Shown: piece after piece, positions 1 through 64,000 of the stretch
How positions within the stretch are numbered: the stretch's first letter is position 1
How the letters are laid out: each line of letters starts with the position of its first letter
Source: Patescibacteria group bacterium
GTDB taxonomy: Bacteria; Patescibacteriota; Patescibacteriia; Magasanikbacterales; GWA2-37-8
NCBI GenBank assembly: GCA_028705565.1
Contig: JAQWDH010000001.1
Span: 20,363-84,362 of the forward strand
Direction: 5' to 3'
Length of the DNA stretch: 64,000 bases
Translations under genes and position numbers: made by a program
The notes under the pieces: generated by a model
What the model was told of the DNA's origin: nothing
Seen by the model: the letters and a program-made list of their open reading frames with translations, nothing else
The model's database searches: none

Positions 1-10
1 GGATAATTTG

Positions 11-43
11 GACAGAGATCCCTCTCTATGGCTCGGGATGACA
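11..43. repeat. Right half of a MITE-like palindromic element (GGACAGAGATCCCTC...CGGGATGACA) at the window edge; same family as 2709-2802 and 36859-36892
   Basis: Near-identical to the right arm of the 2709-2802 element, read directly. Confidence 0.6.
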
Positions 44-106
44 ATTGTATAATTATCATTTTGACCGAGTGAAATGAGTATGGAAATGACAAAATAAAAC
101 TAGATT

Positions 107-137
107 GCCGCGCTCCCTACGGTCGCTCGCAATGACA
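107..137. repeat. Half-palindrome GCCGCGCTCCCTACGGTCGCTCGCAATGACAA (TTGTCATTGCGAG-type terminus), related to 32135-32176
   Basis: Shares the TGTCATTGCGAG terminus in reverse complement. Confidence 0.45.
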
Positions 138-162
138 ATAGTTTTTTAAATTAAATTTTTTT

Positions 163-1911
163 ATGAAGAAAATCCTCGGTTTAATTTGGAGACATAAAAT
201 TTATTCTTTGATTGTTTTGGTTATTTTGGGAACTGGCGGATATTTCGGATATCAAAAATGGTTCGTATCCGAAGAATCTGTGCGTTATATAACCGCAAAA
301 GCGGAGCGAGGCGTTCTAACAACTTCAATCAGCGGCACAGGTCAAATTTCCGCTTCCAGTCAAGTTGACATAAAAACAAAAACTTCCGGAGATGTAACTT
401 ATGTTGGCGCGAAAACAGGGCAGGAAGTAAAAAGCGGAACGCTTTTAGTGTCGCTCAACACAAAAGAAGCGTTAAAAACAGTACGCGACGCGGAAGAAAG
501 TTTGGAAACGGCAAAATTATCATTGGAAAAATTACTGCAACCGGCGGATGAACTTACGCTTTTGCAAGCTGAACATTCGTTGGAACAGGCAAAAGAATCA
601 AAACAAAAAGCCGTAGAAAGTTTAAAAAAAGCGTATGACGACGGATTTAACGGAGTCGCGAACGCTTTTTTAGATATCCCATCTGTTATGACAGGTATGC
701 AGGATTTGCTTTACAGTAATAATTATACAAATACGCAGATGAACTTTGAATACTACGCCGAGCAGGTAAGAAGTAGATTGTTTGATGAAAAAGCGTTGGA
801 ATATAAAAATGACGCAAATGTAAAATATCAGGCGGCGCGAGAGGCGTATAACAAAAATTTTCAAGATTATAAATCAGCGAGCAGATTTTCGGATAATGAA
901 ACGATAGAAGCGCTTATTGTTGAAACTTATGATAGTGTAAAAACAATCGCCGAAGCGGTAAAAAGCGCGAACAACTTAGTTCAATATTATATTGATAAAT
1001 TCACAGAAGCAAATTTAAAAACACAAACTCTCGCTACTACCCACCTTTCAAGTTTAAGCAGTTACACAGGCAAGACAAATTCGCATTTACTTAGTTTGCT
1101 TTCAACAAAACAAACATTTCAAACGAACAAAGAAACCATAATAAACGCCGATAGAACCATCGCTGAAAAAACAGGGTCGCTCGCGGATTTGAAAGCCGGC
1201 GCCGACCCGTTGGATGTTCGTTCTCAAAACTTATCCATTAAACAGAAAGAATACGCGCTCGCTGACGCGAAAGAAAAATTGGCTGATTATTATGTTTACG
1301 CGCCTTTTGATGGAACAATCGTGGCGTTTGATGTAAAAAAAGGCGATTCGGTTTCCGCCTCGGCGGTTTTAGGCACAATTATTACAAAACAGCGCATAGC
1401 CACAATTTCGCTTAATGAAATTGATGTCGCGAAAGTGAAAGTCGGACAGAATGTTATTCTTACTTTTGACGCTGTTGATGATTTATCAATTACAGGCCAG
1501 GTTGCGGAAGTGGACGCGTTGGGCACAACCAGCCAGGGAGTCGTGAGCTATAATGTTGAAATAGTTTTTGATATACAAGACGAAAGAATCAAACCCGGTA
1601 TGAGCGTAAGCGCGAGTATAATTTTAGAAAGCAAGCAGGATGTTTTAATGGTATCAAGTTCTGCCGTAAAAACGCAGGGGACGAATAGTTATGTTGAACA
1701 ACTTGATTCAGCCGGGGCGCTTGTCCGTAAAACAGTGCAAATTGGCGCAAGTAATGACACAATGACTGAAATTACGGAAGGATTGACAGATGGCGAGGAA
1801 ATTATTGCTCAAAAAATTTCAACAGGCGCCGCCTCCACGAGTAAAACCACCACGAATAACAGCTCTTCCGGTCCGGGCGTGGGCGGAGATATGATGAGAA
1901 TGATGAGATAA
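163..1911 (+). CDS. Efflux transporter periplasmic adaptor subunit (HlyD/membrane-fusion family, MacA-like)
   Basis: N-terminal TM anchor, long coiled-coil region, C-terminal beta-barrel/lipoyl-like motif (YVYAPFDGTIVAFDVKKGDSV); immediately upstream of a MacB-like ATPase and an FtsX-type permease. Confidence 0.7.
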   Translation: MKKILGLIWRHKIYSLIVLVILGTGGYFGYQKWFVSEESVRYITAKAERGVLTTSISGTGQISASSQVDIKTKTSGDVTYVGAKTGQEVKSGTLLVSLNTKEALKTVRDAEESLETAKLSLEKLLQPADELTLLQAEHSLEQAKESKQKAVESLKKAYDDGFNGVANAFLDIPSVMTGMQDLLYSNNYTNTQMNFEYYAEQVRSRLFDEKALEYKNDANVKYQAAREAYNKNFQDYKSASRFSDNETIEALIVETYDSVKTIAEAVKSANNLVQYYIDKFTEANLKTQTLATTHLSSLSSYTGKTNSHLLSLLSTKQTFQTNKETIINADRTIAEKTGSLADLKAGADPLDVRSQNLSIKQKEYALADAKEKLADYYVYAPFDGTIVAFDVKKGDSVSASAVLGTIITKQRIATISLNEIDVAKVKVGQNVILTFDAVDDLSITGQVAEVDALGTTSQGVVSYNVEIVFDIQDERIKPGMSVSASIILESKQDVLMVSSSAVKTQGTNSYVEQLDSAGALVRKTVQIGASNDTMTEITEGLTDGEEIIAQKISTGAASTSKTTTNNSSSGPGVGGDMMRMMR

Positions 1912-1925
1912 TTTTAATTCGTTGC

Positions 1926-2633
1926 TTGGAAAAATTAGCAAAAGTTATGATTAAATGCGAAAATATTACAAAAATTTATCAACTCGGAATAAACAATTCA
2001 GTGGAAGTGTTGAAAGATATAAATTTTGAAATTGAAAAAGGCGAGTTCGTGGCGATAATGGGACCGTCCGGTTCGGGAAAATCAACTTTAATGAATATGC
2101 TCGGAGCTTTAGATAGACCGACAAGCGGAAAATATTTTTTGGATGAAAAAGATGTTTTTGATATGTCGGATGAAGATTTGGCCGCGATCCGTTCGGAGAA
2201 AATCGGTTTCGTGTTTCAGTCATTTAACTTATTGCCTCGCTCAACTGTTTTAAGAAATGTGACTCTGCCTTTTATTTATAACAAGCAAACTCCGAAATCG
2301 GAGAGAAAAGAAAAAGCCGTGAAATGTTTGCGCGATGTTGGTTTGGATGAAGACAGGTGGGAACATTTGTCAAATCAATTATCAGGAGGACAGATGCAGA
2401 GGGTGGCGATAGCTCGCGCTTTGGTGAATGACCCTGGTATTATTTTAGCAGATGAGCCAACTGGAAATCTTGATACAAAAACAGGGCAGATTGTATTGGA
2501 AACCTTTAAAAAACTTAATCGGGAAAACGGACATACGATTATTTTAATCACGCACGACAAATATGTGGCTGACCACGCGGATAGAATTATTGAAATAAGA
2601 GATGGCGCCATTATTTCCGATAAAAAGAAATAA
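1926..2633 (+). CDS. ABC transporter ATP-binding protein (MacB/LolD-like)
   Basis: Walker A GPSGSGKST, signature LSGGQMQRVAIARAL, Walker B ILADEPTGNLD, H-loop ITHD. Confidence 0.85.
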   Translation: MEKLAKVMIKCENITKIYQLGINNSVEVLKDINFEIEKGEFVAIMGPSGSGKSTLMNMLGALDRPTSGKYFLDEKDVFDMSDEDLAAIRSEKIGFVFQSFNLLPRSTVLRNVTLPFIYNKQTPKSERKEKAVKCLRDVGLDEDRWEHLSNQLSGGQMQRVAIARALVNDPGIILADEPTGNLDTKTGQIVLETFKKLNRENGHTIILITHDKYVADHADRIIEIRDGAIISDKKK

Positions 2634-2708
2634 TAATAGTTGGTGTTAATTAAATTGTTTATTTTGTTAAAATATTATTATAAAATTACACAGTGTTTCC
2701 CATTAATT

Positions 2709-2802
2709 TGTCATCCCGAATGAAATGAGGGATCTCTGTCCGGTTAGTAATATCCCATAATTGCAAATGGGACAGAGATCCCTCATTTCATTCGGGATGA
2801 CA
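2709..2802. repeat. MITE-like nested palindromic element (TGTCATCCCGAATGAAATGAGGGATCTCTGTCC ... GGACAGAGATCCCTCATTTCATTCGGGATGACA)
   Basis: Near-perfect ~33-bp inverted arms with TGTCAT/ATGACA termini separated by a ~27-bp loop; related copies elsewhere in the window. Confidence 0.7.
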
Positions 2803-2887
2803 GTAAATGTATGATTCGCCAAATAGTTAGAATCGTTTGGGCTGTCATTCATATAAAAAATAATTTCATATTATTCCAAATCAATTT

Positions 2888-4111
2888 ATGTTATTTTCGG
2901 ATTTATTTGAAGAAACAATGTTTTCTCTTTCTGCCAACAAGTCGCGTTCCGCGTTGACTATTTTAGGCATTGTTATCGGAATCGGTTCTGTAATTGCAAT
3001 GATTTCTATTGGCCAGGGAGCAACAAAAAATATTACGGATCAAGTGCAGTCGCTTGGCACAAATTTATTGTCAGTAATGCCCGGGAACCAAAAACAATCA
3101 GGAAATATAGTTAAAGGCGGAATGGGTTCGGCGACAAGTTTGACAATGGAAGACTCTGAAGCGATAAAAACATCAATTGCGGAGGCGGTCGCGGTCGCTC
3201 CGACTGTAAGCTCAAGAAAACAGGTGACAGCGAAAGGGACGAATACAAATACAAGTATTTATGGAATTGACGAAAGTTATTTCGGCGTGAAAAACGTTGA
3301 AATTGAAAACGGTTCCAGCATAACTGAACAGCATACAAAATCGCGTTCAAAAGTGGCTGTTCTAGGTCCGACAACGGTAACTGATTTGTTTGGAGAAGGA
3401 TCAAATCCGCTCGGACAAAAAGTTCGCATTGGCAGTCAAGAATTTTCGGTTATTGGCACAACCGTCGCCAAAGGAGGAAGCGGAATGGGGAGTTCTGACG
3501 ATTTGATTTATATTCCGATTACCACGGCTCAACAATATCTTACCGGAAGCGAATCAGTGAGTACTATAAATGTGCAAATATCAGAAGAAAATTTAATGAC
3601 TTTGGCGCAAGAAGAAATCACCGCTTTACTTTTAGAACGGCATAATATCGCCGATTCAACAGCGGCCGATTTCAGCATTATGAATCAAGCTGATATGGTT
3701 GAAACAATGTCTTCGGTGACTGAAACAATGACTTTGCTTTTAGGCGCGATAGCAGGAATTTCTTTACTGGTCGGCGGTATCGGCATTATGAATATGATGC
3801 TTACAACAGTGACCGAGAGAACAAGAGAAATCGGTTTGCGCAAATCATTGGGCGCGAACAGCAAAAATATAACCTTGCAATTTTTAGCTGAATCGGTTTC
3901 CCTTACATTTTTGGGCGGTGTGATAGGTATTGTCTTGGGAAAAGTCGCGGCATGGCTAATAAGCATATTCAGCAGTTTAACAACTGTCGTGAGCTATTCT
4001 TCAATTTTATTGGCTTTTGGAATTTCGGCTTTGATAGGTATAGTGTTCGGATATTATCCGGCAAAACGCGCAGCGAAACTTAACCCGATTGACGCTTTGC
4101 GTTATCAGTAA
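2888..4111 (+). CDS. ABC transporter permease (FtsX/MacB-type, large periplasmic loop)
   Basis: N-terminal TM, ~250-aa periplasmic domain, three C-terminal TMs with the motif TEREIGLRKSLGA typical of the FtsX/MacB permease family. Confidence 0.8.
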   Translation: MLFSDLFEETMFSLSANKSRSALTILGIVIGIGSVIAMISIGQGATKNITDQVQSLGTNLLSVMPGNQKQSGNIVKGGMGSATSLTMEDSEAIKTSIAEAVAVAPTVSSRKQVTAKGTNTNTSIYGIDESYFGVKNVEIENGSSITEQHTKSRSKVAVLGPTTVTDLFGEGSNPLGQKVRIGSQEFSVIGTTVAKGGSGMGSSDDLIYIPITTAQQYLTGSESVSTINVQISEENLMTLAQEEITALLLERHNIADSTAADFSIMNQADMVETMSSVTETMTLLLGAIAGISLLVGGIGIMNMMLTTVTERTREIGLRKSLGANSKNITLQFLAESVSLTFLGGVIGIVLGKVAAWLISIFSSLTTVVSYSSILLAFGISALIGIVFGYYPAKRAAKLNPIDALRYQ

Positions 4112-4133
4112 CGTGATTGTCGCCGAATGTGTT

Positions 4134-4243
4134 TGTCATTCCCGCCCCGTCATCCGACGGGGTAAACTCCAATTATTGTCATTCCCGCGAAAGCGGGAAT
4201 CCATATAATCGAACGATGGATTCCCGCTTTCGCGGGAATGACA
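4134..4243. repeat. Compound MITE-like element: two left arms (TGTCATTCCCGCC..., TGTCATTCCCGCGAAAGCGGGAATCC) and one right arm (GGATTCCCGCTTTCGCGGGAATGACA)
   Basis: Inverted repeats read directly; the 61-aa ORF 4117-4302 is translated from this repeat and is probably not a gene. Confidence 0.7.
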
Positions 4244-4324
4244 GAATGAACGATTTTCGTTATTCGGCGACAGTCCCTTGGTCGGGGTATCGGATTTATT
4301 AATTTATTATTTTATTTTTTCAAT

Positions 4325-4996
4325 ATGCGTAAACAACACCTGTTGACAATTTTACTCGTCGGCATTATGGTCGTTTCCGGTTGTGAAATAAAAAATTCGG
4401 AAACGCAAAAAAATAAAGAGCAAAATAAAAGCGGTGAGACGAATTTGGAAAATCAAATCAACGCGCCTACGAGCACTAATAAAAACGGAAACGGCGTAAA
4501 GGGAACTGATAATGATTTGACTCTCGGGAAAAATGTTATGGTTTTTGGAACATTAAATCAGGATGGAAGCGTGAGCGCGACAAGAATTATGATTGGAAAA
4601 ATTGAGGATTTTAATTTCAGCACGAGCACGCGCAGGGCGCCGGTTGGAGATGGGGCGCAAAACAACGGTTCGCAAACTACTACGCAAGGCATTGAAAACA
4701 GGGGCGAAACACGGACATCCAACAGGCCGAGCGGACAATTTAATCGCAACGGCGGCGGACAAATCGGTCAAAACGGAAAAACAATGGCAGGCGGGCAGGA
4801 AGTTGGCGGAAGTTTTAAAAGCATGACTAATTTTATTGGAGAGATTATTAAAAAAGAAAATAACAGCTTGATTTTGAAATTAAAAGATGGAGGTTCTAAA
4901 ATCGTGTTTTACACCGAGAAGACGGAAATTTTTTTAGTCCAGCCGATGAAGCAATCGGAAACTCCGAATGAACCTCCACCGAGCGAAAACAATTAA
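4325..4996 (+). CDS. Hypothetical lipoprotein, G/N/Q/T-rich low-complexity
   Basis: Signal peptide with lipobox (VVSGC); low-complexity mature region. Confidence 0.45.
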   Translation: MRKQHLLTILLVGIMVVSGCEIKNSETQKNKEQNKSGETNLENQINAPTSTNKNGNGVKGTDNDLTLGKNVMVFGTLNQDGSVSATRIMIGKIEDFNFSTSTRRAPVGDGAQNNGSQTTTQGIENRGETRTSNRPSGQFNRNGGGQIGQNGKTMAGGQEVGGSFKSMTNFIGEIIKKENNSLILKLKDGGSKIVFYTEKTEIFLVQPMKQSETPNEPPPSENN

Positions 4997-5012
4997 AAAG
5001 TTTTAATTAAAA

Positions 5013-5042
5013 TACACCACTTGTTCAGTGGTGTGTTTTTTA
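5013..5042. terminator. Bidirectional rho-independent terminator (ACACCACT-TGTTC-AGTGGTGT + T-tract) between convergent genes
   Basis: Perfect 8-bp stem followed by TTTTTT; A-run on the other side. Confidence 0.6.
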
Positions 5043-5474
5043 ATTTATTGTATTGTCGTTTTTTTGGAGGAACCTGATACAAGTATTTTCTGTTTCCTCC
5101 AATCTTGTTTTTTCTTCTATATTAAATTTTTCTATTTTCATTTTTTGTTGTTCCAATACTAATTTTTTTTGTTCTACATATTCTATTTTTTCCTCAATTT
5201 CTTTTTTTTCTTTTTCACTTTTTAGATGTTCTTTTATTTTTTTATAAATTTTTATTTCATTTTTCCAATCTATTATTTCTTGACTGATTTTTTTAATCAA
5301 TGCATTTCTTTTTTTTAATTCTTTTTCGGCTTTTTTTTCCGCCTCTTCAAGCTTCATATTTATTGTTAGGTTGTCAATGAAAGTTGAAATTTCTATCTCA
5401 ACCTCCTTCATCATTTCTTCCCAGCTCTTTTTTTTATATTTATTATCTTTATTTTTACTACTTTTTTTTGTCAT
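5040..5474 (-). CDS. Hypothetical K/E-rich coiled-coil protein
   Basis: Highly charged heptad-like sequence; no recognisable catalytic motif. Confidence 0.4.
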   Translation of the reverse strand: MTKKSSKNKDNKYKKKSWEEMMKEVEIEISTFIDNLTINMKLEEAEKKAEKELKKRNALIKKISQEIIDWKNEIKIYKKIKEHLKSEKEKKEIEEKIEYVEQKKLVLEQQKMKIEKFNIEEKTRLEETENTCIRFLQKNDNTIN

Positions 5475-5617
5475 TTTTTACTCCTTTCGCCAATGGCGAA
5501 TTTTAATTTTTAAAGAACTATTATAAGTTGACCTTACACCGAAAAACAATTTTTGTCAATGCTTTATATTGACAAAAAATTTTTATTTTAGTATGATATG
5601 GGTGCGTTTCATAATGC

Positions 5618-5689
5618 GCAGGTGTAGTATAATGGTTATTATGCGTCCTTGCCAAGGACGAGACGGCGGTTCGATTCCGCTCACCTGCT
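5618..5689 (+). tRNA. tRNA-Gly (anticodon GCC); CCA not encoded
   Basis: Perfect 7-bp acceptor stem GCAGGTG/CACCTGC, anticodon stem CGTCC/GGACG with loop TTGCCAA, T-loop TTCGATT. Confidence 0.75.
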
Positions 5690-5695
5690 CTCAGT

Positions 5696-5830
5696 GTCTG
5701 TTTGTCTGTCAGATGGTCTAGGGTCTACAGTCTATGGTCTGCGGTCAATGGTCTGCGGTCAATGGTCTATGGTCAATAGTCCACTGTCTATAGTCTATAG
5801 TCCATCGTCCAAAATAGTCCATCGTCCAAA
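5696..5830. repeat. Degenerate tandem GTCYAYRG-type repeats (GGTCTATGGTCTGCGGTCAATGG...) between the two tRNAs
   Basis: Read directly; related tracts at 18361-18470 and 36340-36375. Confidence 0.6.
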
Positions 5831-5836
5831 ATACAT

Positions 5837-5909
5837 CGCGGGGTAGAGCAGTTGGCAGCTCGTCAGGCCCATAACCTGAAGGTCGCCGGTTCAAGTCCGG
5901 CCCCCGCAT
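5837..5909 (+). tRNA. Initiator tRNA-fMet (anticodon CAT); C1:A72 mismatch, C33 in the anticodon loop
   Basis: Near-identical to E. coli tRNA-fMet over most of its length (CGCGGGG...GCTCGTCAGGCCCATAACCTGAAGGTCGCCGGTTCAAGTCCGGCCCCCGCA); characteristic 1:72 mismatch. Confidence 0.85.
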
Positions 5910-5918
5910 CAAACATAA

Positions 5919-5946
5919 AAACCCTCTCCAAGAGGGTTTTGTGTTT
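5919..5946. terminator. Bidirectional terminator hairpin (ACCCTCT-CCAA-GAGGGT + T-run)
   Basis: Perfect stem followed by TTTTGTGTTT; serves the tRNA cluster and the convergent minus-strand gene. Confidence 0.55.
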
Positions 5947-5951
5947 ATTGC

Positions 5952-6194
5952 TCACTTTTTTTCTTCATCTTTATACCCGAGTTTATAAACAATCGTCAGC
6001 AACAGGACGAGTATGGTACCACAATAAATGAACATCTCCCAAAAGAAACCGTTTCCAAATGGTTCTTTTCCATTTGACGCTCGCATCATATCATAGACGC
6101 GGCATCCGAAAAAAAGAAAAGTTAAAAGAACAAGTTCCAACCAAAATACCGCGCGAAAAAATTCAACTAGGTATTTTTTTATTTTTTTTGTCAT
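5952..6194 (-). CDS. Small hypothetical membrane protein (2 TM)
   Basis: Two hydrophobic helices; lies directly downstream of the giant surface-protein gene. Confidence 0.35.
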   Translation of the reverse strand: MTKKIKKYLVEFFRAVFWLELVLLTFLFFGCRVYDMMRASNGKEPFGNGFFWEMFIYCGTILVLLLTIVYKLGYKDEEKK

Positions 6195-6197
6195 TTT

Positions 6198-9100
6198 TTA
6201 TCCTCCTTGCGCGGAATTGATTTTTTTCTCAGTCCACGCTTTTGTTTTTATATGAAAAATACCTGTTCCTTTTTTGAGTTTTAGCGGTTTTAAAATTTCT
6301 TCCGCGTATATTTCTTGCAGACGGATAATTGCTTTTTTTGTAAGAGTTCCAAAATATCCGGATATTATTCCTTCGGGATAAATATCTTTGCCCATTGATT
6401 TAAGAAATATTTGCAGATATTTTACATCTTGTCCAACCGCGCCTCTCCACAAAAATCTTTCAAAAGAAAAATTATCCGGAATGCCGAGTGTTGTTTTTAA
6501 AGATGAGGAAACGGTTTGAATCGTTGAAGACGTCAAAATTGTTGAAGAAGCGAGATTGATATCTTTTTCAAGAGTTGACGTGGACAAAGTTGATGTCGTT
6601 GATGTGGCTGAACTTTCCCCGAAAACACCGTAAAGACCGAAATTTTTTGTTTTGGATGTTATTTCATTCGCAAGAGTATTGTCGCTTTTAAGAGGAACCC
6701 ATATTTTTTTTGTTTCGTCCCAACGATAAATTTCCATAGCGTTTTTTTTGATTTTACCGTTCTTTACCAATTCCTCATTGTAAGTAAATGAAAGTTTCAT
6801 TTCGTTGTTAATTTTTTCAATTTCTTTTCCTCCGACAATAGCTTTAATTTCCGAAACAATATCCCCAAGGATATTAAGATTGGTCGGGAGGGGGTGATTT
6901 TTTATAATTTCCATCGGGTCCAAAGTTATAATTTCCAGAACAGCGGTGCCGACAATACTTTGCGGCAGGAATTTTATAACGCCGGTCGCTCCGGATTGAA
7001 ATATTTTTTTCACTTCTCCACCGAGGTTTTCCGTAATGTTGCCAGAACCGGAAGATGATGATGGCGGTATAATGCCTCCACCTCCGCTGATAATCGCGAT
7101 TGTCCATGTTGATGTTGATTGCGTCTTGTTTCCTGCCTTATCCACGGCTTTTACATACCAAGTATGATTGCCGTTTCCGATTTTTGAAGATACGGTTTTT
7201 GAAACGCCGGTAAGATTATCGTCTTTCAAAACATTATCCACATAAAGTTCATAATGGTCAAAATCCGCATCAGACACGGCATTCCATATAAAAGTTGGCT
7301 GTTCATTTCCCAATGTTGAATAATCGCTTGGAGAAGATAATACAAAAGCGGACGGACCTTCGGTGTCTTCGGCCACGGTAAAAGTTTTTGCTGAAAATCC
7401 TCCGTTGTAAGTGAAAGTGATTTTACCGGCGGAGTCGGATTGGTAGGAATTAAAATGAGAACCGTCAACTTTTATTGAATACCATGTATTATTTTTTGAA
7501 ACAGCCACAACATAATCAATCGTGGTCGTGGAAATTGTGCTGGATGCCGTCCATTGGTCGGTATATCCGTTGGAAATGTCGCTGTCATTAAAAGCCAAAG
7601 TGATTTCTCCAATGGAAGGAATAATTTTTATTGTGTTTGTCGCGGCAGTGCCGAGTGTTAAACTTTTTGTGCTGGAAACATTTACAGTAAGAAGATTCGC
7701 CGCTACATTCATCCAATCCCACTCCGAAGTTGGCAAAACATTAAAAGAAGTTGAAAAGCCGCGCGTGGTCAAATCAAAATTTGCGTTGGTGGATGTTGGC
7801 GCGACATTTACAGCGCGAGTGGTGGAAGCGTTGGTTCCGGAAGTGTCACGGAGGTAAACAGTGTATTCATTGCTGCCTTCAGTTAATCCGGAAAATAAAA
7901 TAGACGGATTGCTGTAAACGCTTGCGTTGTAGGAAGCGCGAATCTCATCTTGTGAAAGCGCACGTTTCCAAACTCTTACTTCATCAAGCAAACCCTTGTA
8001 ATAAGCATACGCGTTGGAGCTTGGAACCGCGCCGTTTGTCCATCTGCCTAACTGGCTGTATCCATCATAATAATCGCATATATTTCCGGTTTGACTTACC
8101 GAGTCCTCTAAAATTCCGTTAAAATAAAATTTTATTGTCGTTCCATCGTATGTGACCGCCAAATGATTCCAAGTTGTGGTTGAAATATATGATGTGCTGC
8201 TTACAATCGGCCAGTCGGTGTTGTTCATGCATAATTGCGCCGCGGCTTCGGCGCGTATATCATTTTCGCCCAAGTCGGTGTAATCGGATTTCAAATACAT
8301 TTGGTATTGAGGAAAGTTGGCGATAAATGTGATGTTGTAATCAGAATCCACGGAAGTCGGTTTTATCCACGCTTCCACTGTCAAATCATCTCCTGTCATA
8401 TCAGTGGATGAAGGGCCGGTTAAAGAAACAAAGTCATCAATACCGTCAAAAAGCAAAGCGTTTCCGAATTTTCCTGCCGCCCATTGCGGTAAAGTTGTAT
8501 TCTTATAAATATGAAAACTGTCTCCGGTGGCAAAGCCGGTGAGCGCGGATGCCAAAGTAATGGTTTTATCCGTTTCGCTGGTCGCCGTATAATCGCTGAT
8601 AGTCGTGGTTGAACCATCCGCAGCCCCGGAAGTCGCTTCAAAAATCCAATTGTTATAAAAATCGTTATTTGTGCTGAGAACTATATAAGATGTTTCTTTT
8701 ATAACAGATTCCGTGGTGCCGGCATCGGCAGTGCCGTAATCGCCATAGTCAAATGTTCCTGTATGTCCGGCAATACTATCAGACACGGAAGTTCCGGAAG
8801 TTTCGTCAAATTTCCAATATCCTATCGGTTTGTTATCCCCCCAAGTAATGAACATACTTGAATCACCGGTGGAAGAGATCGTCATATTCAAAAGAGTCCA
8901 ACTTCTGTTGATATATGAACTATTATATTCAGTAGAAGAAGCGAAAGCGATTGACAGGCGAGCCGGCGTGCATAAAGAAGTGTCAACCGATAAACAATCA
9001 TCACGGCATCCGAGCGTTCCGCCCGTGTAGCTATAATCAACGCAAACAGCGTTTCCTGTGTCGTTGTCATCGCACACCTCGCCGGTTTCTTTGACTCCGT

Positions 9101-10862
9101 TTCCGCAATACGCGTCATATTCTGGAGCCGAACCCTCGTCTAAAAAATAGAGAATATAATTTTTCATTTCCGCGCGAATGGTATCCAAATTTTCATTTTT
9201 TAAATCCTTTTCTCTTAATTTACGCACATAATTTTCAGCAGAAACGGTTGATTTTACGCCATCAATTTTTGCTTGGGCGATTAAATTATTTAAAGTGGTT
9301 AAATATTTTACATCATCCACGCCTTCGCGAAATCCTTCCCATTGAACCGTGTCTATAACACCATCCGTTGTCGGGTAAGTAAACGCTCCATCTTTGCGAT
9401 CGACATAATCAAAATCATCCCAAATGTTTCCGTGATATGCTTGATAAGCCCAGTCGGCGGCGCCGTCATAACCGGCCTGCCAAAGCATCAATCCGTAATT
9501 TCTGCGGTATTTTTCAGGTCTTTCCTCGCCGCCTTGAGGGTCTGCGTAAGAATATATTTTATTGCCATAGCTGTGGTATGTTGCCGCAAGATCTGGACGC
9601 AACACGCCATAAACTATCGCTATATCTAAAATATCAGCGGCTCTTTCAGCCATTGAATAATTTGCTTGCGCGTCAATAACTTTTCCGCCGACATCGTGCA
9701 CGGCTTCAATTTGCGCGCGAGTGGTAGTGCTAATTTCCTGCTCATCATACCCGTAACAATAAACATCAACATCTCCGTTAAGAGTCGTAGTCGCGATATT
9801 TATTGTGCTTGTAACCGCGGCTTGCGTTAGCGCGTTGGTGGCATATCCGGCCAAACTGCATCCAACATAAAAAAGCGTAGTAGTGTCCATACCGACTGAA
9901 TTGGCGATTGTAAGCGCGTCGTCAAGACTTCCGTCATTAGGCGCGGCTTGATATTGCGCATAATATAAAGGAGCTGTAATACCATGATTGTATAAATTTT
10001 GCAGCTCAGCGGTGAATTGAGCAGTATTTTTCCAATCTCCTGAAATCTCGCTGTATCCGCTGACATGGAGTCTGCTTGCGTAATAAAAAGAATAAGTTAG
10101 CGACGGCGAGTCCAAAGTAATCGGCAACACCGTAAGATTAAAAGTAAGATTTTTTGTGAAGACATCGGATGTAAGCTGAATTTGTCCGTTGTAAGTCCCG
10201 GCGGTTGTGGTGGTCGGCACTTCCACCGTAATCCAAATTTGTTTATTCGTGTTTGCTGTAATATCAATCGGTTGAAGTTCGGATGTATCTTCAATATGAA
10301 ATTCCGATGGAAGCATGTGCCACTGGTCCGCGACGCCTGAAATGCCGCTTGCGTTGCTTATTAAAACATAGGAGCCGTCCACCAAAGCGTAGTTTTGCGA
10401 ATCTTCAGTTTTAATCAAGTCGTCATTTTTGACAAGCAGTTCCGGCGTCAAATGTTTGTTGGAAACATCATAAAGAGTATATCCTGTTTGATACCAAATT
10501 TTTACAACTCTGATGTCCAAACTGCTTGAGGCAATCGTGCCGTTGTCTCCAATCAAATCAGTTGAAGTGACATTTAAACCTGTAATGGTTTCATTCGCGT
10601 GAATAACAAAAGTTGCGGGTTCAAATTCGCCAGGAGCCGCGCTCATGGTAATCGTGTCGGAAATATATTCGCTTGAAATACTTGAATCAGCGAGTATTTT
10701 TGTGTCCGTTATGGTTGAAGGAACGTAAATTGTCGCTGAACTGGAAGAGGCGAAAATAATATTGTAAAAAAAAGCGGACAAAGGCAAACAGACGATTGAT
10801 ACAAAAAAAATCGATAAAAATCTAAAAATTTTAGAGCGTCTTTTACGTTCTATAAAAATCAT
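6198..10862 (-). CDS. Giant (1554 aa) secreted/cell-surface protein with a glycoside-hydrolase-like region, LamG/concanavalin-like domain, Ig/FN3-like repeats and a C-terminal peptidoglycan-binding (PG_binding_1-like) domain
   Basis: N-terminal TM/signal. LamG-like motif ...GKFGNALLFDGIDDFVSLTG...DDLTVEAWIKP. C-terminal LWRGAVGQDVKYLQIFLKSMG...GYFGTLTKKAIIRLQ matches the PG-binding pattern. Confidence 0.55.
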   Translation of the reverse strand: MIFIERKRRSKIFRFLSIFFVSIVCLPLSAFFYNIIFASSSSATIYVPSTITDTKILADSSISSEYISDTITMSAAPGEFEPATFVIHANETITGLNVTSTDLIGDNGTIASSSLDIRVVKIWYQTGYTLYDVSNKHLTPELLVKNDDLIKTEDSQNYALVDGSYVLISNASGISGVADQWHMLPSEFHIEDTSELQPIDITANTNKQIWITVEVPTTTTAGTYNGQIQLTSDVFTKNLTFNLTVLPITLDSPSLTYSFYYASRLHVSGYSEISGDWKNTAQFTAELQNLYNHGITAPLYYAQYQAAPNDGSLDDALTIANSVGMDTTTLFYVGCSLAGYATNALTQAAVTSTINIATTTLNGDVDVYCYGYDEQEISTTTRAQIEAVHDVGGKVIDAQANYSMAERAADILDIAIVYGVLRPDLAATYHSYGNKIYSYADPQGGEERPEKYRRNYGLMLWQAGYDGAADWAYQAYHGNIWDDFDYVDRKDGAFTYPTTDGVIDTVQWEGFREGVDDVKYLTTLNNLIAQAKIDGVKSTVSAENYVRKLREKDLKNENLDTIRAEMKNYILYFLDEGSAPEYDAYCGNGVKETGEVCDDNDTGNAVCVDYSYTGGTLGCRDDCLSVDTSLCTPARLSIAFASSTEYNSSYINRSWTLLNMTISSTGDSSMFITWGDNKPIGYWKFDETSGTSVSDSIAGHTGTFDYGDYGTADAGTTESVIKETSYIVLSTNNDFYNNWIFEATSGAADGSTTTISDYTATSETDKTITLASALTGFATGDSFHIYKNTTLPQWAAGKFGNALLFDGIDDFVSLTGPSSTDMTGDDLTVEAWIKPTSVDSDYNITFIANFPQYQMYLKSDYTDLGENDIRAEAAAQLCMNNTDWPIVSSTSYISTTTWNHLAVTYDGTTIKFYFNGILEDSVSQTGNICDYYDGYSQLGRWTNGAVPSSNAYAYYKGLLDEVRVWKRALSQDEIRASYNASVYSNPSILFSGLTEGSNEYTVYLRDTSGTNASTTRAVNVAPTSTNANFDLTTRGFSTSFNVLPTSEWDWMNVAANLLTVNVSSTKSLTLGTAATNTIKIIPSIGEITLAFNDSDISNGYTDQWTASSTISTTTIDYVVAVSKNNTWYSIKVDGSHFNSYQSDSAGKITFTYNGGFSAKTFTVAEDTEGPSAFVLSSPSDYSTLGNEQPTFIWNAVSDADFDHYELYVDNVLKDDNLTGVSKTVSSKIGNGNHTWYVKAVDKAGNKTQSTSTWTIAIISGGGGIIPPSSSSGSGNITENLGGEVKKIFQSGATGVIKFLPQSIVGTAVLEIITLDPMEIIKNHPLPTNLNILGDIVSEIKAIVGGKEIEKINNEMKLSFTYNEELVKNGKIKKNAMEIYRWDETKKIWVPLKSDNTLANEITSKTKNFGLYGVFGESSATSTTSTLSTSTLEKDINLASSTILTSSTIQTVSSSLKTTLGIPDNFSFERFLWRGAVGQDVKYLQIFLKSMGKDIYPEGIISGYFGTLTKKAIIRLQEIYAEEILKPLKLKKGTGIFHIKTKAWTEKKINSAQGG

Positions 10863-10877
10863 ACCGATAAATTTTTT

Positions 10878-11933
10878 TCAGTTTCCGTTATGCGAAAGTT
10901 CTTTTTGGAAATAATTGTCATACATTTCCCAAAAAGACAAAAGCAGAGCCGTGATAATCGGCCCTATCACAAATCCGGAAACGCCAAAGAAAATCACTCC
11001 TCCCAAAGTTGAAAATAAAATTAGAAGCGGATGCATTTGCGTGTCTTTGCCTATTAAAATCGGACGCAATAAATTATCAATCGTGCTGATAAACAAAAAT
11101 CCGAAAACCAAAACCGCCAATCCTTGCCAGAGTTGCCCTGTAAGGAGAAGTATGATACCGGCAGGAAGCCAAATAATTGCGCAACCCACACCCGGAATAA
11201 TCGCGAAGACCATCATAATTACGCTCCAAATCAGCGCTCCTTGAATTCCGGTCGCCCAAAACAACAATCCGCCTAACGCGCCTTGAATTCCGCCGACAAT
11301 CAACGTGCTTTTTAACGCGGAACGCGCGGTAGAGGTAAATTTTTGGTAAAGCAGTTTTTCATATTTATCCCCAAGCGGGCATAAGTGCATCGCTTTTTTC
11401 AAAAATTTTTCCCCATCGCGCAGGAAGAAAAAAAGCGTGTAAAGCATTATGATAAACATCAATGCGAAAATTAGAGAATTTTGCGTAAGATTTTTCAACG
11501 CGGTGAATAAGTAATTGGTGATGCTCTGCGCGGTTTCCGCGAATTTTTCAGTCCAAAATTGTTCGTCAATATTTAGCTGTTGCGTGTAGGGGTTGTGTTT
11601 AATTGAGTTTAATGTGTTTTGCACGCTTTCTTTGATATGGCCGTTTGTATTCATTGAGGTGTAAATATCAACCGACTCATTGAAAAGCAAGCTGCCGAGC
11701 AATCCCAATGGAAGAATAATAATTATGATTACGGCGGCCATTGTGATAATTGAGCTGATGCCGGCGTGTCCTATCCATTTATTCATCCGAGCGTAAAAAG
11801 TATGAAACAGAGTCGCGATGACCGCGGCCCAGAAAACCGGATAAAAAAACGGTTTGATTATAAAAAGAAATAAAATTGTAACTAATCCGAGCGAACTAAA
11901 AAAAAGTATATTGCGGATCTTGGCAAAATCCAT
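10878..11933 (-). CDS. AI-2E family transporter (UPF0118/PerM-like) membrane protein
   Basis: Eight or more TM helices with the family-typical architecture. Confidence 0.55.
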   Translation of the reverse strand: MDFAKIRNILFFSSLGLVTILFLFIIKPFFYPVFWAAVIATLFHTFYARMNKWIGHAGISSIITMAAVIIIIILPLGLLGSLLFNESVDIYTSMNTNGHIKESVQNTLNSIKHNPYTQQLNIDEQFWTEKFAETAQSITNYLFTALKNLTQNSLIFALMFIIMLYTLFFFLRDGEKFLKKAMHLCPLGDKYEKLLYQKFTSTARSALKSTLIVGGIQGALGGLLFWATGIQGALIWSVIMMVFAIIPGVGCAIIWLPAGIILLLTGQLWQGLAVLVFGFLFISTIDNLLRPILIGKDTQMHPLLILFSTLGGVIFFGVSGFVIGPIITALLLSFWEMYDNYFQKELSHNGN

Positions 11934-11988
11934 AAAAATGTTGGTTAATATTAAAACACAGTTATTTTAATGTATTTTATCAAATTTT

Positions 11989-13431
11989 TTAAGGTTGAGC
12001 AACCGGATTGTTTGATTTAGGAGGGCGAGATATTATTTCTTTTATTGTTTCTTTGGAAATAATGTTGAGAAGCAAGGCTAAAACACCATAAATTATTATC
12101 CCAAACGCGATTGATAAGACGATATTCATCGGTTGAAGGAGATAAACCGATACGCCCATTGTCAAACTCGCGAGAGATATCTTGAAAAAAGTTTTAAAAC
12201 TTGGCCAAAATCGCGCGAAGCGATTAACCGTAATCATTAAAAATAAACCGGCGTAAATTTCAGAAAAAACAGTCACCATCGCCGCGCCATAAGCGCCGTA
12301 TTTCGGGATTAAAAACGCGTAAGCGATCGCGCTTAAAATCGCGTCGGAAAGATAAATCCAAATCACATTTTTTTGTCTGTTTATCGCCAAGGCCAAATAT
12401 CCAAAGACATTTCCAAAAGCAGTGCCAACAATGGCGATGCCGAGCAGTGCGAGTATTTTACCGGAGTTTACGAATTCGTTGCCGGCAATAAGTTTCATAA
12501 TTGGAGTCGCGAGCGTAATAATACCGACAGCCATTGGTATAAGCAACATCAAGATTAAATCAAAACTTCTTTGGTAATGGAGCTTGAATTCATCGCGAAG
12601 ATTTTGCGACCAAGCGCGCGCGGTAAGAGGCAGCATTATTCCCATTACCATGGCGGCAACCTGTATTACTATTTCAGTGACGCGATACGCGGCGCCTGCT
12701 AATCCAACTTCGCTTTGCGAAACAAATAGAGGCAGTAAAATTCTTCCGCCTTGCAGATAAACGGCGTTGAAGATAATTTCAATCGCCATCGGCCAAGTTT
12801 TATAATAAAGCGCGCGTGATATTCCCCAATCAATTTGAAAACGAATTTTTTGACTTTTGAGCCAAAGAAAAACAGTATAAATTAAAGATGACGTTGAAAC
12901 AATCGCCATCATCGGCAAAAATCCATCGTAATTTTTATAAGCAATGGCGAAGATGCCGACAAGCATTGTCGCTCGGGATAAAAATTCTCCGATAACCTGA
13001 ATGTGCATTTTTAATTTTGTTTGATAATATCCGACAAGCACTTGATTCAAAGCAGTGCTGAAAAAAGAAACAGAAAGAATGGCCGCGGCGATTTTGACCG
13101 GAGCTGGATATGGAAAAAACAGGATTAAAATCGGAGACAAGCCGTTGAAAAAAAACGCGGTTAAAAATCTCCATGTAAAAAGAGTGTTGTAAATTTTTTG
13201 TTTATCAAATTTTTCTTCAGAAAGCATGCTCGCGGTATTGGCTGTAAATCCGAAATCGTTCGCCACCGCGATAAATTGCAAAAAACTGCTGGCGGTCACA
13301 AACCAGCCGAATTTTTCCACGCCCAAAGAGCGGGTCATCAAAGCCACAATTAAAAGCCCGATTCCCGTGTTTAGCGATTTTCCGGCAAGTTGAATTGCCG
13401 TGTTGAAAGCGATTTGCCGTTTTAGAGACAT
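11989..13431 (-). CDS. Polysaccharide biosynthesis protein / oligosaccharide flippase (Wzx-like, MOP superfamily)
   Basis: About 12-14 TM helices, typical length and hydrophobicity. Start placed at MSLKRQIAFN; the ORF-track N-terminus (VIGHWSL)n is a translation of the upstream heptanucleotide repeat. Confidence 0.6.
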   Translation of the reverse strand: MSLKRQIAFNTAIQLAGKSLNTGIGLLIVALMTRSLGVEKFGWFVTASSFLQFIAVANDFGFTANTASMLSEEKFDKQKIYNTLFTWRFLTAFFFNGLSPILILFFPYPAPVKIAAAILSVSFFSTALNQVLVGYYQTKLKMHIQVIGEFLSRATMLVGIFAIAYKNYDGFLPMMAIVSTSSLIYTVFLWLKSQKIRFQIDWGISRALYYKTWPMAIEIIFNAVYLQGGRILLPLFVSQSEVGLAGAAYRVTEIVIQVAAMVMGIMLPLTARAWSQNLRDEFKLHYQRSFDLILMLLIPMAVGIITLATPIMKLIAGNEFVNSGKILALLGIAIVGTAFGNVFGYLALAINRQKNVIWIYLSDAILSAIAYAFLIPKYGAYGAAMVTVFSEIYAGLFLMITVNRFARFWPSFKTFFKISLASLTMGVSVYLLQPMNIVLSIAFGIIIYGVLALLLNIISKETIKEIISRPPKSNNPVAQP

Positions 13432-13488
13432 AAAATAAATCCCAAATCCCCTGCCTACCGGTTTACATACCGTAGGTATGCAGGCAGG

Positions 13489-13580
13489 CAATGACCAATG
13501 ACCAATGACCAATGACCAATGACCAATGACCAATGACCAATGACCAATGACCAATGACCAATGACCAATGACCAATGACC
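13489..13580. repeat. Tandem heptanucleotide repeat (CAATGAC/GTCATTG) x ~13 at the 5' end of the flippase gene
   Basis: Read directly; in frame with the flippase ORF as (VIGHWSL)n. Confidence 0.9.
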
Positions 13581-13620
13581 GTTTAATTTCATATTCATTT
13601 TACCGCTTTTTTGGAATAAA

Positions 13621-13650
13621 AAAAAGCCCTGAATTAAGGGCTGTTGTCGT
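13621..13650 (-). terminator. Rho-independent terminator for the 13651-13908 gene (minus-strand AGCCCT-TAATTC-AGGGCT + TTTTTTTT)
   Basis: Hairpin plus T-run on the minus strand. Confidence 0.5.
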
Positions 13651-13908
13651 TTATTCCTTTTTTTCCTCTTTTACCTCGCCAACTCCTTTCATCAGCCATA
13701 TTAACAATAATATCAACAACGAGATATCAATCAAAAGCCCGAGGAAAACGGATACTCCGAATAGTACGGAGATTTTATTTACAGTAGCATAAAGGTGCAG
13801 TGTCGGAATTGCGCCGATAGTGAGGGAATATCCGACAAAAAAAACAAACCATCCGAAAATTTTTAATACAATTTTTCCGATTTTTTTCATTTTTTCTCCT
13901 TTGTTCAA
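13651..13908 (-). CDS. Small hypothetical membrane protein (2-3 TM)
   Basis: Hydrophobic helices; short. Confidence 0.35.
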   Translation of the reverse strand: MNKGEKMKKIGKIVLKIFGWFVFFVGYSLTIGAIPTLHLYATVNKISVLFGVSVFLGLLIDISLLILLLIWLMKGVGEVKEEKKE

Positions 13909-13999
13909 GGTGCTGAATGTATAATAACAAAAACCGAAGTATTGTCAACAACACACAGACGGGAAGGAATTATTATGTTATAATGGCTATAGACGTTTT

Positions 14000-15934
14000 T
14001 TGTCATTGCAATTTCCAATGTCAAATCAAATTCAAATATCAAATATCAAATCTCAAGTTGTCGTTGCGTATACAATAAAGCGATACTGTTTTTTTATTTC
14101 TTTTTTGTTTTTAATGTTTTTTTGCGCGCCGGTTTTCGCGGCGGATTTTACGCCCCCGCCTTTTAAAGATAAAAATTATGCCGGTAAATATGTAAGCCAA
14201 TCAATTCCAGACCCGATAACAATCAAAGCCGGAGAAACGAAAGAAATCGTTGTAAGAATTAAAAATACTGGCAAAACGACTTGGTCCGCGACCGGTAAAA
14301 ATTTTGTTTCAGTTTATACTGTCGCGCCGAATTATCGCGAAAGCGTTTTTGCGGGCAAAAATTGGATGAATAAATCGCAAGCCGTAAAAATCAGTAGTTC
14401 CATAAGCCCCGGAAAAATCGGGGAAGTTAGAATTAAACTTAGCGCGCCGCAAAAAACCGGAGATTATTTGGAGAGATTTTATTTGGCGGCGGAAAACAAA
14501 ACTTGGATACAAGGAACATATTTTTATTTTAAAATTAAAGTCGTAAAAAATAACGTCGTCGCCGCGTCAATTGATACGGAAGAAAACGGCCGAGGAGACG
14601 GCGAAATAAAAGATGAGGCCGTGGAAATAAACAAAGAATACAAATCCGATATGCTGGCTTTTTCCGCCCGCAAGATATTTGCTTCCGGAGGAGAAAAAAT
14701 AAATTTTATCGTTCAATATCGCAATTCAGGAACTAAAAAATGGAATAACTATCTTTGGCAAGAAGCCGGAAGCCGCGCGGAAGAAGACGGAACGAATTCA
14801 ACCGCGATTAAAGCGAATTTGTCGGATGAGTCGTGGGTTTCGCAGGTTAAAATAAAAACTGAAAATAAAATAACGGCTCCGACCGAATCGTTGCGCGTGG
14901 AGTTTGTTTTTCGCGCGCCGGCAAAAAAAGGAAATTATGTCGCGCGTTTTCAACTTACGGCTGACGGGCATACTTTGGACGGCGGAATTTTGGAATTGCC
15001 GGTAATTGTAACGGCTGACGCGCCATCAGGATATACTGAACCGGTTTTCACGAGCGCGCGAACGCTCGTGTCCGAACCGAATGTTCGCATCGGCCTTTTC
15101 AAGGCCGAAAAACCGGTTAAATTCAAATCGTCTTTTGATTACCAAGTTTGGAGCGGAGGAATTTTAAAGGGATTTTTATCAGCCGGAATTTCGGCGACTT
15201 TAAATTACGGAGACGGAATTTACAATTTTACAAGCGAGGCGTTGAGTTTTAATTCGCGCGATTTTGTCCGTTTAACGCCGTATAATTTAAACGATTATTT
15301 TACTTTGCCTGACTACGAGCGTCATATAAGTTGGAAGGGAAGTGTAAATTTTAACGCTTATCGCGGAATTTTTGAATACATATATTCTCCAAAAAGCGAC
15401 GCGCCTTTTGTCGTCAATGAATTGCCGATGGATTTGTATATCGCGGGAATCGGCGAAACATCCGGAGGCGCGGCGATGGAATATATTAAAGCGATGCTTG
15501 TCGCGGCGCGTTCATACGCGTATTATCATTTGAACAACGGCGTGCCGGCGGACAAAAGAACCTTTGATTTATACGCGACAACCGCCGACCAGCTTTATTT
15601 GGGATACAATTCAGAAACTATGATGCCGCGCGTGGCGCAGGCGGAGCAGGCGACTTTTGGCGAGATGGTTACTTATGGAAGCAATGTCGTGGTTACGCCT
15701 TATTTTGGACATTCTGACGGGCATACTCGTTCTTGGGCAGAAGTTTGGGGCGGAACGGAAAAGCCGTGGATTAAGAGCGTGGAGTGTTTTTACGACACAG
15801 GCGAAAAAATGTTGGGGCACGGTGTCGGCATAAGCATGCAGGATGCGGCTTCGCGCGCTGACAAAGACGGCTGGACATACGACCAAATTCTGGAGTATTA
15901 TTACACAGGAGTGGAAATTGAAAAAATTTACTAA
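14000..15934 (+). CDS. SpoIID/LytB-domain protein with N-terminal secreted beta-rich domains
   Basis: Signal peptide. C-terminal region (...AMLVAARSYAYYHL...DLYATTADQLYLGYN...TPYFGHSDGHTRS) resembles the SpoIID/LytB amidase-enhancer domain. Confidence 0.5.
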   Translation: MSLQFPMSNQIQISNIKSQVVVAYTIKRYCFFISFLFLMFFCAPVFAADFTPPPFKDKNYAGKYVSQSIPDPITIKAGETKEIVVRIKNTGKTTWSATGKNFVSVYTVAPNYRESVFAGKNWMNKSQAVKISSSISPGKIGEVRIKLSAPQKTGDYLERFYLAAENKTWIQGTYFYFKIKVVKNNVVAASIDTEENGRGDGEIKDEAVEINKEYKSDMLAFSARKIFASGGEKINFIVQYRNSGTKKWNNYLWQEAGSRAEEDGTNSTAIKANLSDESWVSQVKIKTENKITAPTESLRVEFVFRAPAKKGNYVARFQLTADGHTLDGGILELPVIVTADAPSGYTEPVFTSARTLVSEPNVRIGLFKAEKPVKFKSSFDYQVWSGGILKGFLSAGISATLNYGDGIYNFTSEALSFNSRDFVRLTPYNLNDYFTLPDYERHISWKGSVNFNAYRGIFEYIYSPKSDAPFVVNELPMDLYIAGIGETSGGAAMEYIKAMLVAARSYAYYHLNNGVPADKRTFDLYATTADQLYLGYNSETMMPRVAQAEQATFGEMVTYGSNVVVTPYFGHSDGHTRSWAEVWGGTEKPWIKSVECFYDTGEKMLGHGVGISMQDAASRADKDGWTYDQILEYYYTGVEIEKIY

Positions 15935-16012
15935 CTGCTTTCGTCAAAATATCGCTTTTTGACTCAATATTATTAAAAAACTATTTTTTTTACTTTATTA
16001 ATTAAATTTAAT

Positions 16013-16318
16013 ATGAAAGAAACATTGTTATTCGTCAATCCGGAAAACATAAACAAAAAACAGCCGATAGAAAAACAAAAAATGAATATTCAATCGCGTT
16101 CCGAGGCGGTTTTTAAAAGCGATGACAAAAAAAGAGAAGTTTTAAAAAAAATCAATAAGCTGATAAAAGAGCATCAAGAAAAAAATACATTTAATTCGTT
16201 CGCAAAAAAGGGTAATATTGAGAACACGAATGAGTGGAAAAAAGAATGGGCGGAAAAACTTGACGAATTATTGGCGGCGAAAGAAAAAATTGAGAAGCAA
16301 TTGCCGAAGAAAAGTTAA
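16013..16318 (+). CDS. Hypothetical K/E-rich protein
   Basis: ORF followed by a clean terminator; no motif. Confidence 0.35.
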   Translation: MKETLLFVNPENINKKQPIEKQKMNIQSRSEAVFKSDDKKREVLKKINKLIKEHQEKNTFNSFAKKGNIENTNEWKKEWAEKLDELLAAKEKIEKQLPKKS

Positions 16319-16325
16319 AAATAAA

Positions 16326-16362
16326 AACCGCCTTGTTAAATGATAGGGCGGTTTTTTTATTT
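16326..16362. terminator. Rho-independent terminator (AAACCGCC...GGCGGTTT + T-run)
   Basis: 8-bp stem followed by TTTTTTTATTTTT. Confidence 0.6.
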
Positions 16363-16899
16363 TTATCTTCCGTGAAAATTTTTGTCTTCCGAAGCCATAT
16401 CCAATATAAATTTTCTCAAGCCGTTCGGGTCCGGCACGTTTTTTAAAATGAATTTAGGCACAGCGCCGGCTGTTTGCAAGGTTATGGTGCCGTAATCAAA
16501 TATGGAAGGAAAAAAACCCTTCACTTCCGAAGTAATATCCTGTATTTGGTAAAGGTCAACTTCGGAAACGCTGCGTCCGAACAAGCTGATTTGTTCAATA
16601 TCAACCAACCTGTCGTTGGTGATAACCCACATATCCAGATAAAACGAAATAAAATAAGAATAAAGAAAAAGCAATACGGAAAGACAGTAGACGCTTCCGA
16701 AAAGAATGAGAATGATAAACACGGTTGGGCTTTGCATCAGAGTAGGGAATATTCTCTGCAAAAGAAAGTTCACTCCCACGGGCGCTGCCGCGAGCAAAAT
16801 AAAAAGCGCGAGCGGCGGAACGAAAGTGATAAGGTCTCGGCGCACGATTTTGAATGTTTTTTCGTAAGATTTCGGATGTATGATTTTTTCCGCTGTCAT
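16363..16899 (-). CDS. Membrane protein with C-terminal bacterial PH-like (bPH_2/DUF304-like) domain
   Basis: Start set at MTAEKIIHP (ATG one nucleotide downstream of the preceding stop); two TM followed by a soluble domain. Confidence 0.4.
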   Translation of the reverse strand: MTAEKIIHPKSYEKTFKIVRRDLITFVPPLALFILLAAAPVGVNFLLQRIFPTLMQSPTVFIILILFGSVYCLSVLLFLYSYFISFYLDMWVITNDRLVDIEQISLFGRSVSEVDLYQIQDITSEVKGFFPSIFDYGTITLQTAGAVPKFILKNVPDPNGLRKFILDMASEDKNFHGR

Positions 16900-16900
16900 A

Positions 16901-17194
16901 TTAAAACAAATTAGAATTGAATGAAATCCATTCGTTGTTCCAAACTGTAATCGGCTGTTGCCAATCCGCGTTTTGCAGAAATTGCCAAGTGAAAAATAAA
17001 ACAATAACCGAAAGCGCCGAAACGAAAAAAGTGGCGACAAAGCTTACCATTGTAAGCGCGCCGGTACTCACTAAATGATAAATATTAACTAACGAGTAAA
17101 AAACGAATACCGCCAAAAACGCGAAATAAATAAATAGAAAAATATAAATAGGAGCGGAGACCATATAAAAAATTAAAATTTTTAATAAACGCAA
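16901..17194 (-). CDS. Small hypothetical membrane protein (3 TM)
   Basis: Hydrophobic helices; tightly packed between ruvB and the following gene. Confidence 0.35.
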   Translation of the reverse strand: MRLLKILIFYMVSAPIYIFLFIYFAFLAVFVFYSLVNIYHLVSTGALTMVSFVATFFVSALSVIVLFFTWQFLQNADWQQPITVWNNEWISFNSNLF

Positions 17195-17197
17195 AAA

Positions 17198-18241
17198 TTA
17201 CAGCAAGGTATTTTTCGGCTGTTCGCACCCCAAATGTTTATACGCCGCTGGCGTGGCTTTTCGTCCTCGCGCGGTGCGTTCCAAAAATCCAAGCTGAATC
17301 AAAAACGGTTCATAAACGGTTTCAATTGTTTCCATTTCTTCGGAGATGGCGGCGGAAAGAGTGTTTAAGCCGGCCGGTCCGCCGTTGAATTTTTCAATTA
17401 AAGTTTTAAGCAAATGGCGGTCAATTTCATCCAAGCCGTATCCGTCTATTGTAAGCATTTTCAGCGCCTCTGACGCGGTGTCGGTATTTATCAAACCGTT
17501 GTTTTTGATTTGCGCGTAATCGCGAACTCTTTTTAAAAGGCGATTGGCGACGCGCGGAGTTCGGCGCGAGCTTTTAGCTATCATCCGGCGCGCGTCTTCA
17601 GCGGACTCAACTTCCAACAATAGCGCGTTGCGTTCCAAAATTTTTTCTATTTCGTTTTCTTCGTAAAAATTCAAATGAAAATGAAAACCGAAACGGTCGC
17701 GCAAAGGAGCTGACAGCAAGCTTAATTTTGTGGTGGCGCCGATTAAAGTAAAACGCGGAAGCGGAATGCGAATCACGCGCGCGGCAGGTCCGGCTCCGAT
17801 GATAATATCCAAAGCGTAATCTTCCAAAGCCGGATACAAAACTTCCTCAATGGTTTTGTTGAGGCGATGTATTTCATCTATAAAAAGAACCTCGCCTTCC
17901 TGCATGTTGGAAAGTATGGCGGCAAGGTCGCCGACTTTTTCCAAAGCCGGACCGGAAGTCATTTTGATTTTACTTTCCATTTCTTTGGCGATGATGTGGG
18001 CGAGCGTGGTTTTGCCAAGCCCGGGATTGCCGCAAAGCAAAACATGCTCCAACGACTCTTGCCTTTTTTTGGCGGCCTGGATGGCGATGCTCAGATTTTC
18101 TTTGATTTGATTTTGCCCAACGAAATCAGACAGCTGGCGCGGACGCAAAGTATTTTCCAAAAGCGTTTCTTCGGCGTTCTCCCCATCTATTTGCGGCTCC
18201 ACTATTCGGTCGGGGCATTCATTTTGTAATTCTTCTTCCAT
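17198..18241 (-). CDS. ruvB: Holliday junction branch-migration DNA helicase RuvB
   Basis: Walker [12 protein letters not shown], sensor motifs, typical length; strong family match over the full length. Confidence 0.93.
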
Positions 18242-18263
18242 AATAGCAATGTTAAATAATGCT

Positions 18264-18330
18264 TGTCATTCCCGTGAAAACGGGAATCTGTTGTCTGATT
18301 GTATGGATTCCCGTTTTCACGGGAATGACA
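18264..18330. repeat. MITE-like element TGTCATTCCCGTGAAAACGGGAATC ... GGATTCCCGTTTTCACGGGAATGACA
   Basis: Perfect ~25-bp inverted arms, each itself palindromic. Confidence 0.7.
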
Positions 18331-18360
18331 GTTAATATGGTTATTATAATTCCAAAAACG

Positions 18361-18470
18361 AACAAAGTCCACTGCTTGTTACGGTCTATGGACTATGGTC
18401 TGCGGACTATGGTCTATGGTCTATAGTCTATGGTCCAACGTCCAACGTCCACAGTCCACGTCCGATTTCC
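18361..18470. repeat. Degenerate GTCYAYGG / GTCCAACGTCCA tandem repeat tract
   Basis: Read directly; same family as 5696-5830. Confidence 0.6.
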
Positions 18471-18528
18471 CTGTGGATAAAATAAGTTGACAATATTCGT
18501 TAAATTATTTTCTAATTTTTTAAAAATT

Positions 18529-18560
18529 TTGATTTTATTTTGCGCATAGTTTATACTATG
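18529..18560 (+). promoter_or_regulatory. Candidate nrdDG promoter (TTGATT-17-TATACT) overlapped by a 16-bp palindrome CATAGTTTATACTATG (possible repressor operator)
   Basis: Sequence-only; the palindrome spans the -10 element. Confidence 0.3.
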
Positions 18561-18641
18561 TTATACTAAGGTTGCGGCGGATGAATTATAAATTACAAAT
18601 TATAAATACGATAAAAACTACAAATTTAAAAATTTAAATTT

Positions 18642-20753
18642 ATGATGGTCAAAAAAGAAAAAAAACACATCAAAACCGTGGAAAAAAGAAACGGTGGTTT
18701 GGATAAATTCAATCCGAAAAAAATTTATGACGCGATTTTTAAAGTGCTCACGGCAACTGACGCCGGCGACAGCAAGCTTTCGCGCAAACTTACGCGCGAA
18801 GTCGTGTCTTTGTTAAACCGTCGTTTTAAAAAGAAAGAATCACCGAAGATTGAAGACATACAAGATACTGTGGAAGAAGTTTTGATGCTGAATGATTTGT
18901 TGGATTCCGCGAAGGCGTATATTATTTATCGCGAACAGCATCGCAATATGCGCGAAGCCAAAGTCGCGACAGACGAAGCCATTGATTTGGTCGGGCAGTA
19001 TATCGGCGAGTTGAGTTGGGATGTGAAAGAGAACAGCAACATGACATATTCTTTGCAGGGTTTGAATCATTACGTTTCTTCTTATGTGGTAAAAAAATAT
19101 TGGCTGAATAAAATTTATCCTCCGGAGATTCGCAAGGCCGGACAGGACGGAGATTTTCATTTGCATAATTTGGATATTCTCGGCACATATTGTTGCGGAT
19201 GGGATTTATATGATTTGCTCGCGCGCGGTTTCGGAGGCGTGTCAGGAAAACTTCAATCCAAACCGGCGAGCCATTTGCGTCCGGCTCTTGGACAAGTTGT
19301 AAATTTTTTCTATACCTTGCAAGGAGAATCGGCAGGGGCGCAGGCGCTTTCAAATTTTGATACTTTGCTCGCTCCTTTTATCCGTTATGACAACTTATCT
19401 TACAAAGAAGTAAAACAGGCGTTGCAGGAATTTCTTTTCAATTGCAATGTGCCGACCAGAGTCGGTTTTCAAACGCCGTTCACCAACATTACTTTGGATT
19501 TGAACGTGCCGGGGCATTTGAAAAATTTGCCGGTGCTTAAAAGCGGAAAACCGCAGAAAGAAACATACGGAGAATTTCAAAAAGAAATGGATATTTTGAA
19601 TAAGGCGTTGGCCGAAGTTTATTTGGAAGGAGACGCGGCCGGTCGCGTATTCACTTTTCCGATTCCGACAATAAATATCGGCAAGGATTTTGAATGGGAT
19701 AATCCTAATTATAACGGTATTTGGGAAATGACTGCTAAATACGGCATTCCATATTTCGCCAATTTTATCCATTCTGAAATGAAGCCGGAAGACGCGCGCA
19801 GTATGTGCTGTCGTTTGCGTCTGGATAATCGCGAACTTTATAAACGCGGCGGAGGACTTTTTGGCGCGGCTCCGCTTACGGGCAGTATCGGAGTTGTTAC
19901 GGTTAACTTGCCTCGCATAGGTTATTTGTCAAAAACAAAAAGGGATTTTTTCAACCGTTTGACAAAAATTATGGATTTGGCGAAAGAGTCGCTGGAAATT
20001 AAAAGAAAAATTTTGGAGAATTTTGTTGAAAAAGGACTTTATCCTTATTCCAATTATTATCTCGCCAACGCCAAAAAACAAAGAGGAGTATTTTGGGGCA
20101 ATCATTTTTCCACAATCGGACTTATCGGAATGAATGAGGCGCTTTTGAATTTTTTGGGGAAAGACATCTCCACGAAAGAGGGGGTGATGTTCGCTTCGGA
20201 GGTTTTGGATTTTATGCGCGACCGATTGGTAAAATATCAAAAAGAAACAGGCAGTCTTTATAATTTGGAAGCGACTCCCGCTGAAGGCACTTCGTATCGT
20301 TTGGCTTTGAAAGATAAACAAAAGTATAAAGATATAATCACGTCCGGCGAAGCAGAACCGTTTTACACAAATTCAACGCAATTGCCGGTTGATTTTACAG
20401 AAGATTTGTTCGCGGCTTTAAAATTACAGGATGATTTGCAAGTAAAATATACCGGCGGAACCGTGTTTCACGCTTTCATCGGAGAAAAATTGGTTGACAC
20501 GAATTCCGTAAAAAGTTTAGTGAGGAAAGTTTTTGAAAAATTCCGTTTGCCTTATTTTACTTTAACTCCGACTTTCAGCGTTTGTCCCGTGCACGGATAT
20601 ATCGCAGGCGAACATCATAATTGTCCGTTGTGTCCGAACGCCCAGCCGTGTGAAGTGTATTCACGCATCGTCGGTTATATTCGTCCCGTAAGCCAGTGGC
20701 ATAGGGGCAAGCAGGAAGAATTTAAGATGAGAAAAACATTCGCGCCGTGTTGA
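18642..20753 (+). CDS. nrdD: Anaerobic ribonucleoside-triphosphate reductase (class III RNR)
   Basis: N-terminal ATP-cone, C-terminal Cys4 zinc ribbon and glycyl-radical motif RIVGY; followed by the activase. Confidence 0.9.
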   Translation: MMVKKEKKHIKTVEKRNGGLDKFNPKKIYDAIFKVLTATDAGDSKLSRKLTREVVSLLNRRFKKKESPKIEDIQDTVEEVLMLNDLLDSAKAYIIYREQHRNMREAKVATDEAIDLVGQYIGELSWDVKENSNMTYSLQGLNHYVSSYVVKKYWLNKIYPPEIRKAGQDGDFHLHNLDILGTYCCGWDLYDLLARGFGGVSGKLQSKPASHLRPALGQVVNFFYTLQGESAGAQALSNFDTLLAPFIRYDNLSYKEVKQALQEFLFNCNVPTRVGFQTPFTNITLDLNVPGHLKNLPVLKSGKPQKETYGEFQKEMDILNKALAEVYLEGDAAGRVFTFPIPTINIGKDFEWDNPNYNGIWEMTAKYGIPYFANFIHSEMKPEDARSMCCRLRLDNRELYKRGGGLFGAAPLTGSIGVVTVNLPRIGYLSKTKRDFFNRLTKIMDLAKESLEIKRKILENFVEKGLYPYSNYYLANAKKQRGVFWGNHFSTIGLIGMNEALLNFLGKDISTKEGVMFASEVLDFMRDRLVKYQKETGSLYNLEATPAEGTSYRLALKDKQKYKDIITSGEAEPFYTNSTQLPVDFTEDLFAALKLQDDLQVKYTGGTVFHAFIGEKLVDTNSVKSLVRKVFEKFRLPYFTLTPTFSVCPVHGYIAGEHHNCPLCPNAQPCEVYSRIVGYIRPVSQWHRGKQEEFKMRKTFAPC

Positions 20754-20785
20754 AAGGGGCGGGCAGGATTAGTATGGATCTCTGT

Positions 20786-20851
20786 TGTCATTCCCGCGAA
20801 AGTGGGAATCCATTTGCGATTGTTTGGATCCCCGTTTTCACGGGGATGACA
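20786..20851. repeat. MITE-like element TGTCATTCCCGCGAAAGTGGGAATCC ... GGATCCCCGTTTTCACGGGGATGACA
   Basis: Inverted arms read directly. Confidence 0.65.
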
Positions 20852-20914
20852 ATTGCGATCGTCCGAATCCCGACATGGTCGGAATGGCGACACATTACTT
20901 ATTAATTTCGTTTT

Positions 20915-21616
20915 ATGCTTATCGGCGGGTTGGAAAAATTAACCCTGATTGACTATCCCGGGAAAGTCGCGGCTACGGTTTTTACTTCAGGCTGTAATTT
21001 TCGCTGTCCGTTTTGCCACAATCCGCGTTTAACGACAATTTCGGAATTTGAATCGCCGGCTTTTTCCGAAAAAGAAGTTTTGGATTATTTGAACACGAAC
21101 AAAGATTATTTGGAGGGCGTGTGCGTTACGGGAGGGGAGCCGTCTTTGCAGGCGGATTTAAAAAAATTTTTGGCTGAAATAAAATCGCTCGGGCTTTTGG
21201 TAAAATTGGACACGAATGGAAGCAATCCGGAAGTTTTGGAAAATTTATTGGCGGAAAGATTGGTGGATTATATCGCCATGGATGTGAAGTCGCCTTTGGA
21301 AGAAGAAGCGTATAATTATTTTTTACCCGGTTTGAATTTTGAAAATATCGCGCGTTCGGTGGATATTATTAAAAATTCAGGCGTGGATTATGAATTTCGC
21401 ACCACGGTTTTTCCGTTGTTGGCGGAAGAAGACATCTTGGAAATCGCCGAATCGCTCGCCGGTTCGCGCGCTTATTATCTCCAACGTTTTTCCGATGAAA
21501 ATGAATTGATGGACGAAGGGTTGAGAGGTAAAAAATATTTGCAAAGGGAAGATTTGGAAAATATCTGTGAAAAAATAAAAGACAAGTTTGATTATTGCGG
21601 AGTGAGAAACGGATAA
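20915..21616 (+). CDS. nrdG: Anaerobic ribonucleotide reductase-activating protein (radical SAM)
   Basis: CNFRCPFCHN radical-SAM cluster motif; gene order after nrdD. Confidence 0.85.
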   Translation: MLIGGLEKLTLIDYPGKVAATVFTSGCNFRCPFCHNPRLTTISEFESPAFSEKEVLDYLNTNKDYLEGVCVTGGEPSLQADLKKFLAEIKSLGLLVKLDTNGSNPEVLENLLAERLVDYIAMDVKSPLEEEAYNYFLPGLNFENIARSVDIIKNSGVDYEFRTTVFPLLAEEDILEIAESLAGSRAYYLQRFSDENELMDEGLRGKKYLQREDLENICEKIKDKFDYCGVRNG

Positions 21617-21687
21617 AACAAAAAAAACGAGTAAAAAAAGAACCCACCCTCGGCGATTATGTTTAAATCGTCAAGAGTGGGTGTATT

Positions 21688-21727
21688 GGGTCAAACAATT
21701 CTTTTGGATGGCCTTGTTTGACACGAC
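21688..21727. repeat. Hairpin repeat copy 1 (GGGTCAAACAATTC...GGCCTTGTTTGACAC)
   Basis: 9-bp stem GTCAAACAA/TTGTTTGAC; three copies within 640 bp. Confidence 0.7.
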
Positions 21728-21736
21728 TATTTTTTT

Positions 21737-21880
21737 TTATTTTTTCTCTTCTTCTTCTTCTTCTACATCCTCTTCGTCTTCTTCTACTACTACTACTACT
21801 TTTCTTTCTTCTTCAATTTTCTCCAGCTCTCTTTCGAGAGCTTTTTCCCATTCTTTAAAATCATAATATTCTTCACTCAT
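21737..21880 (-). CDS. Possible small acidic protein (MSEEYYDFKEWEK...EEEEEEKK)
   Basis: ORF with a purine-rich stretch upstream (aaaggaaaaaaaagag); low complexity, may be spurious. Confidence 0.2.
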   Translation of the reverse strand: MSEEYYDFKEWEKALERELEKIEEERKVVVVVEEDEEDVEEEEEEKK

Positions 21881-21894
21881 CTCTTTTTTTTCCT

Positions 21895-21960
21895 TTCCGC
21901 TTTTAAAGCGGATTTGTTGTTGGGTCAAACAATTCCTTGGGATGGCCTTGTTTGACGCGG
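21895..21960. repeat. Hairpin repeat copy 2, preceded by a CCGCTTTTAAAGCGG hairpin
   Basis: About 65-bp unit shared with copy 3. Confidence 0.7.
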
Positions 21961-22249
21961 TTAAGAACAATGGATGGTTATTATATTAAAGAAAGAGATC
22001 TTTTGATTTTATGCATCCTTTGTTCTATAATATGACGTATTATCTTCTCTGTTATTTTTATATTGTCCATATCAGGAAACGGGGGTGTATGCCCCGCTAT
22101 AATAGACATACAATATAGGTCTATTATAGTATATATAAAATTTTTTTCGTCCTCCTTTTCTTGTGAAAAAAAATTTTTATATTCATTACACTTTTGTTTC
22201 CCCTCCTCCCTGTTTTTTTTGTTATGGTTTTTTCTCATCCTTCCTCTCT

Positions 22250-22320
22250 CTTCCGCTTTTAAATAAAGCGGATTGGTTGTGGGTCAAACAATTCCAGTAT
22301 GGCCTTGTTTGACGCGACAA
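22250..22320. repeat. Hairpin repeat copy 3, preceded by a CCGCTTTTAAATAAAGCGG hairpin
   Basis: Same unit as copy 2. Confidence 0.7.
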
Positions 22321-22593
22321 TAAAATCCCGAATAATATCGGGAGTAACATTTTTAAATTTTCAAAGTTCTTCTGTTTTCGTCCTTTCGGACTCATCAGTC
22401 CAGATACACATCTGGAGAACAGGGGGAAGTTTTTTTAGAGAACTTCCGAAACTCTTTTATTTTTTTGAGGCTCTGCTTCCTCGGGGCTCTCCATTTGCTT
22501 AAGGCGCAAACGGGGACAAAAACCTTTTACCCATATTTTGACGCTGGTGGATTTTCCAGCAACTCACTTATGTGAGGATTGTGCGACTACCGG

Positions 22594-22896
22594 CTAGTCG
22601 ATCAGGTCCCCGACAGTGTACTTGTCACCGTGGGCGATCGCCACGACATACTTTGATAGCTTCGGGTCAAAGCATGCCACCGCCTGGTAGCGGTGTGCCA
22701 GCTTGTGTGCCAGCACCATCGCTACCGGCAGTGAAGCCGGACCATTAATCCGGATCACTTCGCCGCCGAGTTCTCCAAGCTTGGCCATTTCGTCTAGACG
22801 CGCTTCGGCGTCCTTGACGATCTGGTCGTTCTGGGCCGGCGAACCGAACCCGATTTTCAGCGTGCCCTCGGTGAGGACGATGTTGTATGTACTCAT
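22594..22896 (-). CDS. Hypothetical 100-aa protein in a GC-rich islet; tentatively Csx3/Crn3-like (unverified)
   Basis: GC ~55% against a ~45% background. Good RBS (AAGGAGAA). Central motif VIRINGPASLPVAMVLAHKLAH; family assignment is from memory only. Confidence 0.55.
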   Translation of the reverse strand: MSTYNIVLTEGTLKIGFGSPAQNDQIVKDAEARLDEMAKLGELGGEVIRINGPASLPVAMVLAHKLAHRYQAVACFDPKLSKYVVAIAHGDKYTVGDLID

Positions 22897-22975
22897 TGCA
22901 ATTCTCCTTTGCCGTTTTTTTCACCATTAAACGGCATTTTTTATTTTTTTTCACCAGTAGTGGTCTGATAAAATA

Positions 22976-23560
22976 TTATGTTTTTTTGGTAAGCTCGACG
23001 AGAAAACTCGCGAGCACTTTTATTAGCGGTCTTTCGGCAATCTTTTCACCTCTTTCGAGGTGATGAACTGATCCCCGAAGGATTCCGTCTTGGGCAACGC
23101 CCTCAACTTTATCCTCCGTCCCGTGATAATCCGAATGAATCTCGGCAATCACGGTCAGACCACCGACTTTCTTGGCGAATTCGCGCCACTCCGGCATCTT
23201 GCTGGTGTCGCCAGCGAGGATAACCATGTGAGTGGCCCCCGAGCAGATTTTTTCATTTTCAACAGAGGTTATACCTCCAATATCAACGAGCGTCAGCTCG
23301 AGCGAGCACTTCTCGACCGAAGTCTTGATGCGCTCTACAAATTCCGGCGTGAATTTAGCTTTATAGACCGCCTTACACGCCGCCGCGAGTTCCGGATTTT
23401 GGTTCACAGTTTCCTGGAACCAGGCCCCTTCGCCGTCCGGACAAGCCGTGATGACATAGGGGTAGGGGGCTCCGGGGATTGCGCGGATGGCCTGTTTCAG
23501 CCCCTCGCGCATGCAACTCTTACCGGACCTTGGCGGACCGGCGAGAACAACTTTTATCAT
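22976..23560 (-). CDS. P-loop NTPase (194 aa) in a GC-rich islet
   Basis: Walker A LAGPPRSGKS at the N-terminus, Walker B-like hhhhD (HMVILAGD); GC ~52%; operonic with the 100-aa gene. Confidence 0.6.
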   Translation of the reverse strand: MIKVVLAGPPRSGKSCMREGLKQAIRAIPGAPYPYVITACPDGEGAWFQETVNQNPELAAACKAVYKAKFTPEFVERIKTSVEKCSLELTLVDIGGITSVENEKICSGATHMVILAGDTSKMPEWREFAKKVGGLTVIAEIHSDYHGTEDKVEGVAQDGILRGSVHHLERGEKIAERPLIKVLASFLVELTKKT

Positions 23561-23847
23561 TTTTTCTCTCCTTTCCGTTTCGCCATTGGCCGGCGATCGC
23601 CAGAAATCGTATTTTGCGACCTCTCACGAATTGGTTTGTTAATAACCCTCTCGTGATAGGTCGCAGACTTAAATATAAATTTTTCAAAGAACACTCAATT
23701 ATAGCATATTTTGGCGATTTTGTCAAGGGTTTGGTTTGGCTAAAATTAGCCAAAAAGAAAAAACCCACCAAATGCGATGAGTTGAACATTTAGACTGTTT
23801 TGGGCTTAAATGGTTTAGTACAAGCCCAACCATCCGATTTATTTTTG

Positions 23848-23929
23848 TGCCCGGAGCCGGAATCGAACCGGCACGGATTGCTCCATTGGATTTTAAGTCC
23901 AACGCGTCTACCAGTTCCGCCATCCGGGC
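23848..23929 (-). tRNA. tRNA-Leu (anticodon TAA), long variable arm; CCA not encoded
   Basis: Minus-strand GCCCGGATGGCGGAACTGGTAGACGCGTTGGACTTAAAATCCAATGGAGCAATCCGTGCCGGTTCGATTCCGGCTCCGGGCA; 7-bp acceptor, anticodon loop CTTAAAA. Confidence 0.8.
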
Positions 23930-24033
23930 ATTTTCTTGATAAATTTATATCATAAATAAAAAATGAAATCAAGTTTTTGTATTAAAAAAGGCGGAGAATG
24001 GCGTCCGCCGGATATTTTTCGTAAATTCAGGTT

Positions 24034-24228
24034 TTAGTTTTTTTTAATTTCCTTCCCGCATTTAGTGCAGTATTTTTCGTGCGGAAATATTAAAGAGCCG
24101 CATATACATTTAGGGTCGGGTGTCTCCCCGAGTTTTTTTCCGCACTGATCACAATAACTGTCAGAAAACAAAAATTTTTCATTTTCTTTATTTCTTTTGC
24201 ATTCTGTATTTTCGCATACTTTTGCCAT
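24034..24228 (-). CDS. Small zinc-ribbon protein (multiple CxxC pairs)
   Basis: CENTEC...CDQCGKK...CICGSL...CTKCGKE. Confidence 0.45.
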   Translation of the reverse strand: MAKVCENTECKRNKENEKFLFSDSYCDQCGKKLGETPDPKCICGSLIFPHEKYCTKCGKEIKKN

Positions 24229-24341
24229 TATACTTCTCCTTTTAAAGAACTAAACTTAAAAAAAGTATATATAATTTTTATTTTTTTGTCAATGCGCGTT
24301 GCGCGCGTGTAAGTAGTTGTTTTTTTTGGTATAATAGAATT

Positions 24342-26138
24342 ATGGCAATGAATGGAAAATTTATCAGAGGATTCGCGTTACTGGAGGTGGTAGTCGCCAC
24401 AGCCGTATTTTTATTGTTCGCGCTCGGTGTCTATGGAGGAACCCAGCTTATATTTAAAATCGTTTATCAATCGCGCATGCGAATTTTGGAAACTTCAATT
24501 TTAAGCGAGGAATTGGAAGTGGTTAGAAACTTAAAATTTGACGAAGTCGGCGTTGTCGGCGGAATACCGGACGGAGTTTTAGAGCATGAAAAAACCGTCA
24601 CGCGCAACAATACGATTTTCAATATTACAACCACGGTTCGCAATATTGACGACCCGTTTGACGGCATCATCGGCGGAACTCCGAATGATACCGCGCCGGC
24701 GGATTATAAATTGGCGGAGATGTCCATAATTTGTTCCAACTGCAATCAGCAAGAGCCGGTGATTTTAAGCACGCTTGTGTCCCCGAAAAATTTTGAAGGT
24801 GAAAGCGACAACGGCGCTCTCTTCGTTCATGTTTTTGATATGAACGGGTTGCCTGTAGTCGGAGCGAACATTCATATAGAAAACACGAACGCTGAGCCGG
24901 ATATTATTATCAATGAAGTGACGGACAATGACGGAATGTTGCGCGTGATAGATACGCCCACCGGCACTTTCAGCTATAATATCACCGTGAGCAAATCCGG
25001 ATATTCAAGCGATTACACAATTTCTCCGACATCGCAAAATCCGTATCCGACCAAATTGCCTTCCACCGTGGCAAGCCAATACATTACTGAAATTAATTTT
25101 TCCATTGATCATACGGGCAATATGCTTGTAAAAACTTTAAGCCCGTCGTGTTCAGCTTTGGCGAGCAAAACTTTCAGCATCTACGGCAATAAAATAATAG
25201 GCGTTGACCCGACAATTTATAAATTTGACGGTTCGCATATTACAGACGGTTCTGGCGAGAAAAATTTTGTCAACATGGAATGGGACCATTATTATTTAAG
25301 CGCGTCCGGCACGGCTTACGACCTCGCCGGTTCAATACCTATGTCGCCGGTACATTTAACTCCCGGTTTAAGCCAAGATGTTTCTTTAATTTTGCGCGCT
25401 CACACAGACAACTCGCTTTTGGTAAAAGTAAAGGATGCCGGAACCGGTCTGCCGCTTTCAGATGTTTTCGCGCGTTTAACAGGAACCGGATATGACGAAA
25501 GTTTATCAACGGATTTGGGTTATACTCGCCAGACAGATTGGTCAGGTGGAGGAGGGCAAAGCGATTTTATAAATGAAAATCAATATTTCATAGACAATGG
25601 AAATTTGGAAACCGATTCTCCGGATGGAGATTTAAAATTAAAAAAAGTAAGCTCGCGGTATTTAACGAGCGGCTGGCTTGAGTCGTCAACTTTTGATTTG
25701 GGAGCCGGCGTTAATTTTCGCAATATAATTTGGGAGCCGCTTGCTCAGCCGGAAGACACGGGAGTCAATTCCATTCTTTTTCAAATCGCGACTGACAACT
25801 CTCCGAATCCGGCATCGTGGGAATTTATCGGTCCGGATGGCGCTTCCACCACTTTCTACACCACGACTTCCACTTTAATTTATAACGGTCATAACGGCAG
25901 AAGGTATATGCGTTACCGAGTTTATTTAAGCACGGAAGACGACAGATACACGCCGATGTTGTCAGAAGCCGCGTTCACTTTTACGAACAATTGCACTCCT
26001 CCGGGTCAAGTTTTTTTCTACGGTTTTTCATCAGGAAATTATAATTTGGAAGTAAGCCGTTCTGGTTACAGTTCAAGCAGCGGACCGTTGGATATTTCCG
26101 GAAATATGGATGTGGTCGTTAATTTATCGCCGAGCTAG
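24342..26138 (+). CDS. Large prepilin-type protein (type IV pilin-like N-terminus)
   Basis: N-terminal class III signal KFIRGFALLEVVVATAVFLL (G/FxLxE cleavage/methylation motif); long beta-rich C-terminal domain. Confidence 0.6.
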   Translation: MAMNGKFIRGFALLEVVVATAVFLLFALGVYGGTQLIFKIVYQSRMRILETSILSEELEVVRNLKFDEVGVVGGIPDGVLEHEKTVTRNNTIFNITTTVRNIDDPFDGIIGGTPNDTAPADYKLAEMSIICSNCNQQEPVILSTLVSPKNFEGESDNGALFVHVFDMNGLPVVGANIHIENTNAEPDIIINEVTDNDGMLRVIDTPTGTFSYNITVSKSGYSSDYTISPTSQNPYPTKLPSTVASQYITEINFSIDHTGNMLVKTLSPSCSALASKTFSIYGNKIIGVDPTIYKFDGSHITDGSGEKNFVNMEWDHYYLSASGTAYDLAGSIPMSPVHLTPGLSQDVSLILRAHTDNSLLVKVKDAGTGLPLSDVFARLTGTGYDESLSTDLGYTRQTDWSGGGGQSDFINENQYFIDNGNLETDSPDGDLKLKKVSSRYLTSGWLESSTFDLGAGVNFRNIIWEPLAQPEDTGVNSILFQIATDNSPNPASWEFIGPDGASTTFYTTTSTLIYNGHNGRRYMRYRVYLSTEDDRYTPMLSEAAFTFTNNCTPPGQVFFYGFSSGNYNLEVSRSGYSSSSGPLDISGNMDVVVNLSPS

Positions 26139-26150
26139 TAGAATAGTATT

Positions 26151-26759
26151 ATGAATTTTGAATTTAATAAAAAAGGTTTTACGATTTTGGAGGCCATCGT
26201 GGCTGTCGCTATTTTCGCTTTGTTGGCGATAGCGATAATATCTCTTTATCTTTTCAGCGATTATTCAAAAAATGTCGTTTGGGAACAATTATCAACTCAA
26301 AATGAAGGCAGAAAAACCGCGCAGGATTTTGGGAACGAATTGCGCACCGCAAAAATTTCCGGCGTTGGAGCGTATCCTTTGGAATCGGCCGCGAGCCAGC
26401 AAATAATTTTTTATTCCGATATTGACGCTGACGGTTTGGCTGAGAGAGTCAGATATTTTAAAGATGCAACAAATTTTAAAAAAGGAGTGATTGAGCCGAG
26501 CGGGTCTCCTATTTCGTACAATCCGGCAAATGAAGCGGTAACAATAATCGCGCATGATGTTGCCAATGGAAGCGACCCTGTTTTTTATTATTATAATGAA
26601 AACTTTAGCGGCTCGGAAGAACCGCTTGCCCAGCCGATCAATGTGACACAAGTGAGAGTGGTAAAAATTTCATTGATTTTGGAAGAAGACCCGAATATGT
26701 CGCCCGTGCCTTTCCGCATTGAAGCGAAAACGATGATTAGAAATTTGAAAGGGAATTAA
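26151..26759 (+). CDS. Prepilin-type N-terminal cleavage/methylation domain protein (minor pilin-like)
   Basis: NKKGFTILEAIVAVAIFALL canonical prepilin motif. Confidence 0.7.
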   Translation: MNFEFNKKGFTILEAIVAVAIFALLAIAIISLYLFSDYSKNVVWEQLSTQNEGRKTAQDFGNELRTAKISGVGAYPLESAASQQIIFYSDIDADGLAERVRYFKDATNFKKGVIEPSGSPISYNPANEAVTIIAHDVANGSDPVFYYYNENFSGSEEPLAQPINVTQVRVVKISLILEEDPNMSPVPFRIEAKTMIRNLKGN

Positions 26760-26765
26760 ATAATT

Positions 26766-28154
26766 ATGTCAATTAGGAAGAAAAATTTTTTTAAATTGTT
26801 TTACGGAGACAAATCCGGCAGCATTTTATTGTTCGCTCTTGTTTTCGGTTCGCTCGCTTTTACTCTTATTGTTGTCGGCGTTTCGGGCTACGCGATTTTT
26901 GAAAATCGCGCTTCAACGCGAAAACATAATCGCGAGATGGCTTTTCAAATCGCCGATGCCGGCATAAATTATTACCGTTGGCATTTGGCGCACGATGACG
27001 ATGACTATCAAGACGGGACAGGGATTTCAGGTCCTTATGTTCATGAATATAAAGATAAAGACGGAAATGTTATCGGACATTTTTCTTTGAATATCACTCC
27101 GCCGGCGAGCGGTTCAACGGTTGTAACCGTGGAATCCACAGGATGGCTGGATACGCAGGTGGAAAGTTTAAGAATAATAAAAGCCAGAATAGGTTTTCCT
27201 TCTTTGACTGATTACGCTTTTTTGACTGACACGGATGTTTGGATAGGAGACACGGAAACAACGCATGGAAAATTTCATTCCAATGGCGGCATTCGTTTTG
27301 ACGGAGTTTGCGACGCGCCAGTCACAAGTATGATGCCGACTTATACTTGCAAAGTATTTCACGGATGCAGTAATCAAACCAGAGACGGGGTTTGGGGCGA
27401 TGGCGAACCGAGCGATTATTGGCAGTTTCCAATGCCAGAGGTTGATTTTGACGCGGTTACCGCCAAACTTGGAGAAATAAAGGAGGCCGCGGATCCTGAC
27501 AACGGCGGAATTTATTTATCTTCATCCGGAAAGCAAGGGTGGCATTTGCAATTTTTGGATAACGGAAAAATAAGCATCAGAAAAGTTAAAACAGCCGATT
27601 GTTATTGGGGCAAGGATATCGGCGACAGCCATCATCATTTATATTGCATAGACGCAAAAACTTTTGATACCGCGACTCTTTATGATATGCCGTCAAACGG
27701 TTATATTTATGTGGAAGACAATGTGTGGGTTGACGGAACAGTGAACGGACGCGCGACCATAGGCACGGCCGAAGGCAAGTCCATAATTATAAATGGCAAT
27801 ATCACTTATCACGCTAAAGATGGTAACCATGTTCTGGGTTTGATAGCCGACCAAAATATTTTAGTTCCATATAATTCCCCGAATGAATTGGAAATTGACG
27901 CGGCGCTTCTCGCTCATAGCGGCGCGGCTAAAAGGTATGATTATCCGGGAAACAAAAAGGATAATTTGTATATTTACGGTTCGGTCATAAGCGCGGGAAT
28001 TTGGACTTGGAGTTGGGCTTCCGCGGCAGGAGTGGTGACATCGGGTTATATAAATACGAACTCCACTTATGATTCCAATCTTTCTTACGGTCCTCCGCCG
28101 GGTTTTCCTGTTGGCAAGCAGTATGTTTTGATAAGTTGGGAAGTGATAAAATGA
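26766..28154 (+). CDS. Pilus-associated protein with PilX-N-like N-terminus
   Basis: N-terminal hydrophobic helix followed by an A..AdAGI motif; third gene of the prepilin operon. Confidence 0.4.
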   Translation: MSIRKKNFFKLFYGDKSGSILLFALVFGSLAFTLIVVGVSGYAIFENRASTRKHNREMAFQIADAGINYYRWHLAHDDDDYQDGTGISGPYVHEYKDKDGNVIGHFSLNITPPASGSTVVTVESTGWLDTQVESLRIIKARIGFPSLTDYAFLTDTDVWIGDTETTHGKFHSNGGIRFDGVCDAPVTSMMPTYTCKVFHGCSNQTRDGVWGDGEPSDYWQFPMPEVDFDAVTAKLGEIKEAADPDNGGIYLSSSGKQGWHLQFLDNGKISIRKVKTADCYWGKDIGDSHHHLYCIDAKTFDTATLYDMPSNGYIYVEDNVWVDGTVNGRATIGTAEGKSIIINGNITYHAKDGNHVLGLIADQNILVPYNSPNELEIDAALLAHSGAAKRYDYPGNKKDNLYIYGSVISAGIWTWSWASAAGVVTSGYINTNSTYDSNLSYGPPPGFPVGKQYVLISWEVIK

Positions 28155-28172
28155 ACAATGGGGTGAAAATTC

Positions 28173-28205
28173 AGAGTTTGCCTTAAATCCGGGTTTTGGT
28201 ATAAT
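28173..28205 (+). promoter_or_regulatory. Candidate sigma70-type promoter with extended -10 (TTGCCT-16-TGGTATAAT)
   Basis: Sequence-only, upstream of galU. Confidence 0.3.
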
Positions 28206-28340
28206 AATATCGTCGTCCAAAAAATTTTTAATTTTTAATTTTTTAAATAAATTTTAATGCTTAAATTTTTAAACCGTTTTTGACATTTTGGTTTTGAGCT
28301 TGATTAAAAATTTGATATTTGAAATTTATTTATATATTGT

Positions 28341-29207
28341 ATGTCTCACATTAAAAAACTCGTTATACCGGTTGCCGGACTTGGCACAAGATTTTTGCCA
28401 GCCACTAAAGCGCAGCCGAAAGAAATGTTGCCGGTCGTGGATAAACCGATTATTCAATATGTCGTTGAAGAAGCGGTACGCGCCGGAATTGAGGATATTA
28501 TTCTTGTCACCGGTCCAAGCAAGCGCGCGGTGGAAGATCATTTCAGTCCGAATTATGAACTTTCAAATTGGCTGAAAAAACAAGGAAAAGACGAAATGGA
28601 AAAAGAAGTCGGCAAAATCGCTGAAATGGCGAATTTTATTTTTATTCGTCAAAAAGGCCCGTATGGCAACGGAACGCCCGTGCTTTGCGCGAAAAATATA
28701 ATCGGAGACGAACCTTTCGCGGTTGTATGGGGAGACGAGTTTTTTTACGCGGAAAAAAAACCGCAACTGAAACAATTGATTGATGTTTTTGAAAAATACG
28801 GCGACCCGGTTTTGACCGCGTATAAGGTGGACAAAGAAGGAACAAAAAAATACGGAATTTTAGACGGCTTGAAAATAGAAAAAGATATTTACCAGGTGAA
28901 AAACATCATAGAAAAACCAGGGCCGGAAAAAGCTCCGTCATTGCTTGCGAGCTTGGGCGGTTATATTTTAACGCCTGATATTTTTGAAGCGTTGGAAAGC
29001 ACAAAGCTTGGAAAAGACAATGAGCTTTGGCTTGTTGACGCGATTTTTAAACTTTTGAAAAAGAGGCCGATTTACGCGCGTTTGATTGATGGAGTTTATT
29101 ACGACACAGGCTCCAAACTCGGCTATCTTAAAGCAAATGTTGATTTCGCGTTGCGCGATAAAAAATTGGCGGAAGATTTTAGAAAATATCTTAAAAGTGT
29201 GATATAA
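28341..29207 (+). CDS. galU: UTP--glucose-1-phosphate uridylyltransferase
   Basis: VIPVAGLGTRFLPATKAQPKEMLPVVDKPIIQYVVEEA matches the GalU N-terminus; typical length. Confidence 0.85.
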   Translation: MSHIKKLVIPVAGLGTRFLPATKAQPKEMLPVVDKPIIQYVVEEAVRAGIEDIILVTGPSKRAVEDHFSPNYELSNWLKKQGKDEMEKEVGKIAEMANFIFIRQKGPYGNGTPVLCAKNIIGDEPFAVVWGDEFFYAEKKPQLKQLIDVFEKYGDPVLTAYKVDKEGTKKYGILDGLKIEKDIYQVKNIIEKPGPEKAPSLLASLGGYILTPDIFEALESTKLGKDNELWLVDAIFKLLKKRPIYARLIDGVYYDTGSKLGYLKANVDFALRDKKLAEDFRKYLKSVI

Positions 29208-29258
29208 TATTAACAGTCAATTTTCAATTCCGCAACGACGATTAAAAAATTTTTAAAT

Positions 29259-30641
29259 ATGTTTAAAAAAGTTTTGTTAATTTTTTTGGCAAGCGTTTTT
29301 ATCACGACTGGATTCGGCTGTAAAACAGCGTCGCCGGAAGAACAGGCGGCGGCAAAGCCGGTTACTTTGGAATACTGGACGGTTTTTGACGATGTGGACG
29401 CGTTAAAAAGTTTGATTGCCAAATTTAAAATTGACCATCCGCAAATAACCGTGAATTTACGCCAGCTTCGTTATGAAGAATTATATCCGCTTTTGGTTGA
29501 AGAATTGGCGGAAGACAAGGGACCGGATATTATTTCAGTCCGCAATCGTTGGATGAAAGAATTTCAAACGAAATTAGCGTCTATGCCGGCGAGCGCGAAG
29601 ATAGCCCGCACGACAGTTGAAAAAGGAATGGTTGGCGAAAAAGCGATTATATCAATGGAAACGCAAAGTTTGCCGACAGTCAGCCAGATAGACAAAGAAT
29701 ATGTTTCCGCTGTAAAAAATGATGTTGTGATTGACGGAAAGGCGTATGGTTTGCCGTTATCTTTTGACACAATGGCGGTTTATTTTAATAAAGATTTATT
29801 GGACAGAGCCGGCGTAGCCGAAACGCCGACAAGTTGGGAAGATTTTCAAGCGGCTGTTAAAAAAATTACCAAATATAACAAGACCACCGGAAAAATAATT
29901 CAGTCAGGCGCGGCTTTGGGAACAGGCAATAATATACCGTCGGCCGAAGACATACTTTACATACTTTTCAAACAAAGCGGATTAAATTTCACCGACAGCT
30001 CCGGTAAAGCGATATTCAACTCCGTTACGCAATTCAGCGCGGGCGGAGAATCTCCCGCAATGGGCGTAATGAATTTTTATTCCGATTTTGCCAATTCAAC
30101 TCGCGATACATATACTTGGAACGAAGAAATGGGCAATGCTTTGGATAGGTTTGTAAACGGTTCGGTTGCTTTTTTCTTCGGTTATCAGCATCAATATTCC
30201 GTAATCAAAGGACTCGCTCCGCAATTGAATTTTGGCATTATCCCAATGCCGCAATTGAATCCGGAAAAACCGGTAAACGCCGCGAATTATTGGGTTCAAA
30301 GCGTGGTGTCAAAATCAAAATATCAAAATGAAGCGTGGGCGTTCATAAATTATATCGCTCATTCCAAAGCCAACAAAGAATATCTGGATCAGTCAGGGCG
30401 ATTAACGGCTATGCGAATTTATATTACAGAACAAAAAGATAATCCGGATTTGGACCCGTTTATTTCTCAATTGCTTGTCGCGGAAAGTTGGTATAAAGGT
30501 AAAAATTATGAATCAGCCGCGCGAGCGATTACCGATATGGCGCACGAATGGTTGCAGACACCGGCTGAACCGTCAAGAATTTTGGAATACAGGCAGGGAA
30601 TTTTGGACCGCGCCGCGGCAAAAGTGAATCAGACATTATAG
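29259..30641 (+). CDS. ABC transporter extracellular solute-binding lipoprotein (family 1, sugar-type)
   Basis: Lipobox (GFGC), SBP family-1 architecture. Confidence 0.55.
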   Translation: MFKKVLLIFLASVFITTGFGCKTASPEEQAAAKPVTLEYWTVFDDVDALKSLIAKFKIDHPQITVNLRQLRYEELYPLLVEELAEDKGPDIISVRNRWMKEFQTKLASMPASAKIARTTVEKGMVGEKAIISMETQSLPTVSQIDKEYVSAVKNDVVIDGKAYGLPLSFDTMAVYFNKDLLDRAGVAETPTSWEDFQAAVKKITKYNKTTGKIIQSGAALGTGNNIPSAEDILYILFKQSGLNFTDSSGKAIFNSVTQFSAGGESPAMGVMNFYSDFANSTRDTYTWNEEMGNALDRFVNGSVAFFFGYQHQYSVIKGLAPQLNFGIIPMPQLNPEKPVNAANYWVQSVVSKSKYQNEAWAFINYIAHSKANKEYLDQSGRLTAMRIYITEQKDNPDLDPFISQLLVAESWYKGKNYESAARAITDMAHEWLQTPAEPSRILEYRQGILDRAAAKVNQTL

Positions 30642-30672
30642 ATTGTAGGCAGTGGACGGTGGACGGTTGGCG

Positions 30673-30714
30673 ATGAATTATGAATTATGAATTATGAATA
30701 ATGAATTACGAATG
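30673..30714. repeat. Tandem heptanucleotide (ATGAATT) x ~6 spanning the start codon of the first pilin-like gene
   Basis: atgaatt atgaatt atgaatt atgaata atgaatt acgaatg, read directly. Confidence 0.85.
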
Positions 30715-31386
30715 ACAAAAATTTTTACATCAATCGCGGTTGTGTTTCTCGCGAGCGTTTTTTTCACATTTTATTCAGTTCCCGTCGCGCAGGCGGCGAA
30801 TAGGTGTTTTTGTTCCAGTAATTTGGAACAGGCAACCGCGGAAAATTTAACAGGGCATCGTTTTGACGCGACATGCACAACCAATAATTCGGAAGACACA
30901 TGCAACGGACAATCCGAAGCGATATGCGCTCGTCTTGATTTTGATTTTTGTTCCTGTTTGTTAAAAAATACGGATGAAAGTTGCGCGAACAATGTGAGCG
31001 CTTGGCGCGCAAGATATGAAACAATTCAAAGACAAAGCGCCGCGGATGAAAGCGAGGCATCGTCCGGAGGAATTGTCGGGGCGTTTTTGCCGAGATGCGC
31101 CACCGAAGATAATTTGAGCGGCGAATGCAGAAGCGTGGATGTTTTTATAATTTTGGCGATTAACATCGGCCGGTGGCTGTTTTCCATTATCGGCGCTTTG
31201 GCTTTAGGCGCGTTTGTTTTCGGCGGTTTTACTTTGGTGATGTCAAGCGGAAATCCTGAAGAAGTAAAAAAAGGAAAAAACATAATGATTGCCGCTGTAA
31301 CTGGGTTGCTCGTGGCTTTCGGCGCTTATCTTTTAATCAATTTTTTAGGCGATGCTGTTGGCGTAAAAGGGGAGTTTAAATTGTAA
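30694..31386 (+). CDS. VirB2/TrbC-like pilin paralogue 1 with Cys-rich ectodomain
   Basis: Signal peptide, Cys-rich middle region, C-terminal hydrophobic hairpin ...ALGALALGAFVFGGFTLVMSSGNPEEVKKGKNIMIAAVTGLLVAFGAYLL. Confidence 0.5.
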   Translation: MNNELRMTKIFTSIAVVFLASVFFTFYSVPVAQAANRCFCSSNLEQATAENLTGHRFDATCTTNNSEDTCNGQSEAICARLDFDFCSCLLKNTDESCANNVSAWRARYETIQRQSAADESEASSGGIVGAFLPRCATEDNLSGECRSVDVFIILAINIGRWLFSIIGALALGAFVFGGFTLVMSSGNPEEVKKGKNIMIAAVTGLLVAFGAYLLINFLGDAVGVKGEFKL

Positions 31387-31389
31387 TTT

Positions 31390-32109
31390 ATGCGTTCATT
31401 GTTTTTCTTTTGTTTCATTTTTATAATATTTTTTGCGTTTTCAACGCCTGTTTTTGCCGGTAATGTTTTGGTTCCATACGGTTGCGTTCAGCGCGAGAGA
31501 ATCGTAAACAACAGCGGAAGTGAATCTTTTCGCGAAACAAGTTGCGATGAAAAATCTTTAACATGCGACCCGACCGCGAGTATGAGTTGTCAGCCGATAT
31601 GCATCGGAGAAAATATATTGATGCGATGGGGAGTTTGTTCCGGTGGGGCAGTTGTTTATAAATGTGAAAGTAAATTAACCGGCGAATGTTCCACAGTCAC
31701 GCTTAGAGAAAATATAGGAGTTTTTAGCGCTTGCGTCGCCGGAACCGTGGAAAGAGGAGATTGTCCATCGGCCAGTCCGGAAGTTATTGAAAACACGCAA
31801 GAGGAATCCGCCGGAGGACAATCGTCGGCTTCGGGTATTGATTTGCGCGCGGAAGCCCGAAGTTTGAACCCGATGAATTTTGGAGATATATCGGAGCTTG
31901 TTGGTCGCGCGATAAACGCGTTGATGGCTTTTATCGGCTCAATAACTTTGGTCCTTTATATTTTCGCCGGATTTTTGTGGATGACCGCGGCAGGAGCCAA
32001 AGAAAAAATTGTAAAAGCAAAAAGCATATTTATTTGGACAAGTATGGGTGTCGTCGTGATGCTTGGCAGTTATATTTTGGTAAAATTCGTTTTTGATATT
32101 TTGGGATAA
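31390..32109 (+). CDS. VirB2/TrbC-like pilin paralogue 2 with Cys-rich ectodomain
   Basis: Signal peptide, 14 or more Cys, C-terminal ...LVLYIFAGFLWMTAAGAKEKIVKAKSIFIWTSMGVVVMLGSYILV. Confidence 0.5.
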   Translation: MRSLFFFCFIFIIFFAFSTPVFAGNVLVPYGCVQRERIVNNSGSESFRETSCDEKSLTCDPTASMSCQPICIGENILMRWGVCSGGAVVYKCESKLTGECSTVTLRENIGVFSACVAGTVERGDCPSASPEVIENTQEESAGGQSSASGIDLRAEARSLNPMNFGDISELVGRAINALMAFIGSITLVLYIFAGFLWMTAAGAKEKIVKAKSIFIWTSMGVVVMLGSYILVKFVFDILG

Positions 32110-32134
32110 ATGAAATATAAGACGACTTATAAAT

Positions 32135-32176
32135 TGTCATTGCGAGGAGCGAGCGAAGTAAGCGACGAAGCAATCC
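32135..32176. repeat. Half-element TGTCATTGCGAGGAGCGAGCGAAGTAAGCGACGAAGCAATCC of the TGTCAT repeat family
   Basis: Shared TGTCATTGCGAG terminus. Confidence 0.45.
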
Positions 32177-32239
32177 CATGGTTCGGTAGTGCCGGCAATG
32201 TATTTCTGAAACATTAATAGTCGGAATAACAAAAATTTT

Positions 32240-32836
32240 ATGTTCAGAAAGAAAACAAAAGTTTTAACATCAATCGCGATTGTATTTTTTCTCGGTGTTT
32301 TTTTTGCTTTTTCGGCTGTTCCGGCGAAAGCGGAAATTTCCGAAAGTTCATCAAGTAACGACGAGGCAAGTTTTATGTGCGTTTGCGCCGACAGTTGTGA
32401 TAATTACACGACCCAAGCCGCGGCAGAAGCGAATTGCCAGATGTCCGGATGCCAGCCGCTTTCAGGAACTTGCGCGATAGAATCAACAACACAACAACAA
32501 TCATTGCCAAATCAATCGGAAGAAAGCGCGAGCGGGCAAACGGAAGAGTCCGGTTCTTCCGGAGAAATTCGTCTTGTAAATCCTTTGAGCAGCGGAGCTA
32601 CGGACTTGCCGGTTATTTTGGGGCAAGTTATTAAAGGCGCTTTGGGCGCGCTCGGTTCGTTGGCTTTGTTGATGCTCGTGTGGGGCGGTTTTCAATGGCT
32701 CACTTCCGCCGGCAATCCGGAAAAAGTAAAAAAAGGAACGCAAACAATGATTTGGGCCGCTGTTGGTGTTGCAATCGCTTTAGCGAGTTATTTCTTGGTG
32801 TCAACTGTAATAAAGGCTTTAAGCGGAAGTATTTAA
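32240..32836 (+). CDS. VirB2/TrbC-like pilin paralogue 3 with Cys-rich ectodomain
   Basis: Signal peptide; C-terminal ...LLMLVWGGFQWLTSAGNPEKVKKGTQTMIWAAVGVAIALASYFLV. Confidence 0.5.
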   Translation: MFRKKTKVLTSIAIVFFLGVFFAFSAVPAKAEISESSSSNDEASFMCVCADSCDNYTTQAAAEANCQMSGCQPLSGTCAIESTTQQQSLPNQSEESASGQTEESGSSGEIRLVNPLSSGATDLPVILGQVIKGALGALGSLALLMLVWGGFQWLTSAGNPEKVKKGTQTMIWAAVGVAIALASYFLVSTVIKALSGSI

Positions 32837-32882
32837 GTGATATAATAAACTTGAATTAGAATTCATTTTGGGTTTCACCAAT

Positions 32883-32915
32883 TGTCATTCTGAGCAAAGC
32901 GAAGAATCTCTGTCC
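32883..32915. repeat. Left arm of a MITE-like element (TGTCATTCTGAGCAAAGCGAAGAATCTCTGTCC)
   Basis: Shares the TGTCAT...ATCTCTGTCC structure. Confidence 0.5.
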
Positions 32916-32976
32916 AATTGGCAAAATAACAGCATGAGTTATTAGTTAATCATTAATTTAGAGAGGGGGTGAGAAT

Positions 32977-33360
32977 ATGATAAAGAAATTTTTAGTGTTC
33001 GCGGTATTGGCGTCTGTTTTGTTATTGGCGACGCCGGTTCTCGCTCAAACGAATCCTTGCGGCGCGAATGACCCGTTATGTTTACAGCCAGCCCAACAAA
33101 TAGGATTAGGCACTTCCGATATACGCGTTACCATAGCTAGAATAATAAAAGTGGCCATGGGACTTTTGGGTATAGTTGCGGTCGTGATAGTTTTGATAGG
33201 CGGTTTCACTTGGATGACTGCCGGCGGTGATGAAACAAAAACCGGAAATGCCAAAAAATGGATTTTCGGCGGCGTAATCGGCTTGGCAATTATATTGTCG
33301 GCTTACGCGTTGACCAGTTTTGTCATTAACAGCTTAATGAGCGCTACAACAGGAGTATAA
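32977..33360 (+). CDS. VirB2/TrbC-like pilin paralogue 4
   Basis: Signal peptide; ...MGLLGIVAVVIVLIGGFTWMTAGGDETKTGNAKKWIFGGVIGLAIILSAYALTSFV. Confidence 0.55.
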   Translation: MIKKFLVFAVLASVLLLATPVLAQTNPCGANDPLCLQPAQQIGLGTSDIRVTIARIIKVAMGLLGIVAVVIVLIGGFTWMTAGGDETKTGNAKKWIFGGVIGLAIILSAYALTSFVINSLMSATTGV

Positions 33361-33512
33361 AATTAAAAAGCGGATAGGCGCGTTTGTTTCGTCGGCATAA
33401 TCATGGGAAACAGGCGCGCCGTTCTCGCTCGTTGATTTTTTAATGGTTTTATTTTTAAAATATTCGGACGAATTTTTAATAATGGAACGATTAAAAAAAG
33501 GAATTATTTTTT

Positions 33513-34091
33513 ATGAAAAAAAGAGCTTTAAAAATATTTTTGTTCGCCGCGGTTTTGGTTTTAGTCGCGCCGATTTTCGTTTTTGCCACAAACGGAAGCG
33601 ATAAATACGGAATTGAAAGAGCGGCTGACACGGCCGGACTGCAAAGAAGCATCGGAGGCGAAACGACAGTGCCCGGAGTAATCGGCTCCGTTATATCAGC
33701 CGGACTCGCTCTGCTCGGCGTATTGTTTTTTCTTTTGATTTTATACTCCGGTTTTATTTGGATGAAAGCGATGGGCAAATCGGATGAAGTGACAAAAGCG
33801 AAAGATACCATGGAAGCGGCGGTTGTCGGTTTGGTGCTTGTGCTCGCGGCTTACGCTTTGGCGAATTTCGTTTTTGGAAGTTTGACAGGTGGTGGCGAAG
33901 AAGTACAAACGACAACCGCGCCTTGCGCGCAAAGGACTGAGAGTAATTGTTTATCGGGGGGAGAGTGTATGTATGACAGTGTAAATGGTTGTTATAGTAC
34001 TGAAATAATACCTTGTGAAGAAAGAACAGAAAGCAATTGCGTCGCCGATGGTGAGTGTTTTTATGCTGATAACGAATGTTCTCCAATTTAA
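33513..34091 (+). CDS. VirB2/TrbC-like pilin paralogue 5 with C-terminal Cys-rich tail
   Basis: Signal peptide; ...LALLGVLFFLLILYSGFIWMKAMGKSDEVTKAKDTMEAAVVGLVLVLAAYALANFV followed by a tail with 8 Cys. Confidence 0.5.
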   Translation: MKKRALKIFLFAAVLVLVAPIFVFATNGSDKYGIERAADTAGLQRSIGGETTVPGVIGSVISAGLALLGVLFFLLILYSGFIWMKAMGKSDEVTKAKDTMEAAVVGLVLVLAAYALANFVFGSLTGGGEEVQTTTAPCAQRTESNCLSGGECMYDSVNGCYSTEIIPCEERTESNCVADGECFYADNECSPI

Positions 34092-34114
34092 AAAATAACT
34101 TTTATTTAAAATTT

Positions 34115-34513
34115 ATGAAAAAATATATAGCAGTTTTAATTGTTTTTTCATTTTTGATTTTATTGCCGATGGCTTGCGCGGAAGCGAAAGGGCTCGGAGA
34201 TGCTATGGGAAATTTACAACAGGCCGCAGGCGATACTGGCCTTGAAAGCAATCTTACATCAAGCGTTGGAACTATAATAAAAATCGCGTTGGGAACGCTC
34301 GGCACCGTGTTTTTGATTTTAATGGTTTATGCCGGTTATCTTTGGATGACAGCTGCCGGAGATGAAAAGAAAACAACAAAAGCGAAAGATATAATCAAAG
34401 CCGCGGTAATAGGTCTTGTCATCACGGTATCAGCCTATGCCATTACTTCTTTTGTAACGACAAAAATTGCGGGCGGAAGCAGCGCGGCATCGGAGGCTGG
34501 CGCGTCAAATTAA
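34115..34513 (+). CDS. VirB2/TrbC-like pilin paralogue 6
   Basis: Start set at MKKYIAVLIV; ...LGTLGTVFLILMVYAGYLWMTAAGDEKKTTKAKDIIKAAVIGLVITVSAYAITSFV. Confidence 0.55.
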   Translation: MKKYIAVLIVFSFLILLPMACAEAKGLGDAMGNLQQAAGDTGLESNLTSSVGTIIKIALGTLGTVFLILMVYAGYLWMTAAGDEKKTTKAKDIIKAAVIGLVITVSAYAITSFVTTKIAGGSSAASEAGASN

Positions 34514-34542
34514 AATTTAAACCAATTTTTAATTTTATATTT

Positions 34543-34938
34543 ATGAATAAAAAAATATTGCATGGTTTGGCGATTTTAAGTTTGGCGTTCGCGATTTTGG
34601 CTCCGACAGCGTCTTTGGCCGTGTTAAACATCAACGAGCTTACCGAGGGTGTAGCGCAGGAAGCGGGATATGAACCTGCCACCGGTGGCGGAAGTTTGGC
34701 GGCGACTGTCGGAAACATAATTAGAATCGCTTTATCAATTCTTGGCACCGTGTTTTTAGTGCTTATTCTTTACGCCGGATTTTTGTGGATGACCGCGGCA
34801 GGGGACGAAAAAAAGACAACCCAGGCGAAAAGCATTATCACTTCTTCGGTGATAGGGTTGCTTATTATTTTGTCGGCTTACGCCATTACTTATTTTGTGA
34901 CGAATTCTCTCCTTGAAGCTACAACAGCGCAGTATTAG
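34543..34938 (+). CDS. VirB2/TrbC-like pilin paralogue 7
   Basis: ...LSILGTVFLVLILYAGFLWMTAAGDEKKTTQAKSIITSSVIGLLIILSAYAITYFV, nearly identical core to paralogue 6. Confidence 0.55.
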   Translation: MNKKILHGLAILSLAFAILAPTASLAVLNINELTEGVAQEAGYEPATGGGSLAATVGNIIRIALSILGTVFLVLILYAGFLWMTAAGDEKKTTQAKSIITSSVIGLLIILSAYAITYFVTNSLLEATTAQY

Positions 34939-36029
34939 CCGCCCAAAAGATTTTTGAAGATAATTTCGTTTGGGTTCGCGCAATTAAAATTATTATTTTC
35001 AGAAGGCGTTTTAAGCAACGCCTTTTTTGTTTCAGCGACAAGTTCTTCAATCGTGTCAACGCGAACGCCAAAATTGTTTTTTACCAAAAATTCGGCGTTA
35101 TGTTCTTCCTGCCCCGGTATTGGATTGATAATAATCATCGGTTTGTTTAAAAAAAGACATTCGGCCGTTGTCATGCCGCCGGGTTTGGTTATAACAACTT
35201 TCGCGATTCTTTTCCATTCGTCAATGTTGTCCGCGTATTCCAAAGGTATGTAGCGCGTTGTCGGTATTTCCTTGATATTTTTTAATCCGCGATATAATTC
35301 TTTGTTATTTTTTCCGGATATGGCAATGAGGTTAAGATTTCCGATTTCCAAAATTTTTTCCGCCGCTTCCGTCATATCAATGGAATTTATCCCTCCCACC
35401 TGTGATGGTTTTAAAAGTATCGTCGGCCATTCTTTTTTTATTCCCAATTTATTTTTCAGTTCCGCGATATTTTTTTGTTTAAAAAATTCCGGATTAACCG
35501 GCAATCCGCTCGCTAACGCTTTCATTCCCTTTTTTTCAAAAGTTTTTTTCATTTCTTCTGTGGCGACAAAAAATTTTCTGGCGGATGAGGAAAACCAAAA
35601 TTTATGCGCGCGATAGTCGGTGATGACGACATCAATCGGAATTTTAAAATCCGAAGGCAAAAAATGAGGCGGTAAAAAATAAGTGGACACTATTAAATCC
35701 GGTCGGCTTTCTTTTATTTTTTTTAAAAATTTGCCTGACACTACGCGAAACATTGATTTCATTTTATGCGGAAGAGAGTCGGGCAAGAGAAAACTGTCGG
35801 TGGCGTAATAGGCGGCTCCGTAAAGATTCGGGAAGTGCCGTATCAAAAAATCATAAAAAGACGAGAAAAAATTTTTCATCAATTTTCCAGTGTAATCGTT
35901 GATGTCAACATGCTCAAATTCAATTAGCGGATAATTTTTTCGTCCATAACAAAAAAGAGCGTTGGCGGCGGCAGTATGCCCGGAACCGGCCGAACACGAA
36001 ACAAAAAGTATTTTTTTTATTGAAGACAT
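34935..36029 (-). CDS. MGDG-synthase/UgtP-like diacylglycerol glycosyltransferase (GT28 family)
   Basis: N-terminal KILFVSCSAGSGHTAAANAL motif of the MGDG_synth N-domain plus a GT-B C-terminal half. Confidence 0.55.
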   Translation of the reverse strand: MSSIKKILFVSCSAGSGHTAAANALFCYGRKNYPLIEFEHVDINDYTGKLMKNFFSSFYDFLIRHFPNLYGAAYYATDSFLLPDSLPHKMKSMFRVVSGKFLKKIKESRPDLIVSTYFLPPHFLPSDFKIPIDVVITDYRAHKFWFSSSARKFFVATEEMKKTFEKKGMKALASGLPVNPEFFKQKNIAELKNKLGIKKEWPTILLKPSQVGGINSIDMTEAAEKILEIGNLNLIAISGKNNKELYRGLKNIKEIPTTRYIPLEYADNIDEWKRIAKVVITKPGGMTTAECLFLNKPMIIINPIPGQEEHNAEFLVKNNFGVRVDTIEELVAETKKALLKTPSENNNFNCANPNEIIFKNLLGG

Positions 36030-36034
36030 AATCG

Positions 36035-36106
36035 GGTGGCTACTGGGAGTTGAACCCAGACCAGCGGGACCACAACCCGCTGTTCTACCGCTAAACTATA
36101 GCCACC
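36035..36106 (-). tRNA. tRNA-His (anticodon GTG) with encoded G-1 and C73
   Basis: G-1/G1TGGCTA acceptor pairing TAGCCAC+C; anticodon stem GCGGG/CCCGC with loop TTGTGGT. Confidence 0.75.
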
Positions 36107-36188
36107 ATGTATTGTTAATTTACGACTTTTTTGAATTTTAATCAACCCTGTCTGTTGCCATTGGCGCATAAATCGGAGGGCAGATCAG

Positions 36189-36260
36189 TGTCCCCAGTAG
36201 GAATCGAACCTACATATCCAACTTAGAAGGCTGGTGTTCTATCCATTGAACTATGGGGAC
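36189..36260 (-). tRNA. tRNA-Arg (anticodon TCT)
   Basis: Acceptor GTCCCCA/TGGGGAC, anticodon stem CCAGC/GTTGG with loop CTTCTAA, T-arm GTAGG-TTCGATT-CCTAC. Confidence 0.8.
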
Positions 36261-36382
36261 GAAATTTGTTTAAAACAAAACATACCAAATATAATAATAC
36301 ATTTTGGCGAAAAAATCAAGGGAGTGGTATAATAAACGGATGATGGACGGGCGGACTATGGACTATGGACTGTAGACGATGC

Positions 36383-36396
36383 TGTCATCCCGAATG
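36383..36396. repeat. Fragment of a TGTCATCCCGAATG element, preceded by a GGACTATGG repeat tract (36340-36375)
   Basis: Read directly. Confidence 0.4.
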
Positions 36397-36484
36397 CAGC
36401 AGTAGTCCTTTTTTCAATTTCAAAATCCTAATTTCAAATTTCCAATAAAGCCAAAAATTCAAATGTCAAAAAATAATTTGAAGT

Positions 36485-36826
36485 ATGTTTAAAAAATTTT
36501 TATTAATTTTATCGGTTGGTATTTTGATTTGCGTTCCGGCGTTCGCGCGCGATTATGGTTTGCAAGAAACCGGCTCTGTCGCGGAATATTCGCAATCTTC
36601 CGTTTATAAATCTGCCAACAGCATTGTGTCGGTGTTTTTGTCGATTTTGGCGATTTTATTTTTAGGTCTGATGCTGTATTCGGGAATTCGCTGGATGACG
36701 GCGCACGGCAATGAGGAAATGTTGACCAAAGCCAAAAATATAATGGAAGCCGCGATAATCGGATTGATTATAGTAGTGGCGTCTTACGCAATTTCAAATT
36801 TTATTCTTGAACGCCTTATACAATAG
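36485..36826 (+). CDS. VirB2/TrbC-like pilin paralogue 8 (separated from the array by the UgtP-like gene and tRNAs)
   Basis: ...FLSILAILFLGLMLYSGIRWMTAHGNEEMLTKAKNIMEAAIIGLIIVVASYAISNFI. Confidence 0.55.
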   Translation: MFKKFLLILSVGILICVPAFARDYGLQETGSVAEYSQSSVYKSANSIVSVFLSILAILFLGLMLYSGIRWMTAHGNEEMLTKAKNIMEAAIIGLIIVVASYAISNFILERLIQ

Positions 36827-36858
36827 ACAATAGTCCGCAGGCCAATTAACCCGCCACC

Positions 36859-36892
36859 GGACAGAGATCCCTCTCTGCCGTTCGGGATGACA
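36859..36892. repeat. Right arm of a MITE-like element (GGACAGAGATCCCTCTCTGCCGTTCGGGATGACA)
   Basis: Matches positions 11-43. Confidence 0.6.
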
Positions 36893-37032
36893 GTATCGTC
36901 CACCGTCCACCGTATTGACATTTTTTGGGAATAGGAGTAATATTGAGGTGTTTAATAATTCCGCGTTATTTATAAGCGGGACCGAACTGTTAGGAAACAT
37001 GCTCTTAACGAGCTCGGTTAACAAAAGCATGT

Positions 37033-37401
37033 ATGCTAAACAAAAACAAGAAACAGGACCTAATTAAAAAGTTTCAAACTCACGCCGGGGACACAGGGTC
37101 CAGCGAAGTGCAAATAGCCATTTTGACCGCGGAGATTGACGAATTAATAGGCCATTTAAAAAATCATCCGAAAGACCATTCTTCGCGCCGAGGTCTTTTG
37201 CGCAAAGTAAGCTCAAGGCGCCATCTTCTTCGCTATTTATTGTCCGAAAACCCGGAAAGCCACGAGAAGTTAACAAAGAAATTAAAAATCAAACAGCCGC
37301 GAGCCGCGGTTAAAGCCGTTGAGCCGGCGGAAGAAGAGTTGGAAGAACTGGAAAAAGACACTGAATTAAACGAAAAAGAAAATGAAACAGCCGTTGAATA
37401 A
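37033..37401 (+). CDS. rpsO: 30S ribosomal protein S15 with a K/E-rich C-terminal extension
   Basis: [49 protein letters not shown] matches the S15 core; rpsO-pnp synteny. Confidence 0.85.
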
Positions 37402-37933
37402 AAAATCGCATCCTTTGAAACACCCTGAGCAAAGAGTAGGGGTGTTTATTGATGTACAAAATATGTATTACAGCGCCAAAAATCTTTTTGGGGCTAAAGT
37501 TAATTTTGGAAATATCGTGAAAGAAGCCACCGCCGGGCGTAAATTGATTCGCGCCATCGCTTATGTGGTTCGCACAGAGACCAAAGAAGAACAGCCGTTT
37601 TTTGACGCGCTCTACAATTTGGGCATTGAAACCAAAGAAAGACCTTTGCAAATTTTTTACGGCGGTGAAAAAAAAGCGGATTGGGATGTTGGTATAACTG
37701 TTGATGCCATTCGCTTATCTCCAAGTATAGACACGGTTGTATTGATAAGTGGAGATGGAGATTATTTGCCGCTCGTTGATTATTTGCGAAATCAAGGCAA
37801 ACAGGTGGAAGTAATGGCTTTTGGCGACACGACATCAAGCAAGTTGAAAGAAGAAGTTGATGATTTTATTGATTTAAGCGAAGACAAACCGAAGTTTTTG
37901 ATATTGAACAATAATAAGAGGTATAAAAAATAA
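37382..37933 (+). CDS. NYN-domain (LabA/PIN-like) protein
   Basis: [17 protein letters not shown]...IRAIAYV...VLISGDGDY pattern of NYN/LabA nucleases. Confidence 0.6.
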
Positions 37934-38025
37934 TTAAATTTAATGAAGCTGGTCGGAAAACAGATAGATTCTCAAATAAATTTTGAGGTCTGTAGTTTTC
38001 AGAGCAGCTTCCGAAAGGAAAATAT

Positions 38026-40230
38026 ATGGGTATAAAATCTTGGTCCATGGAGTGGGGAGGAAGAACTTTATCCGTGGAAATCGGCAAGCTGGCTTTGCAA
38101 GCCAATGCTTCTTGTTTGGTGCGCTATGGCGACACCGTTCTTTTGGCGACAGCGACAATGAGCAAGCAAACTCGCGATGGCATAGATTTTTTTCCGCTCA
38201 TGGTGAATTTTGAGGAAAAACTTTACGCCGCCGGCAAAATCAAAGGCAGTAGATTTATCAAACGCGAAGGCAGACCAAGCGAAGAAGCAATACTTTCCGG
38301 ACGTTTGGTTGACCGCGCCATCAGGCCGCTGTTTAATGAAGCGATGCGCAACGATGTGCAGGTTATTTTAACCGCGCTGTCGTTTGATGGTGAAAACGAT
38401 TCACAAATTCCGGCAATGATAGCCGCTTCTTTGGCTTTGGCAATATCGCCGATTCCTTGGAACGGACCGATAGCCGGCGCGAGAGTGGGGCGGGTGAACG
38501 GTGAATGGAAATTAAATCCGAATATCGCCGAACGCGAAAGCGGCGACACTGATATCGTGGTTGCAGGAACGCCTGACAAAGTTATTATGGTTGAAGCCGG
38601 CTGTAAGGAAGCTTCGGAAAAAGAAGTGATTGAAGGAATGAAATTCGGCGCTGAAAATTTGTCCGCGGCGCTGGATTTTATCAAAAAAATTCAATCCGAA
38701 GTCGGACAACAAAAAATAAATTGGGAAGAAAATTCCGATGAACGGGAAATAAAATTAAAACAAACGGAAAAAGAAGTTGATGAGTTTATAAAAAGTCACG
38801 TGGATGATTGGATTTTTGATTCTCCAAAAAAGAACAGAGCCGAAAGAGTGAATATGGTGGACAAATTCAGCAAAGAAATTGAAAAGATTTTAAAAGAAAA
38901 AGAAACGGATGAAACGATTGTAAAAATAGTTTTGGGGCGAATAAAAGTTTATATTGAAAAATATATTACGGAAAGAATACTTAAGAAAAATCAGCGGTTG
39001 GACGGACGAGGAATTGAAGATGTCCGCGATTTGAATATTGAAGTCGGACTTCTTCCGCGAACGCACGGAACAGGTCTTTTTCAGCGCGGCGACACGCAAG
39101 TTTTATCTGTTGTCACTTTGGGCGCTCCCGGGGATATGCAAACTTTGGACACGATGGAAGAGGACAGGATTAAGCGGTATATGCATCATTATAATGATAC
39201 GCCGGCGACTTACGGCGAAACAGGTCCTTTGCGCGGTCCGGGCAACAGGGCAATCGGGCATGGAGCTTTGGCGGAAAGGGCGTTGTTTCCGGTTTTGCCT
39301 TTGGAAAAAGATTTTCCTTACGCTATTCGCGTGGTTTCCGAAGTTCTCGGTTCAAACGGTTCCAGTTCAATGGCTTCAACCTGTGGTTCCACTTTGGCTT
39401 TGATGGATGCGGGTGTCCCTATAAAAAAACCAGTTGCCGGTATTGCTATGGGTTTGGCGAGCGATGGAAAAGGAGATTGGAAAATAATTACCGATTTACA
39501 GGATGTGGAAGATGGACCGGGTGGTATGGATTTTAAAATTGCAGGCACGCGCGACGGCGTCACTTCAATTCAAATGGATACAAAAACCGATGGCTTGATT
39601 TGGGAAATAGTGGAAAAAACATTTAAACAATCAAAAGAAGCGCGCTTAAAAATTTTGGACGCGATGGCAAAAGTTATTTCAGAACCGAGAAAAGAATTGT
39701 CGCCGTACGCTCCTCGTATAATCACCATAAATATCAATCCGGATAAAATACGCGATGTCATCGGTCCCGGCGGCAAAATGATAAATAAAATCATCGCTGA
39801 AACAGGTGTGGAAATAGATATAGAAGATGATGGACGCGTGATTGTCACTTCCGTGGATAAAGTGGCGATGGAAAAAGCTTTAAATTGGATTAAAGAACTG
39901 ACGCACGAAGTCGCGGCCGGAGAAATTTACGAAGGCGCTGTAAGTCGGTTGGAAGATTTTGGAGCGTTTGTGAATATCTTGCCGGGACAAGACGGACTGG
40001 TTCATGTGAGTGAAATCGCGTGGGCGCGCACGAATAAACCGAGTGATGTTTTGAAGCTCGGCGACAAAGTGAAAGTGCAAGTGAAAGAAATTGACAATCT
40101 CGGCAGAATAAATTTAAGCATGAAAGTTTTACTTCCAAAACCTGAAGGTTATGTTGATGAACCGCGCAGAGATTTCGGCGGCGGACGCGGCGGTAGAGGA
40201 GACAGAAAACCTTTCAGGGGAAGATCGTAA
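38026..40230 (+). CDS. pnp: Polyribonucleotide nucleotidyltransferase (PNPase)
   Basis: Two RNase PH domains, KH and S1 domains (C-terminal ...GEIYEGAVSRLEDFGAFVNILPGQDGLVHVSEI), G/R-rich tail. Confidence 0.92.
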   Translation: MGIKSWSMEWGGRTLSVEIGKLALQANASCLVRYGDTVLLATATMSKQTRDGIDFFPLMVNFEEKLYAAGKIKGSRFIKREGRPSEEAILSGRLVDRAIRPLFNEAMRNDVQVILTALSFDGENDSQIPAMIAASLALAISPIPWNGPIAGARVGRVNGEWKLNPNIAERESGDTDIVVAGTPDKVIMVEAGCKEASEKEVIEGMKFGAENLSAALDFIKKIQSEVGQQKINWEENSDEREIKLKQTEKEVDEFIKSHVDDWIFDSPKKNRAERVNMVDKFSKEIEKILKEKETDETIVKIVLGRIKVYIEKYITERILKKNQRLDGRGIEDVRDLNIEVGLLPRTHGTGLFQRGDTQVLSVVTLGAPGDMQTLDTMEEDRIKRYMHHYNDTPATYGETGPLRGPGNRAIGHGALAERALFPVLPLEKDFPYAIRVVSEVLGSNGSSSMASTCGSTLALMDAGVPIKKPVAGIAMGLASDGKGDWKIITDLQDVEDGPGGMDFKIAGTRDGVTSIQMDTKTDGLIWEIVEKTFKQSKEARLKILDAMAKVISEPRKELSPYAPRIITININPDKIRDVIGPGGKMINKIIAETGVEIDIEDDGRVIVTSVDKVAMEKALNWIKELTHEVAAGEIYEGAVSRLEDFGAFVNILPGQDGLVHVSEIAWARTNKPSDVLKLGDKVKVQVKEIDNLGRINLSMKVLLPKPEGYVDEPRRDFGGGRGGRGDRKPFRGRS

Positions 40231-40264
40231 TTTAATTGAAAATTTTCAAAATTCGCGATAAATT

Positions 40265-40296
40265 TTAAAAATCCTCGGTGTTTGCTGAGGATTTTT
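40265..40296 (+). terminator. Rho-independent terminator after pnp (AAAATCCTC-GGTGTTTGCT-GAGGATTTT + T)
   Basis: 9-bp perfect stem followed by a T-run. Confidence 0.6.
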
Positions 40297-40338
40297 AATT
40301 GATTTTTTTGAAGTTTTGTGGTTGAATAATACGGCGAT

Positions 40339-40425
40339 GCCGGGGTGGCGAAATTGGCAGACGCGGCAGGTTTAGAACCTGTTGGGAGAAATCCCGTGGG
40401 GGTTCAAATCCTCTCCCCGGCACCA
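40339..40425 (+). tRNA. tRNA-Leu (anticodon TAG), long variable arm, CCA encoded
   Basis: GCCGGGG/CCCCGGC acceptor, anticodon loop TTTAGAA, variable-arm hairpin, T-loop TTCAAAT, terminal ACCA. Confidence 0.8.
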
Positions 40426-40783
40426 GAATTAATTTGCCGATTGATTCGGCCGCGCGAAGCGTGGCAGAAAACGGAAACACTGGCTATACAGGACAGCTTT
40501 TTATATAACATAAAAGGGAAGAATAACAAATAAACTGTCTCAGCGTTGCATGGTTACGGCTACAGATATATCAGAACAGATGATAAAGCATGTCCAGGTT
40601 CTTGGGTTTCAAAATGTTTGTGCTAAAAAAGCAGATGTTGAACATTTACCATTTCCCAATGCCGTTTAAGCTAAAAAACAATATAATTATTTCACCAAAA
40701 TTATTTTCTTTAATTAAACCATTAAATAACGCTTTAGAAAAAATTCCACTACTTAACCGTTTGGCAACATATATCTATTTGGT

Positions 40784-41776
40784 ATGTCAAAAATAAAAAG
40801 AATTATTATTGGTGTTCCAGCAAGGAACGAAGAATTAACTATAACAGAAAGCCTTGGCTCTATTTATCGATCAATGCTCTATAGTGGTAGAGCCGAAATG
40901 GTTCTCGTTGTTTGTATAAATGGCTGTAAGGACAGAACACTAATTTTAGCGAAATCTTTTCAAGAAAAGCACCAGGATATTAAATTTGAAATTATTCAAA
41001 GTGGTGAAGGACTCGTTAATGCCCAGCGAGAAATCGTCAAAAAATATCCAGCAGATGTTTATGTATTTCCGGACGCAGATAGTACGATAGATGAAAAATC
41101 AATTGAGCTCCTTTTATTAAATCTAGAGAATCATTCCGAGTGTATTGTCGCTTATGCCAAAACTATCACATTGGAGAATCAGTATAATAAATCTATTTTT
41201 CAAAAAATCGGCTTGTTGTATGATTCTCAAAAAATTTTAACTCCACGATATTATTTTCATGGACGGTTATTTGCGACGAAAGAATGGTTTTTCCCTGAAA
41301 ATAAAGAGATTTTAGGTAGAGCGATGAAGAATAGTTATACGCGAGAGCTGCTTAAATATTCTGAGAAAAATATTTTTCTTTATGTTGACGATATTTTTAT
41401 GTCCAGTTATATTTTAGATAAGTATGGCCAAAGGGCAATAAAACAAATTGAAGATGCGCACTGCTTTTCCTATACCGTAGGTTCATTTCATGATTGGCTT
41501 AATACTTATCGTCGAAGAAATATTGAAATGGAAAAAATGTACCGTTGGTTTCCCGAATATAATTATCTTTGGCCGTTGCTTAATAGAAAAACAGACTGGC
41601 AAAAATGGCCGAAGGCTTCATTGGTTGATAGATTACGATGGATGGTCTTTTTATTTATGAAGATGATTTTTTATGTGTATCTTAATATAGAATTACTGCT
41701 TGTGAAATTTAACTCATTTAAACCAAGAGGACAATGGCAGGTTACTGCCACTACAAAAAATGAAATACATCAATAA
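40784..41776 (+). CDS. Glycosyltransferase (GT-A fold, GT2-like)
   Basis: IIIGVPARNEE...VLVVCINGCKDRT resembles the GT2 N-terminal pattern. Confidence 0.4.
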   Translation: MSKIKRIIIGVPARNEELTITESLGSIYRSMLYSGRAEMVLVVCINGCKDRTLILAKSFQEKHQDIKFEIIQSGEGLVNAQREIVKKYPADVYVFPDADSTIDEKSIELLLLNLENHSECIVAYAKTITLENQYNKSIFQKIGLLYDSQKILTPRYYFHGRLFATKEWFFPENKEILGRAMKNSYTRELLKYSEKNIFLYVDDIFMSSYILDKYGQRAIKQIEDAHCFSYTVGSFHDWLNTYRRRNIEMEKMYRWFPEYNYLWPLLNRKTDWQKWPKASLVDRLRWMVFLFMKMIFYVYLNIELLLVKFNSFKPRGQWQVTATTKNEIHQ

Positions 41777-42566
41777 ACTTATTTTATTTGATATTGATGG
41801 TACGCTTACGGTCAAAGATCGAAACGTATTATTAACCAATCTTAAAAAAGTAATCGGTCTGTATAAGGATAGAGGAACTTTATTTGGTATTAATACCAAC
41901 AGACCAATTAAAGATGCTTTGTCATTGTATCGGGCACTTAAGCTTAATGGTCCGATTATTGTTGAAGATGGCGCTTATTACAAAGTGAATATGTCGATGC
42001 CTTCAAAAGTTACAGTAAGAGGAACTCTGAAACTTAATAGACAAATAACCAATTTCTTGCGAAATTGGTCAAAAACAAAAATTGGTCGCAAGTTTACTTT
42101 TAAGGTGAGTGACAACAAGGATTATCTTTCAAACAAATGTATTTCCGCCCTGATATTGATTACTCCCCAAAGAATTTTTACAGCGAGTATATACATAAGG
42201 ATTCGAGGTAAAAAAAACATCAAAGCTTTACAGGTAATATATAAGTTGCTTCAAAAAAAATTTCAAAATAAGTTTAAACTAGTAATTTTTAAAAAAAATT
42301 TATTGCAGGGTAAAATTCTTATCGGTAATTTGAAGACAAATCGTTTCAATACCCTTCATCAAATCGGATATAAATTTTTTAAATCCCGTGATATGCTATT
42401 AATCAGCGATGATGAGTGTGTACCGCGTGTTATATCTGATCCCAAAATTCATTTTGCTTCTGTTAGTAATGGAACAGCGGAATACAAAAAGCACTGTACA
42501 TATATTGCAAATCAAAATGGAGCAAATGGAATCATTTGGCTTGTAAAAAAATTTTTAGAATCGTGA
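41760..42566 (+). CDS. HAD-superfamily hydrolase-like protein
   Basis: LILFDIDGTLT motif I; remainder divergent. Confidence 0.5.
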   Translation: MKYINKLILFDIDGTLTVKDRNVLLTNLKKVIGLYKDRGTLFGINTNRPIKDALSLYRALKLNGPIIVEDGAYYKVNMSMPSKVTVRGTLKLNRQITNFLRNWSKTKIGRKFTFKVSDNKDYLSNKCISALILITPQRIFTASIYIRIRGKKNIKALQVIYKLLQKKFQNKFKLVIFKKNLLQGKILIGNLKTNRFNTLHQIGYKFFKSRDMLLISDDECVPRVISDPKIHFASVSNGTAEYKKHCTYIANQNGANGIIWLVKKFLES

Positions 42567-42578
42567 TTTTATATAAAT

Positions 42579-43208
42579 ATGGATATAGAAAGGTTAAAAA
42601 ATGCACCGGAGATAAAAGAGGTAATTCCAAAACGCGAGATTGCCTTTGCTTTTATTAAACCGGATTTTCTGGAAGACCTGCCGGTAATTGAAACTATTTT
42701 ATTAGAACATGGCCTAGAGGTTATATACCGCGACAAGGTTCACTTAAATGAAATGGCTGTGGATAGTATATATAAAGAAAGTAAAAACGAGCACTTTTAT
42801 GATACAATGAAAAAATATCTTACTACACATGAAGTGATTGTTTTGATGGTTGGTGGCAAGGGCTTGGAAGCGCAAAAAGTTCTTCTAAACTTGAAAAAAA
42901 CAGGCGACAAGAATGGTATTATTCGAGAACGGTTACAAAAAGAGCCTCCTGTGAAACAAGAGGACGTAGAATTGTGGGAAAGAAAAGAGCACCCTAATCA
43001 AGACGAAGTTTCTATTCTGCTTACTCAAAGTAATGTAATTCATACTGCTGATTCTACTGAAGAAGCTTTGGCTAGCTTAAAGTTAATTTTTGGTGATAAA
43101 TTTGAGGATATGAAGAAAAAAGGCAATCTTCCCGCAGAATTATGGGACATCTTTGAAAAAGATAATACCTTCGCCACTCCATCATATTCATCGGAAATTA
43201 ACAAATAA
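42579..43208 (+). CDS. Nucleoside diphosphate kinase-like protein
   Basis: IAFAFIKPDFLED...VIYRDKVHL...VIVLMVGG...NVIHTADSTEEA parallels the NDK fold motifs, including a His at the catalytic position. Confidence 0.45.
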   Translation: MDIERLKNAPEIKEVIPKREIAFAFIKPDFLEDLPVIETILLEHGLEVIYRDKVHLNEMAVDSIYKESKNEHFYDTMKKYLTTHEVIVLMVGGKGLEAQKVLLNLKKTGDKNGIIRERLQKEPPVKQEDVELWERKEHPNQDEVSILLTQSNVIHTADSTEEALASLKLIFGDKFEDMKKKGNLPAELWDIFEKDNTFATPSYSSEINK

Positions 43209-43248
43209 TTATATTTGATAATTTAAGTCATTAAATATTTTAATATAT

Positions 43249-43743
43249 ATGAATCAAAAAGAAACTTTGGTATTTGATGGTAGAGAGGTTTTTTTAGAAT
43301 GGACTGAATCTAATTCTATCCCGAATAATATTAGAATTTCACAAGTTGTGGGGTATTGTATTGATAATGCTGGTAAGATATTAATTGTTAAAAATAAAAG
43401 AGGATGGGGTTTTCCCGGTGGACATCCAGAAATAGGGGAAAAACCCGAAGATACTTTGCGCAGAGAGGTAGCCGAGGAGGCCTATGTTACTTTAAAAGAA
43501 CCAAGGCTTATAGGATATATGGAAGTGAAAGATCCACAAAATGAATCTATCGAGGGCACTCATTATATTCAATTAAGATACTTGGCAAAAATTGAAACTG
43601 TTAATGAATTTAAAAAAGAATTTGAAACTTCAGAAAGAGATTTTGTTGATGTTAACTCATTGTCTCAATATATATCATGGATTAATTTTCCAACTGGAGA
43701 AGGACAAATTGAGACACTGGTAAGATATATTGCAGAAAAATAA
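43249..43743 (+). CDS. NUDIX hydrolase
   Basis: Nudix box GWGFPGGHPEIGEKPEDTLRREVAEEAYV. Confidence 0.75.
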   Translation: MNQKETLVFDGREVFLEWTESNSIPNNIRISQVVGYCIDNAGKILIVKNKRGWGFPGGHPEIGEKPEDTLRREVAEEAYVTLKEPRLIGYMEVKDPQNESIEGTHYIQLRYLAKIETVNEFKKEFETSERDFVDVNSLSQYISWINFPTGEGQIETLVRYIAEK

Positions 43744-43752
43744 AATATTCAA

Positions 43753-44880
43753 ATGAAAATAGCAATCTTTCAACCGCGAGTAAGTTATTATATCGGCGGA
43801 GGTGAAGTTATTCCACTTGAGCATACTCATTTTTTATCTTTGCGAGGTCATAGTGTGACAATAGTTACAACCCGAGCCCCGTTCATTAAGGAAAGTGAAT
43901 ATTTTAAAAATTTTTGCGTTGAAAATAAAGATGTTCGAATAGCTTATATTGATGTGCCGAAATACTTATCTTGGATATATCATATAACGCCAGGCATTAA
44001 TTGGTGTCGATGGCATTTGGAAAGTTTGCGTGTTGGGCAATTAGCTTTTAAATATTTCCTTAAACATAAATTTGACTTGGTAGTTGTTCATAATGTTTTG
44101 GACATAATTAGTCTGCCAGGAGAACAAAAATCTATTATGCATCTTCATGGTTACCCTTCTTATATAGACCCGATTTATGAGGCATGTCTTTCTCTTCCGG
44201 ATCGTCTTGTTGCGGTCTCGAAATATATTAAAAATCAGTGGCAATCGAAGATGAAATTAAATAAATGTAATTTAGCTACAAATGGTGTTCGTTCTGATTA
44301 TTTCAAGCCTAATCCAAGCTTATTAAAACAGTATGATGTTTTATATATCGGTCGTCTCGTGCCAATCAAGGGCTTGAGCTATCTTATTGAGGCAATATCC
44401 AAAATATATAAACAAATTCCCAATTTACGAGTTGTTATTGCTGGCACTGGCCCAGAGGAGGCGCCATTAAAAGCGCTGAGTAGAAAGTTAGGACTTTCTG
44501 GTCAGATTAAATTTGTTGGCCATGTTAATTCATCAGAACTTTCTGATTTTTATAATTCGGCGCGTATAGCAGTTTTTCCATCTTATGATAGGGAGGGAAT
44601 ACTAACCACAATGCTCGAGGCGGCTTCTTGCGGTTTGCCAATTATTACCACAACCGCTTGCAGCATGAAAGAATTTTTACATCACAATAAAAATGGGTTG
44701 CTTGTGCAACCCAAAAACAGCGCTCATCTTGCGCGTGCAATTCTGAAATTGTATCGCAGCGAAAAATTACAGCGCAGACTTGGAATGGCGGCCAGAAGGA
44801 GTGTTATAAATGGATGGGATTGGAATAAAAAAATTAAAAGTTTAGAAAAAATATATGAACAAGCGTCGCATAATAATTGA
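43753..44880 (+). CDS. Glycosyltransferase family 4 (GT-B)
   Basis: C-terminal EGILTTMLEAASCGLPIITT...(E-x7-E-like) motif, typical length. Confidence 0.7.
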   Translation: MKIAIFQPRVSYYIGGGEVIPLEHTHFLSLRGHSVTIVTTRAPFIKESEYFKNFCVENKDVRIAYIDVPKYLSWIYHITPGINWCRWHLESLRVGQLAFKYFLKHKFDLVVVHNVLDIISLPGEQKSIMHLHGYPSYIDPIYEACLSLPDRLVAVSKYIKNQWQSKMKLNKCNLATNGVRSDYFKPNPSLLKQYDVLYIGRLVPIKGLSYLIEAISKIYKQIPNLRVVIAGTGPEEAPLKALSRKLGLSGQIKFVGHVNSSELSDFYNSARIAVFPSYDREGILTTMLEAASCGLPIITTTACSMKEFLHHNKNGLLVQPKNSAHLARAILKLYRSEKLQRRLGMAARRSVINGWDWNKKIKSLEKIYEQASHNN

Positions 44881-45736
44881 TTCTGCTGGGGCCAAAGTTT
44901 TGATAACGTCAACGGACTTTAATATAAAAAAACTAGAACAATCTGAGTTTTTACAAAGATATGTACCAAATTGTAAAATATTATATGACTCAGTGTCTGC
45001 TGTGGCTAATATCACACTTAAAACTGGAAAACCCGATTTTTTTCTAAAATATCCTAAAGCAAAATACACTAATATTTTTTATGAAGATAAAGATATTGTT
45101 TCTTTGATAGAATTTTTACTTGAAGGCGTTCGACAAGAAACTGGTATCTATTGTTTGCATTCTTCTAGCACTGTCATGAATGGGAAAAGTATTATTTTTT
45201 GGGGCAACGCGAGTGGAATGGGCAAAACACGATTGGCACTTACTCTTAGTGAAAAATTTGGCGCTCAAATGTATTCAGATGAAAAAACCTTATTAAATCT
45301 TCAAGAAAATATTGTCATTGGTGGAATAGCTTCAATTTATTTATCAAAACCCTATCTTCAAGATAAATTTGGTAACGCTGATTTTTATAACTTTACGCAA
45401 CCTGGACAGCCTTTTTCTGTGGGTTTTTTTGTTTACCCTCATATTGATGAAGATAGTAAATCAATCTATGTTGAGCGTTGGGATGCAAATAAATTTAGCT
45501 GGCACTTATATGAGGAATTATCTAGAAAAATACGGGGTACATCTCGAAGAATATTTAATAACACCTTGCCAGTATCTTCTATAGATTCTATACCAATTGC
45601 TACACAAAGATCCTTGGCGGTGGAGGCTTATGTAAAATCAACTCCTTGCTATTATATGAGGGGTAGCGAAGTTTTAATTTGTGAAAATATTTTAAAATTG
45701 TGCGATAAATTTAATGAAACAAAAAAAACTTTTTAG
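44855..45736 (+). CDS. Hypothetical protein with P-loop (HPr-kinase C-domain-like?)
   Basis: GNASGMGKTRLALTL resembles the HprK/P-loop carboxykinase motif; weak. Confidence 0.3.
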   Translation: MNKRRIIIDSAGAKVLITSTDFNIKKLEQSEFLQRYVPNCKILYDSVSAVANITLKTGKPDFFLKYPKAKYTNIFYEDKDIVSLIEFLLEGVRQETGIYCLHSSSTVMNGKSIIFWGNASGMGKTRLALTLSEKFGAQMYSDEKTLLNLQENIVIGGIASIYLSKPYLQDKFGNADFYNFTQPGQPFSVGFFVYPHIDEDSKSIYVERWDANKFSWHLYEELSRKIRGTSRRIFNNTLPVSSIDSIPIATQRSLAVEAYVKSTPCYYMRGSEVLICENILKLCDKFNETKKTF

Positions 45737-45894
45737 TCTTTAACTGGTGGTAAATTTGTTCCAAAAATCAAAAAATGTAAACCGGCGGCGCATTTCGCAA
45801 AGCGAAATACGAAATTCGGCGGCGGTCAGTTCCATTCAAAAAATGTTCGCGCAAAGTGTATGATTACGGCACTTATCCACAGGTTCATTTTAAC

Positions 45895-45925
45895 CCTCTT
45901 GACAAAAATTTTAAAATATGATAAC
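45895..45925 (+). promoter_or_regulatory. Candidate promoter upstream of the 23S rRNA (TTGACA-17-TAACAT)
   Basis: Consensus -35; -10 at 4/6; sequence-only. Confidence 0.3.
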
Positions 45926-46488
45926 ATCTCTCTTGTCATAAAAATCTCTCTTTTTAGGAGAGCCAAGTCCAAAATAAAATCGCGAAAGCAAGTTTGGACC
46001 TCTGGGTAAAGTCCTTAACGGACGCTTTAATATCAAATAAAAAATGTTACAGATATTAAATATTTACTTAGAGTGTTCAAGCGGCTGACGCCATACTTTT
46101 GGCGAATAGTTTTGAAGGCCGCTGTCAAGCGGTTCTTTATTTTTTAAAAATGATTTTGAACGGAGCAAAAAATTTTCGCGAATGAAAATTTTTTGCCTCG
46201 TTCAAAACGATTGAAAAGAATTGAGCGGGTGTAAGAACTTTGACAATCAATTAGTAAGTTTCAACAAAAAGGGTAGAACTCCCGCGCTGATTTTATTCGC
46301 GCGGGAAAAATAAGAAAGCACAATTTAGTGTTTTCGTAGTATGCAATTTTAACAAGAGCGCATGGCGGATGCCTTGACACCAAAAGACGATGAAGGACGC
46401 TGCAGGGTGCGATAAGCCTCGGAGAGGTCCCAAGCAACCTTTGACCCGGGGATTTCCAAATGGGGAAACCCGCCGGTGCGTAGCACCG

Positions 46489-46600
46489 GAATTTACCAAT
46501 TTACAATTTTCAATTTACAATCAACTCCAATTATCAATAATTTATTGAAAATTGCCGCATTGTAAATTTATTGAAAATAATTGAAAATTCCAGTGTTATG
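46489..46600 (+). other. 23S intervening sequence 1 (AT-rich CAATTT-repeat hairpin in the E. coli helix ~130-150 region)
   Basis: Insertion relative to conserved flanks GGGGAAACCC ... CTGAATACATAGG. Confidence 0.55.
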
Positions 46601-47154
46601 CATCGGCACTGTACACTGAATACATAGGTGTATGGAGAAGACCTGGCGAAGTGAAACATCTCAGTAGCCAGAGGAAAATAAATCTATAGAGATTCCCTTA
46701 GTAGTGGCGAGCGAAAAGGGAAAAGCTTAAACCATATAAGTGTTTCTTTGAGAATGATTGGTCTTAGGATTAGTCTAGTATTAAAGATTAAAGGGATAGG
46801 TCGTTGCTTATATGGGGTTGTAAGATATTGGCGCTGACTGCCTACTCAGTCAGATGATTGAATAACCTTCCTAGTAGAATGCTCTGGAAAGAGCAACCAT
46901 AGAGGGTGATAGTCCCGTACGCGAAAGGAGTTACAAAATCATAGCCGTTATTCTTGAGTAGGACGGAACTCGTGAAATTCCGTCCGAAGCCGGGCCGACT
47001 ATGGTCCAAAGCTAAATACTTTTGGTGATCGATAGTGGACAAGTACCACGAGGGAAAGGTGAAAAGCAGCCCGGAGAGGGCGATGAAATAGTATCTGAAA
47101 CCGTGCGTTTACAAAGAGCGGAAGGTCAACCACATCTCGCTTTGTTTGATGTGG

Positions 47155-47215
47155 AATTTCCAATTTCCAATTTATTTAGTTATTGATTTTTGGAGTTTGG
47201 TAATTCTTACACGTC
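47155..47215 (+). other. 23S intervening sequence 2 (GGAATTTCCAATTTCCAATTT... at the helix-25 region)
   Basis: Insertion at a classical IVS site; same motif family. Confidence 0.5.
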
Positions 47216-47757
47216 AAATGAAGTGAGATGTGGCGACCGACCGTGTTCCTATTGAAGAATGAGCCTGCGAGTGTATGTGTGCCGCTTTGCTTAAGGGCCT
47301 ATGGTCCGGAGGCGTAGCGAAAGCGAGTCTTAACGGGCGTATACCTTGTATCTTTATGGTGCGAGGTTTGTGGCACGTATATAACCCGAAACCGGGTGAG
47401 CTATCCATGACCAGGATGAACCCCGCCGAAAGGCGGGGGGAGGTCCGAACCCACGCGCCGTGCAACACGCGGGGATGAGTTGTGGATGGGAGAGAAATTC
47501 TAATCGAACTCGGTGATAGCTGGTTCTCCTCGAAATAGCTGTAGGGCTAGCCTCAAATGTTTCTATCGGTGGTAGAGCACTGGATGAAAATCGGGTCCTT
47601 CGGGATACCATTTTCAATCAAACTCCGAATACCGGTAGCCAAAATTTGGGAGTCAGACAGTGACGGCTAAGCGCCATTGTCAAAAGGGAAACAGCCCAGA
47701 TCGCAAGCTAAGGCCCCTAAATCCATGTTAAGTGTAACAAAGGTGGTTCTAGTTCTC

Positions 47758-47794
<37 letters not shown>

Positions 47795-47924
47795 TAAAGA
47801 AAGCGTAACAGCTCACTGGTCAAGAGTTTTAGCGCCGAAAATGTACGGGACTCAAACATGGTGCCGAAGCTGCGGACTATCCGTGCTTCACTAATGTTCA
47901 GCACAAATTTTCAAGTATCCTGCC

Positions 47925-48045
47925 TACCGGCAGGTAATTATCAATTTTCAATCAATTATCCAATTATCAATTTTTAAATTTCATTTTGGGTCATTAAAAT
48001 TTATTGAAAATTGTAAATTGTAAATTTTGTGGCGAGCGTTAGCGA
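47925..48045 (+). other. 23S intervening sequence 3 (helix-45 region, ~E. coli 1170)
   Basis: AT-rich CAATTATC/CAATTTT repeat hairpin between conserved blocks. Confidence 0.5.
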
Positions 48046-48552
48046 GGCACGGGTATTGGTAGAGGAGCGTTCCTAACTGCGCAGAAGTCCTAGGCGTGAG
48101 CCGGGATGGAGTGTTAGGAAGCGAGAATGCAGGCATAAGTAGCAAAAAGGCAGGTGAGAATCCTGCCCGCCGAAAACCCAAGGTTTCCTGGGCAACGAGA
48201 ATCGACCCAGGGTTAGCCGATCCTAAGGCCAGCCCGTCGCAAGGCGGGGTAACCGATGGAAGAGCTGGTTAATATTCCAGCGCTATATGCAGTTTGGTTT
48301 TTACTGCGCATCTTTAATTTTTAAGCGTGTTTTGGTTATACGCGCGCCGCAAGGCGGAGACAAAGCCCTCGGGTGGAGTCAACTTAAAATAACAAGGTGC
48401 CTAGAAAAGGTAAAAATCGTTAAGCTGCATGTAATCGTACCGTAAACCGACACAGGTGGGTAAGTCGAGTAGACTAAGGCGTATGAGAGAACCCTCGTTA
48501 AGGAACTCTGCAATACAGCGGCCGTAACTTCGGGATAAGGCCTGTCCGACCG

Positions 48553-48692
48553 TGCCTCACTGCGTTTGACGCGGAATGACCAATATAATTTTCAATTACC
48601 AATTTTCAATTTAAGAGTCCGACCGAGTCGGACACAATAGTTGATCATTGGAAATTGGAATTTGGAAATTCCGCCCGAGCATAGCGAGGTGC
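48553..48692 (+). other. 23S intervening sequence 4, a ~140-bp element (copy A)
   Basis: CCTCACTGCGTTTGACGCGGAATGACCAAT...GTCCGACCGAGTCGGAC...GGAAATTCCGCCCGAGCATAGCGAGGTGCGG. Confidence 0.6.
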
Positions 48693-48817
48693 GGTTGGAT
48701 TACAACAAAAGACCTCAAGCGACTGTTTACCAAAAACACAGCTCCCTGCAAAAGCGTAAGCTGAAGTATAGGGGGTGATGCCTGGCCAGTGTCAGAACGT
48801 TAAAGAGAGAGGTGAGC

Positions 48818-48957
48818 CGTACCTCACTGCGTTTGGTACGGAATGACCAATTTTCAATTACCAATTTTCAATTTAAGAGTCCGGTCGAGCCGGACACAAT
48901 AATTGATCATTGGAAATTGGAATTTGGAAATTCCGCCCGAGCATAGCGAGGTGCGGC
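48818..48957 (+). other. 23S intervening sequence 5, a near-identical second copy (copy B) of the 140-bp element in a different helix
   Basis: About 95% identical to copy A; separated by genuine 23S sequence (GACTGTTTACCAAAAACACAG). Confidence 0.6.
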
Positions 48958-49569
48958 GTAGCCTTGAACTGAAGCGCTGATGAACGCCGGCGGTAACTAT
49001 AACCGTCCTAAGGTAGCGCAATTCCTTGTCGGGTGAGTTCCGACGCGCATGAATGGTATAACGATTTGAGGACTGTCTCAACGAGGGACTCAGTGAAATT
49101 GCAAGGAAGGTGAAGATGCCTTCTACCCGCAACTAGACGAAAAGACCCCGTGAAGCTTTACTACAACTTGGCATTGGTATAAGGTTAAATATGTTCAGAG
49201 TAGGTGGAATCCCGACTTAGTCGGGAGACAATGAGACACCACCCTTACTTAATTTTATGCCTAATCTTCCGACTTGAATCAGCCGGAGGAGACAGTGTCT
49301 GGTGGGTAGTTTAACTGGGGCGGTTGCCTCCTAAAATGTAACGGAGGCGTTTACAAAGGTCAGCTTAGCTCGGATGGAAATCGAGCTGGACGTGCAAACG
49401 CAAAAGCTGGCTTTACTGCAAGGGCTACAACCCGAGCAGTCGCGAAAGCGGAAGTTAGTGAACCGACCATCCTATATAGGAAGGTGGAAGATCAACGGAT
49501 AAAAGCTACTCCGGGGATAACAGGCTGATCTAGCCCGATAGTCCACATAGACGGCTAGGTTTGGCACCT

Positions 49570-50420
49570 TAATACATCGGGGTGCTGCAGTAGTGATACT
49601 GCACCAAAAATTCGGCTTATAACGGTGAACCCGTCATTAAATGTATGGTATAATTAAAATAATAATCCATTTAATCGGCAACACCGTGGGAAGTCTTAAT
49701 CAAACACAAAAATCAATACTTATCGGAAGTCTCTTGGGAGATGGAAATTTGAGATTGGCAGAAGGAAAAACAAATGCTTTGTTTGAAGTAAATCATTCAA
49801 TCAAACAAAAATTGTATGTTGATTGGAAATATAATCAATTACGCCCATTCATTTTAACGGCTCCGAAAGCGAGAAGTTGTAATGGAAAACGAATTGCTTA
49901 TCGGTTTACGACACGCAGTTTGCCTGTATTTACTTCGCTCTACAGGGAATTCTACAGGGATAGTATAAAAGTAATTCCTTGTAATCTCACATTGACACCA
50001 TTAGCGCTCGCGGTATGGTTTATGGACGATGGCAGTAAAAGCCGTTCATCTATTTATCTAAACACGCAGCAATTCAACATTGAAGAACAAATTCGTTTGC
50101 TTCAATTATTGAAAAAGCAATTTAACTTGTCAGGCGCGCTAAATAAGGACAAGAAGTATTTTCGTATAAGAATAACATCGTCAAGCACAGCGCTATTTAA
50201 AGAAATAGTGCGGCCGTATGTTATAAAAATTTTTAATTATAAACTTGATTAATGACCCCGTAACGACTGACCCGAAAGGGGAGGTTCCGACCTTTTATGT
50301 CGGAACAACACGCCGACGCTTGTTTTACAAAAACCGAGATTATGCCGTTTAAGTCGGCTACGATCCGGAACAAGCAGAAGATATAGTCTACCCCATGAGA
50401 AATCATGGAATAATCGACAG
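49570..50420 (+). mobile_element. Group-I-type intron in the 23S rRNA (inserted after GGCACCT, near E. coli position ~2449) encoding a LAGLIDADG homing endonuclease
   Basis: Exon sequence GGCACCT | ... | CGATGTCGGCTCATC is interrupted by 851 bp containing the ORF; intron ends in G. Confidence 0.75.
49641..50252 (+). CDS. LAGLIDADG-family homing endonuclease (intron-encoded)
   Basis: Two LAGLIDADG-like motifs ([11 protein letters not shown] and [10 protein letters not shown]). Confidence 0.75.
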
Positions 50421-50467
<47 letters not shown>

Positions 50468-50480
50468 TGGCTGTTCGCCA

Positions 50481-50532
<52 letters not shown>

Positions 50533-50906
50533 CTATCTGTTGCGGGCGTTGAACATTGAGAAGACTCACTCCTAGTACGAGAGGACCGGAGCGGACGAAC
50601 CTCTAGTGTACCAGTTGTCCTACCAAGGGCATTGCTGGGTAGCTACGTTCGGCACGGATAAACGCTGAAAGCATCTAAGCGTGAAGCCGTCTTCAAGATT
50701 AATGTTCGTCATAGACTCCTTGTAGACTACAAGGTTGATAGGCGCTATGTGTAAGTTTAGTAATAAACTGAGCAGAGGCGTACTAATAAGTCAAGCATAC
50801 TACGAAAGCGCTAAGCGGTGCTTTTTGCACCCTTTTAAGTCCGCCCTGTCTGCCGACAGGCAGGCTTTGGCGGAAAGCCATTATAAAACAAAATTGAGTA
50901 TGAAGT

Positions 50907-50961
<55 letters not shown>

Positions 50962-51022
50962 CCCGCCAGAGGCGGGTCCGCCTTTGGCGGAAAGCCATTA
51001 TAAAACAAAATTGAGTATGAAG

Positions 51023-51132
<110 letters not shown>

Positions 51133-51228
51133 CCTTGTACTCAATTTTTTTGTTGCCAAAATTTTTGTTTGACTTAAACGATAAAAATGTGATAATCTAA
51201 GGGCAGATTTTAGTGATTTTTTAAATTT

Positions 51229-51882
51229 ATGCGCGATAATCTTATTCAAAAAACCGCGGAGTTTGTAAAGAAAAAATTATATAATGAAGCGACTGGCCAC
51301 GATTGGTATCATGTGGAGAGGGTTTGGAAAATGGCAAAAAGATTGCAGATTGAAGAGGGCGGCGATTTGGAATTGATAGAATTAACCGCGTTGTTGCATG
51401 ATCTTGGCGATTACAAACAATATGAATTCAACGAATTCAAAGGTTCTTTGGTTTTGCACGGCATGATGGATGTGATGGGTATAGAACCGAAAAAACAGGA
51501 AAAAATTTTACAAATCGTTTCCGAAGCGCAATACAACGGGGACGAAACAAAAACGCCTAAAACAATTGAAAGCAGAATCATACAAGACGCGGATTGGTTG
51601 GACGCGTTGGGCGCTATCGGTATCGCGCGCACTTTTGCCACTGGCGGACGCATCAAAAGAATGATACACGACCCGAAAAGGAAGCCGCGAAAAAAATTAA
51701 GCAAAGCTGATTATCAAAAACGTAAACAAGAAGGCACGAGTTTTAATTATTTTTTTGAAAAAGTTTTAAAACTTCCAAAAATGTTGAACACCAAAACGGC
51801 GCGCAACATCGCCGGTCAGCGTTCACAATTTTTAAAAAAATTTATAAAAGAATTTTTGGAAGAGTGGGAAGGAAAAAAATAA
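51229..51882 (+). CDS. HD-domain phosphohydrolase
   Basis: HDWYHVERV ... LHDLGD metal-binding motifs. Confidence 0.7.
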   Translation: MRDNLIQKTAEFVKKKLYNEATGHDWYHVERVWKMAKRLQIEEGGDLELIELTALLHDLGDYKQYEFNEFKGSLVLHGMMDVMGIEPKKQEKILQIVSEAQYNGDETKTPKTIESRIIQDADWLDALGAIGIARTFATGGRIKRMIHDPKRKPRKKLSKADYQKRKQEGTSFNYFFEKVLKLPKMLNTKTARNIAGQRSQFLKKFIKEFLEEWEGKK

Positions 51883-51941
51883 TTCATTTTTTTGTATTTT
51901 TATACCTTTCGCAGTTTGTAAGTAGTTAATAATTTTATAAT

Positions 51942-52766
51942 ATGGATTTACGCGAATTTCAAATACAAAATAAATTTCTTATGCTCGCGCTGGACCACCG
52001 CGGCAGTTTTAAAAAATACGTAAATAAAAATAATCCGGAATCCGCGAAATACGAAGATGTTGTTTCAACCAAAGCGGCAATCATCGGCGCGGCGAACGAA
52101 ACTGTGAGCGGAATGTTGCTAGACCCGGATTTCGGAGTTCCAGCCTACAAAAAATCCGGAGCCGACAAACCCTATCTGATTTGTTTGGAAAAAACAGGTT
52201 ATCAGGAAACATCCGGCGAGCGTTTTACGGAATTACAATACACGGCCGAGGAATTAAAAAAACAAGGCGCGTCCGGAGCAAAAATTTTGGTGTATTTCAA
52301 CCCGGCGGCGAAAAATTGCGCGGCGCAAATTGAAACCTCGCGAAAAGCGTTGGAGGATGCCAACAAGAGAAACCTACCTCTTTTTTTGGAAATTGTCACA
52401 TACGGAAATGAAGAATTGAACAAAAGCCGAGGCGAATGGATTTTAAAATCTTTGAAAATGTTTTTGAAGGCCGATGTTTTGCCGAATGTTTGGAAACTTG
52501 AATACCCGGGAGACGCGGAAGGATGTAAAAAAATTACCGAACTTGTCGGCAAAACTCCGTGGATACTTCTCACGCGCGGAGAGCGATATGATGTTTTTAA
52601 AAATCAACTGAAAGACGCTATTTCAAACGGAGCAGGAGGTTTTCTCGCCGGCAGAGCTGTGTGGCAAGAAATCGGGGATTACGATGAGATGGAACAAAAA
52701 CGAAAATTCGCCGATGAAACAGTTAAAAAAAGATTTAAAGAATTGGCCGACATAGCGTTAAAATAA
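51942..52766 (+). CDS. Class I aldolase, tagatose-1,6-bisphosphate aldolase (LacD)-like
   Basis: LMLALDHRGSF and VSGMLLDPDFGVPA parallel the LacD motifs (AFDQRG..., ILLDPEYGLPA). Confidence 0.45.
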   Translation: MDLREFQIQNKFLMLALDHRGSFKKYVNKNNPESAKYEDVVSTKAAIIGAANETVSGMLLDPDFGVPAYKKSGADKPYLICLEKTGYQETSGERFTELQYTAEELKKQGASGAKILVYFNPAAKNCAAQIETSRKALEDANKRNLPLFLEIVTYGNEELNKSRGEWILKSLKMFLKADVLPNVWKLEYPGDAEGCKKITELVGKTPWILLTRGERYDVFKNQLKDAISNGAGGFLAGRAVWQEIGDYDEMEQKRKFADETVKKRFKELADIALK

Positions 52767-53548
52767 TGAAATTAAAATTTAGTATGAATGTTTTTTCCAA
52801 TTCTCTCAAAGATGCCGGCATAGTAATTTTGGCCGCCGGAAAAGGCACCCGCCTTAACTGCGTGGATATGCCGAAAGTGATGATAAAAGTGGGCGGCAAG
52901 CCGATAATAAGTTATTTTATTGAAACTTGCAAAAAAATCGGATTTAAGAAAGACAGAATATGTTTGGTTATCGGTTTTCAAAAAGAAAAATTGATGGATT
53001 ATTTTGGAGATGAAGTTTCTTACGCGGTTCAAGAAGAACAGCTTGGCACCGCGCATGCCGCTTACACGGGGATCAAAGTTTTACCGAGTTTTGTAAAGCG
53101 TGTCTTGGTTGTAAACGGAGATGACAGCGCTTTTTATCGTCCGGAAACGATTAAAAATTTTTTCGCGAATCACAAAAAAGACGGCAATGTTCTTAGTTTA
53201 TTGACGACAGAGATTGAATCGCCGGTTCAATATGGAAGAATAATCAGGTACCAGGACGGACGAGCGGAAATAATTGAAAAAGAATATCTGACGGAAGAAC
53301 AGAAAAAAATAAAAGAAATCAGCACGGGAACGTTTTGTTTTGACAGAAACTGGTTTGAAGAAATTTTTCCGCGTATGCCGAAAATGAGAAAATTGGGAGA
53401 ATTCGGATTGCCGGCCGCGGTGTCAATGGCGAGAGAGATGAACGCGCCGATAAAATTCGTAAAACTTGAAGACCCGAATGAGTGGTGGGGAGTAAACACG
53501 AAAGAAGAACTAGAAGAAGCGGAAAGAAGAAAAAATAACATAAAATAA
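52766..53548 (+). CDS. Sugar-phosphate nucleotidyltransferase
   Basis: GIVILAAGKGTRL nucleotide-binding motif of GlmU-N/MobA-like transferases. Confidence 0.6.
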   Translation: MKLKFSMNVFSNSLKDAGIVILAAGKGTRLNCVDMPKVMIKVGGKPIISYFIETCKKIGFKKDRICLVIGFQKEKLMDYFGDEVSYAVQEEQLGTAHAAYTGIKVLPSFVKRVLVVNGDDSAFYRPETIKNFFANHKKDGNVLSLLTTEIESPVQYGRIIRYQDGRAEIIEKEYLTEEQKKIKEISTGTFCFDRNWFEEIFPRMPKMRKLGEFGLPAAVSMAREMNAPIKFVKLEDPNEWWGVNTKEELEEAERRKNNIK

Positions 53549-53591
53549 TATCCGCGCAGCAATCGTAAGGCAATATTTTTTTAAAAAATTT

Positions 53592-54647
53592 ATGGTAAAT
53601 TCAAGACAATTTTTAACCGGCTCAGAGGTGTTTGTCCGAGCCGCGATTGATTCGGGCGCAGGTTTTATGTTTGGTTATCCGATTACTCCGGCTTCGGAAA
53701 TTTTGAGCGGTTGGATAAATAGCGGAAAAAAATATCTGCAAACCGAAGATGAAATAGCGGCCGGTTTTGCCCTTTGCGGAGCTGTTTTGGGCGGTGAAAA
53801 AGCGTTCACCGCGACTTCTGGTCCTGGAAATATTTTAATGCAAGACGGTCTTTCTATGGCAGAAGGAATGCGTTTGCCGTTTGTAATGGTGGCGGCTCAG
53901 CGAGGCGGTCCATCTTCGGGAACGGTTATTTATTCCCAACAAGAAGTTATTTTGTCGTGTTTCGGAGGAAACGGCGAAGGTATGCGCTTTGTTTATTCCC
54001 CTTCTAATTTATCCGAACTTTATAAATTTACGCGGAAGGCGTTTAACGACGCTTGGCATTATCGTTTTCCGGCGATAATTTTAACTGACGGTTATTTGCT
54101 TAAAACCAAAGGCGTGATTGATTTCGCAAAAATTGGAGAAATTAAAAATATTTCGCCGCGCGCTTTGGTGCCGAAAGACAGCGTTGTTCATTGGCCGAAT
54201 ATCTATACTTTTGAAGAAGAACTTTATCAGGAAATAAAATTAGCAAAAGATGATTTTGAAAAAGTCGCGGAAGACATAGCCGATTGCGAATCATATCAAA
54301 CAGACAAAGCGGATATTTTATTGGTCGCGCACGGAATTGTCGGCGCCGCGGCAAAAGAAGCGGTTGATGAATTGAGAAAAAAAGGAATCAATGCCGGACT
54401 TTTTCGTCCGATTACTTTAAGGCCTTTGGCGCGAAAAAAATTGGATAAAATCGCCGGACAGGAAAGCGTGAAAAAAATAGTCGTGGTAGAATCAAGTTTG
54501 GGACAGCTCGCGAGAATAATTCGCGACCAAATTGCTCCGGAAATTTGCGCCGAGTTCGCGTATATGCAATATCCCGGTTTGGGTATTGAAACCGAAGCGA
54601 TTGTTGATTTTGTCGCGGGATTGCGAGTCGTGAGCGGGGAAATATAA
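53592..54647 (+). CDS. korA: 2-oxoacid:ferredoxin oxidoreductase subunit alpha
   Basis: FMFGYPITPASEI and domain order typical of KorA/PorA; operon with TPP-binding beta and gamma subunits. Confidence 0.75.
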   Translation: MVNSRQFLTGSEVFVRAAIDSGAGFMFGYPITPASEILSGWINSGKKYLQTEDEIAAGFALCGAVLGGEKAFTATSGPGNILMQDGLSMAEGMRLPFVMVAAQRGGPSSGTVIYSQQEVILSCFGGNGEGMRFVYSPSNLSELYKFTRKAFNDAWHYRFPAIILTDGYLLKTKGVIDFAKIGEIKNISPRALVPKDSVVHWPNIYTFEEELYQEIKLAKDDFEKVAEDIADCESYQTDKADILLVAHGIVGAAAKEAVDELRKKGINAGLFRPITLRPLARKKLDKIAGQESVKKIVVVESSLGQLARIIRDQIAPEICAEFAYMQYPGLGIETEAIVDFVAGLRVVSGEI

Positions 54648-54673
54648 ATTATGAACAATGAATTAAATGAGAT

Positions 54674-55357
54674 ATGAATGATAATAATCAAAATTCTCCA
54701 TCAAAATTTTGCGCAGGTTGCGGACATCCGATTGTTCTTTTGGCGTTGGGAAAAACTTTGGAAGAAATGGGTTTATCAAAGCAAGCTGTTTTAGGTTTGG
54801 ATATAGGATGTTCTCTTTTGGCAATAAATTTTTTGCCAATTAACACTTTCCACACTCATCACGGGCGCGTGAGTCCGACAATGGTAGGATTTAAAAAAGC
54901 GAGGCAAGATTCAATTTGTTTGGGATACACAGGCGATGGAGGAGCGTATGCAATCGGTCTGCAAAGTTTATTACATTCCGCGAAAAGAGATGAGCCGATT
55001 ACCGTTTTAGTCGTAAACAATACGGTTTACGCAATGACCGGAGGGCAAACCGCGCCGACAACTTTAAAAGGACAAAAAACAATTACAGACCCGGATGGCT
55101 GTAAGAACGCTCCGATTTTAGGGCCCGAGCTTATGCGGCAAGTGGCAGACCCGAAAGCGTTTTTGGCGCGTACGGCCGTGAATGATATTAAACAAGCGCG
55201 CGAATTTATTAAAAAAGCGATTGAAACGCAACAGGCGGGACATTTTTCTTTGATTGAATTTTTGTCTTTTTGTCCGACGAATTGGCGCACCAAAGGGCAA
55301 GAAACTTTGGAATATTTGGAAAATTTAAAAAAAGTTTTTAAAATCGGTGTCATTTGA
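54674..55357 (+). CDS. korB: 2-oxoacid:ferredoxin oxidoreductase subunit beta (TPP-binding)
   Basis: CAGCGHP motif and TPP-binding region GDGGAYAIG. Confidence 0.7.
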   Translation: MNDNNQNSPSKFCAGCGHPIVLLALGKTLEEMGLSKQAVLGLDIGCSLLAINFLPINTFHTHHGRVSPTMVGFKKARQDSICLGYTGDGGAYAIGLQSLLHSAKRDEPITVLVVNNTVYAMTGGQTAPTTLKGQKTITDPDGCKNAPILGPELMRQVADPKAFLARTAVNDIKQAREFIKKAIETQQAGHFSLIEFLSFCPTNWRTKGQETLEYLENLKKVFKIGVI

Positions 55358-55847
55358 TATGTTAATCAAAATACTTATTGCCGGAGACGGCGGACAGGGA
55401 GTGCAAACAATTTCAGACATAATTTGCCAGGCCGCGTTTGAGAACGGTTTTTTTGTAAATCATATTCCAAATTACGGATTGGAACAACGCGGTGGAGTTT
55501 CTTTGTCTTACATTACAATCGGTGATAAAGAAATCACATACCCAAAATTTTCAATGCCGGATATTTTGGTTGTATTGTCAAAGCAAGCTGATAACAGAAC
55601 AAAACAATATCAAAAAGAAAGCGTGAAGATGCTGAATATCGAAGATTATAAAAAAGATTTGGAAAAACAATCGGTAAAGCCGCAAAATTATAACATTTTC
55701 TTTTTGGGTTTATTGGCAAAAATTTTGGTTGAGAAAAAAATTTGCGGAGAAGATTGTGTTTTAAAATTATTGGAAAAAAAATTCGGTAAAAAAGAAAATT
55801 GGGAAGAAAAGAAAAATGTATTTGAATTAAGTTTAAATTATGTCTGA
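55347..55847 (+). CDS. 2-oxoacid:ferredoxin oxidoreductase gamma subunit
   Basis: ILIAGDGGQGVQTISDII N-terminus typical of gamma subunits. Confidence 0.6.
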   Translation: MSFDMLIKILIAGDGGQGVQTISDIICQAAFENGFFVNHIPNYGLEQRGGVSLSYITIGDKEITYPKFSMPDILVVLSKQADNRTKQYQKESVKMLNIEDYKKDLEKQSVKPQNYNIFFLGLLAKILVEKKICGEDCVLKLLEKKFGKKENWEEKKNVFELSLNYV

Positions 55848-56727
55848 TTTAACAATTTTGACAACGCGCGCGGAAAACGATTACGAGCTTTTGGACAGCG
55901 GAGAAAACGAAAAATTGGAACGATATGGAAAATATGTTTTATCCCGTCCGGACCCGCAGGCGTTATGGCCGAAAATGTTAAAAAAAGAAGCGTGGCAAAA
56001 AGCAGACGCTGTTTTTTCGCATGAAAGCAAAGGCGGTTTTTGGAAATTAAAACTCGGTGTGCCGGAGAAATGGAAAATTGAGTTTGGCGGTTTGAAATTT
56101 TGGATTCGGCCGACTGTTTTTAAACATACGGGTTTATTTCCGGAGCAGGCGAGTAATTGGGACTGGATTTATAAACTAATCCATAGTCAAAAGTCCATAG
56201 TCAGCAGACATATCAACATACTTAATTTATTCGGCTACACAGGCGGAGCCACGCTCGCGGCGGCGAGAGCCGGCGCCGATGTATGTCATGTTGACGGTTC
56301 TAAAACAGCTATCGGTTGGGCGAGAGAAAATGCCGAATTATCAGGGTTGGCAGACAAACCGATTCGTTGGATTTTGGATGACGCCGCGACTTTTGTTCGC
56401 CGAGAAATAAAGCGCGAAAAAAAATATGACGGAATTATTATGGACCCGCCCGCCTTTGGGCACGGACCAAACAAAGAGATGTGGAAAATAGAAGAGAATT
56501 TTTTGAATTTGTTGGAGTTGTGCGAACAAATTTTATCCGATGAGCCGTTGTTTTTTCTTATCAACGGTTATGCTTCCGGATATTCGTCCATCGCGTATGA
56601 AAATAATTTATTGGCGTTGAAAAAGAAATACGGCGGAGAGATTGAAAAAGGGGAATTAACTATCGCGGAATCAAAAGGCGAGCGGCTGTTGCCTTGTGGT
56701 ATTTTCGCTCGGTGGAGTAAATCGTGA
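55840..56727 (+). CDS. Class I SAM-dependent (r)RNA methyltransferase, RlmI/YccW-like
   Basis: LNLFGYTGGATLAAARAGADVCHVDGS SAM-binding motif; ...IMDPPAFG catalytic motif. Confidence 0.55.
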   Translation: MSDLTILTTRAENDYELLDSGENEKLERYGKYVLSRPDPQALWPKMLKKEAWQKADAVFSHESKGGFWKLKLGVPEKWKIEFGGLKFWIRPTVFKHTGLFPEQASNWDWIYKLIHSQKSIVSRHINILNLFGYTGGATLAAARAGADVCHVDGSKTAIGWARENAELSGLADKPIRWILDDAATFVRREIKREKKYDGIIMDPPAFGHGPNKEMWKIEENFLNLLELCEQILSDEPLFFLINGYASGYSSIAYENNLLALKKKYGGEIEKGELTIAESKGERLLPCGIFARWSKS

Positions 56728-56791
56728 TTTAGTTTTTGGTTGGCGCGTTACTTTTTAATCTTGGCTTCAAAATAAATGTTTACGCAGCTTA

Positions 56792-57112
56792 TCAGGTGTC
56801 ATGTAATGTATTTTTTGAAATCTTATATTTTACTTTTAGATTTTTTATTCGTTCAATAATTTTATTATAGTGTTCTTTTAGCAAAAGCCCTTGCTTAAAA
56901 GTTGATTCAGCCGTCATTTCCAGTTTTTGCATTAATTTTTCATCAATTGCCACATCTTTTTCTTTTCTGGTTGCAAAAAGCAGAGCCCCAGGAAATGTTT
57001 CAGCAAAAACCGGATCGTTGGTGTTTTCTAACGCTGAAATTATTTCAAATAATCCGTCCACGGAATAAAATTGAGGCGGAATGTATTCGTTTTTGTTTTC
57101 TGAATTTTTCAT
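56792..57112 (-). CDS. Hypothetical protein
   Basis: ORF only. Confidence 0.3.
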   Translation of the reverse strand: MKNSENKNEYIPPQFYSVDGLFEIISALENTNDPVFAETFPGALLFATRKEKDVAIDEKLMQKLEMTAESTFKQGLLLKEHYNKIIERIKNLKVKYKISKNTLHDT

Positions 57113-57299
57113 ATTTAGTGAAATAGGGCTGTTTTTTGAGTTGCTCGAGTAAAATTTTTCTATACTTCATATTTATGACGATGCCGTATCATAAATGAAA
57201 TATGGTATCAATAGACTTAACAAGTCATACTAATTTTAGTGAAAATAAGTTCTCCATAATTGAAAAGTAAATTTTGAAAAATAAAGAATATTTTTTGTT

Positions 57300-57545
57300 A
57301 TTTCAGCCAACGTTCGCCATATTCGATGTTTTTGCGACCAACGGGAGCAAAAACATGGGAGAGGAAAATGGCGATTCCATTGAAAAAATTATTTATCGCC
57401 ATTTTCTGAACCGCATATATTGTGTTAGGCGTTGTAAAATTTTTACACTTTTTGTTTTTTTTTCGCTTACAGTTCAATCACGGGGGGCAAGGGGGGCCGA
57501 ATCCGTTCACTCAATATGGCGAAGGGGCAGAGACCTGCCCGCATA
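57300..57545. repeat. ~215-bp element copy A with terminal inverted repeats (TTCGCCATATTCGA ... TCAATATGGCGAAGG), 3' of fic
   Basis: About 90% identical to 58855-59080; internal 12-bp perfect hairpin GAAAATGGCGAT/ATCGCCATTTTC. Confidence 0.7.
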
Positions 57546-57618
57546 CCTACGGTATGTAAACCGGTAGGCAGGCAGGGGTAAGTGGGGTATGCTCTATAGC
57601 CATATCAATTATAATATT

Positions 57619-58530
57619 TTAGATGTGCTTTTCTGGTTTGTTTTTATCACTTTTTTGCGTGACACCAATTTTCCACACGCCTTTTTCCAGAAAGGCTTCT
57701 ATTGTCTGGCGCGTAGCTTTATTGATCAAATTAGAGTGTGAAATTTTATTCATTTTTCCATATTCAGCGAGTGTCATAATCTGCGCGCCCTCTAAATACG
57801 CCAGCCGTTTGTGGTAACTATTGGTAAGCGCCTTGCCGACTATTTCTTCCATAATATCCGTCGCGCCTTTGGCATCAAATTCTCTAAACGCTTCATAATA
57901 TTTATTTCTGTCAATAAATTTGATGTTTATCGGCACGAATCCTTCACGTATCAATAAATAATTATTTATTACACGTCCAATTCGGCCGTTACCGTCGCAA
58001 AATGGGTGGGTATATTCAAAAGCCAGATGCAATTTTGCAATCCTCTTGATTATATTTTCATGGCTCGTGGCATTGTATTCGGAAAGCATTTTTTCCAGCC
58101 GACCGACTACTTCTTTGGGGTTAGGAGCGATATGGCTGCCAACGCGCACAAATTCATTATCTTTTCTAAATCTTCCGGCAATATCATCACGGATATTTAA
58201 AATCAACATTTTATGAAGTGACAAAATTATTTCCAGGGTAAGCTCCTGTTCTTTGGCTCTTTGGTCAATATATGTTACTACTCGCGCTAAATTTTTTGCC
58301 TCAAACATTTCTCGTTCAGAGATGTATCGATCCAAATCTATCTGTAAAAGTATTTTTTCGGTTTCTTCCAATGTGAGTGTGCTGTTTTCGATAGCATTAG
58401 AGTTGTATACTTGCTCGGCTACTTCGGCTTCGCTGATTAACTTTAAAAGCGCCTGTTTACCAACAGCCACGGTATAGAAGCGTTCTCTTAATTTGGAGAT
58501 TGTGTTAAAAATATGTAGTATTTTAGGCAT
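57619..58530 (-). CDS. fic: Fic-family protein (putative AMPylator) with an intramolecular inhibitory motif
   Basis: Canonical HPFCDGNGRIGR Fic motif; upstream SNAIEN matches the (S/T)xxxE(G/N) inhibitory helix. Confidence 0.85.
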   Translation of the reverse strand: MPKILHIFNTISKLRERFYTVAVGKQALLKLISEAEVAEQVYNSNAIENSTLTLEETEKILLQIDLDRYISEREMFEAKNLARVVTYIDQRAKEQELTLEIILSLHKMLILNIRDDIAGRFRKDNEFVRVGSHIAPNPKEVVGRLEKMLSEYNATSHENIIKRIAKLHLAFEYTHPFCDGNGRIGRVINNYLLIREGFVPINIKFIDRNKYYEAFREFDAKGATDIMEEIVGKALTNSYHKRLAYLEGAQIMTLAEYGKMNKISHSNLINKATRQTIEAFLEKGVWKIGVTQKSDKNKPEKHI

Positions 58531-58854
58531 ATCTATTGTTAATAGTGAATAGTAATTCTACTATACACTATTTTCACTCTTTTGTCAAGATAACCGTGAA
58601 AAACTGTAAGAAATAAGTAATTTTTACGGTTATGGTGTGCTGTATGGCTCTATATCACTCAACCGATATAGTAATGTCAAGTGGTTAAGGCAACAGGTGT
58701 GCATTAGATAGATTTAATTTAGGATAACTCGTCTCGTCCGAGAATACGATGGGGTATTATACTTCCTCCCAATTTACTCAATCACATTCGCCCCCCCCTT
58801 CGTCAATCACCAATCACAAAAAAATAAAAAGTATAAAAATTTTATTTTGCATAA

Positions 58855-59080
58855 CGTTCCAGCGTATGCGATGTTTTTGCGACCAACGGGAGCAAAAATA
58901 TGGGAGAAGAAAATGGCGATGCCATTGAAAATAATATTTATCGCTATTTTCTGAACCGCATATACCGTGTTAGGCGTTGTAAAATTTTTACACTTTTTGT
59001 TTTTTTCGTTCGTCGTTCAATTGTGGGGGGGGGCGAATCCGTTCACTCAATATGGCGAAGGGGCAGAGGGGGTAGGGGTG
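58855..59080. repeat. ~215-bp element copy B, between fic and the AAA-ATPase gene
   Basis: Direct repeat of copy A. Confidence 0.7.
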
Positions 59081-59106
59081 AATGCCACGTAGCCATATCG
59101 CTCACA

Positions 59107-60540
59107 CTATATCAACAAGAAATAATCCAACGGGACTTTTACAATATTAGCATCTTCTAACAATGTCAGTTCATTATTACATATCACGATACCATACTTG
59201 GCTGAATGTACTTTTTTCATTGTATTTCTCACTTGTGTACCGAGTTTATCACCCATACCAACTTCAATTGGAATTATACTTTTTTCCGCGATGGTTAGAA
59301 TAAAGTCAGCGCCGCCTTTTGAACCGTCATGATTGAGAGCGCCGCGACTGCTGGCGACAAATTCCCGGTGTAATGTCATAGCCACGATATCTTCCATCAG
59401 GCGGCCTTTTTGACCGATGAAAATTTGTTCATTACCGGCGACAGAAAGAAACGCCGACCGCATCGCCGATGACATAAATTGATAACGGGATGGTTTTCTA
59501 ACTTTTTTGGAATTTGAGCCGTACGGCATAATGCGGATAAGCAACTCCGCCTGCTCCAGTACTTCAAGAATATTAGCGATAGTGTGCACGGTTGTCTCAA
59601 GTGTCACGGAAAGTTTTTGTACGCTTACCACATCGGATTCGGCTAATAAAAATAACACTCTTTTGATATAACCGAGTGTTTTATTATCAAAACGGCCCAA
59701 ATTCTGAACATCTTGGTTAATTACTTTGTCTAAGAGCAAGGAAATTGTTTGGTAAACCCGCACTTCATCTTTCATGCGAATTGCGAATGGTAATGTGCCA
59801 ATTTTTAAATATTCATCAACATAATGACGATCAATAGATGACCACGCGCTCATTACGCTTTGTTCATATTTTTTTAATTTTTCGTAGGCGTCTTTAGCAG
59901 AATCGGCACTAAATAAAGCTTCTTTTAAATTTCTCTTAAGATCTTTAACGGGAAATTTACCATCGCGAATCATTAAAAATTCAGTGAAACTGGTTGGAAA
60001 AAGTTTTTGGAAAATTGAACGACGAATTACATCGGGATTTGTTTGTAAAGAGACAGCCGACGAACCACTACAGACAACAAAAACTTTGTTTGATCGGTCG
60101 TAAACAGTTTTTAATACTGACGCCCACTTTGGATCGTACTGCGCTTCATCAATAAATATAAATATCGGTTTGGTAAGTTTTTCAAAACTTTCACCTATTA
60201 TTTTTTCGTAAGCTGTTAAAACATCTTTGAGAGATGAACCTAAAACATTTACCACTTCATCAAGTGAAATGTAAAGCATTCTTTGTTGGTCAACTTCTTG
60301 ATAATGATTTAGAAAAAGTTGAGCCAATATAGTGGTTTTGCCAACGCCACGAAGACCTGGAATAATAATCCACCGATCGTGGGCTTCTGGGTTATGCAAA
60401 AAATCTCTCAAGTATTTATCTATTTTAATATAGATATTTCTTTGGGGATATTTTTTGCCCTGTTCATCTTGTACATATGTTCGCAAGCGAAAGGGGATTT
60501 GGACTAACTGATTTTGTAGATATTTAAGGATTTCCTCCAT
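59107..60540 (-). CDS. AAA-family ATPase of the DUF4143-containing type
   Basis: Walker A IIPGLRGVGKTT (GxRxVGKTT type), Walker B IFIDEAQ; length and C-terminal region typical of the family. Confidence 0.65.
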   Translation of the reverse strand: MEEILKYLQNQLVQIPFRLRTYVQDEQGKKYPQRNIYIKIDKYLRDFLHNPEAHDRWIIIPGLRGVGKTTILAQLFLNHYQEVDQQRMLYISLDEVVNVLGSSLKDVLTAYEKIIGESFEKLTKPIFIFIDEAQYDPKWASVLKTVYDRSNKVFVVCSGSSAVSLQTNPDVIRRSIFQKLFPTSFTEFLMIRDGKFPVKDLKRNLKEALFSADSAKDAYEKLKKYEQSVMSAWSSIDRHYVDEYLKIGTLPFAIRMKDEVRVYQTISLLLDKVINQDVQNLGRFDNKTLGYIKRVLFLLAESDVVSVQKLSVTLETTVHTIANILEVLEQAELLIRIMPYGSNSKKVRKPSRYQFMSSAMRSAFLSVAGNEQIFIGQKGRLMEDIVAMTLHREFVASSRGALNHDGSKGGADFILTIAEKSIIPIEVGMGDKLGTQVRNTMKKVHSAKYGIVICNNELTLLEDANIVKVPLDYFLLI

Positions 60541-60811
60541 ATATTTGTATGTTAGTTAAGTGATATAGTAATAGCACTTACTATACTACTATACTGATAT
60601 AGTAATGTCAAGGGGTAGTTTTTTTGGTTAAAATATGGGGTTTTGTGACTATTTACTAAATTGAGTAAAGAATAAGTGTCGCTTGATTAGTGATAAATTT
60701 GTTTCGGTGGTAAACAGCTGAGAATTTTTTTGGACAGATTTTTTGTGTTTTCAACATAATGTCTTTCTATCCCCGACTGGATGTCATCATTATTCTCTTA
60801 TTAATAAAAAA

Positions 60812-61591
60812 TCAGAAATCGATATCGGAAAAAACTATTTTTCCGTCTCTATATGAAAACTCCAAAGAAATTGTCATGTCGTTAACTGATTTATTTTTGC
60901 TTTTTGTTATTATATTTATAATGGTTTCTATTTTTTCTCGATATAGATTTAAAAAATTATAAATTTCTCTAATCTCTTCTTCTTTTATTAAAGAATCTTT
61001 GTCTAACTTCTTGGTTGGTTTTAAAAATTCACCAGTTTTTTTAATGAATGTCTGAAAATTTGGATCATTAACATTAACATTGTTCAATATACCGGTACTT
61101 CTTGCGCCTTTATATATATCGAGTACTTCTTGTGTGGGCAACATCTCACCTTTTTCAAATGAAATTCTTCCTGATATTTTATCTTTTGTTTTTTCGGCAG
61201 GAGTTGCTTCTTGTAATATTAAGTACTTAACACTTGAATCGCTTTCAAATAAGGTATGAATTTTTTCAACTATTTTATTTATTTCTTCATCGTTCATCTC
61301 TTTTTCTAAATAGAAAAAAGGCATAGAAAGTTTATCTGGCATACAGGCAAACCTAACAACTAGCGGGGAATCGTGTGCTTGTAATTCTTCAAATATCTTA
61401 CCTTCTAACAGTTTAATTTCTGTTTTTTCAAAATAATCTGTTTTGGGGATTGGTAGTCCAACAGTTTCCAACAATTTAGTTTTTTTTATTTTATATGGAA
61501 TTTCAGGATCATTAAATCTTTCAATCATTTTATCAACCACTAATTCTTTTGGATCACCCTGTTCATTCATTGTATATTTTTCTTGTCTCAT
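60812..61591 (-). CDS. Hypothetical protein (259 aa)
   Basis: ORF only; AT-rich block. Confidence 0.35.
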   Translation of the reverse strand: MRQEKYTMNEQGDPKELVVDKMIERFNDPEIPYKIKKTKLLETVGLPIPKTDYFEKTEIKLLEGKIFEELQAHDSPLVVRFACMPDKLSMPFFYLEKEMNDEEINKIVEKIHTLFESDSSVKYLILQEATPAEKTKDKISGRISFEKGEMLPTQEVLDIYKGARSTGILNNVNVNDPNFQTFIKKTGEFLKPTKKLDKDSLIKEEEIREIYNFLNLYREKIETIINIITKSKNKSVNDMTISLEFSYRDGKIVFSDIDF

Positions 61592-61610
61592 AACATTATT
61601 TACAAAAAAT

Positions 61611-62030
61611 TTATTTTAACTTTTTGTATAGCTTATATTTATTAATAGAATTTTTATATCCCTCTCGCATGTTTAAATTTTCAACATCATCTAAAGATAC
61701 CCATGCATATTCTGTTTGTTCATCATTTAAATTATTTAATTTTATTATTGTGTCACCCATAAAGCATTCAAAGACAAGAATAATAAAATGATAATCTGTA
61801 TTATTAGCCGTTACTTCAAAAGACCAAGAGTCGATTATATCACCAATCTCAATATTTTTTAAACCTAATTCCTCCTCACATTCACGCTTTAACGCATTTT
61901 TTGGCGTCTCACTAAACTCAATACGACCGCCTGGTAGTTCCCACTTTCCCTTATGATCTTTAACAAAAAGTATTTTTTTATCACGATAGAATATCCCCTT
62001 GGTTGTCACTCTCTGAATTTGATTGTTCAT
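61611..62030 (-). CDS. NUDIX hydrolase
   Basis: Nudix box ELPGGRIEFSETPKNALKRECEEELGL. Confidence 0.8.
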   Translation of the reverse strand: MNNQIQRVTTKGIFYRDKKILFVKDHKGKWELPGGRIEFSETPKNALKRECEEELGLKNIEIGDIIDSWSFEVTANNTDYHFIILVFECFMGDTIIKLNNLNDEQTEYAWVSLDDVENLNMREGYKNSINKYKLYKKLK

Positions 62031-62034
62031 ATTT

Positions 62035-62919
62035 TTATATATTATTTAGTAAAATTTTATACATTGCCCAATTGTAGATATATAGACTGTAATCTTCCTT
62101 TTTTAATTTATCTGTTTTGGTTAAAATCTCTGATAACAATGTTCTCCTTTGTGTAAGATGATCCACAATTACAGAGGAGCCTTTCTCGGAGACTTTTTTT
62201 AAATCATGAAATAGACGCTTAATATCTTTATGTTGTACTGAATTATGCCAACATATCCAATCTAAAACATTTGATAAATAAATAAAATTGAAGGATTCTT
62301 TTTTAAAAATATCAGAAAGAGATTCTTTACAAAATGGATTTAAGTTAAAAATAAAAAATTTTATTAGTTGAATATTTTTTTTAACTTTTTTGTAATTTTC
62401 TTTATCGGAAAAAAAAGAACATTCTGAATTATTTTTTAATATTAAGTCTCTTTTTGTTAATTCGTGATTACGAGGAACGAATGGACGTAAAATATTTGGA
62501 ATTTTTGTGATTATTTTTCTTCTCATTAATTTTACCCACTCTGTTCTTATGCCATTTTTATTATAACCAAAGAAAATCAAAAATTCTTCATATTCTAAAT
62601 TAATTATAGAATTTTTAACAAGATAATTGTAAGCTACTTGTTTTGGTGAATAATCAAAGCCGAGTATAAACTTGGGAATGCCGTTGCTTTCGTTCAACAA
62701 ACTAAATAGTGGTATCCCGCTGCCAGAGGTGGCGAGTATTCTTTTATTATGCATATCGCCAATAAAGTCTTTTAATCTCCTAATATTTCTATTTGTCATT
62801 CTGTATTTAAAGCGTCTTTTTAGACCTTTATTAGAAAATCCAAAACATTGGTGTGTAAGGTTTATAAAATCTTCGTCGCTGTATTCTAAATAATCATTGG
62901 TACAAACTTTATTTTCCAT
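62035..62919 (-). CDS. Hypothetical protein (294 aa)
   Basis: ORF only. Confidence 0.35.
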   Translation of the reverse strand: MENKVCTNDYLEYSDEDFINLTHQCFGFSNKGLKRRFKYRMTNRNIRRLKDFIGDMHNKRILATSGSGIPLFSLLNESNGIPKFILGFDYSPKQVAYNYLVKNSIINLEYEEFLIFFGYNKNGIRTEWVKLMRRKIITKIPNILRPFVPRNHELTKRDLILKNNSECSFFSDKENYKKVKKNIQLIKFFIFNLNPFCKESLSDIFKKESFNFIYLSNVLDWICWHNSVQHKDIKRLFHDLKKVSEKGSSVIVDHLTQRRTLLSEILTKTDKLKKEDYSLYIYNWAMYKILLNNI

Positions 62920-63820
62920 ATGTTTTTATTTTAATCATTGGTGGTAATTTTTTATCCGCAATTTTTTGTTTTTTTGAAATAAAATCAGTTCCATTTTCCG
63001 ATATAAAATTTATTAATGTATCTGGTAATTTATTTGTATCTATTTTTAACCTCTTATTATCGTTAGCTATTCTTAAAAGTGTATGCAAAATATTAGAACT
63101 CATTTTGCCTAGCGAGATAACGCTTTGTAGCGCGTGGATTCTTTTTCCTAAATAAACCTGGGCAATCTCTGAACTTTTTAACTTAAAAACAGATTGGAGC
63201 AATACCGCCATTTCAACGCTATATCCTGAATAAAAATCAATCTTTTCTAAATATTTTTTTCTTCCACCATATTCACCAGACAACGGCTGGATAAAATCAA
63301 TTAATTCAGGGAATATTAAATTAATAAATGGCCTAACCATTATTTCCGTAACTCTGGCATCATTTTTGGGGCGATGATAATATCCTTTAACAAAATTAAT
63401 CTTGTTGTCCATAATCATCGGACCAACAACACCAGTTATAAATTGCTCGCCGACGTTCTGTATGTCTGTATCTATCCAAAAAATAATATCAGTATTTAAG
63501 TAGTATAAACTTGCCCACAAATTCCATCCTTTACCGCTTTGTAAAGAAACATTTATTTCTTTTGCTGATTGCTTGTCGGTAATTGTGTTAATGTTGAATT
63601 TTTTGCAAATTTCTATACTACCGTCAGACGACCCACTATCAATGGCAATAATCTCGTCTATTAAATTGTCGCATCTTTTAACGACCTGAATTGTTTTTGC
63701 TATTGTTGCTGCTTCGTTATAAATAGGCAAACACAAACCAACTGACAATTTGTTCTTTTCTTTATACGTAATTAAATCTTTTAAATTGTATTGTTTATAA
63801 CTAAAATATTTCATAATCAT
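62909..63820 (-). CDS. Glycosyltransferase family 2
   Basis: LSVGLCLPIYNEAATIAKTI...AIDSGSSDGS (GT2 DxD-type motifs). Confidence 0.7.
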   Translation of the reverse strand: MIMKYFSYKQYNLKDLITYKEKNKLSVGLCLPIYNEAATIAKTIQVVKRCDNLIDEIIAIDSGSSDGSIEICKKFNINTITDKQSAKEINVSLQSGKGWNLWASLYYLNTDIIFWIDTDIQNVGEQFITGVVGPMIMDNKINFVKGYYHRPKNDARVTEIMVRPFINLIFPELIDFIQPLSGEYGGRKKYLEKIDFYSGYSVEMAVLLQSVFKLKSSEIAQVYLGKRIHALQSVISLGKMSSNILHTLLRIANDNKRLKIDTNKLPDTLINFISENGTDFISKKQKIADKKLPPMIKIKTYGK

Positions 63821-64000
63821 TCGTTTAATAATGAAATTCCATTTTTTAATTTAGGTAAATTGAAATTGGAACAAATAGTTTGTCCTACGTCCGCAAAGGT
63901 ATTTCTGATTCCTAAATCCTTGCCCGTATTCAACGATTTAGAATATAAGAGTATAGGAACAAATTCTCTAGTATGTCCTCTTAAATTTATTGTAGGATCA

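Follow-up and report, generated by a model that had tools for sequence, protein, structure and literature searches.

The repeated palindromes in the 64,000-nt stretch of DNA analysed here (the window) are very probably Ssn-related hairpin repeats, of the class called NTS/SRM, carried on the chromosome of a Patescibacteria (CPR) bacterium. The Neisseria Transformation Sequence (NTS), CGTCATTCCCGCGMAVGCGGGAATCYRG, contains the older dRS3 repeat, ATTCCC-N8-GGGAAT, and is bound by SsnA, a 94-aa GIY-YIG protein that cuts alongside it, in single-stranded DNA only and in one orientation only (Chenal et al., Nat Commun 2025, PMC11893778). The NTS has been broadened into a general class, the Ssn-related motifs (SRM), found beside ssn homologues across many phyla (PMC11893778). 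A literature search for follow-up work to this 2025 study found none. The original prediction had read the window repeats as a family of MITE-like or REP-like nested palindromes with inverted TGTCAT...ATGACA ends. Our analysis indicated that the units are modules with a defined orientation, each able to form a hairpin when the DNA is single-stranded, and that the inverted 'termini', rather than being transposon ends, are simply two opposite copies of this module.

Structure and number of the repeat units

Units were identified in the window by a structural definition, namely TGTC, a perfect 5-bp stem opening with A[T/C] right after GTC, a loop of 3-45 nt, and then C. Together with reading of the sequence, this gave 13 intact hairpin units and at least two degenerate ones, and every site of the original prediction was verified to hold a real copy. 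The 13 structural units compare with 0.46 +/- 0.69 in 200 dinucleotide shuffles (maximum 3), and the string TGTCATYC occurs 17 times in the window against 3.1 expected. All 13 units are intergenic, while intergenic DNA accounts for 12.7% of the window, about 87% being genic. The units share a common plan in one orientation, consisting of the leader T-GTC, the stem AT-YCY (Y-C/G-Y after AT), a loop, RGR-AT, and C. The loop or inner stem is variable, from 4 to about 45 nt, and the trailing C is lengthened to CTCTGTCC in the commonest subfamily. Leader T-GTC, stem and following C are present in 13/13 window units; among 591 distinct units the invariance of the T before GTC and of the C after the stem is by construction, as both were demanded by the finder.

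Three subfamilies differing in internal sequence had been predicted, and all three are real. The A-type, TGTCATTCCCG(C/T)GAAA(G/A)(C/T)GGGAATCC, comprises the units with 5' ends at 4177, 18264 and 20786 on the plus strand and at 4243, 18330 and 20851 on the minus strand. The B-type, TGTCATYCYGA-(6-10 nt)-GRRGRATCTCTGTCC, comprises those at 2709 and 32883 (+) and at 43 (running to 10), 2802 and 36892 (-). The C-type, TGTCATTGCGAG...GCAATC, has a long structured loop (stem ATTGC…GCAAT) and is represented at 32135 (+) and 137 (running to 103, -). Heptamer arrays were rejected as a general companion of the units, since a strict detector found them at 4 of 684 units, and they seem to be specific to the window's lineage.

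The earlier division into 'full' and 'half' elements stood in part: the copies are real, but the full elements are head-out pairs of units and the half elements are complete single units. Four such doublets are present in the window, each made of two head-out inverted units 8-28 nt apart, and their folding as DNA hairpins gave z-scores near -12, with arms 100% complementary in two of the four. Classical MITEs, that is, deletion derivatives of DDE-transposase insertion sequences whose terminal inverted repeats allow cut-and-paste movement in trans, would account for doublets of 66-94 nt with perfect or near-perfect terminal inverted repeats (TGTCAT...ATGACA), and for differences in presence from strain to strain. 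We regard this explanation as extremely unlikely. Target-site duplications, which the original prediction had proposed as a check, were found at none of the four doublets, where there were just 2-4 nt AT-rich matches at shifted offsets, and no insertion sequence or transposase was detected in the window (Pfam, 50 ORFs). Single units, which are common and are complete oriented hairpins, are left unexplained by transposition through terminal inverted repeats, and the covariation of the stems described below also argues against it. The non-autonomous transposon originally proposed is thus not supported by target-site duplications, by a transposase in the window, or by a Y1/RAYT gene in the 1.29 Mb searched.

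Location of the units in the window

Two single units on the minus strand fit the structural definition near the first letter of the window: a B-type unit at 10..43, TGTCATCCCGAGCCATAGAGAGGGATCTCTGTCC as read on that strand, and a C-type unit with a long structured loop at 103..137, TGTCATTGCGAGCGACCGTAGGGAGCGCGGCAATC. The B-type doublet at 2709..2802 is located between an ABC-ATPase gene and a MacB-permease gene, and consists of identical head-out units at 2709-2741 (+) and 2770-2802 (-) separated by a 28-nt spacer. Its 43-nt arms are 91% complementary (z = -11.9), and its layout is that of the unit-ssn-unit cassette of relatives minus the gene. At 4115..4275 there is a nested composite with an outer 14-nt inverted repeat (4115-4128 / 4262-4275), inside which a long-loop unit lacking its 3' part (4134-4170, +) is followed by a head-out doublet of the A-type (4177-4204, +; 4216-4243, -). 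The ORF at 4117-4302, predicted to be spurious, does exist and is made of translated repeats.

The A-type head-out doublet at 18264..18330 (18264-18291, +; 18303-18330, -; z = -12.2) occupies the divergent ruvB/nrdD intergenic region. The ATGACA terminus also gave one sigma-70-like match for an outward promoter, at 18269-18240, which was set aside because its -10 box overlaps the ruvB start codon. A further A-type head-out doublet, with diverged arms, sits between nrdD and nrdG at 20786..20851 (20786-20813, +; 20824-20851, -); the stem of its first unit contains one G.T mismatch, and a B-type trailer remnant, GGATCTCTGT, directly precedes it at 20777-20785. Adjoining this doublet at 20861..20892 (-) is a tentative degenerate unit, read by eye, with the leader TGTCGCC in place of TGTCAT and the stem ATTCCGAC/TCGGGATT.

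The remaining units lie among T4SS-pilin paralogues, which they bracket or separate. A single C-type unit (TGTCATTGCGAGGAGCGAGCGAAGTAAGCGACGAAGCAATCC) at 32135..32178 (+) is flanked by two of these paralogues, and a single B-type unit (TGTCATTCTGAGCAAAGCGAAGAATCTCTGTCC) at 32883..32915 (+) lies between the pilin genes 32240-32836 and 32977-33360. The pilin gene 36485-36826 is bracketed head-out by a truncated unit, the stump TGTCATCCCGAATG... at 36383..36396 (+) upstream, and by a single B-type unit at 36859..36892 (-) downstream. The description of the repeats as clustering near tRNAs and island borders holds loosely, the common denominator being their intergenic position.

All copies being intergenic, and many lying right after genes, they could be elements acting at the RNA level, such as terminators, attenuators, hairpins that stabilise mRNA, or small RNAs, and the doublets would make very stable RNA hairpins as well. 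This is very improbable, however, as the units do not have T-tails (one arm, 18268-18287, is weakly terminator-like). Long T-runs do follow the true terminators of this genome, such as those at 16323-16356 and 5009-5039. Two doublets lie within apparent operons (ABC-ATPase to MacB, and nrdD to nrdG), in which ending transcription would do harm, and units occur in both orientations relative to the neighbouring genes. An Rfam search at the gathering threshold returned rRNA and tRNA only, and a permissive search near the elements returned sub-threshold matches to miRNA precursors of the generic long-hairpin kind. The units may have a secondary effect on transcripts.

Covariation of the stem

Covariation was analysed in 78 distinct units collected with a genome-scan pattern that fixed only the purine and pyrimidine classes on both stem arms; because this pattern did not require pairing, the test is not circular. 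The two variable stem positions form Watson-Crick pairs in 77/78 and 76/78 units (Fisher 2e-21 and 3e-16, respectively), and four stem variants were observed. A compensatory pair is present in the window itself, where the stem CCCGTG...CACGGG of unit 18264 can be compared with CCCGCG...CGCGGG of unit 4177, with unit 20786 as a G.T intermediate. These stems indicate that selection acts on the structure of the unit, and not on a transposase-binding sequence. Substitutions between strains were uninformative as a test of selection on the stem, given that the strain compared, which is 96-97% identical overall, shows no difference in the doublets or in the sequence around them.

Comparison with the published motif

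The published SRM pattern, HGTCWYN(0-2)YYVSBRHN(0-5)WNVSBRGN(0-2)RNCYNB, matches four units in the window, compared with 0.05 expected in shuffles. The unit at 4177-4204 agrees with the NTS consensus at 26/28 positions, and unit 4243 likewise at 26/28. On sequence grounds, as the published criterion defines them, the A-type units belong to the NTS/SRM class. There was no match to the pattern among the B-type (…GRATCTCTGTCC) or C-type units of the window; their assignment to the class rests on association with ssn and on the common leader, stem base and trailing C, rather than on the published motif. It is nevertheless such B- and C-type units that in fact bracket ssn in the window's lineage. 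When the flanks of CPR-type ssn genes were examined, units on both sides were recognised at 4/71 loci with the published SRM pattern, versus 48/71 with the structural definition. At the level of sequence, the window adds subfamilies beyond the published SRM motif, and since the published pattern misses the dominant subfamilies, censuses built on it undercount the system.

Association of the units with ssn in related genomes

The query for Ssn was a GIY-YIG consensus of approximately 95 aa, which was validated by what it recovered, namely at least 8000 family members with PF01541 as the sole domain in each. The Ssn relatives are 93-115 aa in length, contain PF01541 only, and align with invariant Y, Y, R, E/H and E residues. 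In P0116, the family member from a Daviesbacteria MAG, residues Y5, Y16 and E63 have the same spacing as Y6, Y17 and E64 of Nm SsnA, which are the catalytic residues of that enzyme (PMC11893778). NCBIfam was found to have no specific model for the Ssn family. The Ssn-like protein of about 95 aa is 75-84% identical across many phyla, suggesting frequent horizontal transfer. A phage vehicle for the units or for ssn was considered and found no support, as B-type units were absent from viral contigs and Ssn relatives numbered only 23 there.

When 185,579 species genomes were scanned for a B-type pattern, at least 116 stretches matched, many from Patescibacteria and others from further phyla. Related units are therefore abundant in other genomes, and the copies are not restricted to the window. 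These 8-kb stretches were selected on the unit pattern and nothing else, and an Ssn-like gene is present in 8/116 among the matches listed. The association was tested on 80 independent metagenome loci chosen by protein similarity to the Ssn of locus L089, 71 of them with both flanks. Units were found within 120 nt on both sides of ssn at 48 of these 71 loci, and their orientation was predominantly head-out, with 55 plus and 10 minus units upstream and 61 minus and 10 plus units downstream. Unit density was 7.1/kb near ssn and 0.27/kb at distances of more than 500 nt, a 26-fold enrichment.

This association bears on the possibility that the repeats are REP/REPIN elements moved by a RAYT (IS200/IS605-like), the doublets being REPINs and the single units REPs. 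The anatomy is alike: the palindromes are short and imperfect, they pair up as inverted doublets around a short spacer, they cluster between genes, and target-site duplication is lacking. The earlier description of REP-like structured repeats was right in spirit: the units are multi-copy intergenic hairpins with covarying stems and with differences in presence between strains. Movement by a RAYT is nevertheless highly unlikely, because the unit-fetched loci include Ssn-like genes (8/116 among the matches listed) that are tightly bracketed by units, and because the conserved leader is TGTC, as opposed to the GTAG-type tetranucleotide of classical REPs. In addition, when sequences of IS200 TnpA and of the E. 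coli RAYT were run by tblastn against the window and 215 unit-rich loci (1.29 Mb), no Y1 transposase was found at E <= 0.001, the only match being 38 aa at E = 0.008; with these queries the negative result is a soft one.

Unit-ssn-unit cassettes were read individually in five CPR sequences, L089, L090, L124, L211 and a Daviesbacteria MAG (L005), in which the ssn-like gene is again bracketed by units. In L089 and L124, whose Ssn is 98 aa long, the arrangement is TGTCAT...CTCTGTCC - ssn - GGACAGAG...ATGACA, and pilin genes 74% identical to those of the window lie next to ssn. L124 is collinear with positions 24450-40380 of the window, and carries B+ - ssn - B- in the gap whose two sides are formed by its counterparts of pilin genes 32240-32836 and 32977-33360. 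The same pilin gap in the window contains the solo unit 32883-32915 only, which agrees in type and in orientation with the 5' unit of the L124 cassette, and in L114 the gap contains B+ [A+ A-] B-. The MAG of L114, the closest relative from the genome collection among the matches listed (83% aa identity in the neighbouring NTP-transferase), encodes ssn elsewhere, bracketed by units once more. A unit flanking ssn in L129 is nearly identical to window unit 32883-32915, with identity over 32883-32914. Cassette sites differ among related Patescibacteria, being the pilin gap in L124, a methyltransferase gene/GAPDH site in L211 and an fmt/wzy site in L239.

An ssn gene, intact or decayed, was not found in the 64-kb window using a GIY-YIG motif regular expression, Pfam on 50 ORFs, and 120 Ssn proteins as tblastn queries. 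A tblastn match at 28033-28167 (E about 0.07-0.1) was rejected as a GIY-YIG candidate, being a junk translation that overlaps the 3' end of a real gene. Among SRM-rich genomes in general, 19% are without a detectable ssn homologue (PMC11893778).

Host and strain differences

The window has a G+C content of about 40%. Its RuvB shares 99% identity with the RuvB of a MAG listed at NCBI as "Patescibacteria group bacterium", and about 70% with proteins from Magasanikbacteria, and the 23S rRNA gene is enlarged by about 1.5 kb of insertions, one LAGLIDADG ORF among them. Together with the run of T4SS-pilin paralogues, these features mark the host as a Patescibacteria (CPR) bacterium near Magasanikbacteria.

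The flanks of the copies in the window are unrelated to one another. Short-read contigs from an identical strain end inside units (L122 begins at 20830, L205 begins at 32902, and L123 corresponds to 2773-4159), as expected for dispersed repeats. The copies are thus not parts of one duplicated segment. In a sister strain, represented by L206, L207, L002 and L004 and sharing 96-97% identity, the four doublets have the same position and the same sequence, with identical flanks. The insertion polymorphism that had been suggested as a check was nonetheless found at the pilin locus of this strain (L002/L004), where there is an extra full doublet beside 36892 and an extra unit upstream of a pilin start codon. 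Gain or loss at the pilin locus, set against unchanged doublets elsewhere, indicates that turnover is real yet slow.

It could be argued that the repeats are fossils, functionless and drifting leftovers of once-active ssn cassettes, given that no ssn is present in the 64 kb, that truncated or nested copies occur at 4134-4170, 36383-36396 and 20861-20892, that a solo unit stands where a relative has a cassette, and that no doublet has changed relative to the 96-97% identical strain. We consider this improbable, as the stems are intact in 13 units and the arms are 100% complementary in 2/4 doublets, a doublet and a unit have been gained or lost in the sister strain, and the closest relatives have kept intact ssn genes.

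Proposed mechanism and origin

By analogy with the Neisseria and Wolbachia enzymes (PMC11893778), a putative Ssn encoded elsewhere in the host genome would recognise each unit only in single-stranded DNA. Like Neisseria SsnA, it would be expected to nick a few bases 5' of the TGTCAT leader, so that every unit may be a strand- and orientation-specific ssDNA cleavage site. The targets could be DNA arriving by transformation or conjugation, or DNA exposed in replication, and cutting would shape recombination at the flanked genes, which here are notably the pilin paralogues. Where units are placed around a gene, as at pilin gene 36485-36826, incoming single strands would be left with less homology, and recombination there may be modulated.

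The units most likely originated from unit-ssn-unit cassettes, which would have given rise to gene-less head-out doublets, with solo units as remnants. The position of unit 32883-32915 corresponds to that of the L124 cassette, which makes it a site where a cassette once was or could alternatively be. A stronger proposal is that the unit-ssn-unit cassette is an autonomous selfish element with a new type of mechanism, in which a GIY-YIG single-strand nuclease, in place of any known class of transposase, mobilises hairpin-bounded DNA, and that doublets and solo units are its non-autonomous derivatives and in this sense genuine MITEs. Several observations are consistent with such an element: the cassette is present at unrelated loci in related Patescibacteria; one orthologous gap holds ssn, a nested doublet or a solo unit in three genomes; a doublet was gained or lost in the sister strain; units nest within one another; and the 95-aa protein is 75-84% identical across phyla. 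We put this proposal forward tentatively and think it rather unlikely. The reading that we prefer is that of Ssn-related hairpin repeats serving as candidate cleavage sites for a host-encoded Ssn.

Significance

CPR genomes are about 1 Mb in size and are usually thought to be repeat-poor, and their owners are generally considered to rely on taking up DNA and on contact with other cells. The original prediction had called these repeats unexpected in a reduced genome, a view at odds with the Patescibacteria relatives, in which the units and the nuclease gene are common. With the assignment made here, the Ssn/SRM system, in which an ssDNA-specific nuclease is paired with hairpin sites in the genome, would come to include the Candidate Phyla Radiation, a phylum outside the published study, in which Patescibacteria are not mentioned (PMC11893778). 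The repeats concentrate around pilin paralogues in the window, as NTS do around surface and virulence genes of Neisseria. If the enzyme is active in this host, the units would mark sites at which single strands are cut, whether these come from outside or arise in replication, and recombination would be shaped by them. On the practical side, assemblies of CPR genomes from short reads are interrupted at the repeats, which also generate spurious ORFs with recurring peptides such as 'SFPRKRESI' and 'CHSRESGNP'. CPR enzymes together with B- and C-type sites would add putative new specificities to a nuclease family of interest for ssDNA tools.

Comparison with known systems

Correia elements (CREE), which are MITEs of Neisseria, have 26-bp terminal inverted repeats and a TA target duplication. 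The window repeats resemble them in being small palindromic intergenic repeats with terminal inverted repeats (Correia elements being about 100-150 bp), in generating spurious ORFs and in affecting neighbouring genes. They differ from them in that no duplication is seen here, and in that the apparent terminal inverted repeats are independent hairpin units that are also found singly.

The REP/BIME/REPIN elements of E. coli and Pseudomonas, with their RAYT, likewise are short intergenic palindromes that form inverted doublets without target-site duplication. In both systems a small dedicated nuclease gene is flanked by its own repeats, and recognition of hairpins in ssDNA would be a further likeness if the analogy with Ssn holds here. 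The enzyme is an HUH/Y1 transposase in the one case and a GIY-YIG nuclease in the other, and the conserved leader differs. A parallel with REP/RAYT was also drawn in the Discussion of the Ssn paper (PMC11893778).

The NTS/SRM class is known from Neisseria in the NTS case, whereas the present host is a member of the Patescibacteria (CPR). Most copies in the window belong to subfamilies with an inner segment of 11 nt or longer and a CTCTGTCC trailer, head-out doublets are prominent, ssn is absent from the 64-kb window, and the system is known here from sequence alone. The features in common are the oriented leader (C/T)GTCAT, the hairpin core, and the C right after the palindrome. In both cases the units are near-exclusively intergenic and clustered, with genes bracketed in a unit-gene-unit arrangement, and the nuclease gene is bracketed in the same way, here in the relatives of the window's host.

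Heptamer arrays and a second palindrome family

The intergenic DNA of the window carries tandem arrays of 7-nt units (5713-5833, 13489-13580, 18383-18463, 30652-30713, 36353-36371, and 36897-36913), with sequences including GGTCTAT, GTCCAAC, CAATGAC, ATGAATT, CGTCCAC, and others. Such arrays are also found in the sister strain locus L002 (1047-1345) and, outside the ssn cassette, in the related loci L089 and L124. Several of them are adjoined by hairpin units, one is enclosed by two tRNA genes, and the terminal 7 nt of hairpin unit types are the repeat of the CAATGAC and ...GAATGACA arrays. In other genomes, heptamer arrays had no general association with the units (4/684 using a strict detector). 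Between strains that are 96-97% identical, array lengths differed by an integral number of 7-nt units (+21 nt in one case, -14 nt in another); CAATGAC was present in 13 copies in one strain versus 3 in the other.

A second palindrome family, CCTGCCTACCGGTTTACATACCGTAGGTATGCAGGCAGG, is unrelated to the hairpin units. Its copies at 13450-13488 and 57534-57572 are 97% complementary, and at the former site the sister strain has a shorter version, CCTGCCTACCGGCAGGCAGG.

rRNA genes

The 23S rRNA gene (46342-50806) is 4465 nt long, compared to a model of 2925 positions, and contains a LAGLIDADG homing-endonuclease ORF (49641-50252) as well as five hairpin-shaped insertions, at about 46490-46590, 47130-47240, 47880-48055, 48550-48700, and 48817-48960, whose building material is AT-rich heptamer arrays. 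The last two insertions are 96% identical and both start with ...GCGGAATGACCAAT, which resembles a hairpin-unit terminus; within the third, a short palindrome similar to CCTGCCTACCGGCAGGCAGG is located at 47921-47936. Downstream, a perfect 117-nt tandem duplication of 1.8 copies (50865-51078 and 51025-51131) takes in the spacer between 23S and 5S together with the 5' portion of the 5S rRNA gene, so that the intact 5S gene is preceded by a truncated fragment of the 5' end of 5S.

Strain-specific and repeated genes

Two segments of the window, 6210-10871 and 21958-23681, are missing from the 96-97% identical sister strain locus L206 and are strain-specific islands. The first is an ORF of 1554 aa (6198-10862); the second, 1.7 kb long, contains a Csx3-like ORF (22594-22896) and is accompanied by 40-nt repeats at 21686, 21920, and 22277. 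A Fic/DOC-family gene (57619-58530) is flanked by 142-nt direct repeats (57320-57461 and 58865-59006) that are 94% identical, an arrangement that may represent a cassette which is mobile or was duplicated. At the end of the related locus L090, near the ssn gene of that genome, lies a Fic fragment with 79% identity.

Eight PF18895 T4SS-pilin paralogues lie in tandem or nearby (30694-34938 and 36485-36826), and three gaps of this cluster hold hairpin units. The expanded cluster is common to the window and its relatives L114 and L124.

Related genomes

Several MAGs among the genome-scan matches L006-L121 (e.g. CAYIHE01, CAZBWU01, and CAZQSS01) are recorded as 'uncultured Gammaproteobacteria bacterium'. 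These MAGs are evidently Patescibacteria, and their Gammaproteobacteria labels look wrong. L114 shares synteny with the CPR window, and the pilin genes found in L089 are of the CPR type. In L090, the ssn cassette is directly adjoined by a second small GIY-YIG gene (4582-4818), followed by a TGTCATCCCAAACGG sequence; this gene belongs to a different subfamily, which looks UPF0213/YhbQ-like.

Follow-up and report, generated by a model that had tools for sequence, protein, structure and literature searches.

The short tandem tracts scattered through this stretch of a Patescibacteria group genome form one recurrent family of heptanucleotide arrays, whose units share a GWC core and whose copies change mostly in steps of whole units between near-identical strains. 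We consider it probable, though by no means certain, that they constitute a single lineage-restricted heptanucleotide satellite family, driven by slippage and filtered by selection only for tolerability.

Heptanucleotide arrays of the window and its genome

The window, that is the whole 64,000-nt stretch analysed, corresponds to positions 20363-84362 of contig C36 of genome G000 (931 kb, 39% GC, 38 contigs). All tracts listed in the original prediction were present on tract-by-tract inspection and in the TRF output. The arrays and the features beside them are as follows.

5618-5690 and 5837-5910: tRNA-Gly and tRNA-Met genes that flank the spacer array
5691-5836, forward strand: tRNA-Gly(GCC)/tRNA-Met(CAT) spacer of 146 nt, nearly all GTC-phased heptamers
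13 units from 5716, forward strand: spacer heptamers, with GGTCTAT, GGTCAAT and AGTCCAC among the units
13489-13580: perfect array (CAATGAC)x13, which is GACCAAT in GWC phase and belongs to the same unit class
18265-18333: TGTCAT...ATGACA hairpin-repeat dimer adjacent to the ruvB start, composed of two ATTCCC-N8-GGGAAT hairpins
18367-18463, forward strand: degenerate array in the ruvB/nrdD gap, mixed GGTCTAT and GGACTAT, then GTCCAAC and GTCCACA
30645-30670 (30652-30667 by TRF), forward strand: (GGACGGT)x2.3, adjoining ATGAATT x5.9 at 30673-30713
36340-36378, forward strand: units GGACTAT, GGACTAT, GGACTGT and AGACGAT, between tRNA-Arg (minus strand) and pilin-8 (plus strand)
36381-36405, forward strand: half hairpin repeat that starts with TGTCATCCCGA and lies 2 nt from the 36340 array
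36826-36858, forward strand: remnant array of units ACAATAG, ACAATAG, TCCGCAG and GCCAATT, beginning at the pilin-8 stop codon
36859-36896, forward strand: half hairpin repeat ending GGGATGACAG, between the arrays at 36826 and 36897
36897-36915 (36897-36913 by TRF), forward strand: (GTCCACC)x2.4, reverse complement of the 30645 tract
56180-56214, forward strand: in-frame GWC units GTCAAAA, GTCCATA, GTCAGCA and GACATAT, encoding HSQKSIVSRH in a methyltransferase gene (55840-56727)

The tRNA spacer was resolved by TRF as a period-7 tract of 12.9 copies (5713-5802) followed by a 17-mer repeated 2.2 times at 5797-5833 (whole tract 5713-5833), and the array beside ruvB as 7.6 copies of GGTCTAT/GGACTAT and then 4.6 copies of GTCCAAC/GTCCACA over 18383-18463. 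This second tract, given as 18361-18470, had been placed after ruvB, which is wrong: ruvB is on the minus strand (17198-18241) and nrdD on the plus strand (18642-20753), so that the array lies upstream, in the divergent gap between them. The 30645-30670 tract and its AT-class heptamer neighbour are located at the start of the first pilin gene, and an exact 11-mer of this tract was found genome-wide only there and at 36898. TRF also called GGACTAT x2.7 at 36353-36371 and a period of 7 in the methyltransferase copy (56180-56202), whose units are degenerate and which is the only window tract inside an ORF. The array at 36897 directly adjoins a TTGACA-N17-TAATAT promoter-like site that precedes rpsO (37033). 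The perfect array at 13489-13580, which has a multi-copy GC-rich hairpin repeat directly upstream, had not been connected to the other tracts previously, and the remnant at 36826-36858 had been overlooked. An Rfam search of the window returned tRNA and rRNA only.

A genome-wide tandem-repeat scan, the check originally proposed, showed the tracts to recur across the genome as GWC period-7 arrays. Runs of at least four GWC-N4 units numbered 19 in the 931-kb genome in comparison to 0.0 in ten Markov-2 shuffles, and GWC runs of this length at periods 4-6 and 8-12 numbered 0-2 each in the same genome. TRF arrays of at least five copies peaked at period 7 with 24 arrays over the whole genome, any other period reaching at most 10, and period-7 autocorrelated segments numbered 18 against 3.0 expected. 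In the window, GGACGGTGGAC with at most one mismatch occurred 7 times against 0.43 expected. Outside long ORFs, 24 intergenic GWC arrays were counted in the 931 kb, and another contig of the genome carries (CATTGGA)x8, which is GTCCAAT in GWC phase. A reading of the tracts as chance low-complexity resemblance or as an assembly artefact can draw on the low-score TRF rows, some of which are AT-rich noise, and on the roughly 8 three-unit GWC runs that are expected by chance anyway. Against it stand the excess of runs of at least four units, at period 7 only, and the recovery of the same arrays in independent assemblies of three other samples. We give this reading practically no weight, and for the long tracts it is already refuted.

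The unit consensus was G-W-C-H-R-Y-N, with GTCTATG, GTCCATA, GTCCAAC and GTCCACC as examples. Among 68 units taken from TRF-defined degenerate arrays, and not chosen on GWC, the first three positions were G in 97%, T or A in 99% and C in 96%, position 5 was A in 84%, and positions 4 and 7 were free. Deviation from the within-array consensus was 3-12% at positions 1-3 and 35-44% at positions 4 and 7, and the chi-square test of positional heterogeneity (p = 5e-9) is indicative only, as the units are not independent. The genome also holds a second, AT-rich heptamer class with an AAT/ATT core, for which a five-unit AATT pattern was too strict, scoring 0 in G000. TACGAAA repeats of the same genome have a period of 8-9 nt and were set aside as unrelated; CsrA-type GGA sites are not present in the GGTCTAT arrays, and a restriction-site reading of GAC-N4-GTC was considered and dropped. 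The distances of GWC arrays to start codons ranged from 9 to more than 500 nt, and array orientation was 13 to 5 with respect to GC skew and 12 to 6 with respect to gene strand, neither being significant.

Variation between strains and reuse of sites across genera

Strain contigs were located by exact-protein look-ups in three other samples, and three loci could be compared between near-identical strains: the tRNA spacer and the regions upstream and downstream of pilin-8. The tRNA spacer of the JGI strain is shorter by precisely two units (14 nt) plus another 3 nt, and its four substitutions all fall outside GTC; one ENA contig ends within the array. Upstream of pilin-8 (L041 and L042), unit number is equal and two units are exchanged (GGACTAT GGACTAT versus GGTCTAT GGACAGC) within about 250 nt of identical flank. 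Downstream of pilin-8, the array of the other strain is about 7 units longer than the window remnant at 36826-36858, the hairpin repeat of 36859-36896 is doubled, and the array that follows it has 11 units in place of the 2 at 36897, so that the two sides of this hairpin repeat differ by about 49 nt and about 63 nt between strains. One strain additionally carries a 125-nt repeat block inserted directly before the pilin-8 ATG; the polymorphic insertion was searched for a target-site-duplication footprint and has none, and REP-type elements make none.

In all three comparable loci the differences thus lie inside the arrays, mostly in 7-nt register, between near-identical flanks, a pattern more suggestive of slippage or unequal exchange than of foreign DNA having been inserted. 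The tracts had been suspected of being recombination or insertion hot-spots, and the whole-unit variation at each of the three loci, the hairpin doubling and 125-nt block at the pilin-8 flanks, and the in-frame hairpin repeats that the methyltransferase linker bears in other genera are all in agreement with this. For the ruvB array, exact look-ups of RuvB gave no match, and those of two small adjacent ORFs led only to a contig of the same sample that ends before the array. A metagenome scan with RuvB gave only relatives of at most 71% identity, with two GWCx4 runs in 516 kb, neither of them at the site of this array. The exact methyltransferase protein likewise had no match on record.

The methyltransferase is a 295-aa ORF (PF10672, 55840-56727), in which HSQKSIVS is located between the conserved NWxW helix and the LNLFGYTGG motif, before the SAM-binding motif. 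Across 23 orthologues this linker varied between a minimal length and some 40 residues more, and that of the window is 5-6 residues longer than the shortest form. At the same linker, G019 (of another genus) has the units GTCGAAA, GTCAAAA and GTCCATA, and G068 has GTC units together with a small palindrome; G013 and G020 carry an in-frame TGTCAT hairpin repeat and G016 a GC-rich palindrome. GTC-unit material therefore occurs there in two other genera and palindromic insertions in three more, which indicates that the copy genuinely belongs to the family and that the linker is a multi-lineage hot-spot. HSQKSIVS, part of this variable-length linker, is not an insertion private to this genome. The methyltransferase tree was poorly resolved on whether G000 and G019 are sister lineages. 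Together with the motif statistics, the GTC units of G019 and G068 bear out the original proposal of a single recurrent family that includes the in-frame copy.

Other in-frame arrays were found at comparable positions. The LigA of G000 contains (GGACTTT)x4.4, encoding QSPKSKVQSP, in a linker between conserved blocks whose length equals that of 24 orthologues; its Elp3-like protein has (GTCAAAA)x4 between the radical-SAM and GNAT domains, and its IleRS three units between the catalytic and anticodon-binding domains (domains by Pfam). In G019, 12 of the 13 long-array loci lie within conserved genes, and 11 conserved genes have in-frame arrays at loops, some being clear insertions of 14-30 residues and some replacing sequence at unchanged length; composites of array, hairpin and array also occur in frame in its genes. 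In-frame copies were present in G085, G103, G104 and G113 as well. IleRS linker arrays were common to G000, G019 and G103, Elp3-like linker arrays to G000 and G113, and Fmt loop arrays to G019 and G104, and the encoded peptides differed with unit and reading frame.

The tRNA-Gly/Met spacer was likewise occupied by GTC or GAC heptamers in G000, G019, G104 and G113, the last three having inverted arrays that form a hairpin. G103 has a non-heptamer hairpin at the same spacer, and the spacers of G017 and G085 are only about 10-17 nt long. Folding of the window spacer was weakly better than that of shuffles (z = -1.8 as DNA, -2.9 as RNA), and hairpins with array-made arms were found within 23S rRNA insertions (z = -4 to -7) and in G019 genes.

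Across the family, GWC arrays of at least five units were found in 16 of 100 genomes and 10 of 41 genera, the other 84 genomes being without them. Positions matching the pattern were most numerous in G000 (46), with 15 in G019 and 10 in G113, and a control pattern was near zero. Units in the other genomes (GTCCGAA, GTCCAAA, GTCAAAA, GTCTGTA, GTCCGTA) had the same core. MutL_C was detected in none of the 100 family genomes and in 11 of 14 control genomes, and judging from these searches the whole family appears to be without canonical mismatch repair. As MutL is lacking in all 100 genomes but arrays are missing in 84, repair loss is not sufficient; it is permissive for repeat instability and does not account for the patchiness.

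Origin of the arrays and competing explanations

Whole units and 14-nt double units were seen to be gained, lost and exchanged between strains; slipped-strand mispairing or unequal exchange between units would be the cause, in a family in which no MutL was found. Arrays persist where extra or changeable sequence is harmless, and selection would simply remove the damaging ones. The tolerated sites are the tRNA-Gly/Met spacer, gaps before promoters or after stop codons, sequence flanking the TGTCAT hairpin repeats, and inter-domain linkers where the array is stop-free and in frame, the methyltransferase copy being a case of the last. The arrays most likely have no dedicated function, and any influence on neighbouring genes would be a side effect. 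This slippage-driven satellite reading leaves the 7-base unit length and the retention of GTC unaccounted for. An invariant GTC with positions 4 and 7 left free, a unit class common to 10 genera, the outward polarity of GTC at hairpin ends and the reuse of the tRNA spacer and of protein linkers across genera are not expected from neutral slippage alone. The satellite reading also has to contend with the 4-5 perfect units in LigA of G000 and IleRS of G019, where a one-unit change is a frameshift, with linker replacement at the same length, which is awkward for a stepwise process, and with the 84 MutL-less genomes without long arrays. The invariant GTC, the hairpin-end polarity and the site reuse argue for an additional sequence-directed process.

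The tracts had also been described as lying beside TGTCAT elements. This stands for three window tracts (at 2-34 nt), one being the ruvB/nrdD array, which lies 34 nt from the dimer at 18265-18333 and reads GTC outward from the repeat end, but genome-wide the enrichment depends on the definition used. With a terminus regex, 6 of 24 intergenic arrays lay within 100 nt of an outward-facing repeat end in comparison to 4.7% of random intergenic sites, whereas a BLAST-defined repeat set and all period-7 arrays gave 4 of 35 against 10%, with no enrichment; association tests of the arrays with GC-rich exact hairpins and GC islands were uninformative. The arrays themselves are direct repeats with weak folds and were rejected as REP/MITE hairpin repeats, being neighbours of such repeats and not members. 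Of nine junctions in G000, its sister strain L041, G085 and G113, eight had GTC outward, none GAC, and one was a tie.

In one alternative, strand-specific nicking beside the TGTCAT hairpin repeats seeds or drives the arrays. The enzyme would be a small Ssn-type GIY-YIG single-stranded DNA nuclease or a different nickase directed to GTC, a short stretch would be copied anew during repair synthesis at the nick, and the arrays would spread with the hairpin elements and outlive them. The junction polarity fits this, as do five junctions in which the array begins 2-5 nt past ATGACA, the joint expansion of a hairpin repeat and its flanking arrays in one strain, and the array-armed hairpins of G019 genes and 23S rRNA insertions. 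[quoted passage not shown] TCGSRATGACA ends are commoner in array-positive genomes (median 48 versus 6 in the others, p = 7e-4), in a genome-count test that ignores kinship. However, 17 of the 24 intergenic arrays, including that of the tRNA spacer, have no such repeat within 100 nt, most repeat ends are flanked by plain AT-rich sequence, the BLAST-defined repeats show no enrichment, and the repeat-rich G056, G097 and G114 are without arrays while G085 and G086 have arrays and few repeats. We regard nick-driven seeding as unlikely, and a link between hairpin-directed nicking and the arrays as a lead, not a demonstration. The broader proposition, that the heptamers are the footprint of a sequence-directed process and not passive microsatellites, we hold to be quite unlikely. 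In one form of it, a hairpin-guided or GTC-directed nick (by an Ssn-type GIY-YIG or similar enzyme) with short re-copying would fix the unit length at 7 bases and the core as GTC, arrays would be built outward from TGTCAT hairpin ends, and array-armed hairpins would colonise the same linkers and tRNA spacers in different genera. If true, the arrays would represent a self-propagating repeat class that rewrites flexible parts of essential proteins.

Alternatively, the arrays may be functional and maintained by selection, either as multimeric sites for a protein that reads GTC every 7 bases, a spacing of three units per two helical turns, or as inverted pairs forming processing hairpins. A near-invariant GTC among drifting positions and a unit class shared by 10 genera would be expected of such sites, and the tRNA spacer arrays of four genera, with inverted-array hairpins in G019, G104 and G113 and the non-heptamer hairpin of G103, the RNA folding of the spacer and that of the 23S rRNA insertions are consistent with the processing variant. 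This reading is nonetheless rather improbable, given that copy number and unit content vary between near-identical strains, that 84 of 100 relatives have no long arrays and G017 and G085 have minimal spacers, that arrays stand in both orientations to transcription and also inside coding sequence at no consistent distance to promoters or start codons, and that no candidate binding protein was identified. A role as phase-variation switches of surface and DNA-metabolism genes (pilin-8, nrdD, ruvB, the methyltransferase) appears very improbable. Array length is variable, some arrays adjoin surface-protein genes, the repeat block of one strain stands directly before the pilin-8 ATG, and a one-unit change in the methyltransferase copy would shift its reading frame. 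In contrast to contingency loci, the intergenic tracts of the window lie in a tRNA spacer, upstream of -35 or after a stop codon, none being between -35 and -10 or in a start region; the 36897 array stops before the -35 element, and the promoter is intact with 11 units as with 2. No ORF is available for switching at the tRNA spacer array, repeats of this family also occur in the essential LigA and IleRS, where an off state would be lethal, and no frameshifted allele was seen among the few strain contigs available.

Relation to known bacterial repeats

The arrays have the properties of heptanucleotide simple sequence repeats, with head-to-tail units within the 1-11 nt range, a frequency beyond chance and strain polymorphism in unit steps. 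[quoted passage not shown] One of these, TTGGTCA, can be obtained from the CAATGAC unit of this genome by reverse complementation and rotation, which may be coincidence. STRR sequences are found in heterocyst-forming cyanobacteria, in contrast to a CPR/Patescibacteria genome of 0.93 Mb, and their units differ from those described here; the present arrays are moreover GWC-phased and translated in frame in conserved enzymes. Common to both are a 7-bp unit, few unit types, many dispersed and mostly intergenic loci, and arrays whose function is not established. Hairpins are possible from inverted pairs in both (PMC2670836), and STRR sequences also occur inside a functional gene, that of RNase P RNA, to judge by the title of Vioque 1997 (cited in PMC2858038). 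By this analogy, the present arrays work like STRR sequences and are not members of that class.

Heptanucleotides are the commonest long repeat class in many prokaryotes according to Mrazek et al. 2007, as summarised in PMC4679880, where slippage is proposed for long repeats of prokaryotes and the 7-nt unit is possibly set by polymerase contacts. The long repeats outlined in that summary resemble ours in their longer-than-chance arrays, units of 5-11 nt and sporadic phylogenetic spread; the survey, as presented there, does not cover CPR bacteria, and the summary mentions no core trinucleotide common to the units, no arrays in frame within housekeeping genes and no sites used again in different genera. 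The TAACTGA repeats of marine Beggiatoaceae, some Cyanobacteria and Bacteroidetes (MacGregor 2015, PMC4679880) are similar in their many intergenic heptamer loci, patchy spread, 7-nt-step indels between close strains and occasional ORF copies, and close Cyanothece strains also differ by 7-nt indels (PMC4679880). The TAACTGA repeats have a single fixed unit just upstream of start codons and ORF copies at protein ends (PMC4679880), whereas our arrays have degenerate, GTC-phased units, no association with start codons (distances again 9 to more than 500 nt) and copies in internal linkers of essential enzymes.

Rickettsia palindromic elements (RPE) and other intragenic MITEs/REPs share with the present arrays an in-frame tolerance in unrelated housekeeping genes at permissive spots (PMC10969869). 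RPE is, however, a discrete palindromic element of 100-150 bp (about 150 bp) with a conserved peptide, whereas the window copy consists of 28-35 nt of direct heptamers and showed no transposition signature in the form of terminal repeats or target duplication. The TGTCAT elements with their ATTCCC-N8-GGGAAT hairpins resemble the NTS/dRS3-type repeats cut by Ssn (Chenal et al. 2025, PMC11893778), and the cut in the variable flank beside the hairpin corresponds to the place where several heptamer arrays begin. The heptamer arrays, in contrast, are neither hairpins nor the Ssn recognition sequence, and we know of no report that connects Ssn with tandem repeats.

Our literature search found no paper on heptamer repeats in Patescibacteria. 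To our knowledge, nobody knows why bacterial heptanucleotide repeats have a 7-base unit and few unit types per lineage. This CPR family offers an unusually clean case, with a small genome, no MutL found, an invariant GTC core and strain-level change, as well as a fixed polarity beside a nuclease-associated hairpin class and reuse of tRNA spacers and linkers across genera. The arrays break assemblies, as the contig that ended in the tRNA spacer array illustrates, and they would be usable as strain markers for uncultured Patescibacteria. In this family, the origin of the arrays, their selfishness and the extent to which they reshape protein linkers become testable.

Insertions in a methyltransferase linker

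Loci coding for the PF10672 methyltransferase in four genera all carried their insertions in one and the same linker. In two genera (loci L015 of genome G020 and L021 of G013) the linker held in-frame TGTCAT hairpin repeats, in a third (L022 of G016) it held a GC-rich palindrome and in the fourth (L188 of G068) GTC units together with a small palindrome.

A GC-rich hairpin was also found directly upstream of a (CAATGAC)x13 array in the contig that contains the window (C36).

C36:33805-33854 (window about 13443-13492): GC-rich hairpin, ~50 nt

This hairpin is a repeat with ~18 copies in the G000 genome, several of which adjoin heptamer arrays by position, for example on contigs C29, C7 and C5, and the units of the arrays beside these other copies are quite different.

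Heptamers and hairpins at rRNA, pilin and surface-protein genes

The 23S rRNA match at window 46342-50806 spans 4465 nt in comparison to 2925 nt for the model, and the gene therefore contains large insertions. Two near-identical hairpins occur within these insertions, at 48575-48685 (z = -4.0) and 48835-48945 (z = -7.2), with stems composed of inverted heptamer arrays and a GC-rich tip, and AT-rich heptamer arrays are abundant throughout the insertions. The 5S rRNA gene (51025-51131) begins within a tandem duplication.

50865-51078: perfect tandem duplication, 117 nt x1.8

The exact 11-mer GGACGGTGGAC is present in only two copies in the 931-kb genome, mutually inverted at window 30654-30664 and 36898-36908, and the entire row of eight pilin genes is flanked by these copies. 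In two near-identical strains (contigs L041 and L042), ~125 nt consisting of AATTGAA-type heptamers and half a hairpin repeat lie immediately 5' of the pilin-8 ATG, where they replace the region expected to hold the pilin-8 ribosome-binding site; this block is missing from the window (36470-36490).

Another near-identical strain (L043; JGI 3300029288) lacks a surface-protein gene of the window.

6198-10862: surface-protein gene, 4.7 kb, product 1554 aa, LamG/GH123-like, peptidoglycan-binding

The order at this site in L043 is the 82-aa gene, a TGTCATCCCGAGG hairpin repeat and the gene for the AI-2E transporter.

Mismatch repair and small GIY-YIG ORFs

The MutL C-terminal domain (PF08676) was detected in none of the 100 genomes searched from this CPR family, while the identical search was positive in 11 of 14 control genomes. 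Small single-domain GIY-YIG ORFs of 81-101 aa (three complete and one partial) were found in G000.

C32:3942-4154: small GIY-YIG ORF
C29:6123-6347: small GIY-YIG ORF
C9:7809-8015: small GIY-YIG ORF
C5:22-150: small GIY-YIG ORF

The C29 ORF is adjoined by a 39-nt tandem repeat with an internal assembly gap. In size, these ORFs are like the Ssn nucleases, which are GIY-YIG ssDNA nucleases.

Follow-up and report, generated by a model that had tools for sequence, protein, structure and literature searches.

The locus described here raises the question of whether a perfect heptanucleotide tandem repeat, lying next to a Wzx-like flippase gene, is a dedicated device for varying the expression of that gene or one slippery repeat among many in its genome. 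The prevailing view of CPR/Patescibacteria is that their cells are attached to those of a host. The variation of their surfaces is of interest, and a variable SSR before a flippase gene would be a cheap source of such variation. The original prediction, made from the letters of the window (the whole 64,000-nt stretch of DNA that was analysed), held that the architecture is that of a contingency locus, in which a change in copy number would shift the reading frame of an upstream initiation or alter the spacing between promoter and start.

Heptamer array and flanking features

The array was detected using TRF with a period of 7 and the unit CAATGAC (13.1 copies, 100% matches, no indels, score 184). 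This call agrees with the raw sequence and bears out the perfect 7-bp repeat of about 13 copies that had been described. On the strand of the gene the unit is read as GTCATTG/TTGGTCA. When tandem self-similarity was scored in sliding windows of 28–35 nt, over the window and a related contig, 7 was the only lag from 4 to 12 at which it was strong. The array is real and far beyond chance; its exact copy number of 13 is that of one assembly only. Its position directly upstream of the Wzx-like flippase gene (Polysacc_synt_3/MOP), which is encoded on the minus strand, was likewise confirmed.

The features of the region are listed in Table 1. Read along the strand of the gene, the order is strong promoter, 79-aa ORF, terminator, AT-rich spacer, (GTCATTG)13, GC hairpin, 18-nt leader and flippase ATG. 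The promoter is the only strong one upstream of the pair formed by the small ORF and the flippase gene. The small ORF, for which no Pfam or NCBIfam match was found, was called as a gene in three related assemblies (L001, L014 and L015) and is missing from L019, which is syntenic.

A 32-bp element beside the array had also been described as recurring at 57545–57580. The recurrence was reproduced; the element itself is actually a palindromic hairpin of 39 nt, present in the two copies given in Table 1, and no heptamer array adjoins the second copy. A stable hairpin was predicted at the first site in the RNA fold. Nineteen nucleotides of its loop (CATACCTACGGTATGTAAA, bracketed in Table 1) are a strain-specific insert, and this 19-nt core is exact at both sites, where 0.01 chance matches would be expected. 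The short form of the hairpin, CCTGCCTGCCGGTAGGCAGG, is found in L001, L002, L004 and L015. In strains of the L001 type the leader carries 11 extra T-rich nt before the ATG. No known RNA family was found in the leader using Rfam.

Table 1. Features of the flippase locus, the second hairpin copy and other heptamer arrays of the window (positions are those of the window).
Feature	Position	Strand	Remarks
MOP-superfamily (Wzx-like) flippase CDS, 480 aa, start MSLKRQ	11989..13431	-	Pfam and ortholog N-termini
A/U-rich 18-nt leader GGATTTGGGATTTATTTT, without clear Shine-Dalgarno	13432..13449	-	Sequence, alignment
39-nt GC-rich palindromic hairpin CCTGCCTG[CATACCTACGGTATGTAAA]CCGGTAGGCAGG	13450..13488	-	Inverted-repeat pair; abuts the array
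Perfect heptanucleotide array	13489..13580	-	(GTCATTG)x13 on gene strand = (CAATGAC)x13.1 on + strand
AT-rich spacer, terminator to array	13581..13624	-	Only -10-like hexamer TAAAAT at 13602-13597; no acceptable -35
Intrinsic-terminator-like hairpin AGCCCTTAATTCAGGGCT then T8, after small ORF	13625..13642	-	Conserved in L001
79-aa small membrane ORF, lineage-specific, good SD (AAGGAG)	13651..13890	-	ORF list, sequence
Near-consensus sigma-70 promoter, TTGACA-16-TG-TATTAT, 11/12	13921..13948	-	Consensus scan; also in L001
Second 39-nt hairpin copy, including 19-nt loop insert	57534..57572	+	97%, one mismatch
Degenerate GTC-phased array filling tRNA-Gly/tRNA-Met spacer	5705..5833	+	14 nt shorter in L001
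Degenerate GTC-phased array, GGTCTAT and CGTCCAA units, between divergent ruvB and nrdD promoters	18366..18472	+	21 nt longer in L001
Short GTC-phased array, ATAGTCC units on - strand	36340..36381	-	~20 nt upstream of -35 of predicted tRNA-Arg promoter
Short CGTCCAC array	36897..36913	+	~1 nt upstream of -35 TTGACA of predicted promoter 36915-36943

Flippase gene and neighbourhood

The flippase was matched in Pfam by Polysacc_synt_3 (2e-16) and Polysacc_synt (1.3e-08). Its scores for the MurJ and Wzx_EPS equivalogs were well under the NCBIfam cut-offs and, because of this, it is judged from its profile matches to be a generic member of the MOP superfamily. The best genome matches were to MAGs of Candidatus Magasanikbacteria/Patescibacteria, with 40–51% identity, and metagenomic proteins were up to 59% identical. 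One conserved ortholog is found across the Magasanikbacteria group. The neighbours encode an AI-2E-family transporter, a 1554-aa GH123/LamG protein, a SpoIID-domain protein and RuvB; no glycosyltransferase or glycan cluster was found beside the gene when these neighbours were screened using Pfam. Given the single conserved ortholog and no adjacent glycosyltransferase cluster, the flippase may have a core function.

The 1554-aa surface-protein gene of this region is strain-specific. A perfect 13-unit array beside a surface-related gene in such a region would be consistent with expression variants being under selection. Consistent with a CPR genome, the window also encodes a 23S rRNA that has large expansions and a LAGLIDADG ORF, an anaerobic ribonucleotide reductase and a cluster of T4SS-pilin-like paralogs.

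Reading frame and start of the flippase gene

The codons of (GTCATTG)n are GTC, ATT, GGT, CAT, TGG, TCA and TTG. Because 7 and 3 are coprime, the same seven codons are read in all three frames, and since none of them is a stop codon the frame into the CDS is open at any copy number. The statement that the array is in frame with the flippase therefore holds no information, all three minus-strand frames being open. The (VIGHWSL)n reading is real in translation; as an extension of the protein it is a trivial result of a stop-free heptamer and an artefact of ORF calling.

Eight orthologs begin at an aligned M-S-x-x-[RK]-x-I-A-x-N-T, and the sequences upstream of this point are unrelated, short and SD-less. 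The NCBI annotation gives a 480-aa protein from MSLKRQ in two MAGs, and other pipelines call the same gene as 502 aa (JGI, N-terminally extended) and 449 aa. Judged by the N-termini of the orthologs, the true start is ATG 13431 (MSLKRQ), which lies 57 nt past the end of the array, in agreement with the start ~60 bp downstream that had been proposed. The array is thus outside the conserved coding sequence, from where it should be unable to act as a translational frame-shift switch.

An ORF does extend without a stop across the array, as far as a TTG at 13575, and the JGI gene caller gave its 502-aa protein with an N-terminal extension. Initiation might on these grounds be placed upstream of or inside the array (e.g., at TTG), where gaining or losing a single unit would put the flippase in or out of frame and so turn it ON or OFF. 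No copy number closes the frame, however; the array is without an ATG, no SD precedes it, and the alignment of the orthologs and the NCBI annotation both place the start after it. In addition, the 3-, 4- and 13-copy alleles described below differ by 7 and 70 nt, neither a multiple of 3, and the downstream ORF is unchanged among them. Such a switch is so improbable that it can practically be set aside. The claim that a change in copy number would shift the frame of an upstream initiation fails for the same locus, with no fixed upstream start and a heptamer without stop codons.

Copy number among strains

Related assemblies were reached via the neighbouring AI-2E transporter, the small ORF and the cluster member P0108; an exact look-up of the 480-aa flippase found nothing, though the protein is present in the clustered database. 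The AI-2E transporter protein was identical to that of the window in four independent assemblies.

Three units are present in L001 (JGI 3300029288) and L002 (ENA ERZ27247363), both ~97% identical to the window and both with a hairpin without the 19-nt insert and with 11 extra T-rich nt before the ATG. The short hairpin and the 11 extra nt are shared by L004 (SRR8542065; ~97%), the contig of which starts inside the array, so that its array is partial. Four units were found in L015 (SRR22315507; 95–98%), which has the short hairpin and a leader of the window type. Two contigs come from SRR22315502. One, L003, is 100% identical to the window, starts inside the hairpin and holds no array; the other, L014, matches the window over the stretch read and ends after 30 nt of pure repeat (4 units). 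When metagenomes were scanned with the 27-nt left flank, the sole match was the known JGI contig, and look-ups of SpoIID and of the solute-binding protein led only to a run that was already covered, so that no further alleles were gained.

The window and the 3-copy allele are exactly 70 nt apart, and the alleles differ by exact multiples of 7. As read from these assemblies, the array gains and loses whole units, with 3, 4 or 13 copies among strains; the comparison across related assemblies thus bore out a copy number that is not fixed between strains. The variation was seen between strains 95–98% identical, and not within a clone.

The k-mer of the Logan assembler is ~31. The break in L014 would be that of a k=31 assembler meeting an array longer than its k-mer, and its strain therefore would have more than 4 units. 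Short-read assemblies break at the array, and no second assembly spans the 13-copy allele, which has to be weighed as a sign that the count of 13 arose in assembly, the repeat having been collapsed or inflated in a metagenome-assembled contig. We hold this to be highly unlikely. At 92 nt, the array would fit within typical reads and large k-mers; the strain's k=31 assembly, which stops after 30 nt of pure repeat, needs more than 4 copies; and arrays of 3 and 4 copies were assembled through in four independent data sets. From the last of these points it follows that the repeat and its polymorphism are real even if the number 13 is off by a few units.

Transcription and RNA folding

Elsewhere in the window, promoters are of the canonical type and have TTGACA as their -35. 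A consensus scan of the window allele found no consensus promoter in the interval from the upstream terminator to the flippase ATG, and because of this the array is probably transcribed in the leader of the flippase gene. Transcription of the flippase would come from the upstream promoter by read-through of the terminator, or from the weak TAAAAT site; either way the array would be in the RNA.

The spacing between promoter and start, which the original prediction expected to change with copy number, offered no basis for control, since in the window allele the array is neither spanned nor followed by a -35/-10 pair. Downstream of the array, the 3-copy L001 allele has a weak promoter-like site (TAGGCA-18-TATTAT, 9/12). 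The window and L015 alleles have lost this site through an 11-nt deletion, it shows no correlation with copy number, and control by promoter spacing was rejected. Owing to the TAGGCA-18-TATTAT site, transcription of the gene might leave out the array in some alleles.

The fold predicted for the sense leader was -55.7 kcal/mol vs -29.2 kcal/mol for the antisense leader, and that of the 3-copy leader was -25.5 kcal/mol. In the MFE structure the sense array pairs with itself, UGGUCA with UGGUCA via G·U pairs, and is followed by the GC hairpin; no pairing of the array with any downstream region was found. The sense-strand fold had suggested a role in RNA structure, which was dropped after controls. 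The self-folding of (GUCAUUG)13 ranked 49th of 60 rotation classes of the same composition (-23.2 kcal/mol vs a median of -36.3 kcal/mol), and the predicted accessibility of the start region (AUG) was flat, at 0.40–0.44 for 0–20 units. As modelled, these controls give no support to a control that depends on copy number.

GTC-phased heptamer family

The motif GTCN4GTCN4GTC occurs 31 times in the 64-kb window, where 0.11 occurrences would be expected; the sites fall at five loci and on both strands. The units GGTCTAT, GGTCAAT, CGTCCAC and ATAGTCC are common to several loci, and a further short GTC-phased run was found at 30652–30667. The family is mostly non-coding (tRNA spacer, divergent promoter regions and leader), with only a 3-unit trace, at 56186–56202, inside an ORF. 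The flippase array is its longest and only perfect member. GTC-phased arrays are often paired with short GC-rich palindromes, and AT-rich heptamer arrays also occur inside the 23S rRNA expansions. The array in the tRNA spacer lies inside a transcription unit bounded by an 11/12 promoter and a terminator, and such arrays are therefore tolerated in RNA.

When the window was compared with L001, array lengths differed at three loci, by 70 nt (flippase), 21 nt (ruvB-nrdD) and 14 nt (tRNA spacer). Since the ruvB-nrdD and tRNA-spacer arrays vary too, whole-unit slippage is a property of the family.

The GTC-heptad family was not found in ~106 kb of other Magasanikbacteria, and no array was found at the orthologous loci of ten other Magasanikbacteria, by which conservation of the array upstream of the flippase was rejected. 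The closest relatives keep the gene order RuvB-bPH-SpoIID-flippase-AI-2E without array, hairpin or small ORF upstream of the flippase. Of the ten other Magasanikbacteria, L005, a distant relative, is the only one that shares the GC hairpin, which is located there between a TGnTAAAAT -10 and the ATG; this layout supports the putative location of the hairpin in the leader. Within the sequences compared, the GTC-phased family is confined to one species of Candidatus Magasanikbacteria (CPR).

Related repeat systems

In many bacterial genomes, long SSRs with heptanucleotide units form the most abundant class (Mrazek et al. 2007, via PMC4679880, PMC4692102). The same sources describe genome-wide intergenic heptamer families, namely STRR in Calothrix/Nostoc, GGGAATC in Xanthomonas and TAACTGA in Beggiatoaceae, cyanobacteria and Bacteroidetes, with 7-nt-step indels between close strains, assembly breaks and a patchy phylogenetic distribution (PMC4679880, PMC4692102). 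The STRR/long-SSR families and the present one are alike in having tandem 7-nt units at many intergenic loci with related units, perfect and degenerate arrays in both orientations, frequent positions near gene starts or promoters, 7-nt indels between close strains, assembly breaks and restriction to a lineage. All four of the STRR/long-SSR features tested (tandem 7-nt units, many loci, non-coding location, whole-unit polymorphism) were found in the present family. It differs in its CPR/Patescibacteria host and in its shared core, which is GTC in phase rather than TAACTGA or G-runs; here, too, arrays are often paired with GC-rich palindromes, and AT-rich heptamers lie inside 23S rRNA expansions. 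The gene-strand unit TTGGTCA is one which we take to be the cyanobacterial STRR2 unit of Mazel et al. 1990. No report of such a heptamer family in CPR/Patescibacteria was found in a literature search. What appears to be new here is a heptamer family in a CPR bacterium, the kind itself being already known from other bacteria.

In the hmw1A/hmw2A genes of Haemophilus influenzae, experiments showed that the repeat (ATCTTTC)n pairs with a downstream G-rich arm to give an RNase III substrate, and that expression falls as n rises (PMC12721329). The flippase array is similar in being a 7-nt SSR of a similar length range that lies upstream of a surface-related gene, between promoter and start codon, with a polymorphic copy number and a stable hairpin in the same putative leader. 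In contrast to hmw, it pairs only with itself, and no better than random heptamers of the same composition, and its modelled accessibility is independent of n. The hmw repeat is a locus-specific device, whereas that of the flippase belongs to a genome-wide family. A mechanism of the hmw type is thus not supported in silico by the folding models of the flippase array.

Classical contingency loci of Haemophilus and Neisseria consist of tetranucleotide or homopolymer tracts in LOS or capsule genes, placed in frame or between -35 and -10, and act ON/OFF. The flippase locus shares with them an SSR adjoining an envelope-glycan gene, of the sort that is hypermutable in Haemophilus/Neisseria. Its tract differs in lying outside the CDS, in being open in all frames and in not being placed between promoter hexamers. 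The ToxR-bound TTTTGAT heptads of ctxAB in Vibrio cholerae are tandem heptads upstream of a promoter with a strain-dependent copy number, and several sister arrays in the window likewise end right at a -35 hexamer. The flippase array differs from the ctxAB heptads in having no downstream promoter in the window allele and no identified binding protein.

Discussion

The array is likely to be a neutral or at most weakly modulatory, slippage-prone heptamer VNTR belonging to a lineage-specific, genome-wide, GTC-phased family. Units would be gained and lost through slipped-strand mispairing at replication. The array would lie within a long leader or an intercistronic RNA, where any effect on the flippase would be graded, through leader length or structure, and none is required.

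A true contingency locus or rheostat, with the array in the 5' leader of the flippase or between promoter and gene and with the number of units setting expression, is possible though unlikely; a surface glycan would then vary in a heritable yet reversible way. Such a reading draws on the position of the array between the upstream promoter/terminator and the ATG of a Wzx-like flippase gene, on its polymorphic copy number of 3, 4 or 13, on its being the only perfect, expanded array of the family, on a predicted sense-strand RNA that can fold into a long quasi-duplex beside a stable hairpin, and on the precedent of hmw for a 7-nt SSR acting in a 5' UTR (PMC12721329, PMC8262952). Sister arrays at housekeeping loci vary alike, however, so that variability alone is no sign of selection for switching. 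The rank of 49th among 60 heptamers of the same composition and the constant AUG accessibility over 0–20 units also count against it, as does the array being without pairing to a downstream region, unlike in hmw. The syntenic relatives are without the array, and the flippase, a single conserved ortholog across the Magasanikbacteria with no glycosyltransferase cluster beside it, is maybe a core function. What stands of the contingency-locus architecture originally proposed is a variable SSR adjoining a flippase; the argument from the reading frame and the specificity to this locus were wrong. As a dedicated surface-gene switch the array is an unproven candidate, and it is one of many slippery repeats in the genome.

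Two other readings concern the family as a whole. The GTC arrays and the GC-rich palindromes might form an actively amplifying, lineage-specific repeat system in leaders, tRNA spacers and 23S rRNA expansion segments that works at the RNA level, e.g., as modules through which a double-strand RNase or an RNA-binding protein acts on RNA processing or stability. This is quite unlikely; if it were true, the expanded flippase array would be a tunable expression module, and a mechanism of the contingency type would exist in an episymbiotic lineage of reduced genomes, in which none has been described. By analogy with the ctx heptads of Vibrio cholerae (bioRxiv 10.1101/2021.05.14.444153), the GTC heptads could instead be iterated sites to which a DNA-binding protein, e.g., a transcription factor or a nucleoid protein, attaches, the flippase array being one of high occupancy that controls local transcription. 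The GTC core is kept in phase at five loci while the other positions drift, and several arrays end 0–60 nt upstream of a predicted -35 (the 36915, nrdD, ruvB and tRNA-Arg promoters). A conserved core could also arise from common descent of the units with slippage, however. In the window allele the flippase array is not followed by a promoter, one array is embedded in a tRNA operon, both orientations are represented among the arrays, and no candidate binding protein was identified. Binding sites of this kind are considered very unlikely.

With the array taken as a slippage-prone VNTR, the evidence points to something more modest than a source of surface variation, namely one Magasanikbacteria species with hypervariable heptamer arrays as in cyanobacteria, Xanthomonas and giant sulfur bacteria. 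Such arrays are usable as strain markers and are a cause of assembly breaks, and they produce N-terminal mis-annotation, as in the calls of 502, 480 and 449 aa for one gene. They add another data point on the unexplained 7-nt preference of bacterial replication slippage. Whether an SSR regulates a gene in a CPR organism could be tested directly on the flippase array, which is well suited to this purpose although it is not yet evidence for such regulation.

Hairpin and heptamer repeats

The GC hairpin (CCTGCCTGCCGG-N-AGGCAGG) adjoining the heptamer array upstream of the Wzx-like flippase gene is a member of a dispersed palindrome family, with copies located within and next to the rRNA operon and also in distant Magasanikbacteria. 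One such relative (L005) has its copy within the leader preceding the flippase ortholog. The second copy of the flippase hairpin in the window falls between two long direct repeats flanking a Fic-domain gene. Coordinates of these and the other features are shown in the table.

Features of the window and of related loci (L-numbers denote loci in related assemblies; all other positions refer to the window)
Feature	Position	Remarks
(ATGAATT)x5.9 array	30673-30713	directly precedes likely start (ATG ~30711, MTKIFTS...) of T4SS-pilin-like gene
AAATTAC/AAATTAT-type leader heptamers	18584-18640; L008 395-430; L009 3988-4025	
23S rRNA gene	46342-50806	spans 4.46 kb vs 2.9-kb model
LAGLIDADG_2 homing-endonuclease ORF	49641-50252	within 23S rRNA gene
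Full 5S rRNA	51025-51131	
(TCT)n trinucleotide tract	21747-21814	22.7 copies, 80% identity
142-nt direct repeat, 94% identity	57320-57461 and 58865-59006	flanks Fic-domain gene
Fic-domain gene	57619-58530	
GC hairpin CCTGCCTGCCGG-N-AGGCAGG	47919-47938, 50845-50864; L005 5932-5951; L009 12040-12059	
1554-aa GH123/LamG/Big_13/PG-binding protein gene	6198-10862	
29-nt inverted arms, 90% complementary	36366-36394 and 36881-36909	either side of small pilin-like gene (~36487-36826)
TGTCATCCCGAA palindromic element, full copy	2709-2802	
~67-nt double-palindrome element built from TGTCATTCCCGCGAAAGCGGGAATCCAT	4177-4243, 18264-18330, 20786-20852	intergenic

Heptamers were also found just upstream of the starts of other genes. 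Each unit of the ATGAATT array preceding the T4SS-pilin-like gene contains one ATG and one TGA, and the same unit was found at 15494-15530 of L018, a distant relative, where it precedes efp. In several Magasanikbacteria, SD-less leaders just 5' of start codons, e.g. that of nrdD, are occupied by AAATTAC/AAATTAT-type AT-rich heptamers. These are reminiscent of the TAACTGA repeats of Beggiatoaceae, which are start-codon-proximal.

rRNA operon

The 23S rRNA gene carries expansions of 120 nt at model position ~139, of 62 nt at ~282, and at ~583 in the helix-25 region (from window ~47128). The expansions hold composites of a hairpin and an AT-rich heptamer array (units AATTTAC, AATTTCC, AATTATC and ATTGGAA). 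Two of the arrays in the gene (46498-46541 and 47983-48026) are inverted and could pair with each other. A perfect direct duplication of 117 nt (1.8 copies, 50865-51078) extends over the spacer between 23S and 5S and over the 5' portion of the 5S rRNA. The duplication would give a truncated additional 5S copy upstream of the full one; it could be genuine or have arisen in assembly.

Other repeats and cassettes

Each of the inverted arms either side of the small pilin-like gene consists of heptamers and the end of the TGTCATCCCGAA element, an arrangement that could represent a MITE-like or invertible cassette. Intergenic sites of the TGTCATTCCCGCGAAAGCGGGAATCCAT double-palindrome element include the ruvB leader; its core, ATTCCC-N8-GGGAAT, presumably resembles the neisserial dRS3 consensus. 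Three copies of a 40-nt motif (TTGGGTCAAACAATTC…GGCCTTGTTTGAC) lie near the (TCT)n tract, within 21686-22316.

Strain differences near the flippase gene

In the strain with four copies of the flippase heptamer (L015, 791-1267), the flippase frame reaches a stop at the position of a Trp in the window (…IYTIFL-stop vs …IYTVFLW…). The stop is located 9 nt from the contig end. It could reflect either a nonsense allele or an error at the end of the contig.

Both the window and an identical strain (L003) carry the gene for the 1554-aa protein, which is missing from the ~97% identical strain L001, where 184 nt (9063-9247) occupy its place. The gene is a large, strain-specific indel of a surface protein, two genes away from the flippase.

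Follow-up and report, generated by a model that had tools for sequence, protein, structure and literature searches.

A compact, GC-rich cassette in the window (the whole 64-kb stretch of DNA analysed here) encodes a Csx3/Crn3-family protein together with a P-loop NTPase, and its horizontal acquisition is strongly supported. The most likely function of the cassette is to destroy or sense cA4-type signals in a non-CRISPR context. Our preferred reading, held with moderate confidence, is that a Crn3/Csx3 phosphodiesterase and a dedicated MinD-like NTPase spread as a unit and would remove or sense cyclic-oligoadenylate signals away from CRISPR. The cassette is a self-contained unit of ~1.4 kb, running roughly from 23726 to 22326 on the minus strand. 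Its features, and those just upstream of it, are listed below.

23847-23929, minus strand: tRNA-Leu(UAA) (ARAGORN; Rfam tRNA, 62.6 bits)
23762-23783: terminator-like hairpin after tRNA-Leu(UAA) (consensus scan)
23698..23726, minus strand: sigma-70 promoter, TTGACA, 17-nt spacer, TATAAT and extended -10 TG (consensus 12/12)
23561..23692, minus strand: structured 5' leader
22976..23560, minus strand: Csx3-associated P-loop NTPase, 194 aa
22594..22896, minus strand: Csx3/Crn3-family protein, 100 aa; predicted catalytic set H64, H68, D77, K79, H89
22463..22496, minus strand: 3' UTR motif, (A/U)GAGCC-NN-[NNGG]-AAGCAGAN-[CCNN]
22425..22447, minus strand: hairpin GGAAG-uucucuaaaaaaa-CUUCC, abutting the 5' side of the hammerhead
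22371..22423, minus strand: type III hammerhead ribozyme (core nucleotides, Rfam RF00008 and its own covariance model)
22326..22343, minus strand: terminator-like hairpin UCCCGA-UAUUAU-UCGGGA followed by UUUUAUU (consensus scan and MFE fold)

The NTPase-csx3 gene pair and its two proteins

Both open reading frames of the original prediction were recovered on the minus strand together with their sequence motifs, MIKVVLAGPPRSGKS at the N-terminal start of the 194-aa frame (22976-23560) and VIRINGPASLPVAMVLAHKLAH within the 100-aa frame (22594-22896). The spacer from the NTPase gene to csx3, predicted at ~80 bp with a ribosome-binding site, measures 79 nt, and AAGGAG precedes the second ATG. Long plus-strand frames at 23090..23656 and 22703..22930, antisense to the genes, are taken as artefacts of GC-rich coding DNA.

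The GC content is 53.2% for the 194-aa gene and 58.1% for the 100-aa gene, and the GC3 values are 0.585 and 0.733. Based on the remaining 50 ORFs of the window, the mean GC is 0.391 (sd 0.055, maximum 0.471) and the mean GC3 0.376 (sd 0.080, maximum 0.503), so that the pair lies above every other ORF in both measures; GC1 and GC2 of the pair are also somewhat elevated. In 400-nt sliding windows, values of 0.48-0.55 are reached only at 22400-23600. The predicted compositional anomaly is real and larger than was stated, the background being 39.8% GC across the 64-kb window and not ~45%.

The surroundings were also described correctly. A hairpin-repeat zone with three copies of GGCCTTGTTTGAC is confined to 21710-22313, and the tRNA-Leu(TAA) that was said to adjoin the pair is the tRNA-Leu(UAA) at 23847-23929. 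Since this tRNA is on the minus strand like the gene pair, the pair lies downstream of the tRNA's 3' end; the tRNA borders the cassette on its upstream side and lies outside it. Near the gene pair, the window shows no integrase, cas gene or CRISPR array. An Rfam match to CRISPR-DR53 at 23034-23068 is weak (E 1.2) and falls inside the NTPase gene, and is therefore taken as chance.

A resemblance of the 100-aa protein to Csx3/Crn3, first proposed in the original prediction, is supported by Pfam and PADLOC matches and by its Csx3 fold. The protein matches Pfam PF09620 with 27.9 bits (gathering score 21) over residues 49-99 only, and PADLOC Csx3 models match its full length (E 2e-27 and 2e-16), PDLC01045 at positions 1-99 with E 2.2e-27. 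The NCBIfam Crn3 equivalog TIGR02579 scores 22.3 bits, below its cut-off of 55.4. The size is similar to that of A. fulgidus Crn3/Csx3 (AF_1864, about 100 aa; PDB 3WZH, 3WZI, 6YUD, 6VJG), which likewise has the PF09620 domain, but the two proteins are only 23% identical (phmmer E 0.13).

Conservation of H64, H68, D77, K79 and H89 across 119 homologues is complete or almost complete, and these residues align to H57, H60/61, D69, R71 and H80 of AfCsx3, whose catalytic roles have been described (PMC7371418). The alignment is direct for H64, D77 and H89. The invariant H68 aligns to H61, so that the second histidine, the equivalent of H60, comes one residue later in the helix, and the nearly invariant K79 takes the position of R71. 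The active site is thus predicted to be intact, with all presumptive catalytic residues kept. In the AfCsx3 loop S44-G45-R46, which contacts cA4, the invariant G52 can be aligned to G45, which places N51 and P53 at S44 and R46; in the other register, that of the HMMER alignment, S44 and R46 stand opposite R49 and N51. In neither are the two contact residues conserved. Given the lysine in place of R71 and the loss of S44 and R46, the ligand could differ from cA4. In contrast to AfCsx3, the protein is encoded away from type III CRISPR and beside an NTPase gene.

The 194-aa protein belongs to the known Csx3-associated NTPases, as shown by its match to the PADLOC Csx3-AAA model PDLC01045 (positions 108-285, E 5.5e-58). 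The association proposed in the original prediction therefore stands, whereas the assignment to AAA ATPases does not: the NTPase has neither the AAA+ fold nor a match to a Pfam AAA family, or to any Pfam family, and it is not a P-loop kinase. Although labelled 'AAA' in the literature, it has a SIMIBI fold of the MinD/ParA-like type, with a Walker A motif (GPPRSGKS) and a DxxG Walker B/switch II (DIGG). SIMIBI NTPases such as MinD, ParA and NifH are dimerisation switches. Identity to MinD, ParA, NifH and BioD is only 9-16%, and the P-loop, L-A-G-P-P-R-S-G-K-S, lacks the deviant lysine of the MinD/ParA subgroup (KGGxGK[ST]). The NTPase further differs from these proteins in an invariant family-specific loop, CPDGEGxWFQ, and in four invariant cysteines; the invariant residues include C16, C40, C85, C106, H166 and R170. 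No output domain could be recognised in its 194 residues. In other proteins the NTPase domain is fused to HD or HD_4, HD_4 genes adjoin the pair in two related loci (L006 and L089), and an HD gene lies near slr7080 on pSYSA. We count these fusions and neighbours as a link to nucleotide metabolism.

The same two domains occur in Csx3-AAA and AAA-Csx3 fusions (Shah et al. 2019 clusters 35 and 67; Slr7080; PDLC01045, PDLC01059), to which the NTPase is 37-53% and the Csx3 35-67% identical. The cassette differs in having two genes, NTPase then csx3, divided by a stop codon, the 79-nt spacer and a second ribosome-binding site. In cyanobacteria a stand-alone csx3 is followed by a csx3-NTPase fusion, and neither gene has an anomalous composition. 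The catalytic histidines are lost from the fused Csx3 domains that were examined (Nostoc L035 and Slr7080) and retained in a separate stand-alone Csx3, as they are in the cassette. The function of the 'AAA' partner is given as unknown in published accounts (PMC12409355, PMC9676260), and deletion of slr7080 left plasmid interference unaffected in Synechocystis (PMC9676260). Domain fusion (PDLC01045, PDLC01059 and the cyanobacterial genes) and gene adjacency suggest that the two proteins are coupled.

RNA elements of the transcription unit

The promoter is the best consensus match in the region, and related loci have promoter-like sites of their own at the same place. The hairpin at 22326..22343 is the probable end of the transcription unit. 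The sequence GTTCTTTGAAAA was considered as a boundary repeat of the cassette and discarded: it also occurs after the -10 boxes of genes with no relation to the cassette (24250 and 5518, minus strand) and is thus common to transcript starts in this organism generally.

The leader forms a long hairpin in its 5' part (GCGACCUAUCACGAG...UUCGUGAGAGGUCGC) and a CGCC-GGCCAAU-GGCG hairpin in its 3' part, beside the GGAGAG ribosome-binding site. Its MFE is -43.7 kcal/mol (z = -4.2). The leader DNA is ~77-79% identical to that of other loci, with homology continuing through the non-coding stretch, and two 3' hairpins are kept in 10 loci, with compensatory changes in 5 of 15 pairs. More speculatively, the leader may act as a switch that responds to a ligand or to Csx3.

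The hammerhead reads CUGUU-C17, then, past the cleavage site, UCCAGAU-GUGU-AUCUGGA, CUGAUGA, GUCC-GAAA-GGAC, GAA and AACAG; cleavage is predicted between 22417 and 22416. It scores 30.3 bits against RF00008 (E 8e-4), under the gathering score of 48.5 that marks Rfam hammerheads. The core is nevertheless complete (CUGAUGA, GAA, the A15.1-U16.1 pair and C17), and the motif's own covariance model finds it with 80 bits (E 6e-23) as the sole match in the window. Sixteen related copies were found at other loci, all on the cassette strand, and the linkage between hammerhead and cassette is significant across loci. In the alignment, whose seed copies came from a search that required stems and whose further copies were then added with the covariance model, 98.7% of cells are paired as against 31-45% with slid partners, and both sides change in 12 of the 15 pairs, in all three helices. 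The copies form a tight subfamily with conserved loops on stem I ((A)UGUGUA(U)) and stem II (G/AAAA); two relatives (L003 and L015) carry U4C, and in another locus (L012) csx3 and the NTPase gene are enclosed by three copies.

Nearly every related hammerhead is preceded, at the position of the hairpin at 22425..22447, by a stem-loop whose sequence is unrelated. Cleavage would leave the 22425..22447 hairpin as the stem-loop that ends the upstream mRNA at its 3' side. The complete core, the three covarying stems and the position between or behind the short genes of a unit that moves horizontally recall the hammerheads of prophage regions (Perreault et al. 2011, ardA); the occurrence in Patescibacteria, the tight subfamily and the extra hairpin that is nearly always upstream set the cassette ribozyme apart. 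We found no published link of hammerheads to the CPR or to Csx3 in the literature. An Rfam scan at gathering thresholds of 10 loci without the hammerhead returned only tRNA, rRNA and a group I intron.

The 3' UTR motif is a 4-bp hairpin with a conserved 8-nt loop. It occurs on the gene strand in seven distinct Patescibacteria-type loci (eight matches when the close relative L089 is counted separately), and in six of the seven it is at most ~230 nt from a cassette gene. The stem covaries (GAGG/CCUC, GCGG/CCGC, AGGG/CCCU and GUGG/CCGC). The motif has no Rfam match, and suspected resemblances to SRP RNA, group II intron domain 5 and twister likewise have no support in Rfam. It can also be read in frame as (M)(E/V)S(P/H/Q)xEA(E/D)P. 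A micro-ORF is disfavoured: a ribosome-binding site is missing, the reading is not conserved in its continuation, a start codon is lacking in one locus (L016), and pairing persists in each of the eight hairpins despite radical codon changes. Lying beside the hammerhead, this GAGCC/AAGCAGA motif might be one more functional RNA, possibly with catalytic activity.

Recurrence and horizontal transfer

A search of relatives recovered the split NTPase/csx3 pair in ~30 distinct loci, mostly of Patescibacteria. In all Patescibacteria-type loci (defined by NTPase identity of 55% or more) the domains are split into two genes, and the genes are adjacent wherever enough sequence was available to judge. 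The genomic contexts are unrelated, with different flanking genes in each locus. Wherever the flanks could be measured, the NTPase gene exceeds them by 4 to 28 GC points, with one exception (L032), and the most deviant codon position is GC3, which rises to 0.99 in genomes of 38% GC. Cassette homologues are 70-98% identical, including copies of 86-89% in other organisms, whereas the neighbouring NrdG reaches at most 55% identity outside its own species. The varied contexts, the GC excess over the flanks and the high conservation relative to NrdG together indicate horizontal spread.

A vertically inherited core gene pair, GC-rich through amino-acid or expression constraints only, is already contradicted by these data and is very improbable. 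High protein conservation could reflect strong purifying selection, and the raised GC1 and GC2 would be in keeping with such constraints, but GC3 is the most deviant position, the flanking genes change from locus to locus, and NrdD-NrdG relatives lack the pair beside nrdG and lose synteny past nrdD-nrdG.

The foreign composition and the variable presence among relatives are those of a genomic island. The proposal of a classic tRNA-integrated island found no support, however. The 19-nt 3' end of the tRNA has no second copy in the 64 kb with up to three mismatches, no direct repeat was found in 20500-24500, and the neighbours of the gene pair include no integrase. Of the ~30 related loci, just 4 contain a tRNA at a distance of 1.5 kb or less, and the cassette has its own promoter and terminator.

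The predicted lack of CRISPR or cas genes nearby extends to essentially all Patescibacteria-type loci. CRISPR arrays lie within 10 kb in 19 cyanobacterial loci, compared with none or one of the ~30 Patescibacteria-type loci, the doubtful case being L006, where a repeat of four copies at a distance of 7 kb is ambiguous. CPR bacteria seldom carry CRISPR-Cas (PMC4742961). Neither the window nor any of the ~30 loci yielded a cyclic-oligoadenylate synthase, be it Cas10 or a CD-NTase.

Function of the cassette and competing readings

We propose that the cassette would be transcribed from its own consensus promoter through the structured leader, and that the type III hammerhead would cut the 3' end of the mRNA in vivo and leave the upstream mRNA capped by a stem-loop. 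A cA4-type messenger would be bound by Csx3 dimers, between stacked dimers, and would be cleaved by the His/His/Asp/Lys/His site with a divalent metal, by analogy with A. fulgidus Csx3. The NTPase, normally fused to Csx3 in cyanobacteria, would dimerise on NTP like other SIMIBI proteins and may act as a Csx3-controlled output or switch, or drive Csx3 assembly, disassembly or metal loading. By these steps the cassette would remove, or sense and then remove, cyclic-oligoadenylate signals. A role in defence or signalling, as originally predicted, is plausible, and with no synthase found the evidence favours signal removal or sensing over a complete defence system.

The same chemistry could instead serve as anti-defence cargo, the mobile cassette destroying cA4 of type III CRISPR or related immunity in the manner of AcrIII-1 and so protecting the element or an episymbiont rather than resetting the cell's own immunity. 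We consider this unlikely, although several observations point towards it. Same-clade Csx3 proteins, 48-61% identical over the full length, are encoded in six IMG/VR viral contigs, one with a portal protein and one with a tail-fibre-like gene and PNK 3'-phosphatase and HD_4 neighbours, and three of the four aligned viral copies keep the catalytic residues. The signature of horizontal transfer is strong, an IS30-like transposase adjoins the cassette in L083, the L089 copy has Fic/RadC neighbours, and hammerheads flanking single genes, including the anti-restriction gene ardA, are typical of prophage regions (PMC3088659). cA4 degradation outside a CRISPR locus is possibly shared with viral ring nucleases (AcrIII-1/Crn2, phage Csx16 and Csx20), but the fold of AcrIII-1 is unrelated (DUF1874), and Crn3 is not listed beside AcrIII-1, Csx20 and Csx16 in the results of a published survey of 28,114 phage genomes (PMC12409355). 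Moreover, searches of viral contigs never recovered the NTPase, 50,697 GenBank phage records contain no Csx3, neither in the window nor in the annotated loci does a phage structural gene or integrase adjoin the cassette, and the hosts seldom have a type III CRISPR system to evade.

Slightly less probable again is a sensor-effector pair, in which Csx3 would mainly sense and switch the NTPase, the real effector or regulator, with ring-nuclease activity as a timer. Shah et al. proposed that the ATPase is allosterically controlled by the Csx3 domain (PMC6546367). The switch-like behaviour of SIMIBI proteins would suit such a pair, and the loss of histidines from fused domains, where the stand-alone Csx3 keeps them, indicates that a purely sensory Csx3 exists in the family. 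The Patescibacteria Csx3, however, retains every catalytic residue, the NTPase has no recognisable output domain, and the conserved neighbourhood offers no evident NTPase target. Improbable in our view is RNA 3'-end processing that involves no cyclic nucleotides, with Csx3 as a Mn-dependent deadenylating exoribonuclease whose targets might be its own leader, the 3' UTR or hammerhead-generated ends, and the Cys-rich NTPase as a metal-loading or remodelling factor. AfCsx3, as cited in PMC7371418, was first described as a Mn-dependent RNA deadenylase/exoribonuclease; the cassette carries three conserved RNA elements, and the NTPase joins its four cysteines to a fold class common to the metal and Fe-S handlers NifH, ApbC/Mrp, CooC and UreG. 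Later work showed that the physiological substrate preferred by Csx3 is cA4 (PMC7371418), and the RNA elements are present in only ~1/3 of the loci and so are not obligatory partners; the metallochaperone idea comes from fold class and cysteine conservation only.

Removal or sensing of cyclic-oligoadenylate signals thus remains our preferred reading. A bolder and rather doubtful extension is an anti-signalling unit that moves among Patescibacteria and the phages that infect them, targets cyclic-oligonucleotide messengers in lineages free of CRISPR-Cas and is expressed under the control of the cassette RNAs; its targets might be, for example, immune functions of host cells or of rival elements, or a CPR signalling pathway.

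Ring nucleases are usually regarded as type III CRISPR accessories, and the cassette bears on their life outside CRISPR and on cyclic-nucleotide signalling in CPR bacteria. The same two modules are here separate proteins, widespread and highly conserved in a superphylum essentially without CRISPR-Cas, and the NTPase is MinD-like in fold rather than an AAA+ motor. The cassette is therefore a natural two-protein system in which to ask what the 'AAA' partner of Crn3 does. It also provides a rare example from Patescibacteria of a ribozyme linked to one particular protein cassette, and its leader and 3' UTR motif are candidate new RNA motifs.

The two proteins

The window derives from a Patescibacteria (CPR) MAG. 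Both open reading frames of the original prediction were found as described, on the minus strand, separated by 79 nt and with AAGGAG ahead of the csx3 start codon. They lie downstream of the 3' end of a tRNA-Leu(UAA) gene and, with the flanking RNA elements, are arranged as follows.

Features of the cassette and the adjoining tRNA gene
23847-23929, minus (same strand as the pair): tRNA-Leu(UAA)
23726-23698, minus: sigma-70 promoter, 12/12 consensus match
23692-23561, minus: 5' leader of 130 nt, strong fold (z = -4.2)
22976..23560, minus: P-loop NTPase gene, 194 aa, starts MIKVVLAGPPRSGKS
22594..22896, minus: csx3, 100 aa, includes VIRINGPASLPVAMVLAHKLAH
22496-22463, minus: 3' UTR motif (A/U)GAGCC-NN-[NNGG]-AAGCAGAN-[CCNN], covarying 4-bp stem
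22447-22425, minus: hairpin between the 3' UTR motif and the hammerhead
22423-22371, minus: complete type III hammerhead, core and three stems
22343-22326, minus: terminator-like hairpin, last element of the unit

The 100-aa protein is a member of the Csx3/Crn3 family, as the original prediction suggested: its score against Pfam PF09620 exceeds the gathering score, over residues 49-99, and PADLOC Csx3 models match it along the full length. The essential residues of Archaeoglobus fulgidus Csx3 (H57, H60, D69, R71 and H80; PMC7371418) have counterparts in H64, H68, D77, K79 and H89, which are invariant or nearly so across 119 homologues. Because the protein falls short of the NCBIfam equivalog cut-off and, in either of two alignment registers, lacks the cA4-contact residues S44 and R46 of the Archaeoglobus protein, its ligand may differ from cA4.

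The 194-aa protein is the already known Csx3-associated "AAA" domain (PADLOC Csx3-AAA, E 5.5e-58); no Pfam family matched it. The "AAA" label, also used in the original prediction, needs correcting, as the NTPase is MinD-like. It belongs to a small family, of which a search of 1.84 billion proteins gave 578 representatives at E<=1e-3. Invariant are the GPPxSGKS and DIGG motifs, the CPDGEGxWFQ loop, H166, R170 and four cysteines. The fusion partners of the family are Csx3, on either side, or HD/HD_4 phosphohydrolase domains.

Composition, distribution and transfer

The GC anomaly is real, although the background is 39.8% across the window and not the roughly 45% originally estimated. The NTPase gene has 53.2% GC and csx3 58.1% (GC3 0.585 and 0.733); the 50 other window ORFs are all below both, with mean GC 0.391 (maximum 0.471) and mean GC3 0.376 (maximum 0.503). 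In sliding 400-nt windows, GC of 0.48-0.55 is reached only between 22400 and 23600. A second anomaly, opposite in direction, is formed by two gene blocks (40784-45736 and 60812-63820; GC 0.26-0.37, GC3 0.20-0.31) whose genes read like glycosyltransferase or sugar-modification genes.

Close homologues of each protein fall into >1000 clusters at 70-98% identity. A survey of contigs from one genome per species and from metagenomes found the split pair in about 30 distinct loci, with the NTPase gene ahead of csx3 or, occasionally, behind it. The majority are labelled Patescibacteria (Paceibacterota, Harrison-, Taylor-, Uhr-, Berkel- and Magasanikbacteria, Saccharibacteria), and a few contigs were binned to other phyla. 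Flanks of these Patescibacteria-type loci (NTPase identity 55% or more) are unrelated between loci and include housekeeping genes, a TrmB regulator, an IS30-like transposase, Fic/RadC and HD_4-bpMoxR-VWA systems. The last, a predicted conflict-system triad of HD_4, bpMoxR (AAA_5) and VWA genes, follows the pair in two unrelated contexts (L006 9890-13361 and L089 8308-11986).

Horizontal acquisition is borne out by composition and by the neighbouring genes. Where flanks were measurable, the GC content of the NTPase gene exceeds that of its flanks by 4 to 28 points in all Patescibacteria-type loci but one, L032, in which the NTPase gene is 5 points under, yet csx3 is GC-rich. The highest GC3 of csx3 is 0.99, in a genome with 38% GC; the cyanobacterial genes show no such anomaly. 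The neighbouring housekeeping NrdG has no homologue >55% identical outside its own species, whereas the cassette proteins have 86-89% identical copies in other organisms, and the pair is absent from NrdD-NrdG relatives. A reading as an ordinary core gene pair is thus contradicted, and we give it almost no weight.

The tRNA-integrated island of the original prediction found no support, and site-specific integration at the tRNA was rejected: there is no integrase among the cassette neighbours, and no second copy of the tRNA-Leu 3' end in the 64-kb window, and of about 30 loci just 4 have a tRNA near the cassette. On one contig labelled Saccharibacteria (L012), ARAGORN reports a tRNA with anticodon UUA ('tRNA-Stop', a possible suppressor) at 6386-6459, 1.3 kb upstream of the cassette.

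RNA elements

The non-coding DNA on either side of the genes is also similar to other loci. Ten loci share the 3' hairpins of the leader and the sequence CUGGC..CGCCGGCCGAUGGCGAAG.GGA..GGAGAG, and some of the changes among them are compensatory; the leader stands at the same position in L001, L003, L010, L012, L015, L016, L018, L021 and L089. Its segments GCGACC / GGUCGC / GCGAC(U) permit alternative pairings. The leader, whose covariation is modest, may be a cis-regulatory RNA. A motif, (A)GTTCTTTGAAAA, is found downstream of the -10 boxes of unrelated genes (window 23692, 24250 and 5518, minus strand) and downstream of hammerheads in several loci, and looks like a general element of transcript starts or 5' UTRs in these organisms.

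The 3' UTR motif, which has no match in Rfam, gave eight hits in seven distinct loci, always on the cassette strand, after csx3 or between both genes, and has an upstream pairing partner. An alternative reading as a micro-ORF is disfavoured.

The hammerhead has all core nucleotides and three stems; its Rfam match is below threshold (30.3 bits, E 8e-4). A covariance model was built from ten copies, with seeds chosen by a stem-requiring pattern search. It scores the window copy at 80 bits, its sole match in the 64 kb, and detects another 16 copies in related loci, every one of them on the strand of the cassette. Compensatory changes affect 12 of the 15 base pairs in seeds preselected for stems. 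Twelve of 16 non-redundant copies lie <=600 nt from a cassette gene, against about 5% expected (binomial P about 1e-12, shared ancestry ignored), and L012 has three copies, placed around csx3 and the NTPase gene.

Copies of the RNA elements in related loci (L handles), cassette strand
3' UTR motif: L006 9125-9158; L016 15229-15262; L022 1291-1324; L026 10691-10724; L027 6603-6636; L031 4591-4624; L089 7233-7266
Hammerhead: L003 9040-9092; L010 7781-7833; L012 8162-8214, 8959-9011, 9358-9410; L015 4846-4901; L016 8555-8607; L021 4955-5007; L025 9814-9870, 12871-12932; L032 7914-7966; L040 5658-5710; L089 7318-7370, 12592-12644

These hammerheads form a tight type III subfamily adjoining NTPase/csx3 genes in Patescibacteria, with a conserved stem I loop, (A)UGUGUA(U), an extra hairpin of variable sequence ahead of each copy, and a U4C core change in L003 and L015. 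If the RNA is cut after C17, as predicted, the upstream mRNA would end just beyond the protective hairpin, and the downstream RNA would start with a 5'-OH and be compactly folded. A similar arrangement is known from prophage regions, where hammerheads flank single genes, ardA among them (PMC3088659); we found no literature linking hammerheads to Csx3 or CPR bacteria.

Other repeats and RNA genes were observed in the window. A two-hairpin unit (GUCAAACAA..UUGUUUGAC, then CCGCUUU..AAAGCGG; fold z = -3.5) occurs in three copies at 21686-22316, the only ones in the window, and each copy precedes a small AT-rich minus-strand ORF without family match (85 aa at 21981-22238; 77 aa at 21737-21970). The 23S rRNA gene (46342-50806) measures 4465 nt against a 2925-nt model and therefore contains insertions; one holds an ORF (49641-50252, plus) whose product reads like a LAGLIDADG homing endonuclease (..LLGDGNL.., ..FMDDGSK..). 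A perfect 117-nt tandem duplication (50865-51078, 1.8 copies) extends into the first part of the 5S rRNA gene (51025-51131). Of four heptanucleotide arrays (5713-5802, 13489-13580, 18383-18435 and 30673-30713), CAATGAC x13 at 13489-13580 (100% identical) lies at the 5' end of minus-strand ORF 11989-13575, encodes VIGHWSL repeats and is a candidate slipped-strand phase-variation site; the others are intergenic.

CRISPR context, phage relatives and possible roles

In cyanobacteria a stand-alone csx3 precedes a csx3-NTPase fusion, in contrast to the split pair of the Patescibacteria-type loci. The cyanobacterial genes are often plasmid-borne, for example on pSYSA (slr7080), adjoining Cmr genes. 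A simple array finder placed CRISPR arrays within 10 kb of 19 cyanobacterial loci, and detected only one ambiguous 4-copy repeat in the Patescibacteria-type loci, whose annotated flanks contain no cas genes beside the pair; CRISPR-Cas is nearly lacking in CPR bacteria (PMC4742961). Catalytic histidines are lost in the fused Csx3 domains examined (Nostoc locus L035, Slr7080), and kept in the stand-alone Csx3 of both groups. The cassette is thus the known Csx3-NTPase pair, here split and orphaned from CRISPR.

Full-length Csx3 of the cassette clade is present, stand-alone or fused, in six IMG/VR viral contigs (L093-L098, 8001-8300 of each; 48-61% identity), one of which encodes a portal protein. 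Catalytic residues are kept in three of four aligned copies; L093 lacks H64 and H68. In L097, Csx3 makes up the N-terminal part of a 226-aa protein with an uncharacterised 125-aa C-terminal region, flanked by genes for a PNK-type 3'-phosphatase (PNK3P) and an HD_4 hydrolase. The NTPase was not found in IMG/VR, nor Csx3 in GenBank phage records; a survey of 28,114 phage genomes lists no Crn3 (PMC12409355), and we found no description of Crn3 in phages in the literature consulted. That the cassette is anti-defence cargo seems to us unlikely, if the foremost of the alternatives. The recurrent HD/HD_4 and 3'-phosphatase neighbours fit a pathway degrading oligoadenylate products.

A sensor-effector pair whose output is the NTPase we rate a little less probable than anti-defence cargo; a role in RNA-end processing or as a metallochaperone we consider improbable. 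We lean, somewhat, towards a mobile self-contained unit outside any CRISPR locus, in which Csx3 would bind and cleave a cA4-type messenger and the MinD-like NTPase would be functionally coupled to Csx3 as switch, output, assembly factor or metal-loading factor. The main point against this reading is that no signal synthase (Cas10, CD-NTase) was seen in the window or in the about 30 Patescibacteria-type loci. Among Patescibacteria the cassette occurs widely and moves by horizontal transfer; a hammerhead ribozyme is one of the RNA elements that it brings with it.
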